Source of the DNA: Callorhinchus milii
Taxonomy: Eukaryota
Direction: 5' to 3'
Assembly (NCBI RefSeq): GCF_018977255.1
Contig: NW_024704782.1
Location: forward strand, 496,001 to 560,000
Length of the DNA: 64,000 nt
Shown here: piece after piece, positions 1 to 64,000 of the stretch
Layout of the letters: every line of letters starts with the position of its first letter
How positions within the stretch are numbered: position 1 is the stretch's first letter
Translations under genes and position numbers: made by a program
The notes under the pieces: model-generated
Told to the model about the DNA's origin: nothing
Seen by the model: the letters and a program-made list of their open reading frames with translations, nothing else
The model's database searches: none

Positions 1-147
1 CCGCACCCTTCATGCAGGTTAGTGCCATGGAGTGCCTGACAGCGGTGGAGTCCGACTCCGAGCCGGGGGGAGAGGGAGGTGACCCGTAAGCACCTGTAGG
101 CCTTAAGCACAGGTACCGTGGGGTACTTTGTGAGCTGGTGTGATTAC

Positions 148-303
148 CTGAGCCAGCTCCTTTATACGGTAGCTGACCTCCTCAGTCAGACTCTGACAGG
201 AATCCTCAGAGAGCTGGGCGATCCCAATCGACTCAGCGATGGCTTTCATGGACTCCGTGGGCAGCAGAGTGTTGCTGATCTTCATCTTCTTTTCCTCAGC
301 CAT
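148..303 (-). CDS. TAF6: TAF6 (TFIID subunit 6), first coding exon; gene continues beyond the left edge
   Basis: Translates [52 protein letters not shown], matching the TAF6 N-terminal histone fold. Donor CAG|GTAATC at 148/147; acceptor CTCACAG| upstream, exon starting at 322. Confidence 0.95.
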
Positions 304-599
304 AGCAGCCTTCCATCATAGTCTGTGAGCACATCACACAACACACATCACCATTAACCACAACAATAATAAACCTGACATTACATGCAGCGCCTTATCG
401 TGTCGTTGAGCTCAAAGCGCTTCATACGGTACACTGCAAAGTGTAGTGACTGTGTATTTTGCGTATAGCAGTGTCTCACAAATAGTTGTGGATTGAATCA
501 CAATTTTTTTTTATATGAAGGGATTATTACCTCCAGGAAGCAAGCCGCTCACTGAAGAGCCAGGTGTGGGCCGCTGAACGCACCTGCCTCAAATCTGGC

Positions 600-3134
600 C
601 TAACGTTCCACCGGCAAATCTAGCCGGACCTCCTCAAAATCTACCGCTCCACTCCAGCCTCAGATAATCCTGGAGGCGATGAACAACCCCAGGCTTCTGT
701 TCTCTACCACATCCTGACCCCTCCGTCCCCCCCAACACCCCACGCAGGTCATCTCCTCCAACCTTCACTGTGAGGAGATGCTGGATTTCCTTGAATCCAA
801 AATCAAGGGAATCCGCTCCGCGGTCACTCACCCTCCAACTTCCACCCAACCTCCACCCCTTCCATCCCACACTCCGACTCCCACCCACCCCCCACCCCCT
901 CCCTCCCACACTCCGACTCCTACCCATCCTCCCCTACACACTTTCGTACCCGGTTCCCCACCCTCTGTCACCAATCTCATCCTATCCCTGAAACCCACCA
1001 CCTGCTCCCTGGACCCCATCCCCACTCCACATCTCTCAGCTTCACCTCCTTGTCCCACTTCTCACACACATCGTCAACCTGTCCCTCTCCTGTGGCTCTG
1101 TTCCCATTCCCCTAAAAACTGCCACCATCACTCCCACCTTGAAAAACCCCTCCCTTGATCATCGCAGCTATCAATCTCCGGCCCATCCCCAACCTCCCCT
1201 TCCTGTCCAAGGTCCTGGAACGAGTTGTGGCCTCACAGCTGCGCTCTTTCCTCTCCACCCACTCATTATTCGAACCCCTTCAGTCGGGTTTCGGTGCTGC
1301 CCATAGCACAGAAGCTGCCCTCTGGTCAAGGTCACCAATGCCATCCTGACCATCTGTGACCAGGGCTCCCTCTGCCTCCTCGTCCTCCTCGACCTATCGG
1401 CAGCATATCGACCTCGACCATTTCCCCCCTCCTCGCTCCCTCCCTTCCCTCCCCTCACCCTGACCATCTCCCCCCTCGATACGGTCGACCACACTATCCT
1501 CCTCCACCGCTTGTCCTCCCACCTCAACCTTCAAGGCTCTGTCCTTGAGTGGTTTAGGTCGTACCTCTCCCACCGTCTTCACTTTGTCTCCACGAATGGT
1601 TTTTCCTCCCCCCCCGCACTGTCTCGTGCGGTGTCCCTCAGGGCTCTGTCCTCGGTCCCCTCCTCTTCACCCTCTATATGCTCCCCCTGTGGTGACATCA
1701 CCCAACTCTACCTTTCCTCCTCTACCCTCAACCCCACGACCCCCGATGTCCTGACAGCTGTCTGTCCGACATCGAGTCCCGGACGAGAGACAACTTTCTT
1801 CAGCTCAACGTGCGCAAAACTGAGGCCCTCCACATTGGCTCACGTCAGCGCCTCCGCACCTCAGGCACTGACACCATCAGCTCCGCACTCTCCACCTCTC
1901 AAAGCCATCAGGAACCTCGGGGTTCCCCTCGACCCTGAGCCGTCCTTTCTCCCTCATATCCGCACCACAACCGGCACCGCCTTCCATCACCTCCGGAACA
2001 TGGCCGGACTACGGCACTACCTCACCCCTCACGCGGCTGAAACTCTGGGACTCTCTCCTCGTCGGCCTTCCCGGCCCTCCCTCCACACTGCAGCTCATCC
2101 AGAACTCTGCAGCTCCTGTACTGTCCCTCACCACATCACTCCCACCCTCACCCTCGCTCCCACCCTCGCCCTCACTCCCACCCTCGCCCTCACTTCCACC
2201 CTCGCCCTCAACAACACCCTCACCCTCACTCCCACCCTCGCTCGCCTCCACTGGCTCCCCATCCCCAGAGGATCCAATTCAAGATCCTCATCCTCACCGA
2301 GGCCATTCCCGGCGTCGCTCCCTCCTCCCTCTCTGACCTACTAACCCCCTACCTACCCCCCATACCCTCCATCCCTCTGGCTCCGGTCTGCCCCAAACCC
2401 TCCGCCCCAACCCCCCGACCATCGGTGGCCTTCAGCCTCTCAGCCCCCAGGCTCTGGAACTCCATCCCCAGTGCCTTCGCCGCTTCCTCCCTTTCCTCCT
2501 TCAAGGCCGGTCTCAAGACCTTTCTCTTTGACCGTACCGTCAGCTCCACTCCCTCCTCGCTCCCTCCCTTCCCTCCCCTCACCCTGACCATTTCCCCCCT
2601 CCTCGCTCCCTCCCTTCCCTCCCCTCACCCTGACCATTTCCCCCCTCCTCGCTCCCTCCCTCCCCGCACCCTGACCATTCCCCCCTCCTCGCTCCCTCCC
2701 TTCCCTCCCCTCACCCTGACCATCTCCCCCTCCTCGCTCCCTCCGTTCCCTCCCCTCACCCTGACCATCTCCCCCCTCCTCGCTCCCTCCCTTCCCTCCC
2801 CTCACCCTGACCATCTCCCCCTCCTCGCTCCCTCCCCCCCCTCACCCTGACCATCCCCCCCTCTCGCTCCCTCCCTTCCCTCCCCTCACCCTGACCATCT
2901 CCCCCCTCCTCGCTCCCTCCCTCCCCTCCCCTCACCCTGACCATCTCCCCCCTCCTCGCTCCCTCCCTTCCCTCCCCTCACCCTGACCATCCCCCCCTCC
3001 TCGCTCCCTCCCTTCCCTCCCCTCACCCTGATCATTTCTCCCCACTGCTCGGGTCCCGTCCCAACTGTACAGCGCCTTGGGACGTCCTCCTGACATGAAA
3101 GGCGCTCTATAAATGCAATCTTGTTGTTGTTGTT
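600..3134 (+). mobile_element. Degraded L2-clade LINE (RT region plus 3' tail), with an internal minisatellite; boundaries approximate
   Basis: Frameshifted ORF pieces [63 protein letters not shown]; tail AAGGCGCTCTATAAATGCAATC(TTG)n at about 3100-3134. Confidence 0.85.
2550..3040. repeat. About 40-bp pyrimidine-rich minisatellite
   Basis: Tandem CCTCGCTCCCTCCCTTCCCTCCCCTCACCCTGACCATCTCCCC units; an isolated copy also sits at about 1415-1477. Confidence 0.9.
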
Positions 3135-3334
3135 ATCAATCGCCTAACAACCAGGTTTCTACGTACTGTGAGCTAAACAGAGGCGTGTAGTAGAGTAAGG
3201 AAACTTGCAGATTATTTCGCTCCATCCGGGAATCGAACCCAGGCCTCTCCCCAGCACTGACACTATAGTCGTACTTGTCCCCTACACCATTGGTGACAGT
3301 GCCTTCAGCCACTTGGCTCCAAAAGTCTGGAGGA

Positions 3335-3596
3335 GGTGTATATGGGGTGTGTGTGAATATGGGGTGTGTGTACATATGGGTCGTATATGTATATGGGGAT
3401 GTGCGTGTATATGGGGTGTGTGTGTACATGGGGGTGTGTGTATGGGGGATGTGTATGGGGGCGTGTATGGGAGGGGTGTGTATGGGGGGTTGTGTTTGGG
3501 GGGGTGTATGGTGTGAGTATGGGGGGGGTGTGTATGGTGTGTGTATGGGGTGTGTATGGTGTGTGTGGGTGTGTATGGGGGGGTGTGTGGGGGGGG
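3335..3596. repeat. GTGTATGGGG-type simple repeat running into an assembly gap
   Basis: Degenerate tandem units followed by an N run. Confidence 0.85.
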
Positions 3597-3762
3597 NNNN
3601 NNNNNNNNNNNNNNNNNNNNNNNNNNNNNNNNNNNNNNNNNNNNNNNNNNNNNNNNNNNNNNNNNNNNNNNNNNNNNNNNNNNNNNNNNNNNNNNNNNNN
3701 NNNNNNNNNNNNNNNNNNNNNNNNNNNNNNNNNNNNNNNNNNNNNNNNNNNNNNNNNNNNNN

Positions 3763-4150
3763 GAGGCCTGTGTGAGCGCGGGGCCCGGTGTCAGCACGTA
3801 CCGCGGGTGGGGCTCCGGTCCCCGCTGTGTCGGGCGGGTGGGCGATGGCTCCTCTCTCTCTCTCTCTCTGGCGGCCGTTGCTCTCGCGCCGCCCGCCGCC
3901 TCCGGCACGTGACCCCGGTCCTCACCACGTGACCCCAGTCCCAGGCTCGGCGCCTCTTCGGCACGTGACTCGCGTCTCACTGCGCGACTCCGCCCCCTCT
4001 GCCCCTCGGTCACGTGATCAGCTCCGCCGGACCCCGCCCCCTCTGCCCATTGGGCACGTGATCAGCTCCACCGGGCCCCGCCCCCTCGGGCACGCGATCA
4101 GCTCCGCCGGGCCCCGCCCCACTTTCGCTCGGGCACGTGACCACGCCGCA
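3763..4150 (-). promoter_or_regulatory. CpG island, likely TAF6 promoter and non-coding first exon
   Basis: CpG-dense; six CACGTG E-boxes (3906, 3926, 3962, 4011, 4055, 4134) and several GC boxes; candidate minus-strand donor GCG|GTACGT at 3802/3801; upstream of the TAF6 coding exon, which has its own acceptor. Confidence 0.7.
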
Positions 4151-4924
4151 AAAGCTTAACCCGTTCAGCCCCAGTGTGTGGCTGAGCAACAAAATGACAT
4201 GTGTGTATAGCGCCTTTCACGTCGGGAGGGCGTCCCAAGGCGCTGCACAGCAACAACTTGCACTTACACAGCGCCCCCCCCCACACAGCGCAGCGTCTCA
4301 CAGCCTAACTCTGAGCCGAGCGGGAGGGGGGGTGGTCGTAATCACGGTCGAAGAGGAAGGTTTTCAGGCTGGACTTGGAAAAGGGGAGAGAGGGGACGAG
4401 GCGGAGGGAGGGATTGAGCTGAAAGCGCTACCACCCATCGGATGGTAGGGTGGAGGGGAGGGGCGAGCGGGCCTCGGGGATAGTCGAGCAGAGGCCCCGG
4501 GTGTGGATTGGGAAGTGAGGAGGTCGGGAGGTACCAGAGTGAGAGGATCTTGAAGTGGATCCGTTCGGTGATGGGGAGCCAGTGGAGCCCGGGCAGGAAC
4601 TGGTGAGATGTGGGTACGGAATTTGGTCCGAGTCAGTCTGGGGGCAGCAGAGACTTGAGTGGAGCTGAGGAGACTGGCGAGGAGTGCGTTGGGAGTAATC
4701 CAGGTGGGAGGTGACAAACCCATGCACGAGGGTTTTGGTTGCATTTGGGCAAAGGAACAATCAGAGGCGGGCAGTTGCGGAGGTTGGTCCTGGTCAGGCA
4801 CCAGACACGGGGGAGGAAGAACTGGATGCCTGGACTGCGTACTGATTTGGTGAGTCTGAGGCAGAGCCCAGGAAAGTGGAGGGCTCTGGCAGTGGAATGA
4901 GGGATTCTATCCAGCCCTCCGTGC

Positions 4925-5290
4925 CGGTCTCTAGTCCCGGTTCCTGAGCAAGGAGGGGCCGCAGTGTCCCGGGGCACTCACTGCTGATGGCAGCCCAGCC
5001 CGACCCGTCGGCTGGACCTGGAATGGCCGACCAGTCACTGGGGGCAGGGAATCCTCCCCCTCAGCTCCTGTTAACTCCACAGCCAAAGCCCCAACTGACT
5101 AATGGGGAGGGGGGTCCTCGCTGGACAACCAGTGGGAAAGCTCGGCCACACAGCGCTCTCTCTCTCTCTCTCTCTCTCGATGGCCGAGCTGTGTGTGGGT
5201 TCAGCTGGTTAGACCCCAGCAGTTACCCTCCATCGCACACTCTGGGCTCCCCCCAAGCCGTCCACTCTTGCCAACCTGCTCCAAGCACTA
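4925..5290 (+). mobile_element. Unclassified interspersed repeat (about 350-400 bp), copy 1
   Basis: GGTTCCTGAGC..GGCACTCACTGCTGATGGCAGCCCAGCCC..GGGGCAGGGAATCCTCCCCCTCAGCTCCTGTTAAC..AGCTGGTTAGAC recurs at about 22080, 27715 and 43610, and partially at 5740, 31425 and 32100. Confidence 0.75.
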
Positions 5291-7037
5291 GAATTATTTA
5301 AACAGTCCTCCAGAGAGAAAAAAATAATACACCTTCCATTCCAGACACGGGGAGATATCAACGTGGAGGAGACATACATATATGGGTTTTGAATACTTTT
5401 GATATTGAAAGTTGGATTATTTCATATGGAGTACAAACATATATAAAAAGGTTCAACAAGAGAAATAAAAAGTTTCATACACACACGGTTTATCTTGAAT
5501 ATAACTGGAGTTTGCGACATTTTACTGATTCAGCCTGACGACAGGAGTCTCGGAGACTGGTGATGTGAGGCAGCCAGGGGGAGGGGAGGACCACTTACCA
5601 GGAAACCCACTCCTCAATTACTGACTCAGTAACACCCACTGCTTTCTGCCCACTCAGCCATCAATCATAATAATCAGCCTGCACCCATCGGGTGGGCCCA
5701 CAGTACACCAGGGCCAGCCATCTAACTCATCAGCAGCCCAGTCAGTGGGGAAAGGGAATCCTCCCACTCAGCTCCTATTAACCCTGCAAGTCAAAGCCCT
5801 AATGGGTAGGGTGGTCCTAGCTGGACAAGCAGTGGGAAAGCTTGCCAGACAGTGCTCTGAATGGCCAGCTATGTAGTTTTAGCTGGTTAGACTCCAGCAG
5901 TTACTCCCAACGGGGTCGCCAAGCCTTGGCTCTTGCAAACCTGTGTCTAATACTTTCTGGAATTAGATAAGCTGGATGTGTCCCTCCACGGAGACAGACT
6001 GCACTCCATTGCTCCTATACAAGTAGAGCATAGTGATGGGGTTCCCCTTGTCAGAAACTGGCAACGCTCAAAGCATGAGATGGGGGCCAGGGCTATGGTA
6101 GGGAGAGGGCACTCTATCCCCTGGGCTTCAATGTACAATGTAAAAGCCCAAGTGAAGGGCAGGAAAAAGACAGCAATTGAGCTGTCCTCTCCCTGCCTCG
6201 GGTCCAGGCCAGGCTACAAAGGCAGGTTAGCACAGGCCCTAGGGTGTGCTTGATCCCAGGCAATGACTGGTCCAACTGATCTAGAACTCCACTGCCCGTA
6301 TGCTCACCCGCTCCAAACTCCATTCCCCCGCCCCATCACACCAGCACTTCCCAGGCTCCCCTGACTCCCTATCACAGCACGGTTCAATTCCAAGTTCCTC
6401 TCACTTGTCTACAAGTCCTTTCACGCCATGGCACCTTCCGACATTTCCAACGTGCTTACTCCCCACTCCAGCAGTTTAGAAAACTCCCTCAATCCCTCTG
6501 CCTCGACCCTCTCCTTTCCCATCTTCAGATCAGGCCTGAAGACCTTCCTCTTCGACCGTGCTTACGGTCACCTCCCCTGATTCGGATCGTGCTAGGCCTC
6601 TGTTAAGCGCTCTGAGATGCTTCCCTGTGTTAAGGGGGCTAAGGAAATGCAAATTGTTGTTAAAATCAAGTGAGTCACTTCTCTCTGATCAGGAATCGGA
6701 GGGAGGGAGGGAGAATGAAATGAAGGCTGGGAGTGAGACGGTCCAGATTAGTGTTCAGAGTTTGGAGAGAGAGAGCTTTGAGTTTGGGAATGGTTTTTTT
6801 TGAGGGGGAGGTTAGAACAGAGGTAGGGGGCAGGAGAATGAGAATAATGGAGGTTGGACAGCCTTGGTGGCAGATGGGGAGATGATCCTGGGCTCAGTAC
6901 CAAGAGGATGTGGACAGCACAGGTGAGAGATTGGCTTATTGCGAGGAGCATTGTGGGGGGGCGGCACAGTTCCCCAGGGTCGTGCTCCCCTCCTCCAGTC
7001 CCTTGATTTCTCTCCGAATCATCCGCCTGGGGGGGTG

Positions 7038-10000
7038 TCACAGTTCCCCAGGGTCGTGCTCCCCTCCTCCAGTCCCTTGATTTCTCTCCGAATCGTCCGC
7101 CTTCACTTGACCCTCTGTGGACGGCTTCGGCCGCTCCGTGACTTCGGGCTCCTGGTTTAATCCCGGATCTCCCTTCCCGCTCCACACCTCCGTCAGACAA
7201 CCTGCAAACAACAACGTGGAAGGTGAGATCATTTCGCGATTCGCTCCACGTAACAATCGTCCCAGCGCTTATAGTCATAATAATCCTTGCATTTGATACA
7301 GCGCCTTATCACATCTTTTGAGGTGTCTCAAAACACTTCGCGGGATACGCTGTAAACTGTGGCCACTGTATATTTTGTGGGCGAAACACGTCAGCCCATT
7401 GCATACAGCAGCGTCCCCTCAAACAGTCCTGGATTGAGTGACCAAATTGATTTATTTTTTTCTTGAAGGAAGAAGTTATTACCTCTGGAAAAGCGATGCG
7501 CTAACCCACGTAGAAATAGGAATAGAAGTCGCTGGGAACGCTCAGCAGGTCAGGTAGCATCCATGGAGAAAGGAAAGTGAGTCAATGTTTCGGGTCCACA
7601 ACTCACTTTCCTTTCTCCATAGATGCTGCCTGACCTGCTGAGTGTTCCCAGCGACTTTTGTTTTTGTTTCAGATTTCCAGCATCTGCAGTATTTTGCATT
7701 TAGAAACAGGAACAGGCTATTCAGCCCCTCGAGCTGCCCTTGCCCACCCCCGTATCCCTCAATACCCTGACCTGACAGGTACTGACCTCTCTCGTCATCC
7801 TTTAGCACCTGGGCCTCGCACAGGAAGGTGTCCAGGTTGAGGTGCTGATGGTTGAAGTACCAGTCCTCAACTACCTCCTCATGTGCCTCCAGCATCTTCT
7901 CACACTGCAGGGCACACACACACACACAGTGAGGGGATACACACACACGCAGTGAGGGTTTACACACACACACAGTGAGGGTTTACACACACACACAGTG
8001 AGGGTATATATACACACACACACACAGTGAAGGCACACACACACACAGTGAGGGTATACACACACACACAGTGAGGGCATACACAGCATGAGGGCACAGT
8101 CACAGTCACGAACACACACACACACACACACACAGCATGAGGGCCGTCACTCACGCTGCAGGACAAACGTTCACACAATGTGAGGGCACACACACAACAC
8201 AGACACAGAGTGAGGGCACACACACAAACCACAGACACAGAGTGAGGGCACACACACACACAACACACTCACACAGAGCATGAGGGCATGGTCACAGTCA
8301 CTAACACTGCAGGGCACACACTCACACAACGTGAGGGTACAATCACACACACACGCAGTGCCAGTCCACAGCCACAGTCACTCACAATCTGCTTGCAGAG
8401 GCAAACCACACACCAACTCCTCGACCCCACTCCACCTCTACCCTCCATGGAGTCTGGTCTCCTGCTTGTCCCTCACCCCCTCTGTCTCTAACTGCTGCCC
8501 TGACCTCGGGAATTCTTCCAATTGCCCTGACCTCGGGAATTCTTCCAAGTGCCACTGTCTCCCTCCGCAGGCTGCCAAAACCCTCATACATGCATTAATA
8601 ACATCCAGGCTCGACTACGCAAACTCCCTGCTTGTCAGCCTCCCTCACTCCTCTCTCCATAAGCTGTAAATCATCCCGAACTCTGCAGCCCGTGTCCTCT
8701 CCCGCACCAGGCTCCACGACCCTATCACACCCATCCTCGCCTGACTCCACTCACTTCCCATCACACAGAGGATATAGTTCAAGATCCTGGTCCTCACCTT
8801 CAAAGCCCTCCATGGCCTCGCTCCCCCCACCTCTGCCACCTCCTAACCCCTTACTAACCGGCCCGCTCTCTCCGCTCAGCGGCCTGCTCACGTCCCTCAC
8901 CTGTCCGCCCCCCCATTGGGGGTCAGACCTTCAGCCTATCTGCCCCCACCCTCTAGAATTCCATCTCGCAGTCCCTCCGCTTCACCCCCCCTTGCCTCCT
9001 TCAAGACCCATCTCAAGACCCTCCTCTTCGACTGTGCTTTTGATCACTTGCCCCACCAGCCTCCTCAATCCCGACCCCAGCTTGGGTCTGAAACACTGAC
9101 TGTCCAGCACCTTGGGACGTCCTCTCGATGTGAAAGGCGCAGTACAAATTAATTTTGTTGTTGTCGTCTCTCCCACCGCCTTCAGAAAACTTGTCAAATA
9201 CAGGAATTTACTGTAGCTTTGGTCAACACCCTGGGACCTCCTCCACATCCAGGTTCTGATCCCTACCGTCTCTGTCGTGTTTCAGGAAGTTTCCCCTCTT
9301 TCCCCGCCACCCACCCCCCCACCCCCACCCCGGTTCGAGAGAAGCTAAAGTGCAAGATGTTCAACGTCTGCTCGGCTCGGTCTCTCACTCTCGTCCCTGA
9401 GTCAGGAGGTTGTGGGTTAAGGATTCTAAACTCACAGTCCAGGCTGACTCTCCAGCGCAGTGGGGGAGAGAGCGCCGAACTATCAAGAGACGCCGTCCTT
9501 TTCAGATGAGACGTTAAACCTCACTCCCAGTCTGTGCCCTGTTCAGGCGGATGTTAAAGATCTCCTGCAGCGCTGTCGGGAAAAGAGAAGGATGTTTCTC
9601 TCTCTCTCCCCCGGTGTCCTGGCTGATAATCCCCCAGATACAATCAATCATTCTCCTACGGCTGCTTCTGGAATGCGCTCTGTGTCAATTGGTCGCTGCA
9701 CCTTCGTCCACAGAACACAGTCGTTGCACTTTACAATGATCCTGTGAAGCTCTTTAAGACGAGTGACGTTACAGGTACAATAAAATGCAAAGGATTATGT
9801 TAAACCTCTCTTCGTAAAGAGAGCAGAGGAGAGAGGGTTAGAGAGGGCAGACAGGGACTGAGGGGAAGATAATAATAATAATTCTTGCTTTTGATATCAC
9901 GCCATTGAGACGTCTCAAAGTTCTTCACAGAATACACTGTGGGCGAAACGGGGCAGCCAACTGCGCACAGCAGTGTCCCACAAACAGTCGTGGATTGAGT

Positions 10001-13000
10001 GACCAAATCATTATTATTTATTTTGGGGAGGAATTGTTAACCCCGGAAAGTGATCAGCGAAGCGACTTAACAACCGGGTTCTCACTTACTGCCGGTAAAC
10101 AGAGGCGCGTGTGTGTGTGTGTGTGTCTGTGGAGTAAGGAAATTTTCCTGAGGTTCCGCCCTGACCTGCCCGGGAATCAAACCTGGTCCTCTCGCTTGCG
10201 AGGCGAGCGCTCTAACACTACGGCTGCTCTTACCTGCATTTTCAGGTCAGTGACCTCAGCCGAGGGCGAGTCCCACATTTCGAATGGAATTCCCAGCTCC
10301 ACCTTCACCCCTTTGTGCACCAGGTTCTTCAGTGTATTCATTGTCTCACTGGTGCCCTGAAACCAGCAGCACAGCCACGTATCAGGCTCCCTGCCTCCCA
10401 GGGCCAACCCAGCCTCCCATACCCAGCCCCAGCCGCCCACACCCAGCCCCAGCCGCCCACACCCAGCCCCAGCCGCCCACACCCAGCCCCAGCCGCCCAC
10501 ACCCAGCCCCAGCCGCCCACACCCAGCCCAGCCGCCCACACCCAGCCCCAGCCGCCCACACCCAGCCCCAGCCGCCCACACCCAGCCCCAGCCGCCCACA
10601 CCCAGCCCCAGCCGCCCACACCCAGCCGTCCACACCCAGCCCCAGCCACCCAGACCCGGCCCCAGCCGCCCAGACCCGGCCCAGCCGCCCAGACCCAGCC
10701 CAGCCCAGCCGCCCACACCCAGCCGCTCACGCCCAGCCTCAGCCGCCCACGCCCATCCCAGCCGCCCACACCAGGCCTCAGCCGACCACACCCAGCCCCA
10801 GCTGAGCCTCCCATATCCAGCCCCAGTCTCCTACACTGAGCCCCAAGCCACCCATAGCTACTCCCAGTCCAGCTTTGTCCCCTCCGCTCCACCAAGGATG
10901 CTGTACCTTCAGCCATCAGATCCTGAAACTCTGTCACTCTCTCCCGCAATCCTTCCGCCTTGTCCCCTCCCTCCCCACCTTCAAATCCCACCTAAAGACC
11001 GTTGTTTTTGATAGTGCTTATGGTCACCTCCCCCCGGCTCGGTCTCAGACTCCGCCACTATCAAGCAATCCTGGACAGTATCCTGCATAAAGGGCTCTAT
11101 GTAAATGCAAGCTATTGTTGTAGCACATGTATAATTAGTATATGGAGAGGTCTGGGTGTTCTTACCTTTGCGAAGCGTAAGCTGCCTGGCCGCTCAGCGT
11201 GCACACTGTACTGCAGGATCTGCTCACAGATATTATCCATCGCTTCCGCCAGCCGTGTCTCTCTGTCAAAACACAACCGAGCTTCAGGCACAGGCAGCGA
11301 ACACAGAGACCCACAGCAAACCAGCAGCTCGCTCTGTCTCCAATCTGCTGAAGTTTCCTCCGTATGGGGTCCTGTCGTGAAGCGATTAGGGTGCTCACCT
11401 TGCAAGCGAGAGGACCCGAGTTTCCTTACTCCACATGCCTGTTTACCTAGCAGTAAGTAGGAACCTGGTTGTTAGTCGATAGGGGGATTTGCTTTCTGGG
11501 GGCAATAATCGTTCCCCTCCACCCCAAAAAAAAATGGTCATTCAATCCAATTCAATTGTGTGAACTGCTGTGCAAATTGGCTGCCGCATTTTGCCCACAA
11601 AATAGTCACAACACTTTATAATATGTTCTGTGAAGTGCTTTGAGTCATCTCAACGGTGTGATAAGGTGCTAAAGCAAATGCAAGGATTATTATTATAATA
11701 TCTTCAACCGTATCTTCGGTCACTCTCCTATTTCTAACCTCCTGATCCCAACTCCCAGCTCGGGTTTAAATCCCTGATTGTCCAATGTCTTGGGACGTTC
11801 TCCCAATGTGAAAGACGCTGTTCAAATGTAACTTGTTGTTGTTGTTGTTGTATCTACCCACCTCAGTCTTGAAAATAGGAATGGATCCACAGCCAGGAGA
11901 GTTCCAGATTTCCACTACCCTTTAGGTGAAAAACTGCCTCCTGATTTAACTCTTAAACGGCCTGGCTCTAATTTTAAGATGATGCCCCGTCCTGTTCTGG
12001 ATTCCCCCACCCACCAGAGGAAATAGTTTCTCTGTAGTTACGCCCCTATCGAACTGTATCCCTTTATTATTTTAAACACCTCTATCAGATCACCCCTCAA
12101 TCTTCTGGACCCAAACCAAGTTTATGCAACCTGTCTATGTTGACACTGCAGTGCTGGGGGAGGGCTGGTTTTCAGTATTTGCCGGTTTAAGTGGACGGTA
12201 AAGACCCTGTGATTAGGAAAGAGAAGGGAGTTTCCGTCTTCTGGCTGACAATCTGCCACACACAATCTTCAAGACCAATCAGTCAATCACCTCATCATTT
12301 TAAACACTTCAATCAGATCACCCCCTCAACCTTCTGAACTCGATGGAATGCGGACCAGGTTTATTCAACCGGTCCTTGTAATTTAGCCCTTTAAGGTATC
12401 ACCATGAGTGTCCGCTGGGCCCGGAGGGCTGCGGTGGGGGTTTGAGAGGCAGAGTTCCACTGCGGCCTGAGCTGTACCTACGAGGTATGGTACTTGATCT
12501 TCCTCTTCCTCTTGCCGCTGTCCAGCACCTCCCCCAGTTCCAGCACCTCCTTTGAGCGCTTTGTCTTGTCCAGCGCCGCCTGCAGCTCCGTCGTCAGGAA
12601 CTTGCAAACTTCAGAGGAGAACGGATTGAGTCAGGAGAGGGGCACAGATACATACACGCGCGCACATGCACACGCATACTCACAACACGCGCACGCACAC
12701 GCTCACACACGCACGCAAACATACACACATGCACGCACACACACGCACGCAAACATACACACGCGCACGCTCACACACGCTCACAAACACACGTTCACAC
12801 ACATGCACGCTCTCACACGCGCGCGCTCACTCACGCGCACACAAACACACCCACACACGTGTGCGCGCGCGGAGCAGCAGTGCTCAGGGCTCCACTTTAT
12901 AATAACAATCGTTTGCATTTGACACAGTGCCGCGTGAACTGAGCGGAGACTCAGCGACACGTTGTCACTCGGCCGCCATCTTGGATGCTCCGTTGCTATT

Positions 13001-13202
13001 GGCAACAGCAGCCCCGGGTTCACCCCCTGCCCCCTCCCCCCCCTCTCTCCTCCGCTCACACCTCACCTTCACACTTGGTTGGCAGCCGCTCGCCCTCCGA
13101 GGAGGAGGAGGAGGAGGAGGAGGGAGCGACGCCGATCAGCAGCGACACCAAGAAAAACAGCGGCAAGAGCCGCCGTGGGGGGGAGGCCGCCGCCGCCGCC
13201 AT
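7038..13202 (-). CDS. CNPY4: Canopy homolog 4 (ER saposin-like protein), complete 6-exon CDS, 254 aa
   Basis: Exons 13202-13067, 12608-12482, 11262-11166, 10356-10234, 7904-7787, 7201-7038, all GT-AG with consistent phases. Signal peptide, then ERLPTKCEVCKFL..ETRLAEAMDNICEQILQYSVHAER..GVKVELGIPFEMWD..CEKMLE..WYF..FLCE, ending HDPGEL. Lies between TAF6 and MBLAC1 as in human. Confidence 0.95.
7527..7656. repeat. 56-bp-arm inverted repeat (foldback element) in CNPY4 intron 5
   Basis: Arms 7527-7582 and 7601-7656 are complementary at 53 of 56 positions. Confidence 0.85.
7910..8350. repeat. (CA)n-GTGAGGG compound minisatellite next to the CNPY4 exon 5 acceptor
   Basis: Repeated CACACACAGTGAGGG units. 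Confidence 0.85.
8545..9165 (+). mobile_element. L2 LINE 3' fragment
   Basis: AAKTLIHALITSRLDYANSLL peptide and the L2-type tail GGGACGTCCTCTCGATGTGAAAGGCGC..(TTG)n. Confidence 0.8.
9370..9800 (+). mobile_element. Deu-domain-type SINE; related copies at about 16600-16890, 29170-29370 and 33820-34075
   Basis: TCAGATGAGACGTTAAAC..TGTTCAGGCGGATGTTAAAGATCTC..GTGTCCTGGC core resembles, from memory, the Deu domain of SacSINE1/AmnSINE1. Confidence 0.6.
9870..10220 (-). mobile_element. tRNA-derived SINE (dominant local family)
   Basis: Reverse complement of head GTGTTAGAGCGCTCGCCTCGCAAGCGAGAGGACCAGGTTTGATTCCC, central TTGTGGGACACTGCTGTG and tail CAAGAATTATTATT. Confidence 0.8.
10405..10805. repeat. 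20-bp minisatellite (CCCAGCCCCAGCCGCCCACA) in CNPY4 intron 3
   Basis: Near-perfect tandem units; the source of spurious multi-frame ORFs. Confidence 0.95.
11375..11700 (+). mobile_element. tRNA-derived SINE
   Basis: Head GCTCACCTTGCAAGCGAGAGGACCCGAG, body CTAGCAGTAAGTAGGAACCTGG, tail GATAAGGTGCTAAAGCAAATGCAAGGATTATTATT. Confidence 0.8.
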
Positions 13203-13544
13203 CTTGTGCTCTCCGGAGCCGGCGCTGAAGGTGGGCCAACGTCACCCGGGCGTCACACGTCGCGCGCCCCGCCCACTTTGCCGCGCCGCGCGACGCGGTG
13301 ACGCAAGCCGTGAAGCCGGGGCAGGTCCCTGGTCACGTGCCGTCTTCCCGGCGAGCCACTGCGCAGGCGTGACCCGCGCGGACCGACGCTTGGGAGCCGC
13401 CGCCGCCGCCCGTCGATCCGTGTCCATCCTCCGCCGGGAGGCGCCGCCCCCGCCATCGGGGCTCAGGACAGGCGGCCTCTGCCGGGGGGTGACCCGGGTA
13501 CCGGACGCTGCGGTGGTGCCCAGGAAGCCGCTGGTCTGTGGGCG
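13203..13544. promoter_or_regulatory. Bidirectional CpG-island promoter of CNPY4 and MBLAC1
   Basis: 342 bp between divergent ATGs; GGTCACGTG E-box at 13331; NRF1-like TGCGCAGGCG at 13360; YY1-type CAAGATGGCGGC overlapping the CNPY4 ATG; GC boxes. Confidence 0.8.
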
Positions 13545-14189
13545 ATGAGCGCCCCCTGGAGGGTGCGGACCGAACCTCGCGGGAGCCACGAGATCCGGGG
13601 GGGACCCTACTCGGTGCACGTGATCCAAGAGGGCTACGCTTACACGGACCCCGAGGGCCGGGTCCGGGCGGACGGCACCGTGACGCTGGTCAAGGGGCCG
13701 CGGGTGATCGTGGTGGACACGGGCAGCCCCGGCGACGGCCCCCTGATCGTGGAGGGCCTGCGGCAGCGGGGGGTGGCCCCGGGGGACGTCACCCACGTGG
13801 TGTGCACCCACGGCCACTCCGACCACGTGGGCAACCTGGGCCTCTTCCCTCAGGCCACCTTCGTGGTCTCGCACGACGTGTGTCGGGGCCACGTGTACTC
13901 GAGCCACGGCCTGAGCGAGGGGCAGGGGCTGCCCATCGACGGCTGGGCGGAGGTGCTGCCCACGCCCGGCCACTGCGCCCGCGACGTCAGCCTCCTGGTG
14001 AGGGGCACCGCGGAGGGGCAGGTGGTGGTGGCCGGGGATCTGTTTGAGCGGGAGGCGGACGAGGGCAGCTGGCAGGCGGTCAGCGAGAATCCCGCCCTCC
14101 AGGCCCAGCACCGCCGGCGGGTCCTGGAGCTCGCCGACGTCGTCGTGCCCGGGCACGGCCCACCTTTCAGGGTGATAAAGGGGCCGTGA
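13545..14189 (+). CDS. MBLAC1: Metallo-beta-lactamase domain-containing protein 1, single coding exon, 214 aa
   Basis: [24 protein letters not shown] (HxHxDH), TPGH, VAGDLFE and VVPGHG motifs; adjacent to CNPY4 and TAF6. AATAAA at 14570. Confidence 0.96.
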
Positions 14190-14227
14190 GCGGAGCAGAG
14201 CCGCCCGGACCGCCCCCTCTGTACGTG

Positions 14228-15000
14228 GAGTCTTGTAGTGCAGTGGTGAGAGCCCTCACCTCGCAAGCCAGAGGGACCTGGGTTCGATTCCCGGGCGGGT
14301 CAGGTCAGGGCAAGTTTCCTTACTCCCCACACAGAGACTCACAGACACACACAGACGCACACACACACACACAGACACACAGACACAGACGCACACACGC
14401 GCGCGCACCTCTGTTCACCAGCAGTAAGTAGGAACCCGCTTGTTAGTCGATTGGCCGATCGCTTTCTGGGGGAAACAACCCTTTATTAATCCCTGACTGT
14501 CCGGCCCCTCGGGGTCGTCTTCCTGATGTGAAAACCTCTCCACAAATGTAATTCTGCACTGTGCAAATCAATAAAAATTTGTCCGCTGGATCCACGACCG
14601 CGTGTGGGACGCTGCTGTGTGCAATTAGCTGCTGTGTTCCGCTCACAAAATGTATGCCTTGCAAGCAAGAGGGCCCGGGTTCAATTCCCGGGAAAGGCAA
14701 AAAGTTGAGCAAGTTTCCTTACTCCCCAGACACAGATACGCCTCTGTTCACCAGCAGTAAGTGGGAACCTGGTAGTTAGTTGATTGGGGGATCGTTTTGA
14801 CGAGGGTAATAATTACTTAAAAGAAAAAATATAATGTGGTCACTCAATCCACGACTGTTTGTGGGACGCCGCTGTGCACAATTGGCTGCTGCGTTTTGCC
14901 CACAAAATACACAGTAAATTTACAGTATATTCTGTGAAGCACTTTTGAGACGTCTCGAAGATGTGATAAGGCGCTATATCAAATGTAAGGATTATTACTT
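14228..15000 (+). mobile_element. Two tandem tRNA-derived SINE copies directly behind MBLAC1
   Basis: Heads at about 14228 (A/B-box-like GTAGTGCAGTGG..GGTTCGATTCCC) and about 14655; shared body; tail at about 14930-15000. Confidence 0.8.
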
Positions 15001-16247
15001 ACTAACTAACTACCCATTGCAACTTTGCTTGGAACCAAAGGATTCAATGTGGAATGTTGATTGACACACAGCCAGACATTTCGTTTAGACATTATACTCA
15101 GCTGGGAGGACTCACGTGGGAGGTCTCTTTTGGGAGGACTCCTTAATATATTTTCTTTCACAGTCTCTCTGTTTCTGTCAAGCGCTCTTGAGACACTACC
15201 CTGCATGGAGGACACAATGTAAGCGCATATTGTTGTCTCTGTCTCTCTCACTATCTCAATCTCTTTCACTATCTCAGTCTTTATCTCTGTCTCTCACTAT
15301 CTCAGTCTCTCTCTGTCTGTCCCACACGGGAGGACTCTAGCTCCCACAACAACCAGAAAAAAAGTGCCATACATTTGTTGCAGAATATAGCTCTCTGAAT
15401 GGGTGCTTTCCTCTGTCGCTATGTAGTTTCAGAATATGATGCATACCTCATATTTTGGGCTAAAAGCATTTTTTTATATAGCTTATCAACGATAGATACC
15501 TTCCCCCCCCCCCACCCAAAAAAGATATGCCCATGACACTGCCAGATCTTTCCGAAGATAAAAATCATGTCTCTATGTCAATCGGTCATCGTGTGATTGT
15601 CGGATACACAGACAGTAACTTTGTCTTCATTAGTATAGACAGATTCTCTCTCCGTCTCACAGAGCTTTTTGTCTGCAAGCCATTATTATATACTATAATT
15701 ATAATCGACGTGATGTCACAACTGATTAATGTAGAGATCTGATTTAGGATACCTCATATATTGGGGCTTAGTTGTTAGTCTAGCTCATGAACGATAGGAG
15801 ATCCCACCAAAACAATATGCCCATAACACTACCAGATGCAAGACCTTTCCGATGACGTAAATCATGTCTCTATTGGTTATTGCGTGATTGTCAGATATAC
15901 TGTATTCTGTGAAGCACTCTGAGACGTCTCAATGGTGTGATAAGGCGCTGGTAATGACAGTTTCTGATTTGTACCTGTACGTTGTACATTGAGTCATGGC
16001 TTGGCCCAGTTAGCAAATGAACCAAAGGTTCAGCACAGCCCTTTATGAGGGGAAAGTTCCCTATTGTAGCATCACTGTTACACCTAACACAGTCAGGCAT
16101 CACCTTATATTATCACCTATTGATTTGGCCGCTCCCTTTCCATTCCCTTTCTCTGAGTCACAAAGTCGAAAAAAATGCAATAAATAAAATAAGAATAATT
16201 TGGTCACTCAATCAACGACTGTTTGTTCCTAATTCACCACATAAAGA

Positions 16248-16595
16248 TCTGTAGTTTAATGGTTAAAGCACTCGCCTCGCAAGCGAGAGGACCTGAGTTC
16301 AATTCGCAGGCAGGGAAAAATGTTGGGCAAGTTTTCTTACTCCACACACACGCCTCTGTTTAGCAGTAAGTAGGAACCCGGTTGTTAGTTGATTGGCGGA
16401 TCACTTTCTGAGGGTAAAAATCCCTTGAAAAATAAATTTGGTCATTCAATCCACGACTGCTGTGTGCAATTGGCTGCCGCGTTTTTCCCACAAAAATATA
16501 GTCAATTCACTTTACAGTGCATTCTGTGAAGAGCTTTGAGACGACTCAAAGATGTGAAAAGCGAGACATCAAATGCAAGAAATATTATTATTATT
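16248..16595 (+). mobile_element. tRNA-derived SINE, near full length; another copy at about 17008-17345
   Basis: tRNA-like head, conserved body, ATTATT tail. Confidence 0.8.
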
Positions 16596-18872
16596 GAGGT
16601 TTCAAACCCCACGTCAGGGATTCTGAGCTCACATTCCAGGCTAATGCTTCAGCTTGGTCCGAGGGGGAACTTCTGGTGAGACGTTAAACTGAGGCCCTGT
16701 TTGCCTGTTCAGGTGGATAATAAAGATCTCATGGCACTGTTCAAAAGGAGAAAGGAGTTTCTCTCTCTCCCGTTGTCCTGGCCAAAAATCCCCATAGATC
16801 ATTCACTTCTCACATGTGCAAATTGGCTGCTGCGTTTCCCTATAAACAATACTTTGCCGTGAATCCCGTGAAGCGCTTTGAAACGCCTCCACGACATTAT
16901 TGATGCTTTCGCAGCTCCTTTTTAGCTCTCAAATCTTGGTGTCTTTTTTTTCACAATCCCATCATTACAACAATCATGGAATTGCTTTACCAGTTGTAAA
17001 AAAAATTTAGTGGTTAGAGCACTGGTCTCGCAAGCGAGAGGACCACGATTTGATTCCCGGACAGGGAGAAAATTGGCCAAGTTTCCCTCCTCCACACACC
17101 TCTATTTACCTAGCAGTAAGTAGGAACCTGTTTGTTAGTCAATTGGCAGTCCACTAATAATCTCCAAAAAAATCGCAATAATGTGGTCACTCAATCCACT
17201 CTTTGTGGGACGCTCCAGTGCACAATTGGCTGTTGTGTTTCACCCACAAAAAATAGTCAATTCACGTCAGTGTATTCTGTGAAGCACTTTGAGACGTCTC
17301 AAAGACGTGATAAGGCGCTGTATCAAATGTAAGGATTAATATTATCTTCAGATTGTTTTTCTCACCCCCCACAACCGCCTTGTCGGTCTATCTTGGCATC
17401 ATTACCCCCTACTCCAAATCCGAGACGATTGACTTCTTTGGGCCTGAAATCAAGCCACCTTTCCCCCTCAATCTACCCACCCCTTGTACCTGTCTTCCCC
17501 CAGAACTCTCTCACGCATGAAACCCACCACTTATCCCTTGATCCCATCTCTAGAGTCTAGCCTTCAGGCTCTCTGCCCCCACCCTATGGAACTCCATCCT
17601 GGAGCCCCTCCTCATAGCCTCCCTTGCCTCTTTCAAGGTCCTTCTCAAGACTCTCCTCTTTGACTGCGGCTACGATCACCCTCTCACCCCCACCTGTTGC
17701 CCTCCACCCCTCCCAACCCCAATCCCCAGCTCGGGTACAAACCCTTTACTGTCCAGTGCCTTGGGACGTCCTCCTGACGTGAATGGTGCTGTGTAAATAC
17801 AATTTGTTGTTGTTGTTGTTATGGAGCTGTAATCGGTAACTGTATCAAACGTCAGCTCATTACTACGCCACAGCTACTGAGCACAAAGGCATGAACTGAT
17901 TAGTGTGTGAGTAAAGCTGGGCTTGGTTGGGTGGAGCTGGGATCGATCACAAATCATTTCTGCCTCAACATCAAAGCAACCCTTTGGAGCACGCAAGGGA
18001 GGAGATTCCGGGATGCAGATCCAGAGGGCAGAGGCAGAGAGGCTGAAGGCCCAATTCTGCTTGAGGTGTTCAAAATAATAAAAGGGTTCAATAGGGGGGT
18101 AACTAGAGAAATTATTTCCTCTTGTGGATAGAGATTCCAGAACAAGGGGGGCATCATCTTAAAATCAGAGCCAGCCCGTTTAGGAGTGAAATCAGGAGAC
18201 AGTTTTTCACACAAAGGGGAGCAGAAATCTGGAACTTTCTCTCCCAAAAGGCTGTGGATTCTGACTGGATCCATTTACATCTTCAAGACTGAATTGGACA
18301 GATGTTTGTTAAGTCAGTGTATTAAGGGATATGGGGCAATGGCAGGTAATTGAATTTTATATATAGATGAACCATGATCTTATAGAATGGTGGAACAGGC
18401 TCCAGGGGCTGAATGGCCTCCTCCCGTTCCTACGTTAAATTGTGGGGATGGGGTCAATGAGGAAGGTGGTGGGTTTCATACAGGAGAGAGAGAGATTCAC
18501 CAGTTCATCAGAACGAAAAGCCCTGAACTTTGCTTTGTGGTGTGGATTGCTGTGTGGCCACCACCCTCTGTAATGAGGATGACTTTTCCAACCTCTCCTT
18601 AAATTCCCTTTGCAACGATCATAAACTTAACAATAAAGATCGGAGTCAAGGGAGAATCGGGAGCAAATAAAATAGTCACGTGCAGAAAGGGGGCATGTCA
18701 GAGATAAAGAGAAAGCAACTCCTCTGTGTGTGTACATATATATATATATATGTATATATCAGTCATCACCACTCACACCTAAAAGATCCCAAACAAGTGA
18801 TTGGCTTTCCTTTACAACCGTTGATTAAAGCAGTCAGCTCTCCGCACACACTCGTCCACAAAGAACAGCAGA

Positions 18873-21800
18873 ATGTGCACAGGAAAATGCTCCAAATTAA
18901 TCGGGGCCTTGCTCTTCCCCACGGCTGTGCTCTGCATCATTGCCAACCTCTTCCTCTTCTTCCCCAACTTTGACACGAAGTATATCCAGGACCCGGCGAA
19001 GATCACTCCTGAGGTGCTGTACATGGGAGGGATCCTGGGATCCGGAGCTCTGGTGAGGAATCTCGCGAGCAAGCGCGGCACTTTATTCTGACTTAACGGG
19101 TCGTTCGCTGACAGCAGAGCGTTTGCTACAAACCCCTTTGCGCTCTGGTCCCTCCCCATCTCTCCGACCTGCTCACTCTCCAACCCGCTACCCGCCATCT
19201 CCGCTCAGCTAGCTCTGACCTCCTGCTTGTCCCTCGTCCGCTCCGTTTCCACCATCAGCAGCCCCACTTTCAGTCACTACGCTCCAAAGCTTTGGAATTC
19301 TCTCCCCGAATCGCTCTGCCTTGTCCTCTCCTTCCTAACTTTTACATCATAGAATCATAGAGCACAGAAAGAGGCCATTCGGCCCATCGTGTCTGTGCAG
19401 CTCCTAAAAGAGGTTCCAACTCAATCCCACTGGCCCGCTATCTCTCCATAGTCCTGCAATCCTGTCCTCCCCAAATACCCATCTACTTCTCTCTTAAAAG
19501 CTGTTACTGAATCGGTTTCCACTGCCCTTTCAGGTAATTCCAGATCCCAACAACTCGCTGGTGAAAAAAAATTCCTAAACTCCCCTCTGTTTCTGTTAAC
19601 AACTGTCTTAAATCGGTGTCCTCGGGTTACTGACCCACATGACAGTGGGAACAGTTTTTCCCGGTTCAACCTCTCAAATACTCTCATGAACTTGAAAACC
19701 TCTATTAAATCCCCTCTTAATCTTCTCTGTTCTCTGGAGAATAATCCTAGTTTCGCTAATCTCTCCTCATAACTAAGGTCCCTCATCCCTGGTACCATCG
19801 GGTAAACCTCCTTTGCACCCTCTCCAATGCCCCAACATCTCTCCTAAAGTGCGGTGCCCACAACTGAACGCAGTCTCCAACTGAGGCCTAACAGCATTTT
19901 ATAAACCTCCTGACTTTTGAATTCTATGCCCCTATTTATAAAGCCTATAAGTATCCCGGATGCTTTTTTAACAGCTTTATTTACCTGTCCTGCCACCTTC
20001 AGAGATTTGCTGATGTGGACCCCCAGGTCTCTCTGTTCATTTGCCCCCTTTAAGACTGTACCATCAGCCCATATGGCCTCTCCTCATTCTTCGTACCAAA
20101 ATGCAACACTTCGTATTTCTCCACATTAAACCTCATCTGCCACGTTTCTGCCCATTTTACCAATCTGTCCAAGTCCTGTTGGAGTCTGGTGCTGTCCTCC
20201 TCACCATTAACTACTTTTCCAGCTTAGTATCGTCTGCAAATTTGGAAATTGTGCTCCATATATCCAGGTCCACATCATTAATACAGGTCAGAAAGAGCAG
20301 TGGTCCCAATACCGACCCCTGAGGGTCACCACTACACCCCTCCCTCCAGTCAGAAAATCAGCTGTTTGCTACCACTCTCTGCTTTCTGTTTCCTAGTTCT
20401 GGATCCATGTTGCCACAGTCCCTTTAATACCGTGGGCTTCTATTTTGTCTCTTAATTGGCACTTTATCAAATGCCTTTTGAAAATCTAGATAAACTATGT
20501 CTACTGCATTACCTTCATCCACCCTCTCAGTCACTTCATCAAAAAATTCTATTAGGTTTGTCAGACACGATCTGTCTGTAACAAATCTGTGTTGACTGTT
20601 CTTTATTAAACCATATTTTTCTAAGTGAGAATTTATATTGTCCCGGATTATAGTCTCCAGAAGTTTCCCTACTATTGATGTTGTTCTTAGGTTTGGCTGA
20701 AGACCTTCCTCTTAGGCCCCTCCCTCCCCCCGGTTCGCCATCGGGCTCCAACTGTCAAGCGCTCTGGGACACTGCCCCACGTAACAGGCACTGTGTAACA
20801 CAGAGGGAATGGTTCATGATCCTGGTCCTCAGCTTCAAGGCCCTCCATGGCCTGGCTCCACCCTACCTCTGCGACTTCTTAAGCCCCTACCAACCTGCTC
20901 GCTCCCTCCGATCAGCGGGCTCCGGCCTGCTCCACGTCCCCCGCCTCGCCCGCCCCACCATTGACGGGCGGTCTTCTGCCACTCTTCCCCCACCCATCGA
21001 ACTCCATGTTGTAAATTGTAAACAACAACAAATTACATTGGCGTCCCAAGGTGCTGGACAGTGAGGGATTTGGACCTGACCTGGTGGTTGGATCAGGACA
21101 AGGTGGAGGGCGGGGAGGGTGGGTCGGAAGGTGACTGAAGGCGTGGTCGAAGAAGATGGTCTTGAGACGGGCCTTGAAGGAGGCAAGGGAGGGCACGAGA
21201 CGGAGGGTCTGTGGGATGGACTTCCAGAGAGTAGAGAGGCTGAAGGTCCAACCGCTGATGATGGGGTGGTCAGATGGGGACATTAGCAGGCCGGGGCCCG
21301 CTGAGCGAGGGAGCGGACAAGTCAGTATGGAGTTAGCAGGTTACAGAAGTAGAAAGTAAATTGTAAAGTGAACAACGGAAAATGGAAAGTGACAGATTAA
21401 GTAAATAATAAATATCCTTGCATTTCATACAGCACCTTATTATGTCTTCGAAACGTCTCAAAGCACTTCACAGGAGTGACTGTGTAGTGACTGTATATCT
21501 TGTGGGCGAAATTAAATGGGCAAGTCTGTGGCAGGTGGAGTTTAACATTGCAAAGTGTCAGGTAGTCAGTACCACGTGAGACAAAACAACAGCGGTTGCG
21601 GGAGAGGGGAGGGGGGAAGGTTCTAAATGGGGATGACTCGGGGGGTCAAGTCCATCGATAACTTAAATCCCATCACAGGTGCAGCGAGGGGAAACAGCCA
21701 TTCCTACCCCCTCTATCCTCTGCGTCTCTATCTCCTGCTCTCTTTCTCTCCCTCTCTCTCTCTAACCTCACCAGACTCTCTGCCATTCCTCCACCAGAGG

Positions 21801-24800
21801 GAAGAGTCGTCCATGCTCTCGCTCCTTATCTCCTCGTTAACCCTCCTCCCCCACTCGACACTGATCTCTGGTTGTTTCTCTGTGTGAATGAGTCTGGCCC
21901 CGGTTCCTGAGATACAAGTAATCATTAACCCGCATAGTCAGCCTTGCATAGTGTCTCCATGGCAACCATGATGCTCTCTGCCCTATGGACTATTAATCAC
22001 TCAGACCAATGTGAACTGCTTGGAGTTGAATTGGCGCCAAGATGACAGGTTTGGCAACGGAATCCAGCCAGTCCTCCGTGACAGCCTCTCGTCAGGTTCC
22101 TGAGCCAGGATCCCAGGGCACTCACTGCTGATGGCAGCCCAGCCCGGCCCATCGGCTGGACCTGGAAGGGCCAACCAGTCACTGGGGGCAGGGAACCCTC
22201 TCCCTCAGCTCCTGTTAACCCCGCAGCCAAAGCCCCAACTAACTAACGGGGAGGGCGGTCCTCGCTGGACAAGCAGCGGGAAAGCTTGGCCACACAGCGC
22301 TCTCTCTCTCTCTCTCTCTCTCTCGATGGCCGAGCTGTGTGTGGGTTTAGCTGGTTAGACTCCAGCAGTTACCCCACAACGCACGCTCTGCCTTGGATCT
22401 CGCCAACCTGCGCCTAATACTTTCCGGAATTACACAAGCAGGATGCGTCCTTCCAGGGAGAGAGAGAGAGAGTGCATTCCAGTCCAACAATCTATCTCTG
22501 AGATTTCCATGTGTAGGTGGGAGGCATAGGGTTCTCCGCTTGGTTTGGAGACCCTTAAGCAACAGTGATGGTTTCCACATGTGTCAGGCACCTGCCTGAC
22601 TAAACCCAAAAAATGTACCACTGACAATGTGACGTTCAGGAGCTTTCCCTCCTCTTCTCTCTCCCTTCCCCCCACCCCACCTGAAAGGTGCTATACACAT
22701 GTAATTTGTTGTTGTTTCCAGCTGTGTTCCCTTGGGTTTGGAAGGCGCGGTGATCGAATTGAGGTGTTCAGAATGATAAAAGAGATTCAATAGTGGGATA
22801 GCTCCAGAGAAACTATTTCTCCTGGTGGGTGGGGGAATCCAGAACAAGGGGGGGGCATCATCTTAACATTGGACCCAGGCTGTTCAGGAGTGAAATTAGG
22901 AGGCAGGTTTTGTCCCAAAGGGCAGTGGAAACCTGGAACTCTGTCTCTCTCTCTTTCAAAAGGCTGTGGGTTATGGATGGATCCATTCACATTTTCAAGA
23001 GTGAGGTGGGGAGATGTTTACCAGGTCAGGGGATCAAGGGATATGGGGCAAAGGCGGGTAATTGCAGTTGAGGTACAGATCGGCCATGATGTTATAGATT
23101 GGTGGAACAGGCTTGACGGGCTGAATGGTCTCCTCCTGTAACTATTTTTCCAGCTGTTTCTGTTGTTGATTTTTCCCTTCTCTGTGACAGGTGCTGATCT
23201 CCGCTTCACATATCTACGCCACCGGCAGCTCAGGCTGCTGTAACAACCGATGTGGGGTAAGTGACGAGGGGGGGGGGAGGGAGGGAGAGTAAGTGGGGGG
23301 ACTGAGAAATAGAGGTGAGAGGGGCAATGGGGGAGGGCAGTGATGGGGCTAGTGAGAGGTGAGAGTGAGGAGGGGAGAATGAGGTGGCGGGGTGAGGGGC
23401 AATGGGGGGGAGGCAGGAGAGGGAGGAGGAGGGAGTGAGAGGGGGACCGGGGGGATGAGAGAGTGAGAAGTGAGAGGGGCAGTGGGGGTGAGTGAGGAGG
23501 GGAGAATAGGGGGTTGAGTGGGGCAGCGGTGGGGGGAGTGAGAGGGGCAATGAGTGGGGGAGTGAGGGGGGCAGTGATTGGTGGGGGGGGGGGGGGGGGG
23601 CAGTGCGTTGTCGGGAGGCCAGCAAGCGAGATTAAAATGATTTGGAATCACAGAACCTTTCAGCACAGAAGTCATAGAAGTCAACCAACCCCAACTAGCC
23701 CCAATCCCCCACTCGTACCCCAACTAGCCCCAATCCCCCACTCGTACCCCAACTAGCCCCAATCCCCCACTCGTACCCCAACTAGCCCCAATCCCCCACT
23801 CGTACCCCAACTAGCCCCAATCCCCCACTCGTACCCCAACTAGCCCCATTCCCCCGCTCTTGCCCCAACTAGCCCCACTCCCCAATATCCCTGCACATTT
23901 TTCCTTTTTAAGTACCTATCCAATTCTTCTTTTGAAAGCAGCTATCAGATCTGTTTCCACCACCCTTTCAGGTAGTGCATTCCAGACAGTGACATTGCTG
24001 TAAAAAAATAATAATCCTTACATTTGATATAGCGCCTTATCACGTCTTCGAGACGTCTCAAAGTGCTTCATAGAATATACTGCAAATTTACTGTATATTT
24101 TGTGGGTGAAACGCAGCAGCCAATTGTGCACAGGGGCGTCCCACAAACAGTCGTGGATTGAGTGACCACATTATTATTTTTTCTTTTAAGGACTTGCAGC
24201 AAAACGAACCCCCAATTAACTAACTACCGGGTTCCTAGTTACTGCTAGGTAAATGGAGGTGTGTGTGTGTGTGTGTGTGTGGAGTAAGGAAACTTGCCCA
24301 ACTTTTCGCCCTGCCCGGGATTTGAACCCAGGCCCTCTCGCTTGCGAGGCGAGGGCTCTAACCACTAACTTTGCTCTGTCAAAGAGCCGGCAGACTCAAT
24401 GGGCCGAATGGCCTCCTTCTGTCCCGTAACATTCTATGAATCTATAAGCTACAGGCCTCCAACGTGTTAAAGTGTGTGTCCCAGATGTTGCAGTGACAGT
24501 ATTTGTGTTAATGTGTCCTCCCCAGATGTTTCTGTCTGTGTTGCTGTCTGGTCTGGGTGTGGTGGGCTCAGGGTATTGCTTTGCGGTGAGTGTGGTGGGA
24601 CTGGTGAAGGGACCCACGTGTGTGTACAATGGCCAGTGGATTCGCCCCTTTAACGTGTCGCTTGCAGAATTCAGGTACAATTGTGCTCGGACTCGTTCCG
24701 TCTCAGTCCCTCCGCCCTCCGCTCGCCCTGTCATGTCCCTCACACACTCTCTCCAACCTCACAATGCATGTCATAGACGCCGTCCTTCAGATGAGATGTT

Positions 24801-26625
24801 ATTAATAATAATAATCCTTGCATTTGATATCACATGGGCCTTATCACATCGTTCAGACATCTCAAAGCCCTTCACAGGATAATAATAATAATAGTAATAA
24901 GCATTGCACTTGATAGAGCCTTATCACATCATTGAAACGTCTCAATGTGCTTCACAGAATATACTGTAAAGTGTAGTGACTGTGTGTTTCGTGGGTGAAA
25001 CATGGCAGAAACTCAATTGCGCACAGCAGCGTGCCACAAAACGAGATGTAGAGCGAGTGAGCAATTATTATTATTATTATAATTTTTGTTTGGAGGGATT
25101 ATTACCCCCGGGAAAAGCGATCGCCAACCGAATAACAAGCGGGTTCCTAGTTACTGCTTAGTAGAGGCGTGTGTAGACTAAGGAAACTTGTCTGAGGTTT
25201 CGCCCTGATCTGACCTGACCCGGGTCCTCACTCCCCGTCTGTGCCCTGTTCAGGGGGTGGTTAAAGATCTCCACGGCGCTGTCAGAAAAAGAGAAGGGAA
25301 GTTTCAGGAGAAATATTTACAGAAAATTATCTTTCAACGCTTGTCCCCGAAACTCTGGAAATCCCAGCCCTACTCGCCCCCTTTGCCCACCTTCAGATCT
25401 TCCTCTTCGTCCGTGCCATTCCCCCGCGTCAGGCTCCGACACTGTTAAGCACTCCGTGACACTGTCCCATGTGAAGGACGCTGTGTAAACGCAGTTGTCG
25501 TTGTTGTTGAATCGCTAAACCTTTCCCCCCTGGCAGCGGGAGAAGTTACCTGTTTCAGCCCGAGTTGTGGGGTCGCTGTGTGGAGCCCAGAGATGTGGTG
25601 CTGTTTAATACCACGCTGTTCCTGACGCTGTCCTGCCTCAGCTCCCTGCAGTTCTTACTCTGCCTCATCCAGATGGTCAACGGGCTGTGCGGCTGTGTGT
25701 GCGGCACATGTCGCCAATCCAGGAACGTGGTACGTCTCACACACACAGACACGCCAACACACGGCAACACACCCACACTCCAAAACACACACACACACAC
25801 AGACATGCCAACACACAGTCATGCCAACACACACACACACACACAAGGACACACAGACATGCCGACACACAGTCATGCCAACACACACACACACACACAA
25901 GGACACACAGACACGCCAACACGCAGTCATGCCAACACACACCACAGACACATGCCAACACACAGACACGCCAACACACACGGGGACACACAGAAATGCC
26001 GACACACAGTCATGCCAACACACACACACGAGGACACGCAGACACGCCAACACACAGTCATGCCAACACACGCGCGCTGACACATGCCAACACACAGACA
26101 CTCCAACACACAGACGCACAGACATATCAACACAGACACACCAACACAGAGAAACATCAACACACGTGCGTGCCAACACACACATGCCAACACCCGGACA
26201 CGCCAATACACCGGCATGCCAACACACAGACAAATATGATGATGTGTTGACACGGATTAATACACCTCAGGATTTGTCCACAATTTTTCCATAATTCCTC
26301 AACTTGTTATACTCCGTGGGCGGAGACAGTCTGAATTTGAGGGGTTTGTGGGCGGAGCTCTCCTGAGGGGTTTGTGGGCGGGGCTATACAGGGGTGTGTG
26401 GGCGGGGCTACACGCGGGATTGTGGGTGGGACTATACTGGGGGGGGCTGTGGGCGGGGCTATACTGGGGCTTGTGGGCGGGGCTATACTGGGGCTTGTGG
26501 GCGGGGCTATACTGGGGGTTGTGGGCGGGGCTATACAGGGGGTTGTGGGCGGGGCTATACTGGGGGTTGTGGGCGGGGCTATATTGATGATTTCCTCTGG
26601 TTTTTGCCCACAGATCGTGGCCTAA
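18873..26625 (+). CDS. TM4SF/L6-family four-TM protein, copy A (TM4SF5/fish tm4sf21-like), 5 exons, 199 aa
   Basis: Exons 18873-19052, 23191-23256, 24526-24674, 25537-25729, 26614-26625, all GT-AG and in frame. Motifs MCTGKCSK, CIIANLFLFFPN, MGGILGSG, CCNNRCG, GSGYC, GLVKGPTC, YLFQPELWGRCVEP, IQMVNGLCGCVCGTC. The last mini-exon (IVA*) is less certain. Confidence 0.9.
19348..20690 (-). mobile_element. CR1-clade LINE 3' portion (RT C-terminus and tail) in TM4SF-A intron 1
   Basis: MVPGMRDLSYEERLAKLGLFSREQRRLRGDLIEVFK..TRGH peptide; CTATGATTCTATG-type tail. Confidence 0.85.
22080..22440 (+). mobile_element. Unclassified interspersed repeat, copy 2
   Basis: Highly similar to 4925-5290. Confidence 0.75.
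23688..23885. repeat. 30-bp minisatellite (CCCAACTAGCCCCAATCCCCCACTCGTACC)
   Basis: About six tandem units. Confidence 0.9.
24008..24370 (-). mobile_element. tRNA-derived SINE, full length
   Basis: Reverse complement of head, body and tail of the dominant family. Confidence 0.85.
25738..26235. repeat. CA-rich minisatellite (ACACAGTCATGCCAACAC) in TM4SF-A intron 4
   Basis: Degenerate tandem units. Confidence 0.85.
26345..26585. repeat. 24-bp GC-box minisatellite (TGTGGGCGGGGCTATACTGGGGGT)
   Basis: About ten units ending roughly 30 bp before the last TM4SF-A acceptor. Confidence 0.9.
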
Positions 26626-27714
26626 AGACGTCACAAAAGCGCTCTGAGACGCCGTCCGGTGTGAAGGGCGCTGTAGAAACGCGAGTTGTTGTTGTTGTTG
26701 GGGGTTAGTGTGCGAATGTGATAACATCTCCCGCATTTATCACAACAACCAACCAGAGATCATCATCACATCACCCCACAACCAGGCGTGTGACACCAAT
26801 GGGGATAATTATCACATCATCTCATCATAATAATATTATTGGGGATAATTATTACATCACATCATCATAATATCACTGGGAGTAATTATCATATTGACCA
26901 ATCATGTGGTCACTGACTGCCTTTGATCTGGGGTGAAGGTCCACCCCTCCTCCTCCGAGAGATATGATTTTTCGGGACATATCTGAGCTCCGTGACGATT
27001 ATCACAGGTATTAATGTCACAAGCCCACAGTTTCTCTGCACTTTCTGTTCAACACCAGATAGCACAGACCTCGAGACCATCAGGAATTTGGGTGAGGAAG
27101 TCTCCAGAATCTCCTCTTCCCCCCCCACCCAGACCTCAGTGAACACAAGTGATGGGATGGACAAGGAGACGGTGACCTCCCCCTCCCCCCAGGGATTACC
27201 TCACACCCCCACCCTTTGGAAGAGCTATCCAAGGAGTTCCCCCCCTCCACTGCTTTTCACCCATGTTTCCACCTCCCATTTAGGCACTGTATTCCAGACT
27301 GTAACAACTCTCCATGTAAAAAAATGTCTCCTCGTCTCCCCACTGGTTCTTTTGACAATTACCTCGAAGCTGTGACTTCATGTATTAACTTATTAAAGTT
27401 CACACAAACTTGGTTTTCTGCCTCGTGTTTCCAGCTTTGTATATCCTGTCAGATTGGTGGTGGGGAAGTGTGTGTGTTTGTTAAACGGAGTGACTATCCT
27501 CTGTGTGGGGAGAGGCTCAGCTGAAGACCTTTCGTTTCAACCGCGCCTTTGGTCACCTTCCTCCCCCTGGCTCGGCCCCAGGATCTGTTACTGTAAGCGC
27601 TCTGAGACGCCGTCCAGCATGGAGGGCGCTATATAAATCCAAGTTGTTGTTGATGTAAGCAGGGTCTCAACTGGCTCCAAGGTGGCAACAGAATGTCACA
27701 ATTGACCCCCCATG

Positions 27715-28130
27715 ACTGTCTCTAGTCCCCGGTTCCTGAGCCAGGAGGGGCCGCAGTCCAGGGCACTCACTGATGATGGCAGCCCAGCCCGGCCCGTCGG
27801 CAGCACTGGAAGGGCCAACCAGTCACTGGGGGCAGGGAATCCTCCCCCTCAGCTTCTGTTAACCCCACAGCCAAAGCCCTAACTAACTAACTAGCTAGCT
27901 AGCTAACTAACTAACTAACGGGGAGGGGGGTCCTCGCTGGACAAGCAGCGGGAAAGCTTGGCCAGACAGCGCTCGCTCTCTCTCAATGGCCAAGCTAGGT
28001 GTGGTTTTAGCTGGTTAGACTCCAGCAGTTACCCCCAATGCACACGGTGGGGTTCCCCCCAAAGCGTTGGCTCAAGCCAATCAAGGCCTAATACTTTCTC
28101 GGATTAGGCAAACTTGATGTGTCCCTCTAA
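27715..28130 (+). mobile_element. Unclassified interspersed repeat, copy 3 (expanded CTAA/CTAG tract)
   Basis: Similar to 4925-5290 and 22080-22440. Confidence 0.75.
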
Positions 28131-28399
28131 GGGAGAGAGAGAGAGAGAGTGAATGTGCATTCTGTTCCAACAATCTATCTCTGGGATTTCCAGGTTTAGG
28201 TGAGATGCATGAATTTTCAGTTTGGTTTGGAGACTCTTAAGCAACAGTGATGGTCCGCATGTGCCAGACACTCGGCTGAGCAAAAAATGATAGGGGTCAG
28301 TATTGAGGGGTTGCAAAATACAGTCACTGCACTTTACAGTAAATACAATTCACGTTTACACAGTACAACACCTCACACACACTCACAGACCTACACAAA

Positions 28400-29045
28400 C
28401 CTGGGCTGGAACCTGTTGAGTGGAGGCAATGGGCTGTGGGTTCGGGAGTGAGTAGGTTGGAGAGGTGGGGAGGGATTTGTAGATGAGTGAAAGGATCTTA
28501 AAATCGATCCATTCAGTGATAGGGAGGCAGGGGAGCCTGGCAAGGACTGGGGTGATGGGGGGCGGAGTTTAGTGTGGGTGAGTATGTGGGCTACGGAGTT
28601 CTGGATTAACTGGATTTTGTGGATAGTGGAGTTAGGATGGTGATTTGAGGTGCATTTGGGATAAAGTAGTCAGAGGCGGGCAATGTGGCAGAGGTGGAAG
28701 AAGGCGGTCCTGGTCAGGGAATGGATGCGGAGAAGGATAGTTGTGGATCGAACCTGACGCTTAGGTTGTGCACAGGTTCGGTGAGTCTGAGGGATAGGCC
28801 GGGGAGGTCAGAGCCACAGGATAGAAGACGTTGACGAGAGCCAAGGAGTGTGGCTTCCATTTTGTCGACATTTAGTTGCAAGAAGTCTTCGCTGATACAG
28901 GCCCCGATATCCGCCAGACAAGTCGAGAGAACGTCATTGGGCTTGTGCCTGGATTCACAACTGGAGTAGATTTGTGCGTCATTCGCACACACGTGGAAGT
29001 TTACTCCATGTCTGCAGATGGCATCACCAAGAGGGAGCAACATTA
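28400..29045 (-). mobile_element. L2 LINE RT fragment
   Basis: LPLGDAICRHGVNFHVCANDAQIY (degenerate YADD), FLQLNVDKME, HNLSVRFDPQLSF. Confidence 0.8.
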
Positions 29046-29824
29046 CCACAACCCCCTCACACACACACACACCGGGTCAGCCTGAACTGTGAGCTCAAAG
29101 TTACCAAAGTGGGGCTGTTTTGTGATCACCGGGGTGTCTAATAAATCAGACAAAGCCATTAATGTGCAGTCCTTTCTTCAGATGAGACTCGCTCCCCATC
29201 TGTTCAAGCAGGCGTTAAAAGATCTCCCGCAGAGCTGTCGGGAAAAGAAAACAAAGTTTTTCCTTCTCCCAATGTCCTGGATGACAATCCCCTAGATACA
29301 ATCACTCGCTTGCTTCATGGCTTTGTCTGAGACCTCACTGTGTGCAAATTGCTGCCGCTTTTGCCCACAAAATACACAACAAATGACATTTACACAGAGC
29401 CTTTCACGTCGGGAGGACAGCCCAAGGCCCTGGACAGTCAGGGATTTGGACCCGAGGTTGAGATCTGGGGTAGGGGGGATGAGGGGGTATGGTAGCCAAA
29501 TGCACAGTCGAAGAGGAGGGTCTTGAGACGTGTTTGGAAGGCGGCAAGGCAGAAAAAAAAACTAAACTGGATAATGATCCCTATGAAGTATTTCGATATA
29601 GGCTTTTATCACAGGCAGATTGTTTTGTTATTTCAGGAAGTCCTTAGTACAGCCTCAAGATCACATCAACAGTCATAAGACACAGGCATCTGACGTGCAC
29701 GGAAACCTATCACCGTGATCAGCCGGGTATCTGAGATAGATGTGCATGGGTGGGGAGGGAGATGAGGGTGGTGTCAGCCTTTGCCCTGTATTTCAGATTT
29801 CTGTGTATCATTGCGAGCGCTGTG

Positions 29825-29842
29825 TATAAAAGACAAAGGTCA
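29825..29842 (+). promoter_or_regulatory. Candidate TATA box and adjacent DR1/HNF4-like site upstream of TM4SF-B
   Basis: TATAAAAGACAAAGGTCA about 220 bp before the ATG at 30048. Confidence 0.4.
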
Positions 29843-30047
29843 GTGTATGGCTCAATATACGGCTGGGCGGGGCTGTGTGTGCAGTCACAGCGCATCTCTC
29901 CTGAGTCTATATACTGCATCTGTGTGCATCTCTCTGTGTCATTCCTTCCGTGTGTCTCTCTGGTGCTGTCTTGTCTCTCTGGGGTCTGTTCAGTGAGCGG
30001 GTGTGTCACTCTGTGTGTGTCACTGGGAGAGTGACAGACTTGGAGCC

Positions 30048-33000
30048 ATGTGCACCGGGAAATGCTCTAAGTGTATAGGGGTGACCCTCTTCCCCCTCGT
30101 CCTCCTCTGTGCCCTTGCAAACTTCATGCTGCTCTTCCCGGACTTCAGTTTGGAGTACCTGACCGCTGAGCATATCACCCCTGAGATCCTCTACCTCGGG
30201 GGCATCATCGGGGGTGGCGGACTGGTAAGATTCCCTTCCTCATTTACACCCGTCGTCTATCTGTCCGTCAAATACAAATCGACACTTACTCAGCAGCTGC
30301 CTTTCATGTCGGGAGGACGACCATAGTTGTTGGACAGTCAAGGATTTGGACCTGAGCTGGAAGTTTGTATCAGGAGGGGTAGAGGGCGGGGGGTAGGAAG
30401 GTAACCGAAGGCACGGTCGAAGAGGAGGGTCTTGAGACGTGTCTTGAAGAAGGCGAGGGAGGGGACTGAGGAATAGAGTTCCAAAGGGTGGGGGGGGGAG
30501 AGAGGCTGAAGGCCTGACCGTCAACTAATATTCGTCTGCCTATCCACCTGTCCGTACATATGACCATCTGTATGTCTCAGTGTGAATATCCACTGTGTTC
30601 ATTATCACGGAGTGACATCTCTGCGCTGTAAAGCCCGAGGAGTGTGTGTTATGGGTGAAGGTGGCAGCCAGTTTACCACAGTGAGGCTGTATCTTATAAA
30701 GGAGCGAGGCCTGTGGGTTAGAGGGGAGCACGGAGGGAAGTGATGGCGGCTGTGAGAGCCGTGGACCAGAGCCGTCTGAGCTGAGCAGCGTGTTGACACT
30801 TCCCCTCTGTTCAGCTCAATCTCACAGCACTCCCAGTCGCAATTACACTGATAAACTGATAACCAGAAATAACTCTTTAGTATCCGTCAGCCACTCGCAC
30901 GCTCCAAACTGAAGTCCGGGCAGAGCAGCATGAAGTTTGTAATGGAGAAACTAATACATTGAATTGTTGAGAATTGGTAACTCTTGTCGGGAAATTTGCG
31001 ATGAACTTTTTAAAACAAGTCTGCTACACCCGGTTATTAATATTAAATCGATCGATTTTCAGGACGTTAAGGTTTAAATCCATCCCCCCTTTCAGACTGA
31101 CTTAACGACAGTGAATAGATAAGGCAGTAAGTAGTTAACACGTCGAGAGGGTTCCCCAAGGTATATGTGAGCACATTGACGGTGGCTGATAATCTGGGGG
31201 GGAAATGACTTTCTGTGAAAGTAACTGTATCTTCATAACCGATTTGGGATCACAGGGCAAATGAAAAAAAAGGACTCTCGTCTGACTGTGTTCAAACTCA
31301 GTTCATTACAGTCTGCTGTAAAAAAACAAGAGGGAAACCACAGCACTCCCAGACACTGCCCTGTGTGACAGGAGCTGAATAACAACTTGTATTTACACAG
31401 CGACCTCCATGCAGAGTAGCATCCCAGAGCTGGGGCAAGGGAATCCTCCCACTCAGCTCCTGTTACCCTGAAAGCAGAGTGATGGAGTAGGAAGTCGATG
31501 GGGAAGTGACTGTAGGCACGGTCGATGAGGAAAGACTTCAGTTGGGCCCTGAAAATGGGGAAGGAGGGGGCAAGAGTTTCGGGGCGTAGTGGCTGAAGAC
31601 ACGGCCACCGATAATACTGTTGTTGAACATGTGAATGGCTGACACATACGTAAGAGGTATTTCTGGTTATCAGTTTATCAGTGTGATTGCGCTGTTTGTT
31701 AATATCAGGACATTTGTGGCCGCTGAGCTCACTGCGATGTCAGAGCCAAGTCATGTGTCACACACACCATCAGGGCAGAGTGAAGCCAGGCAAAGTCCTC
31801 GTTACACACGTATTTACACGGCGTCTTTCACATCGGGAGGACGTCCCAAGGCATTCGACAGTCAGGGATTTGGTCCCAAGCTGGGGGTTGTGATCAGGAT
31901 TGGTGTAGGGCAGGGAGGCGAGGGTAGAATGGTGGCCAAAGTAGCGGCCGAAGAGGAGGGACTTTAGATGTGCCTGAAGGAGGCAAGGGGTTGAGGCAAA
32001 TAGACTGTGGGGTGGACTTCCAGAGGGTGGGAGCAGAGAGGCTGAAGGCCCAACCACCGATGGTGTGGAGCAGTCCGCAACCCGCTGGGCAGGTTGATAT
32101 GGAGTTCGCAAGTCACAGACTCCTGCAGTTACCCCAACACATACTCTGGGCTCCTCAAGCCTTGACTCTTGCCAACCAGGGCCTAATACTTTCCGGAATT
32201 AGGTAAACTGGGTGTGACTCTCCAGGGAGAGAAATAATCTGTCTGATTTGGAGATTCTAAGCACGGTGATGGGTTTCCGTGTGTGTCAGACACCCTTCTG
32301 GTCACGGTGACGGGTTTCCGTGTGTTTCAGACACCTGGCTGGTCACGGTGACAGGTTTCCGTGTGTTTCAGACACCCGGCTGGTCACGGTGACGGGTTTC
32401 CGTGTGTTTCAGACACCTGGCTGGTCACGGTGACGCGTTTCTGTGTGTGTCAGACACCCGGCTGGTCACGGGGGAGTTTGCGGGGAGGGTCTTGGTCGCT
32501 CACTAACCTGCTGTTCTGTGCTCAGGTCCTGATCCCCGCTCTGCACATCTTTGCCACCCGTTCAGACGCATGTTGCAGCAACCGGTGTGGGGTACGTGTT
32601 TGCTCTCTTTCCATCACCATCACCATCACCCCATCCTCCATCACCATCACTCCATCTTCCATCACTATCTCTCCATCTCTCTACCACCCATCTTTTCATC
32701 CATCAGGCTCTTGCAGGGTTAACAGTCGGCCCTTCCAGGAACTGACTCAGGAACCGGGACTAGAGATTCTGATATTCCGTTGCCAAACATGTCGCATTGG
32801 AGCCTATTCAGCCCTTAGAAGATCCCACTTACCTCCCCCCACTCCCGTGGAGTCCCTCTCACTGTCTGCTGTGTTGCTGTGTGAGGGTGTGTGACGCTGT
32901 GTGTGACGCTGTGTGTGTATGTGATGCTGTGTGTGTGGGTGGACGCGGTGTATGTGGACACTGTGTGTGTGCGTGGACGCTGTGTGTGTCTGTCGATGCT

Positions 33001-34540
33001 GCGTGTGTGTGAATGCTGTGTGTGTGTTGACACTGTGTGAGTGTGTGGACGCTGTGTGGGGGCACGCTGTGTTTGTGGGGGGACACTGTGTATGTGTGTC
33101 GATGCTGTATGTGTGGGGACACTGTGCGTGTGGGGATGCTGTGTGTTCGGGGGACGTTGTGTGTGAGGACAGTGTGTGGGGATACTGTGTGTGTGTGGGG
33201 ACACTGTATGTGTGTATGGACACTGTGTGTGGGGACGCGCTGTGTGTGTGTAGGGACGCTGTGTGTGTGGGGACACTGTGTGTGTGTAGGGACGTTGTGT
33301 GTGTGTGTGTGTAGGGACGCTGTGTGTGTGTAGGGACGCTGTGTGTGTGGGGACGCTGTGTGTGTGGACGCTGTGTGTGTGGACCCCGTGTGTGTGTGGA
33401 CCCTGTGTGAATGTGTGCGGACGCTGTTTATGTGTGTCGATGCTGTGTGTGTGCGCGGATGCTGAGTGTGCGCGGATGCTGTGTATGTACGCACGGATGC
33501 TGTGTGTGTGCGCTGTGTTAGACGCTGTCTCTCTCTGTATACAGATGTTGCTGTCGCTGGTCTTTGCTGTGGTGGGGATTGCGGGCTCCTCTTACTGTCT
33601 CATCTGCTCGGTGCTTGGTGTGGTGAACGGGCCCTACTGTCTCCATGAAACTGACAACGGCACTGAATGGGGCCGTGCCTTCCAGGTCGACATCACCAAA
33701 CTCAACATCACCAACTTAAAGTACGTTCATGCCTGGCACCGAGCCTGGCACTATTCTCAGGTTGGGACTGTGGGGGAAATAACAATTTGCATTTAAATAG
33801 CGCCCTTCACACAGAGTAGCGTTTGGCTCAGTGTCTCACTCTCGCTCTCGAGTCAGGAGATTGTTAGTTTGAGCCCCGCAGCAGTTGGGGGAGAGAGAGA
33901 GAGAGATGTGTGGTGTCAGAGATGTTAAACCCTCACTCACTTTCCGTCTGGGCCCCGTTCAGGGCGGACGTTAAAGATCTCCCGCAGCGCAGTCAGGGGG
34001 AAAGGAGAAGAGAGTTTCTCTCTCTCTCTCTTTCTCTCTCTGTGTGACCTGGCTGACAATCCCCCAGATACAATTGGTGACACACTTCGAAGAGAAAGGT
34101 TTTCAGATGTGACCTGAATAAGGGGGCAAGGCGGAGGAAGGGATTGGGGGGAGTGTTCCAGAGTTTCAGGGCGTAGTGGCTGAAATCGCGGCCACCAATG
34201 GTGGAACGGAGGCCACGAGGGACTGACTAGCAGGAGGCCGGAGTCGGTCGAGGAGAGGCAGCGGGTTGTGCGTTAGGGAGTCAGCAGGTGGGAGAGGGAG
34301 GGAGGTGTCGGGGTGAGGAGGGGTTTAAAGAGGAGTGTAACGTGATTGATTGCTCGCAGGGACACTCACTACCTGCTCAACTACACGCGATGGGACGAAT
34401 GTTTGGAGCCTCCTGATGTCGTTGTCTTCAATTTGGTGCTCTTCAACTGTCAGATCCTCTTCAGCTTCATCCAGTTGATCCTCTGCATCTGCCAACTCAT
34501 CAACGGGTTCTTTGGGACTCTGTGTGGCACCTGTAAATAG
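30048..34540 (+). CDS. TM4SF/L6-family four-TM protein, copy B, 4 exons, 199 aa
   Basis: Exons 30048-30224, 32526-32591, 33545-33720, 34360-34540 with the same intron phases as copy A. Motifs MCTGKCSKCIG, LGGIIGGG, CCSNRCG, GSSYC, GVVNGPYC, WDECLEP, QLINGFFGTLCGTCK*. Confidence 0.92.
32262..32472. repeat. 39-bp tandem repeat (GGTCACGGTGACGGGTTTCCGTGTGTTTCAGACACCTGGCT-like)
   Basis: About five units; single copies of the motif at about 22560, 28245, 29700 (reverse), 38258-38335 and 44495. Confidence 0.85.
32878..33530. repeat. GACGCTGTGTGTGTG minisatellite in TM4SF-B intron 2
   Basis: Degenerate tandem units. Confidence 0.85.
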
Positions 34541-34564
34541 CCTCTAATTTTCTCTCTCGCTCTC

Positions 34565-35275
34565 CCACCACAACCCTCCTTCCCCGGTCCTCTCACACTC
34601 ACTCTGTCTCCCCCGCTACACCCCTCTCCCCCCATCTCTCATACTCACTCTGTCTCCCCCACTCGCATCCCTCTCTCTCCATCTCTCATACTCACTCTCT
34701 CTGTCTCCCCACTACACCCATCTCCCCGTCTCTCATACTCACTCTCTCTGTCTCCCCACTACACCCCTCTCCCCCCGTCTCTCATACTCACTCTGTCTCC
34801 CCCATCCGCATCCCTCTCTCCCCATCTCTCACACTCACTCTCTGTCTCCCGTACACACACCTCTCTCCCTCCTGTCTCCCACGCAACACCCCCTTCTTCC
34901 CCGTCACTGTCACACTCACTCTATATCTGTCTCTCTCACATTCACTCTCTCAGTGACTGTTCTTTCTACCTATTCATGATTCTGTGTGAGCAAGTGAGTG
35001 TGTGAGCGATTGTGTGAGCGAGAGTATGTGCGTGAGCAAGCATGTGTGAGCTAGTTTGTGAGCGAGCGTGTGTGAGCAAGAATATGTGTGAGCGAGTGTG
35101 TGTAAGCAAGGGTGTATGTGTGAGCAAGTGAGTGTGTGTGAGCGCGTGTGTATGTGTGAGCGAGTGAGTGTGTGTGAGCGAGTGTGTGTGAGCGAGGGTG
35201 TGTGAGCGAGGGTGTATGTGTGAGTGAGCGAGTGAGTGTGTGTGAGCGAGTGAGTGTGTGTGAGCGAGTGTGTGC
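34565..35275. repeat. CT-rich and TGTGAGCGAG minisatellites behind TM4SF-B
   Basis: Two adjacent low-complexity tandem arrays. Confidence 0.8.
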
Positions 35276-35953
35276 CTCCCCAACGCCTCCCTCCACACAG
35301 CATATGCTCTTTTGTGAATCTATCATTTACATAATAATAATCATAATAAACTTTGCATTTGATATCGTGCCTTATCACGTATTTGGGGATTTGGGGTTCA
35401 GGGCTTGGAGTGAGGGATGGGGCTCAGGGGACAGGGTTTGTGGTTTAGGGTCGGGGCAGGGCTTGGGTTCGGAGTGGGGTGGCGAGGTTTCGCTCTAGGG
35501 GCAGACTTTTGGGTGGGATACGGGTGGGGTTTGGGGGTGGATTTTGAGCTTAGGGGGGGGATTTCTTTTGTTTGTTGTTGACTGTGGGGTGAGGCTGGGG
35601 GTGGAGTTTGGGGTGGCGAGGTTTTGGTCGAGGGGCAGGGGTTAGGGGAGGGTTCTGGGCGTGGTTTGGGGGGGGCGCTTGGGGTTGGCTTTGAGGTTGG
35701 GGCAGAGTTTGGGGTGGGGTTGGGGGCAGAGTTTGGGGTGGGTGGGGGGTTGGGGTGGGTTAGGGGAAGCTTCCCCGCCCCCCCGCCCCCTCGCTCAGGC
35801 CCATTCGCTGACACTGCTGATATCACAATGAGCATCAGCCTGGGCTGAGGTTGCCAGGGGCTACAGGGGCCCAGTGCGGGTGGGCCGGGCCGGGCAATGA
35901 GGCTCTGACATGAGTGTTTGTGGAGGGGAGCAGGAGGCTGGCATGTCAGCAGG

Positions 35954-35969
35954 ATGATTGACTCAGAGG
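35954..35969 (+). CDS. Candidate first coding exon (MIDSE, phase 1) of the TMEM272-like locus
   Basis: ATG ATT GAC TCA GAG G followed by consensus donor GTGAGT; phase fits both downstream 51-nt exons. No homology support. Confidence 0.35.
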
Positions 35970-35989
35970 GTGAGTGACCATGGGCTGCT

Positions 35990-36820
35990 CATCCTCAACC
36001 CCCACCACCACCACCCCCACCACCATCACCACCTTCACCCCCACCACTATCAACCCCACCACCATCACCACCACCATCAATCCCACCACCATCACCCCCA
36101 TCCCCACCATCACCCCCATCCCCACCATCACCCCCACCACCACCATCATCACCCCCATCACCTCCACCACCCCCATCCCCACCATCACCCCCATCCCCAC
36201 CATCACCACCTTCACCGCCACCACTATCAACCCTACCACCATCACCACCACTGCCATCACCCCCACCACCACCACCTCCGCCATCATCCCCACCACGACT
36301 ACCATCACCCCCACCACCACCACCATCACCCCCACTACCACCACCCCCACCGCCATAACCCCCACCATCATCNNNNNNNNNNNNNNNNNNNNNNNNNNNN
36401 NNNNNNNNNNNNNNNNNNNNNNNNNNNNNNNNNNNNNNNNNNNNNNNNNNNNNNNNNNNNNNNNNNNNNNNNNNNNNNNNNNNNNNNNNNNNNNNNNNNN
36501 NNNNNNNNNNNNNNNCATCATCCCCACTACCATCACCCCCACCACCATCACCACCACTGCCATCACCCCACCACCACCACCTCCGCCATCATTCCCACCA
36601 CGACCACCATCACCCCCACCACCATCACCCCCACTACCACCACCCCCACCACCACCGCCATAACCCCCACCACCATCACCCCCACCACCACCATCCCCCC
36701 ACCACCACCATCATCACCCCCATCACCACCGCCATCACCCCCACTACCACCACTATCACCACCACTGCCATCACCCCCACCACCACTGCCGCCACCACCC
36801 CCACCACCACTGCCGCCATC
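35990..36820. repeat. (CAC/CAT)n trinucleotide-type repeat with assembly gaps
   Basis: Low-complexity ACC/ATC repeats interrupted and followed by N runs. Confidence 0.85.
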
Positions 36821-39730
36821 NNNNNNNNNNNNNNNNNNNNNNNNNNNNNNNNNNNNNNNNNNNNNNNNNNNNNNNNNNNNNNNNNNNNNNNNNNNNNNNN
36901 NNNNNNNNNNNNNNNNNNNNNNNNNNNNNNNNNNNNNNNNNNNNNNNNNNNNNNNNNNNNNNNNNNNNNNNNNNNNNNNNNNNATAATAATCCTCACATT
37001 TGACCCAGGGTCTCATCACGTCTTTGAGACATCTCAAAGAGCTTCACAGGATAGACTGTAAAGTGTAGTGGCTGTGTATTTTGCTTGCTAAACACGGCAG
37101 CCAATTGCGCCCAGCAATGTCCCTACAAACAGTGAAGTGACCAAATTATTATTCGACAATTTTTTTTGTGGGGGGTTTGTTACCCCTGGAAAGCAATACG
37201 CTAATCTATCCAATCTATCTGGGTTCCTACTTACTGTTAGGTAAACAGAGGCGTGTGTATCGAGTAAGGAAACTTGCCCAACGTTTTGCCCTGCCCCGAA
37301 CGGGAATCCTCTCGCTTGTGAGGCGAGTGCTCTAACCACTACACAACAACAACAACATTACATGTGTACAGCGCCTTTCACGTCAGGAGGCTGGACGGTC
37401 AGAGTTTCGGACCCGAACTGGGGGGCAGGGGGGAAGCAGGGTGATCGAAAGCATGGTCAACAAGGAAGGTCTTGAGATGACACTACAGGATACCTCAGCG
37501 TGTCTCAAGCTGTCGGTCAGTCTCAGTACCCACCAGCACAGCCAGTACCCACCCCACCAGCACAGTCAGTACCCACCCCACCAGCACAGCCAGTACCCAC
37601 CCCACCAGCACAGCCAGTACCCACCCCACTAGAGCTCCACGGGCAATACTGAGGGCACTGTACAACACAATTCACATTTACATTTATATAGTGCACAGGA
37701 CTGCGCCAACATGTCTGTCAGATAATTAATAATAGGAATAAACCTTGTACGTTACCACCCCATCAGGACAGGATTCATTGTAAAGTGTAATGACTGTGTG
37801 TTAAGCGGCAGCCAATTTGCGCATAGCAGTGTAAAACATCCATGAAGCGAGCAAGTGATTTTATGTGGGGGTTTTGCGGCCAGGACAAGAGAAAGAGAGA
37901 GAGAGAGAAAAGCTTTTCCCGACAGTACCGTGGGAGATCTTTAACATCTCCCCCTCCCACCCGATGTGCAACTTAAACCCACAACCTCCTGAGTTAGAGG
38001 CTGAGCAAGAGCCTGAGCCAATGAATCTGATAAGACGAGGCCCTAAGATGATTATTAACAACAACAACAAAATTACATTTACGCCTTTCACGTCGGGAGG
38101 ATGTCCCTGGGCGCTGGACAGTCGGGGTGAGGACTATTAAAATCAAAATGAAACTTTCATTAGAAACAAAAGCTTTTCAAAGCTTCACAGCAAGTTTAGT
38201 GACTTTAAGTAAAGGTTTCAGTTTTTTTTAAGCTGACACAATCAGAAACCCAGCACCGTGATCAGCCGGGTGTCTGACACACATTTCCGCTTTTGTCAGA
38301 CACCCGGCTGATCACAAGGATGGGTTTCCATGTGTGTAAGTCACCAGGGTCTTTTGATCTGACCTCAACCGCTGCTCGTGGAAATTAATCCCAAGCCCTG
38401 ACCGGCCTCTGAGTGATCGGATTCTCTCTAACCTCACCCCTGACTCCACTGACAATCCTGAGATTCCTGCGACCCCCTTCTTCCCCGGCACCCACTTCCC
38501 ACCTATAGGGGAGTTTCTTGATCGTCCCTCTGTTGTCTTTGCTGACCCTTGGTCATGCCTCCCCAAGCCACCCCAATCTCTGCTCTAATGAGACACACAG
38601 ACGGCATCTCAGAGCACTTAACAGCAGCAGAACCGATGCCGAGCTGGTGGGGAGGTGACCGGTCAAGGAGGAAGGTCCTCAGGCACGACCTGAAAACGTG
38701 GAAAAAGCACAAGTGCCGATGCTGGAGGCCGGAGCGGGGGCAGCGGGTGTGGTGTGGGGAGACAGCAGGTTGGAGAGATGGGGGTTGGGGGGCGCAGAGA
38801 GTGAGGATCTTGAAATCGATCCGCTCTGTGACAGGGAGCGCAGCCTCTTCACACGGAACTGGAATTGGAGTTGGTTGCTAGGATTGCGGGGAAGGGTTGG
38901 CGTGAGTTGATTTGAAAGAGAATTCGATGGGAATTTGTGGAGGAAGTGGAAGTGGAAGCAACAACAAATGACATTTATACAGCGGCTTTCACACCAGGAG
39001 AACGTCCCACGGCACAGGACAGTAAGGGACCCGCCCCCAAGCTGGTGATTGGGATCAGGAGGGGTGGAGGGCAGCCAGGTTGAGAGTAGGAGGGTGAGAT
39101 GTAGGAGGGTGACCGAAGGCACGGTCAAACCAGAGGCTGAATTTCCGACCGCCAATGGTGGGGCAGGCAAGGCGTGAGTCGTGAAGCAGGCTGGAACCCG
39201 CTGAGCGAAGGGAGCGGACAGGTTAGCAGGTCACAGAGGGAGGAGCAAGGCTGTGGATGGCTTTGAAGGTGAGGACCAGGATCTTGAACTGTATCCTCTG
39301 AGAGATGGGGAGCCAATTGATATGTTGTTGAGATGTCTGAAAGCGCTTCATAGAACATACTGTAAAGACTAATGACTGTGTATTTTGTGAGCAAAATAAG
39401 ACAGTCAATGTGCACAGCAGTGTCCCACAAACAGTGGATTGAGTGACCAAATTTTTTTGGGTGGGATTATTATGCCCAGAAAGCAATCTGCCAACTGGGT
39501 TCCTGCTTACTGTTGGTAAACAGAGGCGTGTGTGTGCGGAGTAAGGTAACTTACCCAAGCTTTCACGTCACCCGGAAATCAATCCTAGATCCTCTCGCAT
39601 GCGAGGCGAGCGCTCTAACCATTACTCTATGGGATGAAATGATCAGACAGGAGAGGAAGAGCCGCGGGATGGGGGGAGGTTCGACTGTCACACACTGCTC
39701 AGTAAAGCTGTGCTTGTCTTCTTCCTTCAG

Positions 39731-42700
39731 TGATCCTCCTCTTACTCCTGGTCCTGGTCGATGTTATTTACATCACTGTCGGTGAGTTCCTCTCGCCCCC
39801 ACACTCCCATTCAATCCCAAACTCCACTATCCATGTAACTCATCTGCACTAAACTCCATACCCCCATTACACCAGTCCTCGCCAGACTTCTCCAGCCCCC
39901 ACATGGTCTGTACGCTGGTGACACATATCTCTACCTCTCTGCATCCACCCTCGACCCCAGGACCACTGCTATCCTGACAGACTCTTTGTCTGACATCAAG
40001 TCCTGGATGAGAGCCAACTTTCTCCATTGAATGTCAGTTAGTTCGAGGCTCCTGAGTGGCTCGCGCTAGCACCTCCGCACCTCAGGCACTGGCGGTATCA
40101 GCATCCAAGGATGCCCACTCCACCTCACCAAGCCAGTCAGGAACCTAGGGTTGACCCTCAACTGTCCTTCCTCCCCCACATCAGTGCTTCGACCCGCTCT
40201 GCCTTTCCCGTCTCCGCAACATTACCCGATTCCACTATATAGATGCAAGTTTTGTTTTGTTGCTGTTAAGAGTGCCTCACGTGATCACAACAGACCTCGT
40301 CCAGCCACACTCAACATCTCGTCTCCACCCACTGCTGTGTCTGACTGTGTGTTTGTAGGTACATCCACCTACTCTACCACCACAACAACAACAAAATTAC
40401 ATTTCTAAACCGCCTTTCACGTCGGGAGGACATCCCAAAGCGCTGGACAGGCAGAGTTACAGACCTGGGCTGGGGGAGGGAGGAGGGTAGTGGGGGGAAG
40501 CAGGGAGATCGAAAGCACGGTCGAAGAGGAGGGTTTTAAGATGGGTCTTGAAGGTGGCGAGGGAAGGGGCGAGGCAGAGGGACTGTGGGATGGAGTTCCA
40601 GAGGGTGGGGGCAGAGTGGCAGAAGGCCCACCCGCCAATAGGCCAAGCGAGGTGGGGGACATGAAGCAGGCCGGAGCCCGCTGAGCGGGGGGAGCAAGCA
40701 GGTTGGTAGGGGGTTAGGCGGTCAGAGAGGTTGGAGGGAACAAGGCCATAGAGGGCTTTGAAGGTGAGGACCAGAATCTAGAACTGTATCCTCTGTTAGG
40801 GAAGTCAGTGGAGTCGGGCGAGAGTGGGGGAGATGGGGTAACGGAGTTTGGTGCGGGAGAGGACATGGACTGCAGAGTTCTGGATGATCTGCAGCTGTGG
40901 AGGGAGGAGTTGGGGGCCGACAAACAGAGAGTTTGCATAGTCGATCCCGGATGTAATGAAGGTGTGAATGAGGGTTTCGGCAGCCTGCGGTGTGAGACAG
41001 TGTTGGAGCCGGGGGGAAGGCAGAGCAGTTCATGTCCAGCCAAGTCCCACAAATAGCCGTGAAGTAAGCAGGTGAATTTATCTGGAGGATTGTCGGCCCG
41101 GACACTGGGGGAGAGAGAGGAACTCTGTTGCTTTTCTTGACAGTGTTGCAAGAGATCTTGAATGTCACCATGAGCAGGGCACAGAGGTTTAACTTCTAAC
41201 TCGAAGGACGGCGTCTCTGACAATGCAGCGCTGTCAGCCTGGACTGTGAGGAGAGCAGGGAATGGGGGAACGAGCCCCAGCACAGACATGATGGGGAGTG
41301 GTGACGTGGTGGACAGGACGTGATGTTAATCTGATCTTGTCTCCTCTTTAGCTTTCATCTTTCTGAAATCTTGCCCTAAGGGTGAGATGGTGCCTATTTA
41401 CATCATCGCCTCAGGATTCTTTGACATTTTGCAAGTGCTGAAGGAATACCTGCCAGTGTCAGAGGCCGGGGGCTTTACGTCTCCCCGCTGGAGCTCCTTC
41501 ACCTTCTCCAAGACGTCTATGAGGTGGTGTTTCAGGATATCGGCCATCCTCGAGGGGGCCTTGCTCGCCGCAGGTAGCCCCGCCCTCTCTCTCTCTCGCA
41601 CTGATTGGTTCCCACATCAGCAGCACCGCCTGCAATTGGACGTTCATTCCTGCCGCACCCTCTTCTGCCTGCCCCGCCCTCTCCATATCTGCCCCGCCCT
41701 CTCCATACCTGCCCCGCCCTGTCCACATCTGCCCCGCCCTGTCCACACCTGCCCCGCCCTGTCCACATCTGCCCCGCCCTGTCCACATCTGCCCCGCCCT
41801 CCCCATATCTGCCCCGCCCTGTCCACATCTGCCCCGCCCTGTCCATATCTGCCCCGCCCTGTCCATATCTGCCCCGCCCTGTCCACATCTGCTCCGCCCT
41901 GTCCACATCTGCTCCGCCCTCCCCACGTCTGCCTCGCCCTCTCCACGTCTGCCCCGCCCTCTCCAGGTCTGCCCAGCCCTCTCCAGCCTGCGAGCCTGAT
42001 GGAGCTGTCAAGCTGCTGATTGACCGTCTCCCCACAACTTTCAATTCCCTTGTTTCCCTGAAATCCAGGGTTGTTTTCAAACCCACCCACTCCTCCTGGT
42101 ACAGCAGTCATCTCCGCTCACGCAAAACACAAACCCGGATACTCAAGCGCAGATGGCAGAAATCCGGCCTCACGATTCACTGTCAGCTGTAGCTAGAGTA
42201 CCTCCACACCTACCGCCTGTTCCTTTCACAGGCCAAGATTTTTACTCCAAAGTCATCCTGGAGTAGAGAGAGAGAGTGTGCGTGTGAGATTACTCCAACG
42301 CCCTCCTCGTCAGTCTCCCCAGCTTCACCATTCACAAGATCCAGCTCGTTCAAAACTCAGCCACTCGCATACTGACCCGGACCAAACTCCTCACCCACAT
42401 CTCACAAGTTTTGACAAGGCTCCACTGGCTCCCCATCACCGAGCAGATTGACTTCAAAATCTTCACACTCGTGTTCAAATTCACTCTCCATCACCTCCCT
42501 ACCTCTCCCGACCTCATCACTCCTCAATCCACCACCCGGCCCCTCCACTCGAATGGCACTGTCCCTCGCACCCTCCACCCCACCATTGGAGGTTGCTTTC
42601 AGCCACTGCACCCCAAAACTCTGGAGCACTCTTCCCCAGTTCCTCCGCCTTGCCCCCTTCCTCCCCTCTTTCAAGTCCCACCATCTTCGACCGTGCTTTC

Positions 42701-45700
42701 GGCCACTTCCCCCTCCCTTGGCTCCACCACTGTTGAGCGCTATGACACGCTATCCTGCGTGGATGGCGCTGTATAAGTAAGTACAATTTGTTGTTGTTTC
42801 TCCCCTCAGCGTGTTTGAAAACCATGATGTCTGCCATGTCCATTGCCTACATCACCATTGGTGAGCTCTGCCCACATGTCTGTTCACATCGGTGTCTCTG
42901 ATTCTGTGACCTTTACCAGATAAGTTAACTAGTTAATTTGAGTTAGGAGGTTGTGGGTTCAGGCCCTGTGTTGGATACTTTGAGCTCAGTCCAGGCTGCT
43001 GCTCCATTCCTGGATTGTCGGATACTGTCTTTCAGATGAGACGTGAAACTGAGCTTCAGTTTGTGTCTGTTCAGGGGAGATTTAAAAGAAAAAGTAGTAC
43101 CAGCACAGATACAATGGGGAATGGGGATAGAGTAAAGGGCTCCAATGGGGGAGTGAGCACCAGCACAGACACGATGGGGAGAGAGGGAGCAGGGAATGGA
43201 GTTAAAATAAAGAGCTCCAGTGGGGGAGCGAGCACCAGCAGACACGATGGTGGGGGGGGGGGTTGGGTTTGGGTTCAGTTGGTGCTGGACTATAGTACCT
43301 ATGTGTTCCAGGGACAGTGTATTTGAATTCCTGCACCCAGCAGCACCTGATCCCAATCTATCTCATTGTCTCTGGGAGCTTCTCTCTCTTCCTGATCATG
43401 ATCTCCTGCGTTCACTGCTCCCCGAGCGATGGCGAGAACCTGTCACAGTGGCGAGACCTCAGCCGTTGCTGGAAGACTATCAGCTCCCTGTTCAGCTTCA
43501 TCTGGTTTTTAACAGGTAACTATCCTAGGGGTAAGTGGTCCTTTCGCGCCTTAACTGACTCCAAGGTAATGTGTTTGGCAAAAGAATATCAAATCTACCC
43601 TCTGTGATGGCCTCTAGTCCAGTTTCTGAGCCAGGGAGGACAACGTACTCTAGAGCGCTGCTGGTGACAGCCCAGGCCAGCCTGGCTCATTGTCAGAGAA
43701 ACAGACATGGGGGCAGGGACTCTTCCCACTCAGCTCCAGTTAACCCTGCAAGCCCAAGTCCTAAAGATATGGTGGTCTTCGCTGGTCAAGCAGCAGGAAA
43801 ATTGTCAGCCAGTACTCTCAATGGCAAGCTATGTGGTTTTAGCTGGTCAGACTACAGCAGTTAGCCCAACCCACTCTGGGATCCCCAAACCTTGGCTCTT
43901 GACAATTGGGCCTGCAATACTCTCTGGAAATGGGCAAGAAGGATTCGTCCCTCCTGGCAGATTGAGTCACGTTTCATTCCAATATTCAAAGGTCACAACT
44001 CTGGGGCATGACTGACAATTGCAGGGTTAATAGTCAGGTGTTAGCCTGGCTTATGTGGCCTGCGGACCTTGCTCAAATAGGGAATCTGGCCTGCGACAGT
44101 GAAAGGTTGAATCACCCTGGCCTATCTGATCTCATCCCTCCAGACCACCTGCCCGACACCATTTCCCCATCACAACATCGAGCTGGTTTTCAAATGCATC
44201 CAGTGTCCTGGCCTCAACAACCCCTCCTGGTAAATGTTTCATAGTTAATTCAACAACAACTTACAGCTGTCACACGGGGTAGAGTCTCAGAGTGCTTGTT
44301 CCTGGTCTGTCAATCCTGATGTCTATATTCTGAACTTACCCCTCAATGTTCTCCCCTTAACCCCAGTAGATAGCTCAATGCACACTCTGGTTCCCTCGAA
44401 CCCTGGCTCTTGCATATTTTCAGACATGGAGAAATTCCCATGTGTAGGTGACGTATGTGGGATCTCTTCAGCCTAGTGTCTGACTCGCAACCAGCTGGTC
44501 ACGGTGATGGGTTTCCATGTGTGTAGCACACCTTGGACCGAGCCTGTGGCCTCTCACTGCAGATTTCATTTCTCACTTCTCTGTTCCAGGTAATGTCTGG
44601 ATCTACTCCATTTATGAGCCGGATTACATCCACGAGGACTCTGCTCTTTATTGTAACAGAACTCTCTACCTCTTCGCCTTCTGGATGACGACCATCACCT
44701 ATACTCTGCTGGCCCTGGTGCTGGTCCTGGGCTGTTGCGGGCTACTCTGTGTGTATACTCTCCAGGCCACAGCTTGCAGGGGGCAGCAGGGTTGCTGGGG
44801 GGAGAGGGAGAGGTAATCAGCCAACTTGCTGCCAAATTACGTCTCTCCTTTTGTACACCGACACTTTTTAAAGCTGCATCTTCACGTCACTAAATGTAAA
44901 TCACGGTTTGTTGTTGTGGGGGATAAGGAGAAACCGCACTTTTATATTGTAATCACTGAATGATCCAGGGTATATTTCATACCCTCGCCTGTTGGACGAG
45001 TGTGGGGGACGGGGGGGGGGGGTGATGTGCACAGGCTTTCACACTCGCATAAGATTTTTGGTTTGATATTTGAACTGTTTTTAAACTAATGTTTTGATGT
45101 AAAATGTATCTAATAAATTTGTGATGTACAGTACTTGCATTGTGCGTATCACCCTTAATATATTGGAACTAGGAGGCCATTCAGCCCCTCATGCCTGCTC
45201 CATCGTATTAGAGATTCTCCTATTTGACCGAGTGGAGTCCTGCAGTTTAGTGAAATCGAGAAATCTGAGTTTGATTCCCAGGCAGGACGAAACGTTGGGC
45301 AAGTTTCCTTACTCCATGTGCCTCTGTTTACCCAGCACTAAGTAGGAACCTGGTTGTTAATCAGTTGGCTTTTACAGGGGTAATAATCTCTTCCAGCAAT
45401 GAAAAAAAATTGTTATTTAATCCTCGACTGTTTGTGTGCACTGCTATGTGCAATTGGCTGCTGAGATTCGCCCATAAAATATCCAATTTTATTCAAAGTC
45501 AATATACAATATTCACTTTACAATATATCCTGTGAAGTGCTTTAAGACATCTCAAGGCTAAGGCGCTTTAACAAATACAAAGATTATTATTACTCCACAT
45601 GAGTCAAGATTATTTTGTTTTCTGCACTTCATACCTCCCATTTCTAGTATCACCACACAACAAAATTACATTTGTATAGCACCTTTCCCTTCAAGGGGAC

Positions 45701-46775
45701 TGAAGGTGCTGGACAGTCACGGATTTGGACCTGAGCAGGGAGGAGGGGTTGAGATATGGGTCTTAAAAAGTGNNNNNNNNNNNNNNNNNNNNNNNNNGTC
45801 TGCCCCGCCCTCTCCCAGCCTGCCCAGCCCTCTCCCAGCCTGCCCCGCCCTCTCCTATCTGTCACGCTTCCACACAATCATAAGATCCGAGTCTGGATGA
45901 AGAAGACACTGATCTGATCCCCACCCTCCAAACCTCCCGCCCGACCTCCTCCCCATCACAACTGCTGTTTAAAGGAGTCCCCGTTTCCTGTCCTCAACCC
46001 TCCCTCTTCCTCACAACCTGTTTCAGTCATTAATTTTCTCTGGGTAAAGAAAAACTTCCTGGGAGGGGAGGTGACCACAAGCAAGGAAGAGGAAAGTGTT
46101 AAGGAGAGATTTAAAGACAGATAAAGAAGGGGCGAATAGGAGGGGGGGGAGGGATAGAGGAGAAAGAAAGTCACACATCTGACTGGCCAGGGCTGCTCTC
46201 AGTCCGTCTTTATAAATGAATAATAATAAATCTTGCATTTGACATAGTGTCGTATCACGTCGTTGAGACATCTCAAAGTGCTTCACAGAATATACTGTAA
46301 AGTAGATTGACTATTTTTTAGGTAAAATGCGGCAGCCAATTGTGCAAAGCAGTGTCCCCACAAATAGTCGTGGATTGAGTGATTACATTTTTTTTAAGGG
46401 ATTATTACCCCAGGTTCCTACTTACTGCTGATAAATAGCGGCGTGTGTGTGAAGTAAGAAAGCTTCCCTCAGGTTTCGCCCTCCCGGGAATCAAACCTGG
46501 GCCCTCTTGCTTGGGAGGCGAGCGCTCCAACCACAAGGCTACAGGACTCCTAATGAAATCTCTTTGTCAACACAGGCACTTATTGGACCTATCAGATGTT
46601 TAGCGCTGACTTTGAGAACAAGGATTCCCCTGATTACTGCCACAAAGGATTCTATACCTTTGCCTTTGTCTCTGTGAACGTCACCTGCTTTGTGTATATT
46701 TTCCTGTCTCTTTTCCACATTTTCGCTCCAGTGTTGCTACCCCATCTGTTCAGCGGATCCCAAGATCTGGACTAG
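39731..46775 (+). CDS. TMEM272-like membrane protein, divergent exon set A
   Basis: Phase-1 exons 39731-39781 (ILLLLLVLVDVIYITV), 41352-41573 (AFIFLKSCPKGEMVPIYIIASG..GALLAA) and terminal 46576-46775 (GTYWTYQMFSADFENKDSPDYCHKGFYTFAF..QDLD*). Each is paralogous to an exon of set B. Confidence 0.65.
41665..41990. repeat. 20-bp minisatellite (GCCCCGCCCTGTCCACATCT)
   Basis: About 16 units; related units reappear at 45798-45856 immediately after a gap. Confidence 0.95.
42810..44816 (+). CDS. TMEM272-like membrane protein, exon set B (closer to family consensus)
   Basis: Phase-1 exons 42810-42860 (CLKTMMSAMSIAYITI), 43312-43515 (GTVYLNSCTQQHLIPIYLIVSG..LFSFIWFLT) and 44590-44816 (GNVWIYSIYEPDY..YCNRTLYLFAFW..*); AATAAA at 45112. 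Confidence 0.8.
45234..45592 (+). mobile_element. tRNA-derived SINE; further copies at about 46220-46550 (-) and 50836-51185 (+)
   Basis: GGAGTCCTG(C/T)AG head, shared body, ATTATTAT tail. Confidence 0.8.
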
Positions 46776-47689
46776 GGCTCCCAGCGTCAGCTCTCCCGCA
46801 AACTCAAAGTGCAATAAGGCGGGCACAAGAGCAGTCCTGGCCGCTGGCACCTCAGCAGCCTTACTGTATCTTTATTGATAAAAGAGAGATGTGATCAGCT
46901 CCTGTCTACTGCCTCCTTCTTCATCAATCCAACAACTTGCACCCAGCTGTATGGCGTCCCAAAGCGCATAACGGTGGCAGAGCCCAATGCCGAGCCAGGG
47001 GGAGGGGGAAGGTAGGCACGGTTGAAGAGGAAGATCTTCAAGAGCGACGTGAAAATGGGGAGAGAGGGGGAGGCAAGGCAAAGGGATTGAGGGAGTGTTC
47101 CACATCTTTGGGGGCTTAGTGGCTGAAAGCACAGCTACCGATGGTGGAGCTGGAGGATCTGGGGGACAAGGAGGAGGTCGGAGCCAGCCGAGCGGAGGCA
47201 GCGGATAGCAGTGTTGGGAGAGTAGGTTGGAGAGATGGGGGGAGGGGTGCCAGGGCCAACCTTCTGTGGGTGATGCTCACAGGGAGTTCCTGGTACTACT
47301 GTCCACCCCGTGAGGCTCCAACCCACGCTTGTCAGGGGTCAAATGAACAACTAATGCCTTTCCTCCTCGGGGGGAGGGGAGGTAAGCTGAACCCTTGAAT
47401 GAGGCAAGGGAGAGAACAAGGCGAAAGAAGAGTGCTGTTCAAAAGGGTGGGATGGAGAGGCTGAAGACCTGAGTGCCGATGGCAGGGTGGGCAGGGAACA
47501 TGGAGCAGGCCAGTGCCTGCTGAACGGAAGGAGCGGACAGGTTGATGAGGGGTTAACAGGGTATAGAGGTAGGAAGGGGCAAGGCCATGGAGGGCCTTGA
47601 AGGCTGTTCATTATGGATGAGTTGGGTGCAGACCCCATCCCTGTTACTGTAGCTGTGTCCGGTGCAGGGACTATGGATGTGTTGAGGGT

Positions 47690-49123
47690 GAGAATTACTC
47701 TCTTTCCTATCTAAGGTCCTTGAGAGAGCCGTTGCCTCAGCTTCGCTCTTCCCTCTCCTCCCACTCCCTCCATGAACTCCTCTAATCGTGTTTCGGTGCT
47801 GTCACAGCACAGAAACTGCTCTGGTCAAAGTCACAAACGACATCCTGACCATGTGTGACCAGGGCTCCCTCTGCCTCCTCGTCCTCTCCACTGCCTTTGA
47901 CACCGTGGACTATTCAATCCTCCTCCACCGCCTCTCCTCCCACCTCAACCTTCAAGGTTCTGTCATTGACTGGTTCAGGTCCTACCTTTCACACGGTCTA
48001 CACTTCATCGCGGCAAACGGCTTCTCCTCCAGCCCCTGCACTGTCTCGTGCGGTGTTCCTCAGGGCTCTGTCCTCAGTCGCCTCCTCTTCACCCTCTACA
48101 TGCTCCCCCTTGGTGATGTGGATGACACCCAACTCTATATCTCTGCCTCCACCCTCAACTCCAGGACTACTGGTGTCCTGACCGACTGCCTGTCCGACAT
48201 CAAATCCTGGATGAGGGACAACTTTCTCCAACTCAACATCAGCAAAACCAAGGCCCTCCTGATTGCCTCGGGCGCTGGCAGCATCAGCCTCCATGGCTAC
48301 GCACTCCACCTCACTAAGCCAGTCAGGAACCTGGGTGTCTTGTTTGACCCTGAACTGTCTTTTCTTCCCCACATCTGCGCCATGACCGGCACTGCCTACC
48401 ACCACCTCCGCAACATTGTCAGACTCCGCCACTGCCTCACCCCTCAGGCTGCCCAAACCCTTACCCACGCATGCCTCACATCAAGGCTCCACTACGGGAA
48501 CTCCCTCCTCATCGGCCTTCCCAACGCTTCCCTTCACAAGTTGCAGATCATCCAAAACTCTGCAGGTCATGTACTCTCGCGCACCAGGCTCCGTGACCCC
48601 ATCACCCCCACCCTCGCCCGACCCCATCACCCCTACCCTCACCCGACCCCATCACCCCCACCCTCGCCCGACTCCACTGGCTCCCCATCCCCTAGAGGAT
48701 TGAGTTCAAGTTCCTTGTTCTCACTTTCAAGGCCATCCATGGCCTTGCACCCCCCTACCTCTTAGACCTGCTGACTCCCTACCAACCTGCTCACTCCCTC
48801 TGTTCAGCGGGCTTCAGTCTGCTCCATGTCTCCTGCCCGACTCGACCAACCATCGGTGGCCGGTCTTTCAGCCTCTCTGCTCCCACACTCTGGAACTCCA
48901 TCCCACGGTCCCTTCGCCTCGCTTCCTCCCTTGCCTCCTTCATGGCTGGTCTTAAGACCCTTCTCTTCATTATACTTTCGGTCGCCCTCCCACCTATCTG
49001 CTTCCCCTCACCCCTACCCCACCCCTCCCTTATGCTCGGGTCCTGACCCCTGACTGTTCAGTGCCTTGGGATGTCCTCCCGATGTGAAAGGCGCTCTATA
49101 AATGTAATTTTGTTGTTGTTGTT
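47690..49123 (+). mobile_element. L2 LINE 3' half with a 325-aa degenerate RT ORF (47788-48765)
   Basis: [55 protein letters not shown]; tail AAGGCGCTCTATAAATGTAATT(TTG)n. Confidence 0.9.
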
Positions 49124-49478
49124 AGTGGATAGTTAAGGGTGGGCAGGACTTTGGGGGCTTGGAGCTTTCTCTGATGCGTTATGGAGTTTGTGTTTTATCT
49201 TTGAGATAACAGTTTTAAGTAAGGAGATTTATTTCACAATTTATGTTATTAGTTTTTTTTACTTTTTATTCGTACGGTTGATAAATCACTGTTGTAAATT
49301 TGCTGTTAGGCGTATCTTTTGAAGTTTGGATTGTGTGTAAACATTTATTATGCTAATTTACAATAAGGTCTTGTGTTATGTTGAGCAATAGCCTGATTAT
49401 TCTTTCGAAATTTGTATTATAACTTTGTGTGTAGTGTTTTGTTCCTAATTTTAGGTAGTTTTATGTCATAATTTAGAT

Positions 49479-50290
49479 CAGGGAGGTCCAACTGGCAGCC
49501 CATCAGCCACATTCAGTCCAGGAATATTTTGATCTGGCCCCAGTACCTTTTCCAACTGCGGACTGAATGCTCTGCCTCTCACCAGCGAACTATCCTCTCA
49601 TGGCAGAGGCAGGAGCCGGAGGTTGGTAAAGTGACCAGTTTGCCTTACCCTCAGCTTGAGAGGAACTCTGACACCCTGCAGTGCACTGAGCTCTGGAGTA
49701 GAAATACCGGCTGTTGTTGCAGTATGTCAGACAGCCCTTCCTGAGCTGAGTGGAAGGGACCTCCCAACCGGCAGCTCTTGCCGCCACCAGATAATGAGCC
49801 ACACACGTGGGCGGCCTGGGAAGCAGCTGTTCTCACTGCCAGATAGTGAGCCATGTGACTGATTGAGAGAGAGTGACTGAAAGGGGCGGGAGAGGAGATA
49901 ATGTTTTAGAGTGCGGGAGGGAGAGAGGATGTGAGAAATGGGGAGTGCTCCACCATCGCCATTTTGTCCTCGCTCTCTGGAGCTCCATTGCCAGAATCCC
50001 TCCGTCTCGCTCTTTCTCTTCTGTCCTTCAAAGTACATCAAGATCTAATCCTTTGACCTCACTTTCAGTCATCTTTTCCCCTCCCCATCCCACCCCCAGC
50101 TCAGGTGCTCAGCGGACAGTGTCAAGAGCTTTGAGATATCCTTCCAACGTGAAAAAGGCGCTGGGCAAATGTTTCCTTTCCAGAAACTTAAAAATATTGC
50201 TCACGTGGCCCGTGGAAGTTTCTCGAACCGGGCATTTGGCCCTCAGTAGCCAACAGGATGGACCACCCTCAATCAGGTTGGACCACCCTC
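49479..50290. mobile_element. Possible non-autonomous hAT (Charlie-like) element remnant
   Basis: Imperfect terminal inverted repeats CAGGGAGGTCCAAC at 49479 and GTTGGACCACCCT at 50277; no clear target-site duplication. Confidence 0.35.
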
Positions 50291-52944
50291 AATCAGGTTA
50301 TAGTTTTCATTTACTACGTTTGTACAGTTGATAATTTTGGTTCATAAACTTACTGTTATGAAATGTGAAACAATATGAAAGGTGAGATGTGACACCTCGG
50401 GAAATGGTAAAACGTTCTGCAATGTCAAATGATGAGACTCAATCTTGACTCTGCTAACTGCCGTAGACAGTCATCCACTTCCCTTACTCACTCTCTGCAC
50501 CTGCCTAAGGGGTCACCACCTCTTGGGGTTCAAGCGGAGTGGTGAGTGAGGTTGGCTGAGAGTTTGGGCTGAAAAATTAGTACAAGACTGTATTCAGCAA
50601 AAAAAAATCTGCTTTTTGTGGAAACTGGATGTTTCCTTCCTCTTTCCTTTCCTCATGTCTCTTTACTCACATTCCTCCTCTCTTTACCCATGTTCCTCCT
50701 CTCTTTCCTCATCCCTTTACCCCATATTCCTCCTCCCTTTACTCATGATCCTCCTCTCTTTCCTCATCTCTTTACCCCACACTCCTCATCCCTTTGCCCC
50801 ATGTTCAGCTTTCCTTTCCTTATGTTTTACTGGAGTGGAATCCTGTAGCTTATTGATAGAACTTGGGTTCAATTCCCAGTAGTGCAAATGGTTGGACAAG
50901 TTTCCTTAATCCACACACACCTGTTTACCTAACACTAAGTAGGAACCTGGTTGTTCGTCGATTGGCAGATCGCTTTTCTGGGGGTAATAATTCCTTCAAA
51001 ATAAAGAAAAATTATTTGGTCACTGAATCCACGATGATTTGTGGGACACTGCTGTGTACAATTGGCTGCTGCATTTTGCCCACAAAATGTACAGTCAATT
51101 CATTTTATAGTATATTCTGTGAAGCGCTTTGAGACGTCTAGAAGACATGATAAGGCGCAACATCAAATGCAAGAATTATTATTTTTACAACCATTATTTG
51201 GACAACAATAACATTACCGGAAATCAGTTAATGCCATTCACCATTTATTGTGAACATAACTTCCGGGAGTGACCTTCTACAATTCAAATCTGAAGAAAGC
51301 CAACAAGTTTGCCCTATGTTCTTCCTCCTTCCCACCCAAAAATGTAATTTGTTGTTGTTCTTACAATGTTTTTGGATACACTAAGAGGACACAAAACTGC
51401 AAAGGGCAATTTCAGAATAGACACAAGAGAGTGTTTTTTTAAATCCAGAAACGAATTAATGACAAGCACAGAATACCACGAAAGGTGGTTAAGTACAGGG
51501 TAATGGACTCACTTAATAAACAGCTCGGTGCTGTGATGGGAGGAAGTATGGGCGGCAATTAACGTGGCAAAAGACCTTCACCTGAATCTGTTTTCTGATC
51601 TTGCTTTCAAATATCTTGTCTTCAGGAGAATAAACAGTGAAAAAAATACCATGTGTTTACTGCAGGGAAAATGCACAGTTCTCATTCTTCTTTGTTTCCC
51701 TGTCACATGCTTTGCCCTCTGCCTCAGATTTTATAAATGGCGACATTTGGCACAGGTGTTGGAATGCCACGTTGATGTTGGCACTATACACTGGCACAGC
51801 AGAAACCACAGAACAAATTTACTGAGAGGATTGGCAGATAAATCCTAGATAAAATCAGAGAACAGTGTGTACTTTTTGCTCCTAGTCCAGGTCATCTAGG
51901 CTAGAAATTGGAACAAGCCTTTGATTGTGTTAAAGATAATTGGAGGATGACTCCAGGCAGGAAGAATCTGTGGTAAAGAAAAGGCAGAGAAGAGAAACAG
52001 CAGTGAATAGATTCACAAAAAGAGAGACGGTGCTGATAGCTGCCAAGTACAGTAGCAACCAGGAATACAGGAGAGTTTTTCACCCCGGGAGCAGAGACGG
52101 TTAAGAGGATTTAATTTAATAGAAGTTTTCAAAATTATGAGGGGATTCAATAGAATCATAGATTCGTACAGCATAAAAAGAGGCCATTCGGCCCATCGAG
52201 TCTGTGCCGGCTCTTTGAAAAGAGCAATGTAATGTAATGATAGGCTGAACAAGGAGAAACTATTTCCACTAGCGGTGGGTTGGTAACCAATTTCAAATAG
52301 TTGTTAAAAGAAACAGAGGGGAGGTGAGGAGAAATGTTTTCACATTTGAGTTGTTGGGATTTGGAATGCATTGCCTGAAAGGCTGGTGGAAACCGATCGA
52401 TAACATCTTTTAAGAGAGAAGCAGATAATTATTTGGGGAGGACAAGTTTGCAGGACTATGGGGAGAGAGCCGGGGAGTGGGGTTGATCAGGGCTATGGGG
52501 AGAGAGTGGGGGAGTGGGGTTGATTAGGGCTATGGGGAGAGAGCGGGGGGGAGTGGGGTTGAATTGGAAGCTCTTTTGAAAGAGCCGACACAGACACGAA
52601 GGGCCGAATGGCCTCCTTCTGTGCTGTATAATTCTATGATTCTATGATACACAGTCTATTCTGTCATACCGTCCCTAACAGCACCGAGTCCTGGGAAAGT
52701 TCAGATTTGTAAACTCCTGTGAATTGATTCTGGAATGTCCAGCGGAACTGTACAGTCTACAAAGACAGGTACCACAAGAATCCAGTGACCTGAGCAACTG
52801 AAGTATGGGCCATTTGTTATTCTGATTTCTTATTGTTCCATGCTGCTGCTCAAGCACATCGTTACTGATGTAATAATTATCTGTACAATCAAGATATATG
52901 GGGCCAAAGTGCCTGATAAGCATCCATAGAAGGTTCCTTTCTCC

Positions 52945-52952
52945 TATAAATA
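52945..52952 (+). promoter_or_regulatory. TATA box of the microexon gene
   Basis: CCTATAAATAG, starting 61 bp upstream of the ATG at 53006; GATA site TGATAA at about 52914. Confidence 0.75.
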
Positions 52953-53005
52953 GCAGCCACCTCACTACGGAAAGTCGCCTTCAGACTGACGAACTGACTG
53001 CAAGG

Positions 53006-56000
53006 ATGAAGTCCCAAAGCCACTACCTGTTGGCTGTGCTCGTAGCTGCGGTCTTGGCATCGTCCCTAGGTAATGATCATTCTTTCTCCAAGAGCGCTGA
53101 TACATTCTAAATCTCGATTGAACTCTTTTCCTTCAAGCGGCAAAGCTGTGGTCTCTCTGAGAGAGAGTTGCTCTGGAGAGATGGTGGGATGATATTGTGC
53201 TGCTGTCTGATATTGTGTACAGGTTTAGCCTGGGAAATAAGGCATAAAATGGACCTGACAGCCTACAGTACAGATCGGTTACCCATATGCTGAATATTTT
53301 ATGAAATAGACTGATTTTCAACAGATTCAAGAACCCATGTATAACTATAATCCTTGCATTTGGATGTAATGCCTTCTCACACGGCGCGATGTCTCAATAC
53401 TGTAAAGTGCAAAGTGGTGTGACTGTATTTTGTGTATGAACATGAGATCAGACTCCGCCTGTCAAGTGTTCTGGAACTCTTAATCCAAGTGAAGAGTGCT
53501 ATTTAAATATAATTTATTGGTTGTGGACGTGACATGTCAAGCGACTGCCAGGATGGTGGAAGGCAAACTAGATGTACCTTGGTTTTCTTTCGTCCTAGCA
53601 AATTTTTATGTTCTTATGCTGTTGTTGCCAAATCTCTCAGTCTTGTGAAATGTAAGCTGAAATTTAGTGCAGTTTCTATTCAGTGCTAATTTCTGACACC
53701 AGTTAATAACAATAATATTATAAAATATAAAGTTGAAATATTGTAACTCACAGGCAGGCAAAGAGCCACTGAGAACAATCGTAATAACTTGGTCACTTCA
53801 ATGCTCGACTGTTTGTGGGACGTTGCTGTGTGCAATTGGCTGCCATATTTCGGCCAAAAAATATACAGTCAATTCACTTTACAGTATAATCTGTGAAACG
53901 TTTTGAGACGTCTCGAAGACGTGATAAGGCGCTATATCAAATGCAAGTATTATATTATATCACATGCTTCATAATCTCGGTGCTTCAATATCAGTATCCA
54001 AAAGCCCCTCTGAAACTCACTCTCCGTTACAATTTACCCTCATTTTCATGTACACCGGTCTCAAACCTCTCAGATTTATAAGTCTCTACAGTCGTTACAA
54101 CAGTCCTGAGCATGTCATTCAGCTGGACCTCTGGCTTTTTTGTTCTTGGCATCATGCTCCGCCAGTCAAGCGCTCTGAGATGCTACCCTGCATGACAGGT
54201 GCTATCCAAATGCAAGTCGTTGTAGTTGGTGTAGTTGTTCCCTGGTCCTCCCCCCTTGAGTCCCAGCATCACAACTCTATACACTATCTCCAATTCCCAT
54301 CATTCTCATGGAATTTGTGATATTAAATTCCTCAAAGTTAGGAAAAAATGGCCTCTGACTGTTTGTACTCAATGTTTTATAAAAGATATTGTCAGGAAAT
54401 TATAGAGGTAAAATGTATAAAATGCATATGATTGCACATTACAGTTAACATAAATATCTTTAAATCTCAGGGAAGCATTACGAAGCTTCCGGATACCTCC
54501 CTGCAGGTAATACTCAAAAGTCAAACTGTTTCCTTTGCCTCAACGAATTAGTCAATGTTGCACAGCAATAATCATAACAATAAATTATAGAATAAAAAGT
54601 GTTGTTTACCCCATTGTGTCTGTGAGAGCGTTCATTCCCCCATTGGAGTTTGCTATTAATAAACCTCCTTTGCTCTTTCCCATTGTGTCTGCACTGCTGC
54701 TTCCTCACCAGTAGAGCTCTGTGCTCAACAACATGTTGCATTTGTGTTGTGTGAGGAATAGCACGAGGAGGAAATAAGGAGGGGAAGCTGAGTGACCAGG
54801 AGAAGGGTGGGGATTGGGCGAAGGGAAGGAGGACCCTGGGGTTGCCCTTGGTCTCCACGATGATCCTGGAGTAGCAGGACCATTTGGCTGAGGTTAGGCT
54901 GAGCGATAGGGTTTAGTATAATCCAGCCATGATCAGCCTGTTACCATGAGGCCAGATTTAAGCCACATGCATTTGGAGGCATGGGCCTGGGATGTGATGG
55001 AGCTGAGGTGGCTGTGGTACCAGGAGGATTGAGGGGGAGCAGACTGTGTGGGGTGTGATGGTGAGAGGGTGTTCAGAATGGTGGTGAGGGAGCTGTGCAT
55101 GCGATGCAAAGTTATGACTATTGATGTCAGCAGTGTTAATGTTGTAAGCAGTGATGTTGATTTAGTCAATCTTTATAATCTTTATAATCTCTTCTCTTGA
55201 CAGTTCCTGACCATGGTAAGAAACAGAATTGGCAATATTTGTTTCTTTAAATGTATGTTTTTATTCTTCATCGAGTCAATTGCAGCTCTATGACAAGATT
55301 TAAGGTATATGAATTTACAATATTGAAGAAAAGTAAACCTTTCCATGTTGCGTTATTTTGCTTTAGTTTGCGTTAATTGATTTAGTTGCTACTTTTAAAG
55401 TGTATGTAAATATCTAACTTGGTAATATTGGTAATATTTATATTGAATTCAGAATTTAAAGCTTATTGTTTAATTGGAAAAGGAGACAGTGTGTTTCCTG
55501 ATGGATTTCCATTCTCACGTTGTGGAATTGTTCAGATTCAGTACACAGAGAACCATAGAATCTTACAGCACAGAAGGAGGCCATTCGGCCCATCGTGCCT
55601 GTGCCGGCTCTTTGAAAGAGCTATCAATTAATCCCACTGCCCCGCTCTTAACCCTTAGCCCTGGCAATATTACCTTTTAAAGTACCTTATCTAATTCCCT
55701 CTTGAAAGCAATGTCGAATCTGCTTCCAGCACCGTTTCAGACAGTGCATTCCAGACTGTAACGACTCCCTGGGTAAAAAAAATTCTGCTGGTCTTCCCTC
55801 TGGTTCTTTTGCCAGTTATTTTCAATCAGTCAATCTGATTCAGAGTCAACATGTCTTTACAAAGGAGAAGTCATGCTTAACAAATCTTTTAGAGATTTTT
55901 GAAGCTGTATCTCGCAGGTTAGATAGAGGGGAACCAATAGATGCAGTAAATTTAAATTTTAAGAAGGCATTTGACAAAGTGCTGCACAAAAGGCTATTTA

Positions 56001-59000
56001 TTGCACAAGGTTAAGACCCACGGGATTAATGGGAACATATTCGCATGGATTGAAGAGTGGCTAACGGGAAGAAAACAGAGTGTAGGGATAAACGGGTCAT
56101 TCTCGAATTGGCAGGATGTGACTAGAGGAGTGGAGTCCTGTAGCTCAGTGCTTAGAGCACTCGCTTTGCAAGTGAGAGACCTGAGTTCAATTCCAGGCAG
56201 AGGGCCAAACCTTCTTTACTCTACACACCTAATAATAATCCCTCCAAAACCCAATACAATAATAAATTGGTCATTTTCAATCTACGACTGTTTGTGGGAC
56301 ATTGCTGTGCGCAATTGGCTGCCGCGATCGCCCTCAAATGTACAGTCAATTCACTTTACAGTGTGTTCTGTGAAGCGCTTTGGGACGTCCTCCCGACGTG
56401 AAAAGCGCTATATCAAATGCAAGGATTATTATTATTATAGAGGAGTTCCACAAGGATCAGTGTTTGGGCCTCAGCTATTTACAATTTACCTCAATGACCT
56501 GGACAAGGACATTGAATGTAACGTATCTAAATTCACGGATGACACTAAAATCGGTGGGAGAGTGAGCTCTGAGGATGATGCAAAAAGATTGTAATGGGAT
56601 ATAGATAGTCGAGGGGAGTGGGCGAGTCGGTGGCAGATGGAATTTAATGTGGGGAAGTGTGAAGTTATTCACCTCGGTGGCAAAAATAGAAAAACAAATT
56701 ATTTTCTAGAGGTGGAGAGATTAGATAGTGTTAGTGTTCAGAGGGATTGGGGTGTCCTTGTACACCAGTCCCAAAAAGTTAGTTTGCAGGTGCAGCAGCA
56801 ACTAAGAAGGCGAACGGCAGTTAGCGTTCATTGCAAAAGGTTTAGAGTACAAGAGAGGGAAGTCTCACTGCAACTGTATAGGGCTTTGGTGAGACCGCAC
56901 CGAGAGTATTGTGTGCAGTTTTGCTCCTTATTTAAAAAAGGACAAACTTGCCCTCGAGGGGGTGCAGCGTAGATTCACTCGGTTAGTTCCTGGGATGAGG
57001 GGACTGACCTATGAGAAGAGGCTGAATAAACGAGGACTGTATTCTCCAGAGTACAGAAGAATTAGGGGAGATCTTATTGAGACATATAAGATCCTTAAAG
57101 GGCTGATAAAGTAGTCACTGAGGGTCTGTTTCCCCCAATAGGAGAATCTATAACCGGGGACACAGCCTGAAAATTGAGGGTCAGCCTTTGAGAACAGAGT
57201 TGAGGAAACATTTCTTCACTTAGCGGGCAATGAGTTTATGGAATTCACTCCCCCAGAAGGCTGTAGATGTCAGTCCTTGAACATCTTCAAGGCTGAAACT
57301 GATAGATTTTTAAAAAATAGAGGGATTGGGGGATATGGGGATAGAGCGGGTAATTAGAGTTAGGTCAGAAGATCAGCCACGATCTTATCGAATGGCGGGG
57401 CAGCTCGAGGGGCCGAATGGCCGACTCCTGCTCCTAATTCTTATGTATGTTCTACTTTCAACCTCTGTCTTCTGGTTACTGCAAACAGTTCCTCCCTATC
57501 TACTGCCCTCAACCTTTTTTGCTCTAAAGAGAATAATCCTCAGAACTATTTAGATAATGTCCTCTCCCGCATCAATTTCTGTGACACTATCAGTCTCACT
57601 CTCGCCCGGCTCCACTAGCTCCTCACCCCCAAGAGGAAGGAGTTGAAAATCTTCATCCTTGCCTTCAAAACCCTCCATGGCCTTGCTCCCCTTTACCTCT
57701 GTGATCCAATAAGTCCAAACAGACTTGTCCGCACCCTCTGCTCTGTGCCCTCCGGCCTACTCTATATCCCCCAGTTCTGCCCATCCCATCATCGGCGGTC
57801 AGGCCTTCAGCTGTTCTGTCCCATCCTTTGGAACTCAATCCCACAGTTGCATTGCCTCAACCCCTGCCTTACCGCCTTCAAGGCCTGTCTGATGACCCTT
57901 CTTTTTGACCGCTCCTTCACCCTCCGACTTCTACAACCCTGTCTTCCACTCCTCCTGATCCCAACCACAGCTCGGATTGAAAGCGTTGACTGTCCAGCGC
58001 CTCAGGGCGTTTTCCGACGTGAAAGACGCTGTACAAATGTAATTTGTTGTAATTCACTCACTGAGCTTCTGACTCATGATAAAACATTCATATTAGATCA
58101 GAACACAGAAAAACAAGAGGAACTTTTACTGAGATCTGTAGTCTACCCTAGTCCAGGATCACTGCTGGTCTAACTGATTACCTGTCAAAAATTAAGTCCT
58201 GGATCAGCTCTAACTTTCTCCAGTTGATAGTCGACAATGCAGAGGCTCTCCTGCTTGGCTCCCAATCAATACCTTCTCACCCCACGCACAGACATCATCT
58301 GTTACATTGTCTACTTCTGCTACTTCCTCTCCCCTCAGACCGCCGATACCCTTATCAGCTTTTACCACATACAGGCTTGATTACACCCACACTCTGCTCG
58401 CTGGACTTCCCAACTCTTCCCTCCACAAGCGACAGCCTGTTCAGAACTCTGCAGGCCATGTCCTCTCCCGACCAAACCATTCCTCCCTGACTCCACCGGC
58501 TCTCCATCCCCCGGTGGATCGAGTTCTCACCTTTAAAGCCCTCCACAATCTTGTCCCACCATTTCTCTGTGACCTCTATCTGTCAAACCCTACCAACCCA
58601 TCTGCTCCCACCGCTTGGCGGGCACTGTCCTGTTCGCCACACCTCGGCGGTTGAGCTTTTAGCCTTTCTACCCCCAACTTCTAGAATTCCATCCCAGAGA
58701 CCCTTCGCCACGCCCCCTCCTTTGCCTCCTTGAAGGCATTCCTCTTTTACAGTGTCTTCTATTATTTTCCCACCCGCAACCCTTCGCCTCCACTCCTCCC
58801 AAATCTAACCACCAGCCCAGGTGCAAACCCTTGACTGTCCAATTCTTTGGCACATACATTGAAACATGTAAAACCGCTACAGAAATCGAATTTGTTGTTG
58901 TTGAACTGTGACATTGAATTCCTCAAATTTAGGAAAACATGGCCTCTGACTGTTTGTACTCAATGTTTTATAAAAGATATTGTCGGGAAATTATAGAGGT

Positions 59001-62000
59001 AAAATGTATAAAATGCATATGATTGCACATAGTTACAGTTAACATAAATATCTTTCATTCTTAGGGAAGAAATATGAATCTTCCAGATACCTCCCTGATG
59101 GTAATGCTCAAAAGTCAAACTGTTTCCTTCGCCTCAACTAATTAAAGACAAAATATTGTCATCGACAGGCTGTCTAGTCAATGTTGCACAGCAATAATCA
59201 TCAACATTAAATTATAGAATAAAAAGTGTTGTTTAGCCCATTGTGTCTGTGAGAGCGTTCACTCCCCCATTGGAGTTTGCTATTAATAAACCTCCTTTGC
59301 TCTTTCCCATTGTGTCTGCACTGCTGCTTCCTCACCAGTAGAGCTCTGTGCTCAACAACATGTTGCATTTGTGTTGTGTGAGGAATAGCACGAGGAGGAA
59401 ATAAGGAGGGGAAGCTGAGTGACCAGGAGAAGGGTGGGGATTGGGTGAAGGGAAGGAGGACCCTGGGGTTGCCCTTGGTCTCCATAATGATCCTGGAGTA
59501 GCAGAACAATTTGGCTGAGGTTAGGCTGAGCGATAGGGTTTAGTATAATCCAGCCATGATCAGCCTGTTACCATGAGGCCAGATTTAAGCCACATGCATT
59601 TGGAGGCATGGGCCTGGGATGTGATGGAGCTGAGGTGGCTGTGGTACCAGGAGGATTGCAGGGGGAGCAGACTGTGTGGGGTGTGATGGTGAGAGGGTGT
59701 TGAGAATGGTGGTGAGGGAGCTGTGTATGCGATGGAAAGTTATTACTATAGATGGGAAATAAGCGGTGATGTTGATTTAGTCAATCTTTATAATCTTTAT
59801 AATCTCTTCTCTTGACAGATTATGACATTGGTAAGAATCAGAATTGGCAATTTTTTTTGCCTTAAATGTCTGTTTTTCTTCTTAATCGAGTCAATTGCAG
59901 TCCTATGACATGATCTTAAGGTATATGAATTTACAATATTGAAGAAAAGTTATCAAGCCGGTGGGTACGTCTGTTTCTGTTATTCCTTGCCAAAAGCACT
60001 AAAACAGAATTGTCATAAACCTTTCCATGTTTTGCTATTTTGTTTAATTGATTTAGTTGCTACTTTTAAAGTGTATGTAAATATCTTAATTGATAATATT
60101 TATATTGAATTCAGAATTTAAAGCTTATTGTTTAATTGGAAAAGGAGACAGTGTGTTTCCTGATGGATTTCCATTCTCACGTTGTGGAATTGTCCAGATT
60201 CAGTACACAGAGAACCATAGAATCTTATAGCACAGAAGGAGGCCATTCGGCCCATCGTGCCTGTGCCGGCTCTTTGAAAGAGCTATCAATTAATCCCACT
60301 GCCCCGCTCTTAACCCTTAGCCCTGGCAATATTACCTTTTAAAGTACCTTATCTAATTCCCTCTTGAAAGCAATGTCGAATCTGCTTCCAGCACCGTTTC
60401 AGACAGTGCATTCCAGACTGTAACGACTCCCTGGGTAAAAACAATTCTGCTCGTCTTCCCTCTGGTTCTTTTGCCAGTTATTTTCAATCAGTCAATCACT
60501 GGTTAATGCAAGAGGAAACATTTCCTCCCTATTCACTCGATCAAAACGCCTCATAATTCTGAACATCTCTTTTAAATCTGCACTCAACCTTTTCTCCTCT
60601 TNNNNNNNNNNNNNNNNNNNNNNNNNNNNNNCATCAACCATTCTGCTATTACTTTCACTACACTGAGTTTCGATAGGTAACGTGATCACTACAGAATTTT
60701 GAAAACCAGGGAAAAGGGCTCAGTGAGGACTTACTCGGAGCAGTGCGCTGCCTTTTGAAATCTGATAGGCATTTCAAAATAAATATTTCAGTTATTTAGC
60801 TTGATCAATTTACCACAATCGACCAGTAATACCAAAGCTGAGTACACAATAAACATCCAGCTCACAGCAGCAATTCACATGAAATGTTTGAATTATCACA
60901 CTCCACAGCATCTACTTTCTGGCAACTAAATAGAAATATTGTTTTGAAATGATGTGAATTGACTGCAATTAACAGTTACTATAATCTGTTCTCTTCACAG
61001 GTGGTCTCGGTCTAGGAGGTAAGAATCAAAAGTCACAATATCTCTTTTGGAAAACACAGTAAACTCCTGAAAAGGTGCTCTTTTGATAAATAAGTAAACT
61101 CCTGACAAGTAAACTTGGGCATCGAGGGAAAAGGGCTCAGTGAGGATTATTCGGAGCAGTGAGCTACCTTTTGAAATCTCATATTCATTCCAAAATAAAT
61201 AGTTCAGTTATTTAGCTTGATCAATTTACCACAATCGAGGAGAAATACCAAATGTCAGTTTACAATAAACGTCCAGCTCACAGCAGCAATTCTCATGATT
61301 GTTTGCATTTTCAAACAATTCAGTTATCACACTCCACAGAATCTACTTTCTGACACTAAATCGAAATATTCTTGTGAAATGTAATTAATGTTGATTGACT
61401 GCACTCAACAGTTACAATAATCTGTTCTCTTCACAGCTGGTTATGGTTACGGTCTTGGAGGTAAGAATCAGAATTCACATTATCTCCTCCTTAAACCTAC
61501 ATCTGGGTCTCTACAGAGTTCTGCGACAGATCAGAGACCATTCTATGCCCCCAAAACACTCCTCGTAAATAGTATTTCCCTATCCTCTTTTGGTAAATAC
61601 AGTAAATTCCTGATGAGGTGCTCTTTTGATAAATAAGTAAACTCATGACAAGTAAACCAGGGAAAAGGGCTCAGTGAGGACTTACTCGGAGCAGTGCGCT
61701 GCCTTTTGAAATCTGATCGGCATTTCAAAATGAACATTTCAGTTATTTAGCTTGGTCCATTTACCACAATCCACCAATAATACCAAATGTGAGATGACCA
61801 TTAATGTCCAGCTCACAGCAGCAATTCTCATGATTGTTTGCATTTTCAAACAGTTCAGTTATCACACTCCACAGAATCTACTTTCTGACACTAAATCGAA
61901 ATACTGTTGTGAAATGTGAAGTGATGTTGATTGACGGCACTTAACAGTTACTAAAATCTGTTCTCTTCACAGCTGGTGTCGGTCTAGGAGGTAAGAATCA

Positions 62001-63889
62001 AAAGTCACAATATCTCTTATTCCACAATATTCCTGAGATGATATCCCCGATGTCAGTCGCACGCTCCTCACATCTCTGGTCAGACCGCTATCACCGGAGA
62101 TAATCCTCTATCACTGCGGATAATCCTCTGTCACGAGTGATAATCTACTTTCTGGCACAAAATATCAATATTGTTATGAAATGTGAGGTGATGTTCATTC
62201 AGTCACAACTGTGAAGAGAACAGATACGATAATGTGTTCTCCTCACAGTTGTTCATGGTTACGGTCTTGGACGCAGGAATCAGAATGCACAATACCTTCC
62301 ACCTTTTAAACCGATATCTGTCATTCCACAGAGTGCTGTGACAGATCACAAACTGTTCTATGCCCCCAAACACCGTGTGCAAATAGCATTTCCATATCCT
62401 CTTTTGGAAATCACAGTAAACTCCTGAGAAGGTGCTCTTTTGATAAATAAGAAAACTCCTGACAAGTCAACTTGTGACATCGAGGGAAAAGGGCTCAGTG
62501 TCGTGAAATGTGAAGTGATGTTGATTGACGGCACTTAACAGTTACCAAAATCTCTTCTCTTCACAGCTGGTGTCGGAGTCGGAAGTAAGATTCAAAAGTC
62601 ACTATATCTCTTATTCCACTATATTCCTGAGATGATATCCCCAGATGTCATTCGCACGGTCCGCACATCTCTCGTCAGACCGCTATCACCCGGAATAATC
62701 CTCTGTCACTAGTGATAATCTACTTTCTGGCACAAAATATCAATATTGTTATGAAATGTGAGGTGATGTTCATTCAGTCACAACTGGGAAGAGAACAGAT
62801 ACCATAATCCGTTCTACTCACAGTTGGTTATGGTTACGGTCTTGGACGTAGGAATCAGAATTCACAATGTCTCCTGCCTTAAACCTATATCTGACATTCT
62901 ACAGAGTTCTGCAACACATCACAGACCATTCTATGCCTCCAAAACAGTCTGTAACTAGCGTTTCCCTATCCTCTTTATGTAAACAAGTAAACTCCTGACA
63001 AGTAAACTTGTGGCATTGAGGAAAAAATGGCTCAGCGAGGACTAAGTCAGAGTAGTGAGCTTCTTCCTTTTGAAATCTGATAGGCATTTCAAAATAAATA
63101 TTTCAGTTATTTAGCTTGATCAATTTACCACAATCGAGGAGAAATACCAAATGTCAGTTTACAATAAACGTCCAGCTCACAGCAGCAATTCTCATGATTG
63201 TTTGCATTTTCAAACAATTCAGTTATCACACTCCACAGAATCTACTTTCTGACACTAAATCGAAATATTCTTGTGAAATGTAATTAATGTTGATTGACTG
63301 CACTCAACAGTTACAATAATCTGTTCTCTTCACAGCTGGTTATGGTTACGGTCTTGGAGGTAAGAATCAGAATTCACATTATCTCCTCCTTAAACCTACA
63401 TCTGGGTCTCTACAGAGTTCTGCGACAGATCAGAGACCATTCTATGCCCCCAAAACACTCCTCGTAAATAGTATTTCCCTATCCTCTTTTGGTAAATACA
63501 GTAAATTCCTGATGAGGTGCTCTTTTGATAAATAAGTAAACTCATGACAAGTAAACCAGGGAAAAGGGCTCAGTGAGGACTTACTCGGAGCAGTGCGCTG
63601 CCTTTTGAAATCTGATCGGCATTTCAAAATAAACATTTCAGTTATTTAGCTTGGTCCATTTACCACAATCCACCAATAATACCAAATGTGAGATGACCAT
63701 TAATGTCCAGCTCACAGCAGCAATTCTCATGATTGTTTGCATTTTCAAACAGTTCAGTTATCACACTCCACAGAATCTACTTTCTGACACTAAATCGAAA
63801 TAATGTTGTGAAATGTGAAGTGATGTTGATTGACGGCACTTAACAGTTACTAAAATCTGTTCTCTTCACAGCTGGTGTCGGTCTAGGAG
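53006..63889 (+). CDS. Unassigned secreted Gly/Tyr-rich structural protein encoded by phase-1 microexons; 3' end outside the window
   Basis: Signal exon 53006-53069 (MKSQSHYLLAVLVAAVLASSL, phase 1). Microexons: 54471-54506, 55204-55215, 59065-59100, 59819-59830, 61001-61018, 61437-61460, 61973-61990, 62249-62272 (GC donor), 62567-62584, 62824-62847, 63336-63359, 63872-63889. All are multiples of 3, stop-free and flanked by YAG and mostly GTAA. Confidence 0.82.
54315..55835 (+). repeat. About 1.5-kb segmental duplication, copy 1 (carries the 36-nt and 12-nt exons)
   Basis: Near-identical to about 58907-60497; paired ORFs 54514/59207 and 55474/60136. Confidence 0.9.
55836..57455 (+). mobile_element. 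CR1-clade LINE RT fragment, interrupted by a SINE
   Basis: WIEEWLTGRKQSVGING, GVPQGSVFGPQLF, SKFTDDTKIGG, MEFNVGKCEVIH, LEGVQRRFTRLVPG, RGDLIETYKIL; 3' GGCCGAATGGCCGACTCCTGCTCCT. Confidence 0.9.
56132..56437 (+). mobile_element. tRNA-derived SINE with 9-bp target-site duplication
   Basis: TAGAGGAGT at 56123-56131 and 56438-56446; removing the insert restores RT sequence VTRGVPQGS. Confidence 0.9.
58907..60497 (+). repeat. About 1.5-kb segmental duplication, copy 2
   Basis: Near-identical to 54315-55835. Confidence 0.9.
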
Positions 63890-64000
63890 GTAAGAATCAA
63901 AAGTCACAATATCTCTTATTCCACAATATTCCTGAGATGATATCCCCGATGTCAGTCGCACGCTCCTCACATCTCTGGTCAGACCGCTATCACCGGAGAT
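60690..64000 (+). repeat. Exon-containing tandem array with a 1,899-bp higher-order period
   Basis: Exons 61437/63336 and 61973/63872, and identical ORFs 61543/63442, are each offset by exactly 1,899 bp; the unit is made of 260-540-bp subunits with one microexon each. Confidence 0.92.

What the first reader, a model, noticed from the sequence alone, without database searches (positions are those of the whole stretch)
52945..64000. Hidden microexon-array gene for a secreted Gly/Tyr-rich, elastin/lamprin-like protein
Seen: a TATA box, a signal-peptide exon, then at least 12 exons of only 12, 18, 24 or 36 nt, all phase 1-1 with strong repeated splice signals (TTCTCTTCACAG|...|GTAAGA). Spliced in order they read MKSQSHYLLAVLVAAVLASSL-GKHYEASGYLPA-VPDH-GKKYESSRYLPD-DYDI-[gap]-GGLGLG-AGYGYGLG-AGVGLG-(VVHGYGLG)-PGVGVG-IGYGYGLG-PGYGYGLG-AGVGLG. 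ORF finders see only the signal exon. Known: tropoelastin uses symmetric phase-1 exons and VPGVG-type motifs; lamprin has GGLGY repeats; SCPP genes use phase-0 introns, so this is not an SCPP; schistosome MEG genes use symmetric microexons for variation. Inference: a lineage-specific, possibly Tyr-crosslinked extracellular structural protein (egg capsule, fin ray, cartilage or skin) that I cannot assign to a named family. No Lys-Ala crosslink domain or collagen Gly-X-Y repeat is visible in this window.
Basis: partly seen in the sequence, partly recalled or inferred. Interest (0 to 1): 0.92.

Follow-up and report, generated by a model that had tools for sequence, protein, structure and literature searches.

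The report
Secreted glycine-tyrosine protein from tiny exons
This elephant-shark stretch holds a real, transcribed gene whose signal-peptide exon is followed by a string of 12- to 36-base exons spelling a glycine/tyrosine-rich secreted protein that resembles, but does not fit, elastin or lamprey lamprin.

Summary
A TATA box (52945-52952), a signal-peptide exon (ATG 53006, donor after 53069) and 11 microexons of 12-36 nt with canonical AG/GT sites, all phase 1-1, are present. A twelfth (62249-62272) has a GC donor and is doubtful.

One contig of a 2013 run (X1, RNA by guess) starts at 52977, 32 nt after the TATA box. It leaves the genome at the exon-1 donor, and its depth figures place 38 letters exactly on AG + exon 2. 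So exon 1 is spliced to the first microexon. Joining of the Gly-rich array (61001-63889) was not seen and is inferred.

The duplicated cassette (exons 2-3 versus 4-5) differs at 12 of 48 exon positions but 52 of 1455 intron positions (p = 2.6e-7), so the exons are under selection.

It is probably not elastin. No Lys cross-link exon and almost no Pro occur, and no limk1 or septin was seen upstream, though only 6 ORFs were tested.

It works like lamprin or elastin hydrophobic domains. Homology was not tested, because the joined-model search was left out by rule. The tissue is unknown, and the gene runs off the window. Other first readers of this scan noted the array on this same DNA; no note on other DNA was found.

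The parts
52945..52952 (+). TATA box (TATAAATA)
   Evidence: Read. The X1 contig begins at 52977, 32 nt downstream (table 8 record 1).
52977..53069 (+). Exon 1: 29-nt 5' UTR, ATG at 53006, 21 codons of signal peptide (MKSQSH + hydrophobic core + SSL), last base is the first base of a split codon; donor GTAATG
   Evidence: X1 contig laid on 52977-53067 with 0 mismatches. The DNA-like run X2 has a contig running through the donor (52932-53184).
54471..54506 (+). Microexon 2, 36 nt, phase 1-1 (G-KHYEASGYLPA)
   Evidence: X1 depths of 1.21 and 0.27 in bins 54300-54499 and 54500-54699, at contig depth 7.8, equal 31 + 7 letters. That is 54469-54506, i.e. the ambiguous AG + exon 2.
55204..55215 (+). 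Microexon 3, 12 nt (V-PDH)
   Evidence: Too short to be laid; its inclusion is inferred from the contig's remaining 63 letters (12+36+12+3).
59065..59100 (+). Microexon 4, 36 nt (G-KKYESSRYLPD), paralogue of exon 2
   Evidence: It differs from exon 2 at 7 of 36 positions.
59819..59830 (+). Microexon 5, 12 nt (D-YDI), paralogue of exon 3
   Evidence: It differs from exon 3 at 5 of 12 positions.
60602..60631 (.). Assembly gap inside the intron between exon 5 and the array; not filled
61001..61018 (+). Array exon, 18 nt (G-GLGLG)
61437..61460 (+). Array exon, 24 nt (A-GYGYGLG)
61973..61990 (+). Array exon, 18 nt (A-GVGLG)
62249..62272 (+). Doubtful exon, 24 nt (V-VHGYGLG), donor GCAGGA; its acceptor lies in a strong hairpin
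   Evidence: Fold of 62200-62280: -31.2 kcal/mol, z -4.46.
62567..62584 (+). Array exon, 18 nt (A or P-GVGVG), ends in A
62824..62847 (+). Array exon, 24 nt (I-GYGYGLG), donor GTAGGA, ends in C
   Evidence: The acceptor hairpin is weaker here (z -1.82).
63336..63359 (+). Array exon, 24 nt (P-GYGYGLG), identical to 61437-61460
63872..63889 (+). Array exon, 18 nt (A-GVGLG), identical to 61973-61990; the array runs off the window
   Evidence: 61100-62101 versus 62999-64000: 980 of 996 aligned bases identical.

Best explanation
This is a transcribed elephant-shark gene for a secreted, low-complexity protein.

Transcription starts about 52977, behind a TATA box. Exon 1 gives a cleavable signal peptide. 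Every later exon in the window is a symmetric phase-1 microexon, so any subset can be spliced in without breaking the frame.

The mature protein has two parts:
- Two diverged copies of a charged Tyr/Lys cassette, G-K-(H/K)-Y-E-x-S-x-Y-L-P-x plus a 4-residue exon.
- A long run of x-G-(Y/V)-G-(Y)-G-L/V-G units. These are about 52% Gly, 15% Leu, 12% Tyr, 8% Val and 8% Ala, with almost no Pro. They are built by repeated duplication of one exon-plus-intron module, most recently as a 1.9-kb higher-order unit.

I infer that the Gly/aromatic/aliphatic repeat self-associates outside the cell into an insoluble or gel-like matrix, as lamprin, elastin hydrophobic domains and other Gly-Tyr-Leu materials do. 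In this reading Tyr, and the Lys of the N-terminal cassettes, are the candidate cross-link sites.

Shown:
- the exons, the phases and the promoter position;
- the exon 1 to exon 2 splice (from contig position and depth figures);
- selection on the cassette exons.

Inferred:
- inclusion of exons 3-5 and of the array in the mRNA;
- secretion;
- matrix function and cross-linking.
For: - Anatomy.
- Motif excess: 14 matches against 0.74 expected.
- Transcript holder: run X1 holds 0.70 of the 10 sampled words of 52950-53100. Two other runs of the same study (X6, X7) hold next to none.
- Transcript contig: X1 record 1 is 193 nt at depth 7.8. It lies on 52977-53067 without a mismatch and then leaves the genome at the donor.
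- Depth figures: X1 bin depths of 3.55, 1.21 and 0.27 equal 91, 31 and 7 letters at depth 7.8. That is exon 1 and exactly AG + exon 2.
- Exon-restricted coverage: X1 has zero depth in unique intron bins (53100-53499, 54700-55499). X2 has depth in all 30 bins, and one of its contigs runs through the exon-1 donor.
- Remaining letters: 63 contig letters are left, which equals exons 3+4+5 (60) plus 3.
- Selection: 12 of 48 exon positions differ against 52 of 1455 intron positions, Fisher p 2.6e-7. By hand, 11 of the 12 changes alter the residue in phase 1.
- Frame: phase 0 puts a TAG in the 18-nt exons whose sequence contains CTAGGAG (read).
- Start context: no upstream ATG in 52977-53005, and A at -3 of the ATG.
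Against: - No read or contig was seen on the Gly-rich array. The one read-laying run covered 52900-58899 only.
- The exon 1 to exon 2 joint is not among the 15 joints printed (841 were not shown). It rests on the piece table and on arithmetic with the depths.
- X1 is RNA only by the tool's guess, and its depth is low (7.8).
- X6 and X8 show nothing at the exons, so expression is narrow or weak.
- An assembly gap separates the cassettes from the array.
- The 3' end, stop codon and poly(A) site lie outside the window.
- Function is argued from composition alone.
- Exons evolving faster than introns fits a defence or reproductive protein at least as well as a conservative matrix protein.
Confidence: 0.6

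Rival explanations
1. The 5' part (exons 1-5) is a small expressed gene. The Gly-rich array is an unexpressed or separate relic of exon-module duplications and is not part of the mature mRNA.
For: - No transcript evidence was obtained for the array (one search covered 52900-58899 only).
- An assembly gap lies between the two parts.
- One array copy has already lost its GT donor.
- The array copies are up to 98.4% identical including introns, so their intact splice sites could be simply young.
Against: - The 12-nt exons 3 and 5 share the acceptor and donor flanks of the array exons (ataatctcttctcttgacag / gtaaga), so they come from one module family within one gene.
- All array exons keep phase 1 open and match the phase that exon 1 sets.
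- Older array copies, with about 73% mean column identity in the flanks, still keep AG, GT and length in multiples of 3.
- No other signal or first exon lies before the array.
- The contig runs 3 letters past the predicted end of exon 5 (inference).
Confidence: 0.17
2. It is the 5' end of the elephant-shark tropoelastin gene (eln), already annotated. The cross-link exons and the Cys-containing basic C-terminus would lie beyond the window.
For: - Signal peptide, symmetric phase-1 exons (recalled for elastin) and Gly/Val/Leu-rich units.
- Cartilaginous-fish eln can be built of many very short exons: devil ray has 70 exons of 36 and 48 nt (PMC12733013, passages read).
- The gene is cut off by the window end.
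Against: - The passages read in PMC12733013 describe eln as alternating hydrophobic and KA/KP cross-link exons, flanked by limk1 and septin4/5, in all but one case in the 51 jawed fishes examined.
- Here 7 to 8 consecutive array exons carry no Lys.
- A permissive scan of 60632-64000 found 17 Lys-containing open AG..GT/GC pieces. None is Ala/Pro-Lys-like: they are either read-throughs of known exons or have poor acceptors.
- Pro occurs only at a junction codon, and Tyr is about 12%.
- Of the 6 upstream ORFs I chose to test, 5 match Pfam families (metallo-beta-lactamase, two L6/TM4SF exons, two reverse transcriptases) and one matches none. None matches a kinase, LIM or septin family.
Confidence: 0.07
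3. It is a secreted defence or reproductive peptide precursor, for example a Gly/Tyr-rich antimicrobial or egg-coat protein. Its symmetric microexons would be used in varying combinations to make variants, as in schistosome micro-exon genes.
For: - Exons diverge about 7 times faster than introns, and nearly all changes are non-synonymous (and hand count). That pattern is typical of genes in conflict or in reproduction.
- All exons are symmetric, so any skipping keeps the frame.
- Hairpins cover the acceptors of two array exons and could modulate their use.
- Expression is seen in 1 of the 3 RNA-guess runs laid.
Against: - No alternative isoform was seen.
- The array units are homogenised rather than diversified: identical exons at 61437/63336 and at 61973/63872.
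- A long monotonous Gly-x repeat is more typical of a material than of a recognition or peptide-variant system.
Confidence: 0.14
4. It is not a gene at all: a satellite-like repeat that happens to carry splice-like motifs.
For: The repeated module includes about 100 nt of intron on each side, so the motif counts reflect duplication.
Against: - A spliced contig starts at the TATA-defined site.
- Phase is consistent across exons of four different lengths.
- Exon-specific divergence is significant.
- The ATG context is good and the hydrophobic leader is typical.
Confidence: 0.02

Closest known systems
Lamprin (lamprey cartilage matrix protein)
   Same: - Secreted, non-collagen protein rich in Gly/Tyr/Leu/Val with short tandem Gly-x units (GGLGY, recalled).
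- Exon junctions all of class 1,1 (recalled from the lamprin gene paper, which is not held here).
- Self-aggregating matrix role, called elastin-like in the papers read.
   Different: - Lamprin is treated as a lamprey novelty (passages in PMC8887668).
- As recalled, it has only 7-8 exons of ordinary size, not an array of 12-24-nt exons.
- The motif here is G(Y/V)G(Y)GLG, not GGLGY.
- Homology was not tested.
Tropoelastin (eln), especially the short-exon genes of cartilaginous fishes
   Same: - Signal peptide, symmetric phase-1 exons and Gly/Val/Leu hydrophobic units.
- Growth by exon duplication. The devil ray gene has 70 exons of 36/48 nt (PMC12733013).
   Different: - No alternating Lys cross-link exons and almost no Pro; much Tyr.
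- A charged Tyr/Lys N-terminal cassette.
- No limk1 or septin seen in the 53 kb upstream, though only 6 ORFs were tested.
Schistosome micro-exon genes (MEGs)
   Same: A signal-peptide exon followed by a string of symmetric microexons that make up most of the coding sequence (recalled). The exons evolve fast.
   Different: - Flatworm genes with no shared sequence.
- MEG exons differ from one another and are alternatively spliced. Here most exons are near-copies that encode a monotonous repeat, and no alternative splicing has been seen.
Suckerins of squid ring teeth and other Gly/Tyr/Leu structural proteins
   Same: Gly-Tyr-Leu-rich repeat segments. The GGLGY/GLGYG motifs turned up in papers on these materials (search listing only).
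   Different: Invertebrate proteins with a different gene build and Ala/His-rich blocks (recalled). This is resemblance by composition only.

Membership tests
Tropoelastin (eln) | N-terminal signal peptide | tested here: met
   Exon 1 reads MKSQSH + a 12-residue hydrophobic core + SSL. No signal-peptide predictor was available.
Tropoelastin (eln) | Alternating hydrophobic and Lys-containing KA/KP cross-link domains, usually one per exon (PMC12733013, passages) | tested here: not met
   None of the 8 array exons encodes Lys. Of 17 permissive Lys-containing candidates in 60632-64000, none is Ala/Pro-Lys-like. This covers the window only.
Tropoelastin (eln) | Basic, Cys-containing C-terminus | not testable with these tools
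   The gene runs off the window at 64000.
Tropoelastin (eln) | Synteny with limk1 and septin4/5 (PMC12733013) | tested here: inconclusive
   I chose 6 of the 67 ORFs of 120 aa or more and scanned them against Pfam. They gave Lactamase_B, L6_membrane twice, RVT_1 twice and one blank, with no kinase, LIM or septin family. Short exons were not scanned, and the downstream side was not seen.
Tropoelastin (eln) | Pro-rich hydrophobic motifs of the VPGVG type (recalled) | tested here: not met
   Among the array residues, Pro occurs only at one or two junction codons.
Lamprin | Tandem GGLGY-type repeats (recalled; the 1993 paper is not held) | tested here: inconclusive
   The units here are GGLGLG, xGYGYGLG, xGVGLG and xGVGVG. 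They are similar in composition but not the same motif.
Lamprin | All exon junctions of class 1,1 (recalled) | tested here: met
   All 12 junction-bearing exons are phase 1-1.
Lamprin | Sequence homology to lamprey lamprin | not tested
   The search of the joined model was left out by the operators' rule, and the exons are too short (4-12 residues) to search singly.
Schistosome micro-exon genes | Signal exon plus an array of symmetric microexons of up to 36 nt forming most of the coding sequence (recalled) | tested here: met
   This is an architectural likeness only, from an unrelated phylum.
Schistosome micro-exon genes | Protein variation by alternative splicing of the microexons (recalled) | not testable with these tools
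   Only one contig covers the 5' end.
SCPP genes | Phase-0 introns throughout (recalled) | tested here: not met
   All introns here are phase 1.
Collagens | Gly-X-Y triplet repeat | tested here: not met
   Gly falls at every second residue in the array.

The most novel reading that the evidence does not exclude
Jawed vertebrates, or at least chimaeras, possess a third kind of self-assembling non-collagen matrix protein beside elastin. It would be a lamprin-like Gly/Tyr/Leu protein, encoded entirely by an expandable array of 12-24-nt symmetric exons. Its length and junction residues would be set by exon-module duplication and possibly by hairpin-controlled exon choice. Its charged N-terminal cassettes would be under diversifying selection.
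Probability: 0.22. Interest if true: 0.8.

Novelty: new variant of a known kind. Interest (0 to 1): 0.58.

Why it matters
- Lamprin-type matrix proteins are treated in the literature as cyclostome inventions (PMC8887668), and elastin as the gnathostome one. A Gly/Tyr/Leu repeat protein with the same exon phase in a chimaera would give a test case for whether such proteins share ancestry or arise repeatedly.
- The locus is a clear example of a coding sequence that ORF-based and many splice-aware annotators miss. The largest coding exon in the window is 64 nt and the smallest 12 nt.
- It shows how a protein repeat can grow by duplicating whole exon-intron modules.
- Exons diverge seven times faster than their introns, which makes the N-terminal cassettes a candidate for positive selection.
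- If the gene is already in RefSeq as an uncharacterised locus, the gene itself is not new, but its reading would be.

Tried and rejected
- Paper searches, all 10 used. Motif words gave no cartilaginous-fish or vertebrate matrix hit. 'Callorhinchus' + 'elastin' gave one useful paper. 'Elephant shark' + 'glycine-rich' + 'tyrosine', egg case/oviducal gland terms, microexon + glycine-rich terms and 'actinodin' + 'elephant shark' gave nothing bearing on this protein. 'Lamprin' + 'exon' matched an author's name only.
- 'Not in print' therefore means not found in the held library by these searches. Supplement Table S1 of PMC12733013, which names the elephant-shark eln accession, could not be seen and bears on the elastin rival.
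- The 1993 lamprin paper is not held. Lamprin's motif and gene structure are recalled.
- Earlier notes of the scan gave no paralogue or continuation. A look beyond 64000 was not possible (argument error).
- Collagen, SCPP and elastin cross-link readings were rejected on phase or sequence.
- Actinodin, egg-capsule proteins and keratin-associated Gly/Tyr proteins were considered. They could not be tested, because I had no sequences that I may use.
- The tissue of run X1 cannot be told, because the ids are coded.
- Rfam found only three tRNA-like hits, which I take to be SINE heads; none is part of the gene.

Full report
WHAT IS THERE

Earlier notes of this scan name the genome as elephant shark; I did not test that. 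On the plus strand a TATAAATA box lies at 52945-52952. The first ATG after it, at 53006, has A at -3 and no ATG between 52977 and 53005. It opens a 64-nt coding stretch that ends at a GTAATG donor after 53069. The stretch encodes MKSQSH, a 12-residue hydrophobic core and SSL, which has the form of a signal peptide, and it leaves one base of a split codon.

Eleven microexons with AG acceptors behind pyrimidine tracts and GT donors follow:
- 54471-54506 (36 nt)
- 55204-55215 (12 nt)
- 59065-59100 (36 nt)
- 59819-59830 (12 nt)
- 61001-61018 (18 nt)
- 61437-61460 (24 nt)
- 61973-61990 (18 nt)
- 62567-62584 (18 nt)
- 62824-62847 (24 nt)
- 63336-63359 (24 nt)
- 63872-63889 (18 nt)

All are multiples of three and open in phase 1. 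A twelfth, 62249-62272, has GCAGGA in place of a GT donor and two residue changes, so I treat it as doubtful. If it is skipped, the next junction codon is Ala, not Pro.

IS IT MORE THAN CHANCE

- A strict scan of the whole window printed 13 phase-1-open candidates on the plus strand. Ten are the exons above and three lie elsewhere. It printed four on the minus strand, none in the region. Exon 2 fell just under my pyrimidine cut-off.
- The shared 16-nt acceptor has 14 matches at up to 3 mismatches against 0.74 expected, and 0 of 100 shuffles reached 14. Ten matches sit at the acceptors, two are antisense copies inside array introns, and two lie elsewhere.
- The exons are copies of one module that includes about 100 nt of intron on each side, so these counts are not independent.
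- What does count is that copies of four different lengths, with about 73% mean column identity across the aligned exon-plus-flank windows, all keep AG, GT and a length divisible by three. The one copy that lost its donor also lost a Gly and a Tyr.

THE GAP

The N run at 60602-60631 lies in the intron between exon 5 and the first array exon.
- To its left is a dispersed repeat, also found at 55718, 27264, 52397 and 23949, followed by 104 unique bases.
- To its right are 71 unique bases and then array-type intron.
- No exon touches the gap, and because every exon is symmetric the frame does not depend on it.
- Continuity is not shown, and exons may be hidden there. I did not fill it.

TRANSCRIPT EVIDENCE

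Using 52950-53100 as bait, 5 of 12 listed runs hold the stretch. Four runs of 2025 hold all 10 sampled words. One 2013 run, X1 (RNA by the tool's guess), holds 0.70 of them. Two other runs of the same study hold next to none.

I laid X1, X2, X8 and X6 on 52900-58899.
- X1's record 1 is a 193-nt contig of depth 7.8. It lies on 52977-53067 without a mismatch, so it begins 32 nt after the TATA box and stops fitting at the exon-1 donor.
- X1's mean depths in the bins 52900-53099, 54300-54499 and 54500-54699 are 3.55, 1.21 and 0.27. At depth 7.8 over 200-base bins these are 91, 31 and 7 letters.
- The last two give 54469-54506, which is exon 2 preceded by the AG that exon 1's end and the acceptor share.
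- X1 has no depth in the unique intron bins. X2 has depth in all 30 bins, and one of its contigs runs through the donor (52932-53184). X6 and X8 have nothing at the exons.

So exon 1 is spliced to the first microexon in X1. The joint itself was not among the 15 printed (841 were not shown), so this step rests on the piece table and the depth arithmetic. The contig has 63 more letters, which equals exons 3+4+5 (60) plus 3. That is consistent with their inclusion but is not proof.

SELECTION

Exons 2-3 with their introns were duplicated to give exons 4-5. Over the aligned 1.5 kb the introns differ at 52 of 1455 positions and the two exons at 12 of 48. The odds ratio is 9.0 and Fisher p is 2.6e-7; 142 gap columns were set aside. 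By hand, 11 of the 12 exon changes alter the residue in phase 1. Exons that change seven times faster than their introns are under selection, either to diverge or to stay different in the face of conversion.

In the array the picture is mixed. The two 24-nt exons 61437 and 62824 differ only at their first and last base, that is, only in junction codons. The 18-nt exons 61973 and 62567 differ at 4 of 18 positions (read). The youngest duplication is a 1.9-kb higher-order unit, with 61100-62101 and 62999-64000 identical at 980 of 996 aligned bases. The array therefore almost certainly goes on beyond the window.

WHAT IT ENCODES AND HOW IT PROBABLY WORKS

After the leader come two charged cassettes, G-K-H/K-Y-E-x-S-x-Y-L-P-x plus four residues. 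Then come units of the form x-G-Y-G-Y-G-L-G and x-G-V-G-L/V-G.

Without the doubtful exon, the seven array exons give 48 residues when junction codons are counted by hand:

| Residue | Count |
|---|---|
| Gly | 25 |
| Leu | 7 |
| Tyr | 6 |
| Val | 4 |
| Ala | 4 |
| Ile | 1 |
| Pro | 1 |

Gly at every second position, with aromatic and aliphatic partners and almost no Pro, is the composition of lamprin, of some elastin hydrophobic exons and of several invertebrate materials. From recalled work on Pro/Gly content, such a sequence lies near the border between rubber-like and beta-sheet-forming proteins. My best reading is a secreted protein that self-associates into a matrix, with Tyr, and the Lys of the cassettes, as possible cross-link sites. 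This is inference from composition.

COMPARISON WITH KNOWN FAMILIES

- Elastin. The passages I read in PMC12733013 define fish eln by a signal peptide, alternating hydrophobic and KA/KP exons, a Cys-containing basic end, and synteny with limk1 and septin4/5 in all but one case in the 51 species examined, elephant shark among them. They also describe a devil-ray gene of 70 exons of 36 and 48 nt. Here no array exon has Lys, and a permissive scan found no cross-link-like exon. Pro is nearly absent. Of the six upstream ORFs I tested, five match Pfam families (metallo-beta-lactamase, two L6/TM4SF exons, two reverse transcriptases) and one matches none. Only 6 of 67 long ORFs were scanned and the downstream side is unseen, so synteny is inconclusive. 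I put elastin at about 0.07.
- Lamprin. It shares composition and, as I recall, the 1,1 exon class, but it is treated as a lamprey novelty. Homology could not be tested.
- Schistosome micro-exon genes. They share the architecture only.
- SCPP and collagen. They fail on phase and on the repeat, respectively.

Whether the gene is already annotated, or has relatives in other cartilaginous fishes, therefore remains open.

VERDICT

- The gene and its 5' splicing are real (about 0.85).
- The array belongs to the same mRNA (about 0.7).
- A matrix role is plausible (about 0.5).

I class it as a new variant of a known kind: secreted Gly-rich repeat proteins built from symmetric phase-1 exons. Interest is moderate to good at 0.58.

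Noticed in passing
window 62205-62253 and 62780-62828: An antisense copy of the shared acceptor motif lies about 10 nt upstream of the acceptors of exons 62249 and 62824. It pairs with them in a hairpin. For 62200-62280 the fold is -31.2 kcal/mol, z -4.46, with 0 of 200 shuffles as good. For 62775-62855 it is -21.5 kcal/mol, z -1.82. Two control acceptors without the copy give z +0.27 and +0.86. The stronger hairpin belongs to the exon that lost its GT donor.
   Followed up: partly
window 13545-14189 (+): An intact 214-aa ORF matches the metallo-beta-lactamase fold (Pfam Lactamase_B, E 3.5e-17). It is probably a single-exon MBLAC1-like gene; the name is my guess.
   Followed up: partly
window 24472-24882 (+) and 33299-33796 (+): Two ORFs match the same part of the L6 membrane protein (TM4SF) family, with E 8.7e-14 and 3.7e-12. 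This suggests two tandem TM4SF paralogues between simple-repeat tracts.
   Followed up: no
window 55837-58900: Intron 3 of the gene holds a LINE reverse-transcriptase fragment (RVT_1 at 55971-56591). The fragment is interrupted by a tRNA-headed SINE (Rfam tRNA hit at 56138-56200). These repeats draw very high depth in all four runs laid.
   Followed up: no
window 61100-64000: A 1.9-kb higher-order repeat of the array is 98.4% identical, introns included. Whether it is a very recent duplication or partly an assembly effect was not tested.
   Followed up: partly
window 1-52000: The upstream 52 kb is unusually rich in G+C-skewed minisatellites, with 78 tandem-repeat rows. It has four more N gaps: 3597-3762, 36373-36515, 36821-36983 and 45773-45797.
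   Followed up: no

Follow-up and report, generated by a model that had tools for sequence, protein, structure and literature searches.

The window, the whole 64-kb stretch of DNA analysed here, corresponds to C41:496001-560000 in an assembly of 992 Mb. Coordinates prefixed C41 refer to the contig and all others to the window, and the counts of array and hairpin exons cover the entire contig C41. The host gene is built from microexons, and its predicted product is secreted and follows a strict Gly-X alternation. A TATA box, a signal-peptide-like first exon and two 12-nt exons precede an array of 18- and 24-nt phase-1 exons:

52945..52950, plus strand: TATA box of the host gene (TATAAA), 61 nt 5' of the ATG; both paralogs have the same element
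53006..53069, plus strand: first coding exon, signal-peptide-like (MKSQSHYLLAVLVAAVLASSL), with a phase-1 donor; paralogs at C41:473771 and 599556
55204..55215, plus strand: 12-nt microexon, predicted VPDH, from a scan for splice-site patterns; too short for mapping to run contigs
59819..59830, plus strand: 12-nt microexon, predicted DYDI, from the same kind of scan
61001..61018, plus strand: ordinary 18-nt exon of type GL (xGLGLG); joint 63889→61001 in sequencing run X9
61437..61460, plus strand: ordinary 24-nt exon of type YY (AGYGYGLG), by alignment the nearest kin of the hairpin exons; X9 joint to 61435
61973..61990, plus strand: ordinary 18-nt exon of type VL (AGVGLG), same sequence as the exon at 63872
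62567..62584, plus strand: ordinary 18-nt exon of type VV (AGVGVG, final A), with a weaker donor (AA/GTAAGA, the slash marking the exon end) yet included; X9 joint 62586→63334
63336..63359, plus strand: ordinary exon YY of the next repeat unit; X9 joints 62586→63334 and 63357→63870
63872..63889, plus strand: ordinary exon VL, from the pattern scan and an X9 joint

The array consists mostly of 2315-bp units in which the common exon order is GL, YY, VL, hairpin A, VV and hairpin B. It ends at C41:582314, about 22 kb past the window, and a closing exon with a stop codon lies at C41:584628. In the upstream paralog at C41:473771 the same array is represented by 12 exons, hairpins among them, and the two arrays together hold 80 exons: 14 of type A, 13 of type B and 53 ordinary ones. 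In the assembly, each of the 14 VV exons has a hairpin exon on either side. VV exons end in A instead of G, which yields serine on joining to GL; this weaker donor is kept in all 14 copies, and the exon is included in X9. A duplication of about 1.5 kb (54300-55810 and 58900-60490, 89-99% identical in blocks) holds the VPDH and DYDI exons. At two VL exons (C41:482862 and 563766), a deletion has removed the branch-point-like segment upstream, and these exons provide a natural control for how much it matters.

The upstream paralog array (C41:481900-486560) is about 99% identical to that of the window. Its start is an abrupt junction, and immediately past a GL exon it gives way to a LINE-like fragment, where no terminal exon was found; assembly collapse, a mis-join or a longer allele are possible reasons. 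Read-through from this paralog into the window array is unlikely, since other genes intervene. Exon-bearing frames between the two arrays match Pfam families, one of them in two places, and pentraxin, 7tm_1 and Cpn60_TCP1 frames lie farther upstream:

7545-7982, minus strand: frame matching DUF3456
13314-14186, plus strand: frame matching Lactamase_B
24448-26077, plus strand: frame matching L6_membrane
33290-33793, plus strand: second frame matching L6_membrane

Searches for a homologue of the host protein gave nothing useful. With the first-exon frames, none of 92 and none of 25 candidates scored; the 21-residue signal peptide is the one informative part of these frames, which makes the searches weak. 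A profile search with the first-exon frame gave a single match to a repetitive hydrophobic protein, which we judged spurious, and the papers listed in a literature search for the host protein included nothing relevant. Elastin was considered and dropped, since neither a Lys-Ala nor a Pro-rich exon was found and the end of the predicted gene reads GIPY and VNCA-stop. The gene belongs to a cluster of four or more genes for predicted secreted proteins (window 52945-64000 and C41:473771-679298). They are composed almost entirely of phase-1 microexons that are 12-27 nt long and have nearly identical splice sites, and we found no homologue or paper for them. One member, C41:599556-610187, is rich in Trp, Tyr and Gly instead of repeating Gly-X; another lies on the minus strand (C41:674041-632758), and a search up to the contig end found no first exon for it. 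This cluster may merit more attention than the hairpins to which we now turn.

Two exons of the repeat unit in the window are each preceded by an inverted copy of their own splice acceptor:

62205..62225, plus strand: antisense arm A, inverted copy of the acceptor and start of its own exon, from inverted-repeat and 17-mer searches
62232..62252, plus strand: acceptor of hairpin exon A, predicted to be paired in the stem (−25.6 kcal/mol; opening energy 18.8)
62249..62272, plus strand: hairpin exon A (VVHGYGLG, final C), likely pseudoexon, with donor AC/GCAGGA at 62273
62781..62800, plus strand: antisense arm B, from inverted-repeat comparison
62807..62826, plus strand: acceptor of hairpin exon B, predicted to be paired (−16.9 kcal/mol for this copy, −24.6 for the common copy)
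62824..62847, plus strand: hairpin exon B, likely pseudoexon, with donor AC/GTAGGA at 62848; skipped by X9 joint 62586→63334

The arrangement reported in the preliminary description of this DNA could be reproduced in full. The acceptor at 60984, 61420, 61956, 63319 and 63855 recurs at 62209-62225 as its exact reverse complement, CTGTGAAGAGAACAGAT. Locally, 62205-62225 and 62232-62252 form a stem with 19 of 21 positions paired and a 6-nt loop over the acceptor of exon 62249. At the second copy, 16 of 20 positions are paired over the acceptor of exon 62824, again with a 6-nt loop. In both places the arm stands where other exons have the branch-point-like segment CACTTAAC/CACTCAAC (CAATTAAC before exon 61001), at a net gain of 9 nt. 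The 17-mer matches the window 11 times at up to two mismatches (0.02 expected from 100 shuffles). Its 49 occurrences in the whole genome include 46 on C41, and hairpin arms account for 15 of the 16 antisense matches. All 14 VV and 13 GL motif matches also fall inside the two arrays, and we found no third array in the assembly. The hairpin is present at 27 of the 80 array exons, and the exact 17-mer precedes 12 of 13 type-B exons and only 3 of 14 type-A exons. The two arms in the window are minority forms and hence look like recombinants that arose by exchange between A and B. In two further family genes on C41, with microexons unrelated to those of the array, the arm is absent from 25 exons (longest antisense word 4-7 nt); as a GTAAG donor was the basis on which these exons were chosen, they offer no independent control for the donor comparison.

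The preliminary description had proposed RNA folding as a check. In such folds the stem is predicted to mask its own acceptor, the single structures are modest, and distant pairing at equilibrium is minor, which speaks against a pairing switch. The hairpin of exon 62249 folds at −25.6 kcal/mol (z −2.16, with 7 of 200 shuffles as stable), and that of exon 62824 folds at −16.9 kcal/mol (z −0.42). Opening the last 14 intron nucleotides is predicted to cost 13.7-18.8 kcal/mol for type A (n = 14) and 6.0-13.8 for type B (n = 13, median 13.8, with 6.0 being the copy in the window), as compared to 2.6-5.9 kcal/mol for the 53 ordinary acceptors. In partition functions over 1.8-2.2 kb, the arm pairs with its own acceptor at 0.72-0.80 and with any other acceptor at 0.15 or less. 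Burial of the pyrimidine tract and AG in this stem would leave the exon unrecognised. A microRNA precursor was also considered and rejected: the Rfam matches scored 33.6 against a gathering score of 82 bits and 22.6 against 90 bits, and were generic hairpin matches on the minus strand.

Evidence for splicing comes from sequencing runs, 4 of 13 listed of which were examined; none is on record as RNA. The RNA status of run X9 is our guess, and the run is represented by contigs in which rare forms have been dropped. The X9 joints described here are those listed, beyond which lie 774 joints and 483 between-letter rows. The first exon is joined to the array (53054→60999), YY to VL with GT..AG ends (63357→63870, 9 contigs), VL through a VV-type exon to GL (63889→61001), and VV through a GL-type exon to YY (62586→63334, 9 contigs). 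Since all 14 VV exons in the assembly are flanked by hairpin exons on both sides, these joints span both hairpin types, and A and B are skipped in every listed X9 joint, in one run of contigs from a variant allele or paralog. X9 depth is 0 in the bin 62150-62523, which contains exon 62249 alone, and 247-595 in bins with ordinary exons; the bin of exon 61973 has 7.6, its twin 63872 lying elsewhere, and the type-B exon shares a bin with VV. No junction of the host gene was seen among the rows listed for runs X6 and X7.

Most of the depth of the X9 first-exon contig (332 of 340) comes from the upstream paralog, and the assembly lacks three synonymous exon variants that the contigs carry. Judged by these sequences, the source of the spliced X9 contigs is either a variant allele or else the upstream paralog. 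The DNA of the expressed allele may therefore simply lack the hairpin exons. Compared with the first exon in X9, joints within the array have about 8-14 times the depth. The outcome named beforehand as counting against silencing, constitutive inclusion of exons 62249 and 62824, was not observed, and the exons appear skipped. By itself, skipping does not implicate the stem, the donors being damaged as well.

This damage is common to all hairpin exons. The donors of all 27 are altered (GAC/GCAGGA in 14, GAC/GTAGGA in 13), and all 53 other array exons carry the donor GTAAGA, 39 after GAG and 14 after GAA. The changes are G to C at −1 and A to G at +4, with T to C at +2 in type A in addition. By a crude count of matches to the U1 end sequence, GAG donors reach 9 of 11 positions, VV and type B 7 each, and type A 6; the predicted duplex energies are −4.5 kcal/mol for VV and −4.3 for type B. 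A type-B donor no worse matched than that of the included VV exon means that donor decay alone may not account for skipping. The coding sequence has changed as well. If the hairpin exons are skipped, the window gene encodes 292 residues with glycine at 146 of 146 alternate positions; with them included, glycine occupies 219 of 238 such positions, and Pro, Arg, His and Ile enter the protein. Cysteine replaces glycine in 11 of 13 type-B exons. The hairpin exons therefore show decayed splice signals together with relaxed coding constraint, as is characteristic of pseudoexons, and with their codons outside the Gly-X pattern they would be drifting free of selection.

We then turned to the question as to how an exon may acquire an inverted copy of its own acceptor. 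A likely seed is found before ordinary exons of the array:

61407..61426, plus strand: ancestral-type quasi-palindrome AACAGTT...ATCTGTT (6 of 7 positions) before an ordinary acceptor, found by alignment; likely seed of the switch

Ordinary acceptors read AACAGTT, 6 nt, ATCTGTT, an inverted repeat of 6 of 7 positions in GL, YY and VL and 5 of 7 in VV. In front of the hairpin exons, AACAGAT stands in place of the first half, and the remaining acceptor follows upstream of it in complement, the inverted copy spanning 20-21 nt. The contiguous antisense match to the acceptor extends into the exon's own start (TTG), reaching 20 nt in type B and 21 nt in type A of the window; with the starts of other exons it stops at 17 nt. 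The continuation into the own exon start identifies the adjacent acceptor as the template. That the arm nevertheless fits the acceptors of other exons best is accounted for by those acceptors remaining ancestral while its own has drifted. A four-point template switch explains the sequence with 8-9 mismatches and no gap against YY, compared to 12 mismatches and 9 gap columns by linear alignment, and with 9-11 mismatches against GL and VL (linear: 10-13, with 9-11 gaps); these comparators are paralogous exons that have diverged by 14-24%. About 7 nt to the left of the arm are unaccounted for by a single switch. They include CAGTCA, the complement of TGACTG at the equivalent position of YY, possibly the trace of a second template switch.

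The own-start match and the quasi-palindrome point to a local template-switch mutation. A single switch during replication at the existing quasi-palindrome, of the 1-4-3-2 or 3-2-1-4 type, would have put about 21 nt copied from the adjacent downstream acceptor in the place of about 12 nt, among them the branch-point-like CTYAAC, leaving the exon with an inverted copy of its own acceptor. The dead exon would then have been duplicated once, giving A and B, before the 2.3-kb unit was amplified and shuffled by unequal exchange. The proposal that a template-switch mutation tied to exon inactivation was amplified with the repeat is thus the part of the preliminary description that gained support, from the origin, the decay and the RNA evidence alike. 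We consider it probable that a template-switch hairpin masks the acceptor and that the skipped exon, a decaying pseudoexon, was duplicated and amplified with the tandem repeat. The hairpin exons are likely dead exons and not a regulated switch. The narrower claim, that one template switch silenced a coding microexon by means of a hairpin on its own acceptor and that this hairpin still excludes type B, is tentative, and we would sooner bet against it than for it.

The other possibility raised at the outset was a switch of the Dscam type, in which the arm binds alternative copies of the shared acceptor and so selects microexons. As isolated duplexes, arm A does bind the five consensus acceptors more strongly than its own (−29.5 vs −25.9 kcal/mol), and its predicted pairing with the acceptor of exon 61973 is 0.98-0.99 as long as the own acceptor has yet to be transcribed. 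Distant pairing also reaches 0.15 (acceptor of 61437) and, in the common unit, 0.06-0.10. However, the own acceptor is made about 27 nt later, upon which the pairing with that of 61973 falls to 0.06 and then to 0.02. The exons that would have to be silenced are joined serially, four ordinary types in a row in X9, and inclusion is not mutually exclusive. In addition, selector-docking pairs bring one exon to the spliceosome, according to the available part of PMC7404189, whereas pairing here would mask acceptors; and none of the 25 family exons compared outside the array has an arm. Conservation of the pairing across repeat units, which the preliminary description had suggested examining, did not emerge either: among seven distinct hairpin variants from one species, none of the 21 pairs shows a compensatory or G-U change. 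Of all the readings weighed here we give this one the least credence. Only a little better are the prospects of an order of events in which donor mutations killed the exons and the switch struck later, in sequence free of selection and without relevance to splicing. The donor changes at −1 and +4 are common to all 27 exons, as is the hairpin, so that either may be older, and a late switch would fit a lineage that differs from YY by 24% upstream while its arm is nearly unchanged. On the other hand, the arm predates a T to C change in its own acceptor that is common to A and B, and is therefore older than the A/B split; and the switch removes the branch-point-like segment, a loss expected alone to impair the acceptor.

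A third reading shares the origin favoured above and differs as to the present, holding that the hairpin is now selected as a lock that keeps exons with Pro, Arg, His and Cys out of the Gly-X protein, chiefly type B, with a GT donor that could work. We regard this as unlikely, though it has the most in its favour of the three: every one of the 27 copies retains at least 16 of 20 pairs, the type-B donor is on a par with that of the included VV by U1 match and duplex energy alike, the Gly-X pattern would be broken if the exons were included, and the common type-B arm keeps 20 of 20 bases of the ancestral acceptor, even though A and B have diverged by 19% in their downstream introns. The last observation has the direction expected of selection and is not significant, and it may be attributed to exchange between A and B, as seen in the swapped arms. 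Moreover, the arm has diverged at 1 of 21 positions between one A and one B copy, equal to the upstream flank (5 of 91, p 1.0), and the whole stem at 3 of 38 compared to 30 of 225 in the flanks, a comparison of little power (p 0.44). The variation in the stem is nearly all pair-breaking: six of the 21 pairs vary, by mismatch alone, and at one of the six a G to T change at exon position +4 in 11 of 14 type-A copies has gained an extra outer pair, which speaks against our preferred reading. The opening energy of the type-B copy in the window is also a modest one for a lock. Acceptors beside an intact type-B arm (VV and 10 of 13 GL; window 62550-62566, C41:565684 and like copies) are each mismatched to that arm by a single change, and the VL acceptor has a mismatch to the common type-A arm. 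These mismatches possibly reflect escape from collateral pairing, or chance; the cases are too few for testing.

If the narrower claim, silencing by one template switch with a hairpin that still excludes type B, is true, microexon arrays in which every acceptor has this quasi-palindrome would have a built-in one-step route to editing the repeat of a structural protein. Should the stem be causal, the exon would have been lost in a single step, with ancestral and derived acceptors still lying side by side. The locus also calls for caution, as an intron that is perfectly complementary to many repeated splice sites can occur without a switch function.

Silk-fibroin-like proteins resemble the host product in having a predicted signal peptide and a strict Gly-X repeat with Ala, Val, Leu, Tyr and Ser. 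Unlike silk fibroin, the host gene consists of about 45 separate exons of 18-24 nt, belongs to a vertebrate and has no homologue that we could find, so the likeness is one of composition only. The available part of PMC4944945 names no shark protein. With Dscam1, as presented in the accessible portion of PMC7404189, the array shares exons duplicated in tandem and a single intronic element with complementarity to many repeats. Unlike there, the array exons are used in series, the pairing hits the acceptor itself, and there is one arm per dead exon instead of one docking site per cluster.

Stem-loops that mask splice signals include those at MAPT exon 10, SMN2 exon 7, the pyrimidine tract of F8 intron 15 and the branch site of the SF3B3 poison exon (PMC11802352, in the part available). 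Like these, the array hairpin is a local structure that is predicted to favour skipping by sequestering the pyrimidine tract and AG. The stem-loops described in that part tune or guard functional splicing, whereas the array has decayed donors and no sign of conserved pairing. Hairpins from template switching are already known (PMC5453318, PMC8794818, PMC10710096, each as far as accessible). In their study of human-chimpanzee differences, Loytynoja and Goldman (2017; PMC5453318, available part) attribute 31% of events to the 1-4-3-2 or 3-2-1-4 switch. By the same account, a four-point switch lengthens a near-perfect inverted repeat to a perfect one in a single step, and a hairpin can arise without selection. 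The word "splice" occurs 0 times in the main text of that paper. We found no paper on a template switch that silences an exon or makes it a pseudoexon when searching titles and the beginnings of abstracts, a search largely outside subscription papers and therefore weak evidence of novelty.

The present case unites two known things, hairpin-making template switches and hairpins that mask 3' splice sites. As in the events of PMC5453318, so far as that text was available, the array arm is of the type that forms inverted repeats, with a reverse-complement source, a mutation cluster and a prior imperfect repeat. It differs from the events in that portion of the text in that the template is a splice acceptor, a branch-point-like motif was replaced, and amplification has brought the product to 27 copies.
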